A stretch of DNA of 13,035 bases from Sumerlaeia bacterium. GTDB taxonomy: Bacteria; Sumerlaeota; Sumerlaeia; SLMS01; JAHLLQ01. The translations under genes were made by a program, and so were the position numbers. Within the stretch, counting starts at the first letter, position 1, and each line of letters starts with the position of its first letter. The stretch covers positions 1 to 13,035 of the forward strand of contig JAVJSW010000036.1 in NCBI GenBank assembly GCA_040219255.1. Direction: 5' to 3'. The notes below the pieces were generated by a model. The model was not told the DNA's origin and did not search any database. It worked only from the letters and a program-made list of their open reading frames with translations. This document shows, piece after piece, positions 1 through 13,035 of the stretch.

Positions 1-55
1 CCTGCCAGTGCATTCGCTTCGCGCCGGATGTGAAGCCGGGGGTCTTGTGTTCCAT
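1..55 (-). CDS. 5' start of a probable downstream gene running off the window (MEHKTPGFTSGAKRMHWQ...), product unknown
   Basis: Minus-strand ATG at 55-53, preceded by GGAGAG (67-62) at 6-nt spacing. The frame is open to the window edge, but only 18 codons are visible. Confidence 0.45.
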   Translation of the reverse strand, partial: MEHKTPGFTSGAKRMHWQ

Positions 56-107
56 GACCTGCTCTCCGTGTATAAAATGAGGAGGCAGAATCGCACAGGA
101 CCCCGGC
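35..107. repeat. Nested imperfect inverted repeat (long hairpin)
   Basis: GCCGGGGGTCTTGTG (35-49) pairs with CACAGGACCCCGGC (94-107). The inner arms CTGCTCTCC (59-67) and GGAGGCAG (81-88) also pair. Confidence 0.6.
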
Positions 108-116
108 GATGGTCAA
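87..116 (-). promoter_or_regulatory. Possible sigma70-like promoter for the gene starting at 55
   Basis: On the minus strand, TTGACC (116-111) is followed by an 18-nt spacer ending in TGC and then GATTCT (92-87). The -10 match is weak. Confidence 0.25.
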
Positions 117-155
117 GATGGGGCTCGTAGGACGTTTACCGAAGAGATTGATCGT

Positions 156-1592
156 CTACATAAAGAAGCTGAATCGATGAGGTATCGGCGAGAATTGGGG
201 GACCCAGCGAAGCACGTCACCGACCTTTTGGGCAGCGCGTAGGGTGATGGGTTTTCCGCCATCGAATTGCGTATTGTTCCAGTTCATCTTCGTCAGGCTT
301 AGGATCTCGGCACACAGCTCGTCGACATCGCTATCCCCCGAGTCCTTTCTAACCTCCAGTGCTCGGGGCACGTAGTTGCCGGGGTAGGTTGAAAAATACT
401 CGACTGAGCCGCGCGTGTAGAGCAGCGCACGGTCTTCGTCGAGCGTCATGCAGGCTCCGCGCGGAATTGGATAAGCACCGATCCGGCACAAACGCATATC
501 CGAGGATCGAATCGAGACGAGGTCATGAAACCTGATGTTCTTCTCCTGCAACGCCTCTTGAATTCCCTCCACCTCCTCTTCCTTGAACGCGGAAGCCCTG
601 TGGAACACACACCTTGCGGGGGAATGATGATGTTCGGCCTCGTAGGCCTCCAGCATTTGTAGGATCAATTGTTTCGCTTCGGCGGCAGGGAGATACGGGC
701 GACGATCGGTTTTCGAGAACTCGGCAGGCCCACCTTGTAGGATCAAGCCGTCGCCTCGCTCGTCAAAAACTTGCGCCATCGAGGTGTGGAGGGCCGTGTT
801 GTCCGCATTCTTGAAGAACCCCAAGCCGACAAAACACGATGCGAGCTTCTTCGTGTCCTTCGGAATCCTCCAGGGGAAGCCCTTTGCCTTATAGTAAATC
901 GCTGTGACCAGGTTCCATGCACGCGTGGCCTCATCCTGCTGCTGCTTCACGACCTGCTTCCGCATCTGCCGCAGGTTCTGTCTGCTGATCATCTTGCCGC
1001 CTATCGTGGCGGGCCAAACAATCTGAGTCTGAATGTTGGCGACAAGTGCCTTGGCCTTCAGAATGTCGTGCAGATCGGGGATGATTCCGTCAGGAGTCAC
1101 TCCTCCTCGCGCCGCCGCGAGTTCTGCGCTCTTGCTGAGGATCTGGTTTGGAAGGACGATCAAGATGACATGTAGGCTTCTCTTCTGCGTGAGCCGCATG
1201 GCCTCTTGAGACAACCGCAGAGCGACGCGTTGGCAGAACGCAGAGAGGTCCGACTCCGCGCAAAGCTTGGTCAGTTCCAGTGCGGGCAACTCGCCCACTT
1301 CTTCGATTATGAACTCGGACTGGAATACACCGTTCCGCCCAAGAGCGGGAAACGGAGGAAAGAGATTTGGCTGCCGCGACTCTTTCGCGGGTATGCCGTT
1401 GGCCACGCTGACCAGCCACTTTTCTACCAGAGCCCGGTCCTCACGCGTCGCCACAACACCCAAGGAAACACGCGTCGGGCGCGAGACCTCGTTCACGTCA
1501 AACGGCCCGAAAGACGCAAGCCCGCCACGAATATCCACGTGGGTGTTTGAGTCGCCGAACTCCAACAGTGGTTCTGGGATTACCTTGAGCAT
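156..1592 (-). CDS. Short prokaryotic Argonaute (MID-PIWI only, slicer-inactive)
   Basis: 478 aa. N-terminal EPLLEFG...GPFD; MID 5'-end pocket residues LHDILKA, IQTQIV and NLVTAIYYKAKGFPW (HK-type); PIWI motifs CFVGLGF, VFHRAS, PIPRG, YPGNYVPRAL and EILSLTKMNWNN...PITL; C-terminal FFM. The catalytic Asp positions appear substituted. SD GGGAGGA lies inside the end of the upstream gene, with a 2-nt gap between the genes. Confidence 0.95.
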   Translation of the reverse strand: MLKVIPEPLLEFGDSNTHVDIRGGLASFGPFDVNEVSRPTRVSLGVVATREDRALVEKWLVSVANGIPAKESRQPNLFPPFPALGRNGVFQSEFIIEEVGELPALELTKLCAESDLSAFCQRVALRLSQEAMRLTQKRSLHVILIVLPNQILSKSAELAAARGGVTPDGIIPDLHDILKAKALVANIQTQIVWPATIGGKMISRQNLRQMRKQVVKQQQDEATRAWNLVTAIYYKAKGFPWRIPKDTKKLASCFVGLGFFKNADNTALHTSMAQVFDERGDGLILQGGPAEFSKTDRRPYLPAAEAKQLILQMLEAYEAEHHHSPARCVFHRASAFKEEEVEGIQEALQEKNIRFHDLVSIRSSDMRLCRIGAYPIPRGACMTLDEDRALLYTRGSVEYFSTYPGNYVPRALEVRKDSGDSDVDELCAEILSLTKMNWNNTQFDGGKPITLRAAQKVGDVLRWVPQFSPIPHRFSFFM

Positions 1593-1594
1593 AC

Positions 1595-2971
1595 CTAATC
1601 GTCCTCCCAGTCCGAACCGAAAAAGTCGTAATCAACGGAGGCGTCATCTGGTTCGGAGTTTGGGTCCGAAACAACCTCGTCTTTAGGGGGAAGCCATTCG
1701 GCATCTGGAACCTTGAAAGGGAGGATCTCAGATCGAAGCTCGCCGAACTCCAACCACTTGTGCCGTTGAGCGAACAACCCCGTTTGCTCGCCCAGGTAGT
1801 CCGCAAAGAACAGCACTTGAGACGTCACCGTGTTGTTCTTCTCCAGCTTTCGTAACCCAGAGAGCCACTCTTCGTGGCGCGGCTCCTGCTTTTCTCCATC
1901 AACGGTGTAGTGCCAGGTGGGGGTCAGGACCGCATACCAGTTCGTTGCGACTCGCTGCCAGCGCACCGCCACTGCCATATGCCGGTAGCTGTGAAACTTT
2001 CTACCTTCAAACTCCCGAATATCACCATGCACCACGGTCAAAGCTGAACTTCGTCCACATCTCTGATAGGAAATCTTGAGATCATTGGCGTCGTACGGTT
2101 TGCGGAAGTAGAAATACCCTCCTTCGGTCCATAGCTTCATCCCGCGTTCATACAGGAATCCGCGCAACAATTTGTTCAGCAACTCCACGAATCGCCGACT
2201 GCTCTCCGGATCATCCGCCCGCGCCCATTCAGTCCCCGCGTGCGATTCCACTGTTCCAGCTTCCACGAGGCTCTTCCACTCGGGTCTTGATAGGTCGTGA
2301 GCACTCAAGAGATAGTCGCCTCGCACCACGATCTCGCTGCTCTTCTCTCTGGCAGACTCGTTGAGCCATGCGAATGTCTCTTCTCGACTGCTGAAGACTG
2401 GCGTCGCTGTAAACACCTGCTCGGGGTAGCGCACCAGTTGCAGCATGTTCGTCCAAACCTTCTCCTCCTCGCGTGGGAGAGAGAAGTAGAAGCCCGAGCC
2501 CGGTGGTGCGGCGCGACGCAGAAGCTCTGCCCGAGAGTTTCGGTCAAAGCGCTGTGTCGCCTTGTTTATCCTGATGCCTTTGGAGCCATCGGACGCTGCG
2601 CGAGGAAAGTCGTTCGACCAGAAGTAGAAGGCCTCGTCGGGCTCACGGCTGACGATCACCAGAACAGGGAGATTGGCGCGACTCCAGTAATCCAGGTCCC
2701 GCTGGTCGGGCCGAAAGGTGAAGGCCTCTTCGTTCTCGTTATTGAAATAGGACGGGCCGCACTTGCTCTGCACGGCAATGTGGCTTCCGCTCACGGTGCC
2801 GGTGCCCTCGTCACGAAGTTCGATATACCCATCGATCCCCGCGTCGAACTGGGTGCGGGGAATCCAGAGACAACCCATATCGAGCACGATGCCCTCGATG
2901 ACGTTGATCCCCTTCTGCCCCGTGATGGAGGACTCAGGAAGTGTTTTCGGTCTCCTTGGCGAACGGGGCAT
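1595..2971 (-). CDS. DUF4365/DREN PD-(D/E)xK-type nuclease fused to APAZ; effector of a SPARDA-type short pAgo system
   Basis: 458 aa. The N-terminus GQKGINVI...FDAGIDGYIELRD...IAVQSK...DLDYWSRANLPVLVI is typical of DUF4365. The C-terminal half has APAZ-like motifs (EKVWTNML, RRFVELLN, YFYF, RHMAV..RWQR...WYAVLTPTWHYTVDG, LEKNNTV). It sits immediately upstream of the short pAgo and has SD GGAGGA. Confidence 0.88.
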   Translation of the reverse strand: MPRSPRRPKTLPESSITGQKGINVIEGIVLDMGCLWIPRTQFDAGIDGYIELRDEGTGTVSGSHIAVQSKCGPSYFNNENEEAFTFRPDQRDLDYWSRANLPVLVIVSREPDEAFYFWSNDFPRAASDGSKGIRINKATQRFDRNSRAELLRRAAPPGSGFYFSLPREEEKVWTNMLQLVRYPEQVFTATPVFSSREETFAWLNESAREKSSEIVVRGDYLLSAHDLSRPEWKSLVEAGTVESHAGTEWARADDPESSRRFVELLNKLLRGFLYERGMKLWTEGGYFYFRKPYDANDLKISYQRCGRSSALTVVHGDIREFEGRKFHSYRHMAVAVRWQRVATNWYAVLTPTWHYTVDGEKQEPRHEEWLSGLRKLEKNNTVTSQVLFFADYLGEQTGLFAQRHKWLEFGELRSEILPFKVPDAEWLPPKDEVVSDPNSEPDDASVDYDFFGSDWEDD

Positions 2972-3002
2972 TTTGGTCCTCCGGTCCTAGATCAGTAGTT
3001 GA

Positions 3003-4730
3003 TTACATCTCTATGCTTGGAGGAAGCTCGCTGTCTTCTGTAGTCACAGGCTCCTTGAGTGACTGTTTCGATTGAATGCAGCTAATCGCATTTCTAAGCC
3101 CCTCATTCAAACGTCGAATCAGTATCAGTCCTCGCTCCTTCATGTCGCTGATCGCCATGTTCTCTTTCTTGAGGAACTTATCCAAATCGGAACCCTTCAG
3201 GTGAGCGGCGCTCCTGGACCGGATGGCTTGGCACAGCTTCAGAGCGTTGAGCAGATCCTTCAGGCAGTCAGCCACGGCGAGGCCGTTCGCGGCAGCGTGC
3301 TCTAGCATACTGATCGAACCTTTGTTCTCTTCAGGTAGGCTCGTCATCTTCTTCTTGAGCGCACTGACGTTGATCGAATCGCAGGCAATCTTTGCAAGCG
3401 ACTGTACGAATTCATCGAAGTGCTTCTGCTCATTGACGGAGGGAAGGTGAAGGGCATTCAGGTGGTGTGCATCTCCTGGAGGAAGCGACCGGAACAGCGG
3501 CTCGCCCAGCATCGGAATGAACAGCGCATTTACTTCGCCGATCAGAATCTTGAATCGGTGGATTGGATCCAGGTTCTCTGGAAGATCGACAAACTTGGCT
3601 TCGAAGTCCCGAGCAAATCTTGCGGCGGAGATCCCCTGCTTGGTCGCGACTTGGTGAGCCTGCCAGTGTAGCTGCTCCTTGTATGGCATCTTGAAGAAGT
3701 CGCCTGCGTAAACATTCACAAGGTCGGTCTCGTGATTGATCTCGATATAAACACTCCATAGGCCTAGACACCGAAGTATGCCAGGCTCCACGTCGTACTT
3801 GCTGGGCTCGTCGTAGTATTTCTTCAGCACCGCTCGCTTGAAATTGATCGGAGTCAAGTATCGAACGCGCTCGCCCGTACCCCTTAGGCGAAAATCCTCA
3901 TCACCAAAGCACTCCAACTCGATCAGGTTACCGTCATCATCTCGACCCAATGAAACTGTAGCCCATTTCTGCTCTGGCGCGGCTACCTTGCCGGAGTCAA
4001 AGGGGAGCGTTACGTCGCATCCACGCAGAATTGAGCATGCACCAAAGGAGGTGACCATTCGAGTAGCATCCGGAGTTACATGAACTTCGTACCGACCAAT
4101 TCCGTTCTTGGGCGAAAGGATCTCACTATCAAACTCATTCTCAGGAATCACCACCTTGGTCGGTAAGAATCTTCTGTGGTCAAACTGCCGAAGAAGAGCG
4201 ACGCTCTTTAGCATGAGCCAAAGGCGTAGATGATAGGTGCTGACGAGAACCCTTTTTGTGGGCTTTCCTTGGCCCGAAAGACCCTGAAATCTAACAACGA
4301 CGATTTCCTCCCCACCGTCGTCGGTGTGGCGTAGCTCGGACAGGTCGGCGTTCGGATAGAGATTCCATGCGAGTACGAACTCGGTGGAAATCTCAAAGTG
4401 ATTCGGATGCCCGCCGTGGTACTCACGCAGAAATGTGAATGGTTCCGCCTCGATACCAAACCGGGCAGCGGGTGTATCATAACGCCAAATCTTCCCAAAG
4501 TTGTCGTACCAGATACAATACTTCCCGAAACATGGGTCGGCAGGCCAATCATCGCGTTCGAGGTATTCGGTAAATGGAGCTGCTCCCATCGGCACTAACA
4601 CGGACGTCCCGAAGAAGTCACCGTTCTCTCCCTTCTCCGAAATAGCGACAGTCAGCCACTCAGAGTCGCCGTAGTCGCTAACACCGGCGAAGTCTCGAAA
4701 GCGCAGGAATTCCAGGTCCTTGGTCGTCAT
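3003..4730 (-). CDS. Uncharacterised 575-aa protein with C-terminal helical HEPN-like domain (putative RNase effector)
   Basis: Long ORF. The start is re-called to ATG 4730 (MTTKDLEF), which has SD GAGGT at 6-nt spacing and no overlap with hsdS. The helical C-terminus contains CQAIRSRSAAHLKG (R-x5-H at 3201-3221). The central block is YLTPINFKRAVLKKYY...LRCLGLW...MPYKEQLHW. The CDS is secure and the HEPN call is tentative. Confidence 0.7.
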   Translation of the reverse strand: MTTKDLEFLRFRDFAGVSDYGDSEWLTVAISEKGENGDFFGTSVLVPMGAAPFTEYLERDDWPADPCFGKYCIWYDNFGKIWRYDTPAARFGIEAEPFTFLREYHGGHPNHFEISTEFVLAWNLYPNADLSELRHTDDGGEEIVVVRFQGLSGQGKPTKRVLVSTYHLRLWLMLKSVALLRQFDHRRFLPTKVVIPENEFDSEILSPKNGIGRYEVHVTPDATRMVTSFGACSILRGCDVTLPFDSGKVAAPEQKWATVSLGRDDDGNLIELECFGDEDFRLRGTGERVRYLTPINFKRAVLKKYYDEPSKYDVEPGILRCLGLWSVYIEINHETDLVNVYAGDFFKMPYKEQLHWQAHQVATKQGISAARFARDFEAKFVDLPENLDPIHRFKILIGEVNALFIPMLGEPLFRSLPPGDAHHLNALHLPSVNEQKHFDEFVQSLAKIACDSINVSALKKKMTSLPEENKGSISMLEHAAANGLAVADCLKDLLNALKLCQAIRSRSAAHLKGSDLDKFLKKENMAISDMKERGLILIRRLNEGLRNAISCIQSKQSLKEPVTTEDSELPPSIEM

Positions 4731-4758
4731 TTTCTTACCTCTTGAAGCTCTTCTTGCA

Positions 4759-5946
4759 TCACAACCCTGCCATGAACGCCCGTTGCAGCGCCGCTTCAAA
4801 CGTTGCGTCCGACTCGTTGCACTGTGCAGCTAAGCGGTTTCGAGTCTTGAAAACGCCCCAAGTGAAGTCCGCGAAAGCGTCCTGAAGCTTGGGATCTGGC
4901 GTCGGAATCTCATATTGTATAAGTTTCTTCTGCGAGACGTTCAGCATTGAACCGCTGGTACCGGTTGCTAGTGTGGCGAACTTACTTCGGAAGAGCGGGT
5001 CTGCCATCAGGTACTTCAAGTATTCCTTCCTAAGCTGCTTGGGATTCGTCTCGATGGTCCAAAGCTTATCTGGCAGGAATAGGCCCTCCGTATTTTCTTC
5101 GACGATCGCCATGGCAGCGACAAGCTCCCGAGTGTTGGCTCGGCTGAAGATGAGGTCTCCCTTTTTGGGTCTGACCAAGGTCTCCTCGGCTGGCGGATCG
5201 TTCACAACCTTGTGCTCATGTGGAAGGAATCGACCACTCGTCACCGCGCTGATCTTCAGAACTGCCCATTCGTCCTTCGCGCGTTGGCGCTGTTCACCAC
5301 CAACGCTTTTGCCTGCACGAATTTCCGTGATCATGTCTCCCAATCGAACCATTGGCCACCCCTTCGGATTTGTGACGGGGTCGCCGAACATGTCGAGGAA
5401 CGTGGAGCGGATGAGGTCGTCGGTAAGGTTGAGGGCCTGCTGAGCTTTGCGGCGCAGCGTGTCCGCCTTGTCGAGGATCGCCGCAATCCGCCGCTGCTCC
5501 GTGAGGGGAGGGAGCGGGATTTGAAGTTTCTTCAGGTCATCAATTAGGATACCTTTTACTGTAGCACCTTTCCCCATACGTTCAAGATCCGCGCCCTTAC
5601 TGATGATAAAGTGCAGTAGGTAACGAGGATACAGCTGTGGGCCAGCCACAAGCGCCTTCAGGTCCTGGTTTATCGCAACGTCCTTTGTTGCTATCGCCGC
5701 TCTCCCTAGGGCCATCCGCGTGGCGGTTATCACATGACCGGCTTCGATTACTTGGCTGGCGCTGTTTTGAAGACCTTCTTCGGTGATCGACTCTTGGACA
5801 GCGCTCAACTCCGAACCTTGAAGATCCTTTACCGTCGCCCAGGGGATGTTTCCGCCCCAGTATGCGGGGTTGTGTCGGGATGGCGTGCCGCCTCCCTTTA
5901 TAGTGATAAGGTCGCCAAGCAGACTGACAGGGATTGAGGTACTCAC
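4759..5946 (-). CDS. hsdS: Type I restriction-modification specificity subunit
   Basis: 395 aa with two TRDs (GGGTPSR...WGGNIPWATVKDL...AINQD and DLIFSRANTRELV...GTSGSMLNVSQ). They are separated by the conserved IPLPPLTEQRRIAAILDKAD...FLDMFGDPVTNPKGW. The GTG start overlaps the hsdM stop (GTGA). Confidence 0.96.
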   Translation of the reverse strand: MSTSIPVSLLGDLITIKGGGTPSRHNPAYWGGNIPWATVKDLQGSELSAVQESITEEGLQNSASQVIEAGHVITATRMALGRAAIATKDVAINQDLKALVAGPQLYPRYLLHFIISKGADLERMGKGATVKGILIDDLKKLQIPLPPLTEQRRIAAILDKADTLRRKAQQALNLTDDLIRSTFLDMFGDPVTNPKGWPMVRLGDMITEIRAGKSVGGEQRQRAKDEWAVLKISAVTSGRFLPHEHKVVNDPPAEETLVRPKKGDLIFSRANTRELVAAMAIVEENTEGLFLPDKLWTIETNPKQLRKEYLKYLMADPLFRSKFATLATGTSGSMLNVSQKKLIQYEIPTPDPKLQDAFADFTWGVFKTRNRLAAQCNESDATFEAALQRAFMAGL

Positions 5947-7523
5947 TTCAGCATTCCCCCCAGCTCCTCGATGTCCGCCGCGATCTCTTCTTGCAACGCG
6001 CGGAGACGCCCGAGGATGACCTTGGGAGCGTCGTACTCAACGGCGACGTGATTGGACTCGCGGTAGCGGTTGATGGAAAGGTCGTAGCCTTCTTTGACGA
6101 TGTCCGTCAGGGATACAGCGAAGCATTTGGACTTCCGGTCGGCGAAGTCTTTGTTGTTCTTCCGCTCGCGCCATTCCGCCCAGCGCGTGGCAACGTCGGG
6201 GATGTCGTTCTCCTTCACTTCCTGGCGCTTGTCGTCGAGCGAGAACCCGTCAGCCTCGACGTCGTAGAAGAAAACGTCCTCGGTCTTGCCGCCCCTGGTG
6301 AAGACCAGGATGGCTGTAGCGACGCCCGCATAGGGCTTGAACACGCCGCTGGGGAGGTTGACGACGGCTTCCAGCTGGTTCTCCTCCACCAGCATCCTGC
6401 GCACGGCGACATGGGCGGTTGAGCTGCCGAACTGGACGCCGTTGGGAACCACGACGGCGCAGCGCCCGCCGAGGCGAAGCATCTGAACCATGAGCGCAAG
6501 GAAGAGGAGTTCTGTCTTCGTGGTCTTCACCTTACGCTTGAGGCTCGGCAGGAGCGCCTGCTCGTCGAGGCTCCCCTTGAATGGTGGGTTCGCAAGGATG
6601 ACATCGAAGGCATCCTTGACGAGTGCCGGGTGGCGATCGTCAAAGCTGGCGGCAAGCGTGTCCTGGTAGTGGATGTTGGGTTCGTCGAGGCCGTGAAGGA
6701 GGAGGTTCATGGCTGAGACGCGGAGCATCGTGGCGTCAAAGTCGAAGCCGTGGATTCCATCTGCGATCTGACGGCGTTGGTCTGCGGTGAGAAGGTCTCC
6801 GGTATAGGAGACGTCGGTACGACCGGTCTCGGGATCGACCTGTTCGATGCGTCCTGCCTCCGAGGTATGCTGGCGCATGATGTGGGCGATGGTGCGCACG
6901 AGGAAGCCCGCCGTGCCGCAGGCAGGGTCTGCGATGCGGTCGCCGGGTTGGGGCGCCACCATCTCGACCATCAGGTCAATAATGTGGCGGGGCGTGCGAA
7001 ACTGGCCGTTGATGCCCGCCGTTGTGAGCTTGGCGAGGACGTGCTCGTAGATGTCGCCCTTCCAGTCATCGCTCGTCAGGTCGAGTTCGCTGATCATGTT
7101 GACCGCGCGGACCAGCAGGTCGGGCTTGGAGATGAGGAACTGGGCATCCTTGAAGAATTCACCGATGGACATCTTCAGGCAGACGCGGTGCATGTGGCCA
7201 AAGACCCCCTGCTCGGCCTTGATCCCCTTCTCCGGATCGGCAGGCCAACCCCGGAAGAGGTCGAGCATCTCCTGGCCACCAAGTTCCTTGAAGCGATGCC
7301 AGCGCAGATGCTGTTCGTCGGGACCGTAGAGAAGCTTGCCGCGCAGTTCGGCATCACCGAGGCGCTGGATCTTCTTCTCGGTGAGACTCTCGCGCATGTC
7401 CAGCAGCCGCAGGAAGATGAGGTAGCTGAGCTGCTCGATGACGGTGAGGGGGTTGGCGATGCCTCCCGCCCAAAAGGACGTCCATAGTGTATCGATTTTT
7501 GTTTTCATGGCACCAGTTATCAT
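5943..7523 (-). CDS. hsdM: Type I RM N6-adenine DNA methyltransferase subunit
   Basis: 526 aa. N-terminal MITG...LW..FWAGGIANPLTVIEQ, GQFRTPRHI, SAM-binding motif I DPACGTAGFL, catalytic motif IV LANPPF, and LPSGVFKPYAGV. ATGA overlap with the hsdR stop. Confidence 0.97.
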   Translation of the reverse strand: MITGAMKTKIDTLWTSFWAGGIANPLTVIEQLSYLIFLRLLDMRESLTEKKIQRLGDAELRGKLLYGPDEQHLRWHRFKELGGQEMLDLFRGWPADPEKGIKAEQGVFGHMHRVCLKMSIGEFFKDAQFLISKPDLLVRAVNMISELDLTSDDWKGDIYEHVLAKLTTAGINGQFRTPRHIIDLMVEMVAPQPGDRIADPACGTAGFLVRTIAHIMRQHTSEAGRIEQVDPETGRTDVSYTGDLLTADQRRQIADGIHGFDFDATMLRVSAMNLLLHGLDEPNIHYQDTLAASFDDRHPALVKDAFDVILANPPFKGSLDEQALLPSLKRKVKTTKTELLFLALMVQMLRLGGRCAVVVPNGVQFGSSTAHVAVRRMLVEENQLEAVVNLPSGVFKPYAGVATAILVFTRGGKTEDVFFYDVEADGFSLDDKRQEVKENDIPDVATRWAEWRERKNNKDFADRKSKCFAVSLTDIVKEGYDLSINRYRESNHVAVEYDAPKVILGRLRALQEEIAADIEELGGMLK

Positions 7524-10500
7524 TGGTGTGGGCGGACCTCGGGGTTCTGGGGTTGGAATTTCTGAATAACGCTCAGCAGGTAGTCAACCTGCTGCGATTC
7601 GGTGAAGATGCCGTCCACCCCGTCCGAATGGAGGGAGGTGAAAGGGGCTTCGTAAAGCTCTTTCAGTTCGATCGCGCCGAAGCGGCGGATGTGGTTCTTC
7701 AGGAGGTCGAGAAACTGGATTTGACGGGCGGTGAGCATGGGGTAGCGCGTCACGAAGGCGACGAACTCGCGCTCCACTGCCTCGGCATCCAGGCCGATAA
7801 TGCGACGGATCAGGAAGTCGAGGGGCGTCGTCAGATTCCCATAAAACTCCTGGAGTAAGGCGAGGTGGACGTTGGAGTCCTGCACGAGGATGAGTTTCTG
7901 GAGCGCATCGAGATCGGCCTGAGTCACCGGTTCGCCGCGCTTGATCCTCTTGAGCGTCGGACTTGTCTTTTCCAGATCGCGTAGGATGCGCTCGACACGC
8001 TGGCGGTAGGCAGCCTGATCCAGAGACGACATGGTCTTGAGCGTATAGTACGTGGACTCCGTCTCTGCGACGACTTCCGGAACGTCTATGATCTTGGGCG
8101 GGAGGCCGGGAGGCTCCGTAGAGCGCTGGCGGTAACGCATGATACCACGGAGCTGGAGGCGAAGGTCCTCAAGATCAGCACATGTTGCCGTAGTCCAGAA
8201 CGGCGCGTCCGGTGTCTCGATCTTCTGGAGCCACTGTGCCTTGGCCTTCACCTGGGTTAGGTTACGAGGAAGTTGGAGGACCTGGTCGATCAGATCGTCG
8301 CGGAGATTGGTAAAGCTTGCGCTTTGACGCATCAGTTCAAGTTGCATGCGGGCGATGAGCAGGTCGAAGCGATAGGCATCAGCGTCGCTACCGATGTCGC
8401 GCCACTGCATGAGCCGGGCGATCTCGCTGCGGAGGACTCCCTTGGTCTGGGGATCGAACTGACGCAGGACGTCGGGGTTCCGAGTCACGAGTACGTGGCG
8501 CCAGCGTTCGCGCACGGGGACCGAGTGCTCGGGGAGATCCTGGATGTCTTTTTGAAGAAGATCGATGGCGATACCGAAGAAAGTCTCGTCGAACTTCTGA
8601 AGGGCCATCTCGGCAAGGTCGATGCGTGCCTCAAAGAGCTGCTCCAATACTGCCTTAGGCCGGACGTCGGGGCGTTCCTTGTAGTTGGTGACGTCGAAGC
8701 GTTCAAAATTTCCCCAGTGATCGAAGATGAGGAAGTCCTTCTTGTGGTTCCCTGGCCCGAAGAGATTGTGGCACAGGCGTGTGCCTCGACCGATCATCTG
8801 CCAAAATTTCACGAGCGAGAACACTGGTTTGGCGAAGACGAGGTTTACGACCTCCGGCACGTCGATGCCGGTGTCCAGCATGTCGACTGAGATTGCGATA
8901 GTCAGGTTCTTGGTCGAATCCTTGAACTCGTCGATGAGGGTTTCGGCTCGGGGGTCGTAGGTGTCGATCACCCGGCAGAAAGTGCCGCCATACTGGGGAT
9001 ATAGTTCGTGGAAGAGACTCTCCAGAAGGATGGCGTGCTGGTGATTGCGAGCGAAAATGATGGTCTTGCCCGGGCGGGAGCCGGATGCGTCACGGATTCC
9101 GCTCTCCATCAGGTTGCGGATGACCTGGCGATTCGTATCCTTGTTGAAGACTGCTCGGTCGAGGTCTCCTGGGGCGAAGTTGTAGAGCTGGGCCTGATCG
9201 TCCTGATCGAGAAGAATCTCCTGCTGCTCGGGCGTAAGCTGAGCCCAACGGATGCCTGATCGCAACAAACCGGTCGTGTGGATCTTGGGAACGAACGGGA
9301 CGAGATTTCCCTCTTCGATAGCCTTTTCTAAGCTGTAGGAAAAGGTCGGATCGAGAGGTGGCCTATCGAAGAGCCGATAAGTGTCGCGGTGTACCATCTG
9401 GACAGGCGTTGCAGTAAGTCCTATTTGGATGGCATCGAAGTAGGTCAGGATGTTTCTGTAACGATTGTAGATGCTCCGGTGGCTCTCGTCGGCGATAATG
9501 AGGTCGAAGAAGCCGGGATCGAACGATTCATAGGCCTTGAGCATCGCCGGGTAGGTAGCCAGGTAGATGCGTGAGTTCCTATCCTCAGAAGTCTTTGCTG
9601 TAACGAAGGTACGAGGCTCTCCTGGCAGGAACTCCTTGAAGGCATTGTGCGCCTGCTTGCGCAGTTCCAACCGGTCGCAGAGGAAGAGTATCCTGACGGC
9701 GTGCCCGGCTCGGTTCAGGAGGTCACACAACGCCACAGCCACACGGGTCTTGCCGGTTCCCGTTGCCATGACAATCAAGCCCCGGCGTTTGCGTGCCGTT
9801 AGGTCGTCGGTGACGCGCTTGATAGCTTCGATCTGATAAAGCCGATCGATGATCCTCGGGTCGTGGGAAACTTGGTCGAGAGGCTTGGCGTGGCGGCGAG
9901 CGATGAGACTCTTTAGACTATCCGGCGCGTAGAATCCGAAGAGTCGGCGAGGAGTATCGCCCGCCGCATCGTTCCAGATCCAGATCTCGTATCCATTAGT
10001 GTAAAAGATGACAGGGCGAAAGCCGCCGTATTGCTTCTCCAGCGCATCCGCGTAGAGCTTTGCCTGCTGACGTCCCTTGGATGGCTCCTCGCTAGTTTTC
10101 TTTGCCTCGACCACGGCAAGGGGTTTGCCGTTCTCTGCATAAAGGACGTAGTCGCACTTGCCTTGCCCTGAGTTCGTAGGCTGCCCGTCGACCTCTATCT
10201 CTTGTCCGACTTCCTCCGTGCTAGAGCCATCAAGCCCGACGTGCCACCCAGCATCGAGCAAGAGCCGATCAATAAGCTGCTTCCGCGTCGTAGCCTCATT
10301 GAACTTCAACTCGTCCAAGTGGGCGGCACCCTGCTGCTGGAGGGCACGCAGCTCGGTTTCAGACTTGGCAGCAACTTCTGCTTCGGCCCGCGTCCGTTTC
10401 AGTTCGTCGAGGAGGCGAAGCGTTTCGGCTTCTTTCGTCTCTAGCTCACGCTGGAGCTTTTCGCGCTCCCGCTCCTGTTCTTGGGCATCGAGCTTTGCAA

Positions 10501-10933
10501 AGCCACTCGCAGCGGGAGGACGAAAGGGACTGATGTCGGACCGTTGACCTTGATCGTAAGACAAATGGAGCCATTCGGCAAGCTTGCGCGTTTCCTGTAG
10601 GAGGTTCAGGGCGTCGGCGGTAGTGACTGGTTTGCCGTGGGCGCCACGATTCCCAAAGCGTCTGATGAGGTGCAGGAGGTCGAGAATCTGCTTGGGGACG
10701 CGAGACTCAAAGGCGGGATAGCGGAGCAAGTCGAGGAAGTTGAGTTCGATGCGGGCGGGAAAGCCCATCAGCTCATAGACGATCAGGGTGAGGCGTTCGC
10801 CAAAGAGACGGAGCTTGACCATCGCACTGGCAGGATCAGGATGCGCGTACCTCTCGGCATAGCCAGCCAGATCGGCAAGCTCAGGGCGGAGGGTTCTCAG
10901 GAATTCAAAATTCTGCGAGGGCATCGAAAGCAT
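7520..10933 (-). CDS. hsdR: Type I restriction endonuclease/translocase subunit R with N-terminal DUF4145-like domain
   Basis: 1137 aa. Nuclease motif CDYVL...VVEAKK, Walker A MATGTGKT, DESH box IIADESHRS, GLTATP, MLDTGIDVP and QMIGRGTR. The C-terminus is EcoEI_R_C-like. An alternative start at ATG 10924 has AGGA 8 nt upstream. Confidence 0.97.
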   Translation of the reverse strand: MLSMPSQNFEFLRTLRPELADLAGYAERYAHPDPASAMVKLRLFGERLTLIVYELMGFPARIELNFLDLLRYPAFESRVPKQILDLLHLIRRFGNRGAHGKPVTTADALNLLQETRKLAEWLHLSYDQGQRSDISPFRPPAASGFAKLDAQEQEREREKLQRELETKEAETLRLLDELKRTRAEAEVAAKSETELRALQQQGAAHLDELKFNEATTRKQLIDRLLLDAGWHVGLDGSSTEEVGQEIEVDGQPTNSGQGKCDYVLYAENGKPLAVVEAKKTSEEPSKGRQQAKLYADALEKQYGGFRPVIFYTNGYEIWIWNDAAGDTPRRLFGFYAPDSLKSLIARRHAKPLDQVSHDPRIIDRLYQIEAIKRVTDDLTARKRRGLIVMATGTGKTRVAVALCDLLNRAGHAVRILFLCDRLELRKQAHNAFKEFLPGEPRTFVTAKTSEDRNSRIYLATYPAMLKAYESFDPGFFDLIIADESHRSIYNRYRNILTYFDAIQIGLTATPVQMVHRDTYRLFDRPPLDPTFSYSLEKAIEEGNLVPFVPKIHTTGLLRSGIRWAQLTPEQQEILLDQDDQAQLYNFAPGDLDRAVFNKDTNRQVIRNLMESGIRDASGSRPGKTIIFARNHQHAILLESLFHELYPQYGGTFCRVIDTYDPRAETLIDEFKDSTKNLTIAISVDMLDTGIDVPEVVNLVFAKPVFSLVKFWQMIGRGTRLCHNLFGPGNHKKDFLIFDHWGNFERFDVTNYKERPDVRPKAVLEQLFEARIDLAEMALQKFDETFFGIAIDLLQKDIQDLPEHSVPVRERWRHVLVTRNPDVLRQFDPQTKGVLRSEIARLMQWRDIGSDADAYRFDLLIARMQLELMRQSASFTNLRDDLIDQVLQLPRNLTQVKAKAQWLQKIETPDAPFWTTATCADLEDLRLQLRGIMRYRQRSTEPPGLPPKIIDVPEVVAETESTYYTLKTMSSLDQAAYRQRVERILRDLEKTSPTLKRIKRGEPVTQADLDALQKLILVQDSNVHLALLQEFYGNLTTPLDFLIRRIIGLDAEAVEREFVAFVTRYPMLTARQIQFLDLLKNHIRRFGAIELKELYEAPFTSLHSDGVDGIFTESQQVDYLLSVIQKFQPQNPEVRPHQ

Positions 10934-10969
10934 CCTATCGTGCCCCCTGTAGGTCGAGATTCATGCCAG

Positions 10970-12472
10970 TCAATCCTCCACCCCATAACGCTTCAACCAA
11001 TTCGTAAGTGTCTGATAGCTTGGAAGTCCGACCAGCTTTGCCGCCTGAGACTTGTTCCCATGGGTTTCATCCATGGCTCGCTCTAGGTAGTGCCGCGCGA
11101 CTTGATCGATCAAGTCGTTTAGATTCAAGCCTTCTCCGAGCGGTCGCCCCAAAACGTCTCCGCTCGCTTTTACAGGTCCGCTGAGGATGGCTTCCCGGAT
11201 GTCATCGACGGTGATCGTGGCTCCGAGGGACCAAACGATCGCCCTCTGGAGGATGTTGATCAGCTCGCGTACGTTTCCGGGATAGGAATGCTGAAGCAGA
11301 AGGTTCCTTGCGCCTGCGGAAAGTTTCTTATCCACATGACCCGGCTGACCCTTCGACTCCCGGTTGATCTGTTGAAGGTAATGATCGACCAGGAGAGAGA
11401 GATCGCGCCCTCGTTCCCGCAGTGCGGGAATCTTGAGAACCGCAACGGCGACGCGGTGGAACAGGTCCTCACGGAAACGACCTGCAAGCACGTCCTGGCT
11501 AAGGTCACGGTGTGTTGCGGCAATGAGGCGGAAATCGACCTTTTTGGGGCGACTGCTACCTACTTTAGTGACCTCATGCTCCTGAAGCACTCGGAGAAGA
11601 CGGACTTGGGCGTGAAGAGGAAGCTCGCCGATCTCATCGAGGAAGAGGGTCCCTCCGTGGGCTTCCTCGACGTGGCCTGTGCGTGGCTGAGTCGCTCCAG
11701 TGAATGCGCCCTTCTCATGGCCAAATAATTCGGAGTCGACCAATTCCTCCGGGATGGCTCCGCAGTTGACCGCGATGAACTTGCCGTTCTTTCGCGCGGA
11801 TGATTGGTGTATGGCCCGCGCGAAGAGTTCCTTCCCAGTCCCGGATTCGCCGAGGAGGAGGACAGGAAGTGTCCTTGAAGCCACACGCCGAGCCTTGAGA
11901 ACCACCTTCTTCATCGCCTCGCTGTTGTGGAGGATCGCGTCAAACTCCGGCGCCTTGGGAGCAAGACCCAAATTCAGAGTGATGAGGTCGATGTCAGCCT
12001 GCTGAAGTCGGGTCGCTGTGAACTCAGCGGAGAGTTCAAAAGGGAAGTCAACCTCCCGGACCCCATGCGTAGCAGACGACTCGATGAGCGTCGCTGGATA
12101 TGCAGTCTTGCCGACTAGCAGCCAGATGGACGCCATCGCAGGTGTCCCCGGCGAAAGGTGAAAGAAAAGATTAGGCCGCATCTTCTGGTCGCTGAGCACT
12201 GATCTGAGCGTGTCCTCGACAGCCGCGAAAATCTCTCGGTGCGCAGTTGGTGACGACAGGGTGCGGGGATGCAGAACAAGCTCGGCCTTCGACCTTGGCT
12301 TCAACCACTCAAGGTATCGCGCATTGTCCGGCTCTGGGTAGTTGCTGAGAAGATGCACGCTGCCAAAAGACCGCCAACGGACTGCCTGAGCGATAGGCCC
12401 AAGGTTCTGGCCGTCGTCAGCGGCGGCAGCGTTGAGGTCGGTTTTGCCTATCCATGCGAAGAGAGCGTCCAT
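10970..12472 (-). CDS. Sigma54-dependent transcriptional regulator (bEBP): probable RtcR/CARF-like sensor domain, AAA+ domain and Fis-type HTH
   Basis: 500 aa. Walker A GESGTGKE, AVNCGAI, ELFGHEKGAFTGA, Walker B LFLDEIGEL, FREDLFHR, YPGNVREL, and HTH GNKSQAAKLVGLPSYQTL. The N-terminus AWIGKTDL...GPI...VHLL...FHLSPGTPAMASIWLL resembles RtcR-type CARF domains and is not a receiver or PAS domain. Confidence 0.92.
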   Translation of the reverse strand: MDALFAWIGKTDLNAAAADDGQNLGPIAQAVRWRSFGSVHLLSNYPEPDNARYLEWLKPRSKAELVLHPRTLSSPTAHREIFAAVEDTLRSVLSDQKMRPNLFFHLSPGTPAMASIWLLVGKTAYPATLIESSATHGVREVDFPFELSAEFTATRLQQADIDLITLNLGLAPKAPEFDAILHNSEAMKKVVLKARRVASRTLPVLLLGESGTGKELFARAIHQSSARKNGKFIAVNCGAIPEELVDSELFGHEKGAFTGATQPRTGHVEEAHGGTLFLDEIGELPLHAQVRLLRVLQEHEVTKVGSSRPKKVDFRLIAATHRDLSQDVLAGRFREDLFHRVAVAVLKIPALRERGRDLSLLVDHYLQQINRESKGQPGHVDKKLSAGARNLLLQHSYPGNVRELINILQRAIVWSLGATITVDDIREAILSGPVKASGDVLGRPLGEGLNLNDLIDQVARHYLERAMDETHGNKSQAAKLVGLPSYQTLTNWLKRYGVED

Positions 12473-12477
12473 GGGTT

Positions 12478-12540
12478 CTAGATATAAGGTGACTTATGGG
12501 GGGCGCAAGGAGTCTTGTGGGAAATGTCAGAAGATTTGTG
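12478..12540 (-). promoter_or_regulatory. Three tandem degenerate palindromic operator-like sites with 21-bp period, overlapping the likely promoter of the regulator
   Basis: The minus strand reads CACAAATCTTCTGACATTTCC | CACAAGACTCCTTGCGCCCCC | CATAAGTCACCTTATATCTAG, with units starting at 12540, 12519 and 12498. The proximal unit has a perfect ATAAG-N4-CTTAT. TTGCGC (12508-12503) and TATATC (12486-12481) are -35/-10-like. Confidence 0.6.
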
Positions 12541-12730
12541 CCGCTAAGTCGTGGTTCAAGAAGATAATCGCGCCGATCTTGAGCGATCACAAATAACTGA
12601 AAATGGATGACTTGCGCTATTTTAGGCGCTTGCTTCTGCCGACCACTCGGTACACTTATGCCGGTGGTTTAGATTCTGCTCCTACATGAACAACAACGCG
12701 GCTTCCACTCACGCCCCGGCGTGCTAGTCC

Positions 12731-13035
12731 GTAAGCGTCAGTTGAGCCACGTTCCCGGCGGCCTTGCCATCGTCCGTGGCAGGGCGTAGCGTCTCCACGA
12801 GCCTCGAGCCCGCTTGGCCTGGGGAAGCACCGTTTCGCTCGCGTTGGTCTTTGCGGATGTTGACTGCTGTCGAATCCTCAGCCGATTTCGGCCGCATCCT
12901 CGGTTGCAGCCCGAGCCGCCATCCAGCGGTCCGGCAACCATTGAGCCAATTGGCTTTGCGGCGAGTCCGGCAGCTCTGTGAAGAGAGCCTGCAGGTAGCC
13001 CAGGGGGTTGGCGCCGGCCCGCGCGGCGCTCTCGA
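12731..13035 (-). mobile_element. IS66-family insertion sequence, downstream (right) end; continues beyond the window
   Basis: The terminal sequence GTAAGCGTCAGTTGAGCC begins at 12731, and IS66 inverted repeats start with GTAA. It lies about 150 bp after the stop of an IS66 TnpC-like C-terminus. Confidence 0.82.
12878..13035 (-). CDS. tnpC: IS66 family transposase TnpC, C-terminal fragment (partial, absent from the ORF track)
   Basis: Translation from 13033 gives ESAARAGANPLGYLQALFTELPDSPQSQLAQWLPDRWMAARAATEDAAEIG*. This matches the IS66 C-terminal pattern ET/SA...G..P..YL..vL..LP......l..lLP..W. Confidence 0.85.
   Translation of the reverse strand, partial: ESAARAGANPLGYLQALFTELPDSPQSQLAQWLPDRWMAARAATEDAAEIG

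What the first reader, a model, noticed from the sequence alone, without database searches (positions are those of the whole stretch)
156..12472. Candidate composite defence operon: CARF-like sigma54 regulator + Type I RM + HEPN-like protein + SPARDA
Seen: seven genes on one strand with gaps of 36, -4, -4, 28, 31 and 2 nt and no obvious internal terminator. Established: Type I RM and SPARDA are each anti-phage/anti-plasmid systems, and RM loci often carry backup abortive effectors such as PrrC with EcoprrI. Inference: this may be one layered system in which RM cleaves first and, if that fails, the HEPN-like RNase and the guide-activated DREN nuclease trigger dormancy or death. HsdR breaks and their resection could supply the ssDNA targets a short pAgo needs. 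I do not know of this combination being described as a unit.
Basis: partly seen in the sequence, partly recalled or inferred. Interest (0 to 1): 0.8.

Follow-up and report, generated by a model that had tools for sequence, protein, structure and literature searches.

The report
Sigma-54 restriction cassette carrying SPARDA cargo
This is a mobile anti-phage gene train in which a known kind of sensor-activator plus restriction system carries, as swappable extra cargo, a short-Argonaute (SPARDA) suicide nuclease and an uncharacterised restriction-linked protein; it is a new example of a described layout, not a new kind of system.

Summary
The seven co-directional genes, their gaps and the lack of terminators are real. 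They encode an RtcR-like CARF/sigma-54 activator, an EcoAI/EcoEI-like Type I R-M system whose HsdR has an N-terminal DUF4145 (HEPN) domain, a 575-aa protein of no catalogued family, and an intact SPARDA pair. Comparison shows a conserved core with variable cargo. The core (activator, a sigma-54 -24/-12 promoter just after its stop codon, hsdR-M-S) recurs on plasmids, in a same-order genome and in metagenomes. The nearest relative shares 82% DNA identity only from 44 nt upstream of the activator's start codon to the hsdS stop codon. What follows hsdS differs between loci, most often a DUF3696-type ATPase pair. SPARDA or the 575-aa gene was found behind 0 of 80 metagenome activator loci and none of the 7 other activator loci read. 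No pAgo lay beside any of 80 relatives of the 575-aa gene. None of 7 plasmid SPARDA loci had a Type I R-M or activator gene. The 575-aa family sits next to R-M enzymes of several types (16 of 75 loci) and keeps an R-x5-H motif (146 of 150), so a HEPN-like role is plausible but unproven. The activator/R-M link was published in 2014 and 'superoperons' in 2024. Co-transcription is inferred, not shown.

The parts
12728..13035 (-). End of an IS66-family element, not part of the system. The transposase C-terminus reads toward the island and ends near 12878. The terminal inverted repeat starts GTAAGCG at about 12729.
   Evidence: About 15 other places in the genome match from 12728-12732 onward at 93-97% identity. 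Reading of the sequence. The IS66 assignment rests on my recall of the family's transposase C-terminus and GTAAGCG ends.
10970..12472 (-). RtcR-like (RtcR_PspF2 group) activator, 500 aa. CARF-like sensor at residues 1-175 (11948-12472), sigma-54 AAA+ domain at 181-346 with GAFTGA, and a Fis-type HTH at 458-496.
   Evidence: PADLOC PDLC01995 7.5e-193. Pfam Sigma54_activat 1.4e-71, AAA_lid_14, HTH_8. NCBIfam RtcR scores 343 bits, below the 650 cut-off. The CARF motif LSPGTPAM is conserved in 9 aligned homologues. It is the only such CARF domain in the genome.
10954..10968 (-). Sigma-54-type -24/-12 promoter element TGGCAT-N5-TCGA, starting 2 nt after the activator's stop codon. GG is at -24; the -12 dinucleotide is GA instead of the consensus GC.
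   Evidence: Sequence. A strict GG-N10-GC element lies in the -60 to +300 nt stretch scanned around the end of the activator match in 46 of 71 relatives, mostly 4-30 nt after that end (53 of 71 when GA is allowed). Background is 0.065 (strict) and 0.11 (loose) per 360 nt. The GA form is shared with the nearest relatives L104 and L105.
7520..10933 (-). HsdR, 1137 aa, EcoAI/EcoEI-like. N-terminal DUF4145 (HEPN-family) domain, PD-(D/E)xK nuclease, SF2 helicase and EcoEI_R_C tail. The true start may be the second ATG at 10924.
   Evidence: PADLOC REase_I 1.1e-263. Pfam ResIII, EcoEI_R_C, HSDR_N and DUF4145 3.7e-6. R91, G94, N95 and H99 are invariant in 17 aligned N-termini. DUF4145 is described as a HEPN family fused to REase/SF-II helicase modules in PMC3710099. 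Most homologue alignments start at residue 4.
5943..7523 (-). HsdM, 526 aa, N6-adenine methyltransferase. Its start overlaps the hsdR stop by 4 nt.
   Evidence: PADLOC MTase_I 1.5e-162. Pfam N6_Mtase 7.6e-59 and HsdM_N. The NPPF and DPACGTAGFL motifs can be read.
4759..5946 (-). HsdS, 395 aa, with two target-recognition domains. It is the last gene of the conserved core.
   Evidence: Specificity_I 4e-82. Methylase_S, two stretches. DNA homology to L104 (82% over 7779 bp) runs from window 12516 to 4756 and ends 3 nt past the hsdS stop.
3003..4730 (-). Gene 5, 575 aa, of no catalogued family. Beta-rich N-terminal part (residues 1-345), then a helical C-terminal domain (350-560) carrying the conserved R504-S505-x4-H510 motif (3201-3221). 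First cargo gene, 28 nt after hsdS, with its own SD. GC is 52.7%, against 55-61% for the other six genes.
   Evidence: No Pfam, PADLOC or NCBIfam hit. 1236 representative clusters at E<=1e-3. AF2 model pLDDT 88, pTM 0.82. Residues 1-245 match Avs3 8dgc_A residues 1851-2076 at Z 11.4, rmsd 3.1, 170 aligned. The C-terminal domain gives weak matches that include HEPN proteins at Z 4.5-5.2. R504 and H510 are both present in 146 of 150 family representatives. R-M neighbours; GC.
1595..2971 (-). DREN(DUF4365)-APAZ protein of SPARDA, 458 aa. The nuclease signature D47 ... Q68-S-K70 aligns with the solved protein.
   Evidence: PADLOC Aga_REase-PNTD1-PNTD2 3.6e-111. DUF4365 1.1e-23. 9jsb_D 'DREN-APAZ' 4.2e-39 with the alignment shown.
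156..1592 (-). Short pAgo (MID-PIWI) of SPARDA, 478 aa, 2 nt after DREN-APAZ.
   Evidence: PADLOC pAgo_I 6.7e-146. 9qbp_B 4.5e-90 over residues 3-465.
1..142 (.). End of another multi-copy IS, 13 nt beyond the pAgo stop codon. Not part of the system; any native terminator may have been lost.
   Evidence: About 18 other places in the genome match 1-~142 or part of it at 93-100% identity. Sequence.

Best explanation
This is a horizontally acquired, IS-bracketed defence cassette built on a known scaffold.

The conserved core has three parts. (1) An RtcR-like CARF / AAA+ / HTH enhancer-binding protein. (2) A sigma-54 -24/-12 promoter directly after its stop codon. (3) An EcoAI/EcoEI-like Type I R-M operon (hsdR-hsdM-hsdS) whose HsdR carries an N-terminal HEPN (DUF4145) domain.

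Downstream of hsdS is a slot that holds different defence genes in different hosts. Here it holds a 575-aa R-M-linked protein and a complete SPARDA pair (DREN-APAZ plus short pAgo). The 575-aa protein has a sensor-like beta-rich N-terminal part and a diverged HEPN-like C-terminal domain.

Most likely mechanism. The activator senses an RNA-damage-type ligand through its CARF domain; this is inferred by analogy with RtcR and not shown. It then drives sigma-54 transcription through hsdRMS and, with no terminators and only 28- and 31-nt gaps, on into gene 5 and SPARDA (inferred). Each module then acts on its own trigger. R-M cuts unmethylated DNA. Gene 5 probably cleaves RNA when released (inferred). 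SPARDA, once guide RNA meets invader DNA, forms filaments and degrades nucleic acids indiscriminately; this is established for the family in the review PMC13434031, passages read.

The layering therefore comes from shared transcription and accretion in a cargo slot. I found no evidence for a co-evolved four-part machine.
For: Gene identities.

The core recurs. Four of 6 plasmid loci with a full-length activator homologue have activator -> hsdR-M-S -> differing genes. The other 2 have activator -> VWA/PP2C/kinase -> CoCoNuT-like genes. A same-order genome (G016) has activator -> hsdRMS -> unknown, helicase, DUF3696 ATPase, unknown. Among 49 metagenome loci with a complete activator and at least 1.5 kb downstream, 36 have HsdR or HsdM on the same strand within 4 kb.

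Module boundary: homology to L104 (82% nt; HsdR 90%, HsdM 91%, HsdS 86% aa) covers window 4756-12516 only. L104 and L105 carry other genes after hsdS.

Cargo census over 25 loci: 15 hold a NsnB/PDC-M55A/HEC-03B-like DUF3696 ATPase, 2 OLD/GajA-like, 1 PDC-M36A, 1 PDC-M09A, 1 JukAB+DruH, 5 unknown.

Promoter: strict -24/-12 element around the end of the activator gene (mostly just after it) in 46 of 71 loci, against 0.065 expected per 360 nt. rpoN is present.

Co-transcription: gaps, SDs and no gene-strand terminators between genes.

Gene 5 goes with R-M, not SPARDA. An R-M gene is the immediate same-strand neighbour in 16 of 75 loci (Type ISP, MmeI-like, Eco57I/TaqI_C IIG, Type I). None of 80 loci has pAgo or DREN-APAZ.

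Foreign origin: gene 5 was found in 1 of 101 related genomes, DREN-APAZ in 1 of 75 and the CARF domain in 3 of 75 genomes of the phylum, own genome included in each count.

Literature: RtcR-like NtrC-AAA-HTH proteins 'often associated with R-M systems' (PMC4012209, passage). RtcR-headed superoperons with Type I RM and other systems (PMC11090510, passages).
Against: No transcript data exist; no RNA run was listed, so the single-operon reading is inference.

The window's -12 element is GA, not the consensus GC, so the promoter may be weak or work differently. The same GA occurs in 6 relatives (L100, L104, L105, L113, L155, L156), which argues against simple decay.

Putting hsdR behind an inducible promoter together with hsdMS raises an unanswered question: how is the host kept methylated? 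An internal constitutive promoter was not looked for beyond a sigma-70 consensus scan, which found none on this strand.

The CARF ligand is unknown.

My samples are limited. Only 7 of 33 plasmid SPARDA loci were inspected. Flanks of 10 kb leave at most about 4 kb after hsdS. A recurrent SPARDA-cargo lineage could therefore have been missed.
Confidence: 0.6

Rival explanations
1. Integrated layered system. R-M, the HEPN-like protein and SPARDA depend on one another mechanistically: for example, HsdR breaks and resection provide the ssDNA targets for the pAgo, and the RNase and DNase fire only when restriction fails.
For: One strand, tight spacing and a single recognisable promoter at the head. 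There is a precedent of PrrC held in check by EcoprrI, and a proposal of multi-pronged R-M plus HEPN defence (PMC3710099, passages). Echeloned defence has been proposed for RtcR-headed superoperons (PMC11090510).
Against: The combination was not seen again. Neither SPARDA nor gene 5 was found at any of the 80 metagenome activator loci, or at the 7 other activator loci read. None of the 80 gene-5 loci has SPARDA. None of the 7 SPARDA plasmid loci has a Type I R-M or activator gene. The nearest relatives of the core carry other cargo, and homology breaks at the hsdS stop. SPARDA works as a stand-alone two-gene system elsewhere (review PMC13434031).
Confidence: 0.1
2. Plain defence-island juxtaposition with separate transcription. 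The activator controls only hsdRMS, or nothing, given the off-consensus -12. Gene 5 and SPARDA are expressed from their own undetected promoters.
For: The modules have different histories: gene 5 GC is 52.7% against 55-61% for the other six genes, and cargo differs in relatives. The -12 is GA. SPARDA loci elsewhere have their own upstream regions.
Against: The 28- and 31-nt intergenic gaps leave room only for a ribosome-binding site. No sigma-70-like promoter or terminator-like site was found between the genes on this strand. Promoters inside upstream coding sequence cannot be excluded.
Confidence: 0.25
3. Gene 5 is not a nuclease. It is a non-catalytic accessory of R-M enzymes, for example a regulator or adaptor, and the R-x5-H motif serves binding.
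For: No HEPN profile hit in Pfam for 68 family members. hhalign against the DUF4145 HEPN alignment gives probability 0.1. Fold matches to HEPN proteins reach only Z 4.5-5.2 among many other helical bundles. In 8 loci a PIN-domain RNase gene follows it, which could be the real effector there.
Against: R504 and H510 are both kept in 146 of 150 representatives that are only about 30% identical overall, a pattern typical of catalytic residues. The nearest named clusters in the protein atlas are RnlA/LsoA HEPN toxins; the scores of 0.76-0.79 make this a lead only.
Confidence: 0.3

Closest known systems
RtcR-like (RtcR_PspF-type) CARF-AAA+-HTH activators linked to R-M systems, and RtcR-headed defence 'superoperons' (Makarova et al. 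2014, PMC4012209; Bell et al. 2024, PMC11090510)
   Same: An activator of the same PADLOC group sits at the 5' end, with co-directional defence genes behind it. Type I R-M comes directly after the activator, further defence modules follow, and a sigma-54 promoter lies between the activator and the first gene. The closest plasmid homologues of the activator (49-52% identity) head CoCoNuT-type operons.
   Different: There is no CoCoNuT (McrBC-like) module here. The terminal abortive module is SPARDA, preceded by an uncatalogued 575-aa protein. I found neither behind any other activator locus examined. The -12 promoter dinucleotide is GA.
SPARDA (short pAgo + DREN-APAZ; solved complexes 9jsb, 9qbl/9qbp/9qbq)
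   Same: The same two-gene order and tight coupling, full-length matches to both solved chains, and a conserved nuclease signature.
   Different: Here it sits 31 nt behind another gene at the end of a sigma-54-headed R-M train, with no upstream region of its own. The 7 plasmid SPARDA loci inspected stand apart from R-M and from such activators.
PrrC-EcoprrI and other R-M-linked HEPN proteins (Anantharaman et al. 2013, PMC3710099)
   Same: A putative HEPN protein is encoded in a Type I R-M operon. The family recurs next to R-M enzymes of several types, and its R-x5-H motif fits Rx4-6H. The HsdR itself shows the published DUF4145 HEPN / EcoEI-like helicase fusion.
   Different: Gene 5 has no ABC ATPase domain. 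It lies after hsdS, not between hsd genes. No HEPN profile recognises it.
ApeA (HEPN anticodon nuclease activated by deoxydinucleotides; bioRxiv 10.64898/2026.01.26.701840, abstract and structure section read)
   Same: A single ~580-aa protein with N-terminal sensing parts and a diverged C-terminal HEPN of about 230 aa. The catalytic Arg is near residue 502 in Ec2ApeA, against R504 here. HepT (5YEP) is named as ApeA's nearest structural relative, and 5yep_B also appears among gene 5's weak matches. The ApeA family is reported as embedded in R-M operons (PMC3710099).
   Different: No Pfam match at all, so none to the ApeA models. ApeA is described as predominantly alpha-helical, whereas residues 1-345 of gene 5 are beta-rich and resemble the C-terminal part of Avs3.

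Membership tests
SPARDA | Protein with an N-terminal DREN (DUF4365, PD-(D/E)xK) nuclease domain fused to APAZ | tested here: met
   DUF4365 1.1e-23 at residues 19-154. Aga_REase-PNTD1-PNTD2 3.6e-111 over 9-433. 9jsb_D DREN-APAZ 4.2e-39 over 10-432, with D47 and Q68-x-K70 aligned to identical residues.
SPARDA | Adjacent short pAgo (MID-PIWI only) | tested here: met
   478 aa. pAgo_I 6.7e-146. 9qbp_B 4.5e-90. It starts 2 nt after DREN-APAZ.
SPARDA | Guide-dependent collateral nuclease activity | not testable with these tools
   Needs biochemistry or a challenge assay.
Type I R-M (EcoAI/EcoEI-like) | HsdR with PD-(D/E)xK nuclease and SF2 helicase, HsdM with NPPF, and HsdS with two TRDs, all in one operon | tested here: met
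   motifs read. NCBIfam EcoAI-family R scores 275 bits, below the 550 cut-off, so it is a relative and not an equivalog.
RtcR (equivalog, regulator of rtcBA) | Score above the NCBIfam NF038308 cut-off | tested here: not met
   343.4 bits against a cut-off of 650.
RtcR (equivalog, regulator of rtcBA) | Placed next to rtcB/rtcA | tested here: not met
   The only rtcB is on another contig (C60), and no -24/-12 match lies upstream of it.
RtcR_PspF2 CARF-AAA-HTH group (R-M-associated RtcR-like activators) | CARF-like N-domain plus sigma-54 AAA+ with GAFTGA plus C-terminal HTH, encoded next to R-M genes | tested here: met
   PDLC01995 7.5e-193 over the full length. Pfam domains. GAFTGA read. hsdR starts 36 nt downstream.
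Sigma-54 promoter | GG at -24 and GC at -12 with 10-nt spacing | tested here: not met
   The sequence is TGGCAT-N5-TCGA: GG is present but the -12 dinucleotide is GA. The position is conserved, and 46 of 71 relatives have the full consensus. It works like a sigma-54 promoter by position; its function is unproven.
RtcR-headed CoCoNuT superoperon (Bell et al. 2024) | CoCoNuT (CnuB/CnuC McrBC-like plus CnuH) module at the 3' end | tested here: not met
   No such genes in the window. The layout is otherwise the same.
HEPN superfamily (gene 5 C-terminal domain) | Conserved Rx4-6H motif | tested here: met
   R504-x5-H510, both kept in 146 of 150 representatives.
HEPN superfamily (gene 5 C-terminal domain) | Four-helix up-down HEPN fold or a profile match | tested here: inconclusive
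   VIA-align Z is 5.2 (5yep_B), 5.0 (2hsb), 4.7 (7aex RnlA) and 4.5 (9oik HepS), among many unrelated helical bundles. There is no Pfam hit. hhalign against DUF4145 gives probability 0.1. The domain-only fold could not be run.
ApeA | Match to Pfam's ApeA-family models (HEPN_Apea, ApeA_NTD1; names recalled, not shown by any search) | tested here: not met
   Gene 5 has no Pfam family at E<=0.01. In the scan of 68 family members at E<=1, the first member matched nothing. The 25 listed of the 31 families hit were each hit by a single member and include no ApeA-family model; six families were not shown.
PrrC/RloC-type anticodon nuclease | N-terminal ABC ATPase fused to HEPN | tested here: not met
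   No ATPase domain in Pfam or PADLOC. The N-terminal part is beta-rich in the model.

The most novel reading that the evidence does not exclude
The cassette could be a transcriptionally staged three-tier immune circuit. Its own HEPN RNases (the DUF4145 domain on HsdR and the gene-5 protein) would make RNA ends with 2',3'-cyclic phosphate. The RtcR-like CARF domain would read these ends, giving a feed-forward loop. That loop would raise SPARDA to an effective dose only after restriction has been engaged or defeated. Gene 5 would then be the founding member of a new, widespread class of R-M-coupled HEPN effectors with an Avs3-like sensor domain.
Probability: 0.12. Interest if true: 0.75.

Novelty: new member of a known kind. 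Interest (0 to 1): 0.38.

Why it matters
The case shows that the R-M cassette controlled by an RtcR-like sigma-54 activator is a platform with a defined junction, the hsdS stop codon. Quite different abortive-infection modules are plugged in behind that junction, now including a short-Argonaute system. This gives a compact (12.4 kb), fully intact natural construct for testing two open questions. Do these CARF activators really induce defence operons, and on what signal? The idea was predicted in 2014, and my literature searches turned up no experimental test of it for the R-M-linked group. Does putting SPARDA under such control change its cost or timing? The case also flags a large uncatalogued protein family (gene 5) that travels with R-M enzymes of at least four types.

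Tried and rejected
Gene 5 against libraries:
- No hit in Pfam, PADLOC or NCBIfam.
- 68 family members scanned in Pfam at E<=1 gave only scattered single-member chance hits.
- A profile of 56 members against all PDB sequences gave 0 hits at E<=1.
- Foldseek against PDB gave no match at E<=0.001.
- hhalign of the C-terminal-domain family against the HsdR DUF4145 alignment gave probability 0.1, so gene 5 is not a copy of the HsdR HEPN domain.
- The search for homologous proteins gave 11 proteins, all unnamed or 'hypothetical'.

Jobs that did not run:
- Complex prediction, for a HEPN-type dimer, was not available.

Transcript evidence: no RNA holder was listed for the stretch.

Other searches:
I repeated it with 9 closer sequences.
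- A canonical TGGC-N8-TGC search of the window found nothing at the junction (3 matches against 1.9 expected, none relevant). The off-consensus element was found by reading the junction and by comparison with relatives.
- A second candidate element upstream of the activator (near 12535) lacks the -12 GC/GA and was dropped.
- rtcB has no upstream -24/-12 match.
- One gene-5 relative (L065) lies next to a 300-aa DUF4365 protein. One case among 75 in a transposon-rich region is too little to link the two families.

Full report
**Observation**

The window is a complete 13,035-bp contig of a 5.35-Mb, 83-contig genome. Both contig ends are copies of multi-copy insertion-sequence ends.

Terminator-like sites are no more frequent than in shuffled sequence (10 against 12.3 +/- 3.7). 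The only two on the gene strand are weak stems inside coding sequence. Each of the two cargo junctions has a Shine-Dalgarno sequence and nothing else.

**What the genes are**

- Gene 1 is a CARF-like / sigma-54 AAA+ (GAFTGA) / HTH activator of the PADLOC group RtcR_PspF2 (7.5e-193).
  - It is below the NCBIfam RtcR cut-off (343 against 650 bits), so it is RtcR-like, not RtcR.
  - The genome's one rtcB is on another contig. No other such CARF domain is present.
- Genes 2-4 are an EcoAI/EcoEI-like Type I R-M system.
  - Its HsdR begins with a DUF4145 domain whose R91, G94, N95 and H99 are invariant in 17 homologues.
  - Anantharaman et al. 2013 describe DUF4145 as a HEPN family fused to REase and SF-II helicase modules (PMC3710099, passages).
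- Genes 6-7 are a complete SPARDA pair. Both match solved SPARDA chains over their full length and the nuclease signature is conserved. The family's mechanism (guide RNA, target DNA, filament, indiscriminate nuclease) is taken from the review PMC13434031 (passages).
- Gene 5 (575 aa) has no hit in Pfam, PADLOC or NCBIfam.

**Comparative anatomy: a conserved core plus a cargo slot**

A tblastn search of plasmids with the activator found seven full-length homologues. I read six of them.
- Two head VWA / PP2C / kinase / CoCoNuT-like operons.
- Four are followed directly by hsdR-hsdM-hsdS of the same lineage (HsdR 42-46% and HsdM about 50% identical), then by unrelated genes.

In the host's own phylum, 3 of 75 genomes have the CARF domain. 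In one of them, from the same order, the activator is again followed by hsdRMS. The cargo there is an unknown protein, a helicase, a DUF3696 ATPase and another unknown.

A metagenome scan with the CARF-domain alignment returned 80 loci.
- 49 have a complete activator and at least 1.5 kb downstream. Of these, 36 have HsdR or HsdM on the same strand within 4 kb.
- None of the 80 has a tblastn match to gene 5, DREN-APAZ or pAgo.

The two nearest loci (activator 75-76%, HsdR 88-90%, HsdM 91% identical) are decisive. DNA homology to the window runs from 44-49 nt upstream of the activator's start codon to 3 nt past the hsdS stop codon in L104 (window 4756-12516, 82%). In L105, which has a different hsdS, it runs to the hsdM stop. 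After hsdS, L104 has two unknown ORFs and a patatin-like gene, and L105 has three unknown ORFs.

I took a census of 25 loci that have activator plus HsdM plus HsdS and at least 900 nt beyond.
- 15 carry a NsnB/PDC-M55A/HEC-03B-like DUF3696 ATPase, usually with a ~300-aa partner.
- 2 carry OLD/GajA-like genes.
- One each carries PDC-M36A, PDC-M09A and JukAB+DruH.
- 5 carry unknown genes.

So the slot normally holds defence genes. The window's content (gene 5 plus SPARDA) is unique in this sample.

**Promoter**

Two nucleotides after the activator's stop codon lies TGGCAT-N5-TCGA (10968-10954). Among 71 related loci with a complete activator gene and at least 120 nt downstream, 46 have a strict GG-N10-GC element in the -60 to +300 nt scanned around the end of the activator match. 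Most of these lie 4-30 nt after that end. The count is 53 when GA is allowed at -12. Background is 0.065 and 0.11 per 360 nt respectively. All six plasmid loci have such an element.

The window, its two nearest relatives and four other loci have GA instead of GC at -12. The genome encodes sigma-54.

The position and conservation argue that this is the operon's promoter. The off-consensus -12 means its strength and its dependence on the activator are open.

**Gene 5**

- The family is large: 1236 clusters at 50% identity with E<=1e-3.
- An AlphaFold model built from 56 sequences is confident (pLDDT 88, pTM 0.82). It has a beta-rich N-terminal part (1-345) and a helical C-terminal domain (350-560).
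- Residues 1-245 match the C-terminal part of Avs3 (8dgc_A 1851-2076) at Z 11.4, rmsd 3.1 A, 170 aligned residues. This is well above the next row at Z 7.7.
- The helical domain gives only weak matches (Z about 4.5-5.2). These include the HEPN proteins 5yep_B, 2hsb, RnlA 7aex and HepS 9oik among many unrelated bundles. I count that as inconclusive.
- R504 and H510 (R-S-x4-H, fitting Rx4-6H) are both present in 146 of 150 representatives.
- The nearest named atlas clusters are RnlA/LsoA HEPN toxins at 0.76-0.79, a lead only.

Neighbourhoods: of 80 loci found in reference genomes, 75 gave an ORF for the match. In 16 of these the immediate same-strand neighbour is an R-M gene.
- Type ISP: 4 loci.
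- MmeI-like: 1 locus.
- Eco57I/TaqI_C Type IIG with DUF7149-DUF7814: 8 loci.
- HsdS upstream: 1 locus.
- HsdM or HsdR downstream: 2 loci.

In 8 loci a PIN-domain gene follows, usually overlapping the stop codon. None of the 80 has pAgo or DREN-APAZ.

Gene 5 therefore belongs with the R-M module, as an accessory of the PrrC or ApeA kind in layout, and not with SPARDA. It is not a detectable member of the ApeA family.

**SPARDA**

Seven of 33 plasmid loci with a DREN-APAZ homologue were read. All have the two-gene unit. None has a Type I R-M or sigma-54 activator gene annotated within 9-10 kb. One lies behind a PLD/helicase system.

In the host's phylum, DREN-APAZ was found in 1 of 75 genomes, the window's own. 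Gene 5 was found in 1 of 101 relatives.

**What is known**

Makarova et al. 2014 already wrote that a family resembling RtcR, with NtrC-like AAA+ and HTH domains, is not linked to Rtc and is 'often associated with restriction-modification systems' (PMC4012209, passage).

Bell et al. 2024 described RtcR homologues at the head of co-directional 'superoperons' with Type I R-M and other systems in front of CoCoNuTs. They proposed echeloned defence and a feedback through HEPN-made cyclic-phosphate RNA ends (PMC11090510, passages).

My searches for RtcR plus restriction-modification plus Argonaute returned only those papers. A search combining sigma-54, enhancer-binding protein, anti-phage, restriction-modification and CARF returned nothing. 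The supplementary tables of both papers could not be opened.

Earlier notes of this scan describe the same activator/R-M layout in other genomes and reach the same verdict. None mentions SPARDA cargo.

**Verdict**

The genes very probably form one sigma-54-headed transcription unit, and layered defence is a reasonable functional outcome. But the evidence points to a known scaffold with exchangeable cargo, not to a co-evolved R-M / HEPN / SPARDA machine. The new elements are SPARDA as cargo, the clean junction at the hsdS stop codon, and an uncatalogued R-M-linked family with a conserved R-x5-H motif.

Noticed in passing
window 3003-4730; loci L011-L090: Gene 5 belongs to a large family (1236 representative clusters) that is missing from Pfam, PADLOC v2 and NCBIfam. 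In 16 of 75 loci it sits directly beside R-M enzymes of at least four types, often with overlapping stop and start codons. The conserved core is residues ~292-560; the N-terminal part diverges faster.
   Followed up: partly
L016, L017, L019-L023, L049 (gene-5 homologues in Latescibacterota and Poribacteria MAGs): In 8 loci a ~140-aa PIN-domain gene follows the gene-5 homologue directly, usually with a 4-nt overlap. This suggests a conserved two-gene pair in those lineages. In L019 and L023 the pair also follows a Type ISP enzyme.
   Followed up: no
window 1-245 of gene 5 (3996-4730): The N-terminal beta-rich part of the model resembles the extreme C-terminal region of Avs3 (8dgc_A 1851-2076; Z 11.4, rmsd 3.1, 170 aligned). 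That region is part of a protein solved bound to a phage terminase. Whether it is a shared sensor fold was not pursued.
   Followed up: no
L111, L114, L124, L135, L146, L151, L153, L171, L094, L096, L100 and others: The commonest cargo behind activator-hsdRMS is a ~490-630-aa DUF3696/AAA_15 ATPase (best PADLOC matches NsnB, PDC-M55A, HEC-03B), usually followed by a ~300-aa protein of no PADLOC family. It occurs in 15 of 25 loci and looks like the default partner of this cassette.
   Followed up: partly
window 10954-10955; L100, L104, L105, L113, L155, L156: A GA in place of GC at the -12 position of the sigma-54 element recurs in seven loci, counting the window. That is more than a single decayed promoter would explain. 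It may mark a sub-class with different activator dependence.
   Followed up: no
window 10922-10933: hsdR has two in-frame ATGs 9 nt apart. Most homologue alignments begin at residue 4, and an AGGA lies 8 nt before the second ATG. The real start may therefore be 10924, which would make the gap after the activator 45 nt.
   Followed up: partly
window 1-142 and 12728-13035; G000 contigs C24, C61 and others: The island is bracketed by what look like opposite ends of IS66-type elements (termini GTAAACGTCC... and GTAAGCGTCAG...), both with many copies in the genome. The 12.6-kb segment could be a composite-transposon-like unit, or the contig may simply break at repeats. In C61 the two end sequences abut each other.
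   Followed up: no
window 5354-5506 vs L105 9995-10147: L105 has a different hsdS from the window, except for a 153-nt central stretch at 93% identity. This is the usual sign of target-recognition-domain shuffling around the conserved central region.
   Followed up: no
L065 8638-11362: In one Desulfocapsa MAG a 300-aa DUF4365 protein (too short to carry an APAZ region) lies directly upstream of a gene-5 homologue, beside integrase and transposase genes. This is a single case.
   Followed up: partly
L186 (Bradyrhizobium elkanii plasmid) 3737-12797: Here SPARDA follows, on the same strand, a DUF6361 / phospholipase D / DEAD-box helicase trio next to a WYL regulator. This is another case of SPARDA appended to a different defence train.
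   Followed up: no

Follow-up and report, generated by a model that had tools for sequence, protein, structure and literature searches.

In a 13,035-nt contig assigned to a Sumerlaeia bacterium, here called the window, we found at positions 156 to 2971 what is very probably, judging by its characterised relatives, a functional two-gene SPARDA system: a short prokaryotic Argonaute (pAgo) paired with a DREN-APAZ nuclease. The assignment to SPARDA, clade S2B, is supported at the sequence level by architecture, domain content, catalytic residues and gene order. The original prediction of an intact SPARDA-type short Argonaute system held up, with PADLOC matches well above chance over nearly all of both proteins (Aga_REase-PNTD1-PNTD2 at residues 9-433 of the DREN-APAZ effector, 3.6e-111; pAgo_I at residues 2-478 of the pAgo, 6.7e-146, model positions 3-455 of 455), strong matches to solved SPARDA chains in the PDB (4.2e-39 and 4.5e-90, respectively) and the expected motifs in place. 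The pair adds a very divergent member to a kind that is already known and structurally solved; it is not a new system. We regard the locus as another SPARDA member because structures have been solved for the systems of Novosphingopyxis baekryungensis (NbaSPARDA; PDB 9JSB, 9JSP, 9JSZ, 9JT2, 9VX1, 9VX6; Prostova et al., bioRxiv 10.1101/2023.06.08.544223; PMC12205087; PMC12774872), Xanthobacter autotrophicus (XauSPARDA) and Enhydrobacter aerosaccus (EaeSPARDA) (both Jurgelaitis et al., bioRxiv 10.1101/2025.04.08.647717), while that of Thermocrispum municipale (TmuRE-Ago or TmuSPARDA; Lu et al., NAR 2023, PMC10810196) has been characterised biochemically and is reported to be in use already for nucleic-acid detection. 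With three systems solved, the SPARDA mechanism is already understood and a detection use exists, so an extra copy leaves that picture unchanged. What the locus adds is a record of what survives in the most divergent DREN-APAZ/pAgo pair in our searches, namely D47, Q68 and K70 of the nuclease, the MID pocket, the response-loop E and R, and the C-terminal residues.

Both genes lie on the minus strand and begin with ATG. The DREN(DUF4365)-APAZ gene (P0001, 458 aa; 1595..2971, stop codon included) directly precedes the co-oriented pAgo gene (P0002, 478 aa; 156..1592, stop codon included), and together the two open reading frames fill 156..2971 exactly, in agreement with the earlier description of a nuclease-APAZ gene followed after 2 nt by a MID-PIWI-only Argonaute. 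Both frames are full length, without stops or frameshifts. At the junction (minus strand, ...GAC GAT TAG GT ATG CTC...) the DREN-APAZ stop codon at 1597-1595 is followed by two bases (1594-1593) and the pAgo ATG (1592-1590). A Shine-Dalgarno-like GGAGG, which presumably serves as a ribosome-binding site, is found 6 nt 5′ of the DREN-APAZ ATG at 2971 (2978..2982, minus strand); a second lies within the 3′ end of DREN-APAZ, 10 nt 5′ of the pAgo ATG (1603..1607, minus strand), a position that suggests translational coupling. Across 81 loci (80 related genome loci and the present window), the APAZ gene was directly upstream of pAgo in 77, with a DREN match in 58 of those 77; the modal APAZ/pAgo overlap was 4 nt, seen in 34 loci.

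The effector matched Pfam DUF4365 at residues 19-154 (1.1e-23; 84.3 bits, cut-off 24.3). Its best PDB match was the DREN-APAZ chain 9jsb_D (residues 10-432, 138 bits), ahead of 9qbp_A (2e-35) and a further Xau/Eae-group match (1.2e-33). We assigned entries 9QBL, 9QBQ and 9QCC to Xau, because all share one pAgo sequence and 9QBL_A is a 321-aa DREN-deleted chain, and 9QBP to Eae. Translation and alignment placed a PD-(D/E)XK active-site stretch, D43-A-G-I-D47 ... Q68-S-K70, at 2762..2845 (minus strand), confirming that the effector keeps the D-x-G-I-D...Q-S-K pattern first noticed there. Specifically, D47, Q68 and K70 align with D41, Q60 and K62, the reported catalytic residues of NbaSPARDA, and with D41, Q62 and K64 of XauSPARDA; D43 aligns with Xau E37. 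In XauSPARDA, the alterations D41A, Q62A and K64A are reported to abolish activity and E37A to lower it (bioRxiv 10.1101/2025.04.08.647717). Of 74 aligned DREN-APAZ family members, 73 have D47, 74 have Q68 and 73 have K70; at position 43, E is found in 51 of them and D in 22. The APAZ domain occupies about residues 169-433 (1673..2467, minus strand), as aligned to the APAZ parts of 9jsb_D, 9qbp_A, 9qbl_A and 9om4_A; residues 170-426 matched 9qbl_A at 6e-11, residues 169-395 matched the HNH-APAZ chain 9om4_A at 4e-10, and PADLOC SIR2-PNTD1-PNTD2 models also matched residues 169-404. By charge count, the protein ends in an acidic tail (residues 434-458; 1598..1672, minus strand), the net charge over its final 30 residues being -11, where the family averages -5. 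In XauSPARDA the acidic tail at this end is described as occupying the nucleic-acid groove until the target strand displaces it (bioRxiv 10.1101/2025.04.08.647717), and by analogy we infer that the present tail may be autoinhibitory.

The pAgo consists of MID and PIWI only, with no N or PAZ domain, and its 478 residues run end to end with solved short pAgos (9qbp_B, 4.5e-90; 9qbl_B, 1.9e-86; 9jsb_A, 6.5e-83; chains of 482-485 aa, matched over nearly full length), residues 3-465 aligning to 6-471 of 9qbp_B. SPARDA chains scored 282-306 bits, outranking the SPARHA chain of 9om4 (199 bits, 1.3e-57), the 8ifk/8fex group (at most 137 bits; 7e-39 and weaker) and 8in8 (103 bits, 1e-28). We take 8IFK, 8FEX and related entries to be SPARTA and 8IN8 to be SPARSA; their depositors call these proteins ‘Piwi domain-containing protein’ or ‘short pAgo’. 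Of the profile searches proposed with the original prediction, that for DUF4365 was positive, while the Pfam Piwi match taken by itself was weak, reaching 23 bits where the gathering score is 28.9. The MID domain has the 5′-end pocket pattern (R/H)-K-Q-K as H175, K179, Q190 and K235, which together with Q219 and N227 spans 888..1070 (minus strand); this pocket assignment uses what we take to be the Argonaute MID motif, plus the RK motif of NbaAgo. K179, Q190, K235, Q219 and N227 are invariant in all 49 aligned pAgo relatives, and at position 175 R occurs in 29 of them and H, as here, in 20. The XauAgo residues that recognise guide base 2, Q222 and N230, have Q219 and N227 as their counterparts here, and Xau N179 aligns to D173.

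The PIWI features of interest fall at 591..830 (minus strand) and comprise the dead slicer positions G258 and A333, the beta-relay response-loop residues E278/R279 and an equivalent of the large sensor loop (D296-L301), with Xau E281/R282 aligning to E278/R279 and Xau loop 298-304 to residues 295-301. E278 is found in 48 and R279 in 47 of the 49 relatives, and the C-terminal methionine is conserved. The slicer aspartates had been called lost on the strength of two motifs, both of which are present (C253-F-V-G-L-G-F259 and V329-F-H-R-A-S334). For VFHRAS the call was borne out by alignment, as TtAgo D546 falls on A333 (BLASTP 9e-6; hhalign probability 96%); for CFVGLGF it stands by motif only, TtAgo D478 (V-G-F-D478) corresponding to G258 (V-G-L-G258) with no confident alignment over the site. 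TtAgo D660 probably corresponds to A454, again only by motif, in a part of the alignment that was extended at low confidence, and no counterpart of E512 could be placed in the pAgo; one of the four slicer positions was thus confidently aligned to an active Argonaute. The tetrad numbering (D478, E512, D546, D660) is what we take it to be in TtAgo, and the sequence contexts were seen. On this reading the PIWI domain is without the DEDX slicer tetrad and is predicted to be catalytically dead.

A predicted complex of the pAgo with APAZ residues 165-458 passed, scoring 0.84 in three of three runs against 0.00 for the best control, although the pass may reflect likeness only, because solved SPARDA complexes exist. 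Of 157 solved complexes, 116 reach the mark used for such predictions, as do 2 of 215 mismatched pairs. The partner had a pLDDT of 78-79, and at least 50% of contacts agreed between runs; in the model, DREN-APAZ residues 170-176, 335-350, 374-387 and 415-428 contact the pAgo.

We infer every biochemical step of the mechanism by homology to NbaSPARDA and XauSPARDA. Both proteins would be made from one transcript, given the 2-nt spacing and the GGAGG in the 3′ end of the partner gene, and would assemble as a 1:1 APAZ:pAgo heterodimer. The dead pAgo would be loaded with small RNAs of the cell, each guide anchored by its 5′ end in the H175/K179/Q190/K235 pocket. Once a guide has paired with matching single-stranded DNA of an invader, the acidic DREN-APAZ tail would be driven out of the groove, the PIWI sensor loops would be pushed and the response loop (E278/R279) would extend. 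Complexes activated in this way would polymerise into filaments in which the DREN domains tetramerise, becoming active metal-dependent PD-(D/E)XK nucleases (D47, Q68 and K70, aided by D43). The tetramers would then degrade DNA indiscriminately, so that an infected or plasmid-bearing cell dies or halts growth and the population is protected.

The pair is far removed from its kin. The closest relatives among 5.8 billion proteins share 44% (pAgo) and 37% (partner) identity, the terminal branch of the pAgo is the longest in its tree (1.19 substitutions per site; median 0.16), and a search of 40 related genomes gave no pAgo homologue. At positions at least 90% conserved, the pAgo keeps 114 of 133 (86%; for the 49 aligned relatives, minimum 92% and median 98%) and the partner 48 of 66 (73%, against a median of 97%), the lowest retention among the aligned members. 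Most changes at such positions are conservative (for example F/L, R/K, Y/F and L/I); the changes in the pair also include F to G at position 23 and, in the pAgo, R to Q at position 286, adjoining the response loop. As far as these sequences tell, the pair forms a deeply branching orphan lineage of the SPARDA family and is the most divergent member found.

A tentative reading, which we think less probable than conventional behaviour but worth weighing, is that the pair is a functional variant, working on the SPARDA principle with a different guide 5′ chemistry or base preference, a monomeric resting state, or another activation threshold or substrate range. The characterised systems already differ in these respects: Tmu is reported to prefer 5′-OH guides with 5′-U (PMC10810196) and Xau and Eae to need 5′-P guides with 5′-AU, and in the apo state the Nba, Tmu and Kje systems are described as monomers and Xau and Eae as dimers (bioRxiv 10.1101/2025.04.08.647717). 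Consistent with such variation, the present pAgo has D173 for Xau N179, H for the pocket R of Nba and Xau, T266/A267 for Xau Q269/Q270, and Q for R at position 286. However, D173 (37 of 49 relatives) and H175 (20 of 49) are common natural variants and not specific to this lineage, the guide base 2 readers Q219 and N227 are invariant, and none of the residue changes found is known to switch specificity. If the orphan lineage did follow differing rules, it would supply an orthogonal programmable detection nuclease; given the spread of guide-end rules among characterised SPARDAs, it is reasonable to look for such a reagent in a deep branch.

The surroundings of the pair bear on a second, unlikely proposal. 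The contig, at 57.0% GC against 63.6% for its genome bin, is compositionally foreign to that bin, and the pair marks a small defence island on this foreign-looking DNA, where its neighbours are a type I restriction-modification system and a candidate defence gene that has no name. The former (hsdR, hsdM, hsdS; 4759-10933, minus strand) was identified by Pfam (ResIII, HSDR_N and EcoEI_R_C on P0006; N6_Mtase and HsdM_N on P0005; Methylase_S, in two stretches, on P0004) and by PADLOC (REase_I 1.1e-263, MTase_I 1.5e-162, Specificity_I 4.4e-82). The latter (3003-4730, minus strand; an open reading frame with an assumed ATG at 4730) encodes 575 aa with an Avs3-like domain and a HEPN-like R-x5-H motif. 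The HEPN superfamily is marked by a conserved R-x(4-6)-H motif in an all-helical domain. The large family of this protein (1236 cluster representatives) is unnamed in Pfam, NCBIfam, PADLOC 2.0 and PHROGs and recurs beside restriction and other defence genes; for novelty it is a better lead in the window than the SPARDA pair.

SPARDA might be one module of a co-regulated seven-gene array, consisting of a CARF-sigma54 activator, hsdR, hsdM, hsdS, the 575-aa gene, DREN-APAZ and pAgo, in which the 575-aa protein might cooperate. The seven genes all run along the minus strand, their gaps being 36, -4, -4, 28, 31 and 2 nt (the 28 again assuming ATG at 4730). Weak consensus scans of that strand placed terminator-like matches only inside coding sequence and found no sigma70-like promoter, and the first gene is preceded by the sole long non-coding stretch, 12473-12723. 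Against this, the 575-aa family occurs in none of 80 related SPARDA loci, single-sequence phmmer found no pAgo or DREN-APAZ in 80 loci of that family, type I restriction-modification genes adjoin just 4 of the 80 related SPARDA loci, and sigma54-type promoter matches were at chance in a weak consensus scan (4 against 5.5 expected), with none before a gene start. The combined proposal is likewise doubtful: that the orphan SPARDA has guide-end, activation or substrate rules unlike those of the four characterised systems and, in addition, is expressed as the last module of an array whose head gene, a CARF-domain sigma54 activator, could induce the whole island on RNA-damage signals, for example fragments produced by the neighbouring HEPN-like protein.

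Least probable of all is that the pair is a decaying or neutralised relic which kept the SPARDA architecture and lost activation or nuclease function through relaxed selection: the long branch, the low retention of conserved positions, and the lack of a close relative in the protein set or of a pAgo homologue in the 40 genomes would fit such decay, but both frames are uninterrupted, the three essential DREN residues, MID pocket, filament-loop residues and conserved C-terminus are all retained, substitutions are mostly conservative, the ribosome-binding sites are intact, and the partners diverge in step with a predicted interface that is still confident.

The pair shares with Xau and Eae the two-gene order, a DREN-APAZ with a MID-PIWI pAgo of ~480 aa, the best pAgo matches in the PDB, the catalytic D, Q and K, the guide base 2-reading Q and N, the response-loop E and R, the sensor-loop equivalent and the acidic C-terminal tail, although its partner protein matches theirs at no better than 2e-35 and 1.2e-33. 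Unlike Xau, it has D43 in place of E37, D173 in place of the guide base 1-reading N179, and H, not R, as the first pocket residue; T266/A267, in an ‘NTAL’ stretch, stand where Xau has its apo-dimer residues Q269/Q270, and because the latter are not conserved the resting state may differ. With Nba it shares the best PDB match of the partner and the catalytic triplet, as well as, by analogy, the expected mechanism of RNA-guided DNA sensing, filaments, DREN tetramerisation and collateral nuclease activity; NbaAgo, in contrast, has an RK pocket motif where HK is found here, and the two pairs are far apart in sequence (partner, 138 bits; pAgo, 282 bits). With Tmu the pair shares its make-up, DUF4365-APAZ with a short pAgo, and the Tmu heterodimer is reported to cut DNA non-specifically after RNA-guided recognition of DNA. 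Finally, the core of short pAgo and APAZ sensor with an effector head activated by oligomerisation is common to SPARHA (short pAgo with HNH-APAZ, PDB 9OM4; PMC12738770), SPARTA and SPARSA, whose heads are instead an HNH nuclease or a TIR or SIR2 NADase and whose pAgos are clearly less similar to the one described here.

The gene pair consists of a 458-aa protein with a DREN (DUF4365) nuclease domain and an APAZ domain, encoded at 1595-2971, and a 478-aa MID-PIWI short Argonaute (pAgo), encoded at 156-1592, both on the minus strand. As the original prediction had it, the pAgo gene follows its partner after a gap of 2 nt, the junction reading TAG-GT-ATG on the minus strand; the pAgo ATG has a GGAGG 10 nt ahead, and the DREN-APAZ ATG has its own GGAGG 6 nt ahead. 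HMM searches recovered DUF4365 in the partner (Pfam, 1.1e-23, residues 19-154), whereas the Pfam Piwi match of the pAgo was weak (23 bits) and fell under the gathering score; the pAgo was instead matched by PADLOC pAgo_I (6.7e-146, residues 2-478), and the partner also by PADLOC Aga_REase-PNTD1-PNTD2 (3.6e-111, residues 9-433). PHROGs held no match for either protein, nor did a DNA-level search of 156-2971 against plasmids return one. Among PDB chains, the pAgo aligned near end-to-end with three solved Argonautes of SPARDA, the class that joins a short pAgo to a DREN-APAZ nuclease: 9qbp_B (4.5e-90; assigned to the Eae system), 9qbl_B (1.9e-86; assigned to Xau) and 9jsb_A (6.5e-83; Nba). The partner matched 9jsb_D (4.2e-39), 9qbp_A (2e-35) and 9qbq_A (1.2e-33) over both DREN and APAZ. 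Resemblance of the pAgo to other chains was lower, at 1.3e-57 for 9om4, an HNH-associated system, 7e-39 or weaker for the 8ifk/8fex group, which we take to be SPARTA, and 1e-28 for 8in8, presumably SPARSA. All features tested at the level of sequence were found, and by that measure the locus is a SPARDA member; its placement relative to the characterised systems (Xau, Eae, Nba and Tmu, none of them among the 80 related genome loci that we kept) rests on PDB bit scores.

The motifs on which the original prediction was built are all present: D43-A-G-I-D47 and Q68-S-K70 in the partner, and C253-FVGLG-F259 and V329-FHRA-S334 in the pAgo. In XauSPARDA, nuclease activity is described as abolished by D41A, Q62A and K64A and reduced by E37A (accessible text of bioRxiv 10.1101/2025.04.08.647717), and the catalytic residues of NbaSPARDA are given as D41, Q60 and K62 (PMC12205087, in part). 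HMMER alignments place the catalytic D, Q and K of both systems on D47, Q68 and K70 of the query, and Xau E37 on D43. In a partner alignment of 74 rows (the query with 73 of 74 other search matches, the excluded one covering 24% of the query), D47 was found in 73 rows, Q68 in all 74 and K70 in 73. At position 43, 51 rows have E and 22 have D, which makes D43 a natural variant.

For the pAgo, the query was aligned with 49 of the 119 other matches listed, picked across the list. K179, Q190 and K235 are invariant, and the first pocket residue, H in the query, is R in 29 of these relatives and H in 20. The original prediction also held that the slicer aspartates are lost, and we compared the protein with TtAgo (from plasmid pTT27), whose catalytic tetrad numbering we assume to be the standard one. 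TtAgo 515-642 was aligned to the query by both BLASTP (E 9e-6) and hhalign (96% probability), and in both the catalytic D546 ("LRDG") falls on A333 ("HRAS"), which bears out the part of the claim that concerns VFHRAS. For CFVGLGF, agreement is by motif only (V-G-F-D478 in TtAgo against V-G-L-G258), as it is at the fourth slicer position. An alignment over the whole PIWI domain (low-mact hhalign) had near-zero confidence beyond query residues 302-441 and was therefore set aside for slicer positions 1, 2 and 4.

This copy is highly divergent. Best identities were 44% for the pAgo and 37% for the partner in a collection of 5.8 billion sequences, and 42% and 34% against the 80 related loci (BLASTP). 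Phylogenetic placement of the pAgo, in a 78-row tree built in quick LG+G4 mode after three rows with pAgo ORFs of <400 aa were dropped, gave it the longest terminal branch (1.19, median 0.16) and no supported sister. The tree joins it to the Nitrospira moscoviensis locus L075 with support 74; both branches are long and the join carries a warning from the tree program, so we do not claim a sister group. The pAgo keeps 114 of the 133 positions conserved at 90% or more (the other 49 members keep 92-100%, median 98%), and the partner keeps 48 of 66 such positions; changes at highly conserved positions are for the most part conservative. Complex prediction with the pAgo and APAZ residues 165-458 gave 0.84 in three runs and 0.00 in all three controls, with a partner pLDDT of 78-79 and contact agreement of at least 50%, a mark that 116 of 157 solved complexes attain, as do 2 of 215 mismatches. 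With SPARDA complexes already solved, this predicted fit counts as likeness and is not proof of binding. Our reading is that the pair is probably a functional, deeply branching lineage and not a relic.

The pAgo family is large and widespread: of the candidates scored, 1547 matched at E ≤ 0.001, and in species-representative genomes 502 stretches were confirmed; plasmid records numbered 99, of which 50 were predicted to be conjugative. The 80 loci kept come from Cyanobacteriota, Pseudomonadota, Acidobacteriota, Actinomycetota, Planctomycetota, Chloroflexota and other phyla. When the window is counted with them, 77 of 81 loci have an APAZ ORF immediately ahead of the pAgo, and in the remaining 4 none was found; the two genes most often overlap by 4 nt (34 loci). 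A DREN match was present in 58 of the 77 and absent from 19, some of which may be truncated ORFs. Five related loci, L033, L034, L037, L038 and L055, form a well-supported pAgo clade in which the upstream APAZ ORFs have no DREN match. The length of the APAZ protein in L037, L038 and L055, 593-618 aa, points to some other effector head paired with a SPARDA-like pAgo; at just 179 and 368 aa, the ORFs of L033 and L034 may be truncated or have a wrongly called start.

The window, 13,035 nt long, is an entire contig, and its long ORFs all lie on the minus strand. First in transcription order is a CARF-AAA-HTH sigma54 activator (10970-12472), followed by hsdR (7520-10933), hsdM (5943-7523), hsdS (4759-5946), a 575-aa gene without a family name (3003-4730, ATG start) and, sixth and seventh, the DREN-APAZ and pAgo genes. 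The activator is RtcR-like (CARF-AAA+-HTH; PADLOC RtcR_PspF2, 7.5e-193; NCBIfam RtcR, 343 bits, under the 650-bit cut-off) and stands at the head of a co-directional defence array, 36 nt ahead of hsdR, with non-coding sequence upstream at 12473-12723; neither rtcA nor rtcB was found on the contig. The hsdR-hsdM-hsdS genes (4759-10933) have 4-nt overlaps and make up a complete type I restriction-modification system, whose HsdR is extended at the N-terminus by ~220 aa; this extension matches DUF4145 at residues 76-114 and also the first 208 positions of the PADLOC candidate PDC-M16A (4.4e-33). The contig ends cut two further minus-strand ORFs. One, at 1-54, starts at 54 (ATGGAACAC...), ~100 nt past the pAgo stop and with GGAGAG ahead; the other, at 12724-13035, is an open-ended 103 aa upstream of the activator, with no match in Pfam or NCBIfam. 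Matches to a sigma54 promoter numbered 4, where chance alone would give 5.5, and neither sigma70 promoters nor terminators were commoner than in shuffled sequence; searching the window for tRNAs, Rfam families and repeats returned nothing of use.

The 575-aa gene was considered as a conserved SPARDA accessory and rejected, being present in none of the 80 SPARDA loci; it stands outside the SPARDA finding. Searches of Pfam, PADLOC 2.0, NCBIfam and PHROGs found nothing that matches it, and it belongs to a family of 1236 cluster representatives at E ≤ 0.001 (265 at E ≤ 1e-30), with no Pfam family found in more than one of 46 members. An AlphaFold model from 46 sequences was confident (pLDDT 86.8, pTM 0.80), and R504-x5-H510 in the C-terminus is conserved across the family. 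Foldseek of the model against the PDB gave no match at E ≤ 0.001, and the family profile gave nothing below E 0.04 against PDB sequences. On a Pseudomonas syringae plasmid, a homologue directly follows gmtY, a VPA1269-family gene and gmtX; "HEPN" does not occur in the accessible part of the GMT preprint, a narrow look at the literature from which we do not claim the family to be undescribed. A scan of neighbours within two genes and of at least 200 aa covered 113 proteins at 57 metagenome loci, 23 of the family's 80 loci having no such neighbour. Clear restriction or defence domains (GmrSD, type I/II/IIG R-M, AbiJ, AbiEii, BrxL, SIR2, TIR, Cas1 and OLD-type ATPase among the neighbours) were found at 15 of the 57, a count without a background control, and ambiguous ones (UvrD, YhcG, PLD, AAA_13) at 6 more.

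In composition the contig looks foreign to the bin that contains it. Its GC is 57.0%, against 63.6% for the assembly (5.35 Mb, 83 contigs; estimated contamination 3.3%), and of 712 13-kb windows across the genome just 0.1% are that low; its tetranucleotide distance is surpassed by 0.3% of windows, and GC is lowest in the 575-aa gene (52.7%). Given this composition, the contig may have been gained by horizontal transfer as an island, may be part of a plasmid, or may be mis-binned. No pAgo homologue was found in 40 related genomes (10 of the same family, 14 of the same order and 16 of the same class; completeness 72-97%).

At residue level, the XauSPARDA readers of guide base 2, Q222 and N230, correspond to Q219 and N227 of the query, both invariant; N179, which reads the g1 adenine, is matched by D173 (D in 37 of the 49 relatives), and the response-loop pair E281/R282 by E278/R279, whereas Q269/Q270, the pair of the apo dimer, are not retained. 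In apo XauSPARDA, the nucleic-acid groove is described as occupied by an acidic tail (bioRxiv 10.1101/2025.04.08.647717, accessible text), which the acidic C-terminus of the query partner fits, its last 30 residues having a net charge of -11 where the family averages -5. The system on which SPARDA was defined, NbaSPARDA, is described as a heterodimer that responds to RNA-guided recognition of DNA with collateral DNase/RNase activity, the cell being killed upon plasmid or phage entry (bioRxiv 10.1101/2023.06.08.544223), and activation is described as filament assembly with DREN tetramerisation (bioRxiv 10.1101/2025.04.08.647717; PMC12205087; PMC12774872, each in part). TmuRE-Ago is reported to behave similarly but to prefer 5′-OH, 5′-U guides (PMC10810196, in part), so that guide rules, as far as these sources describe them, vary within the SPARDA family.
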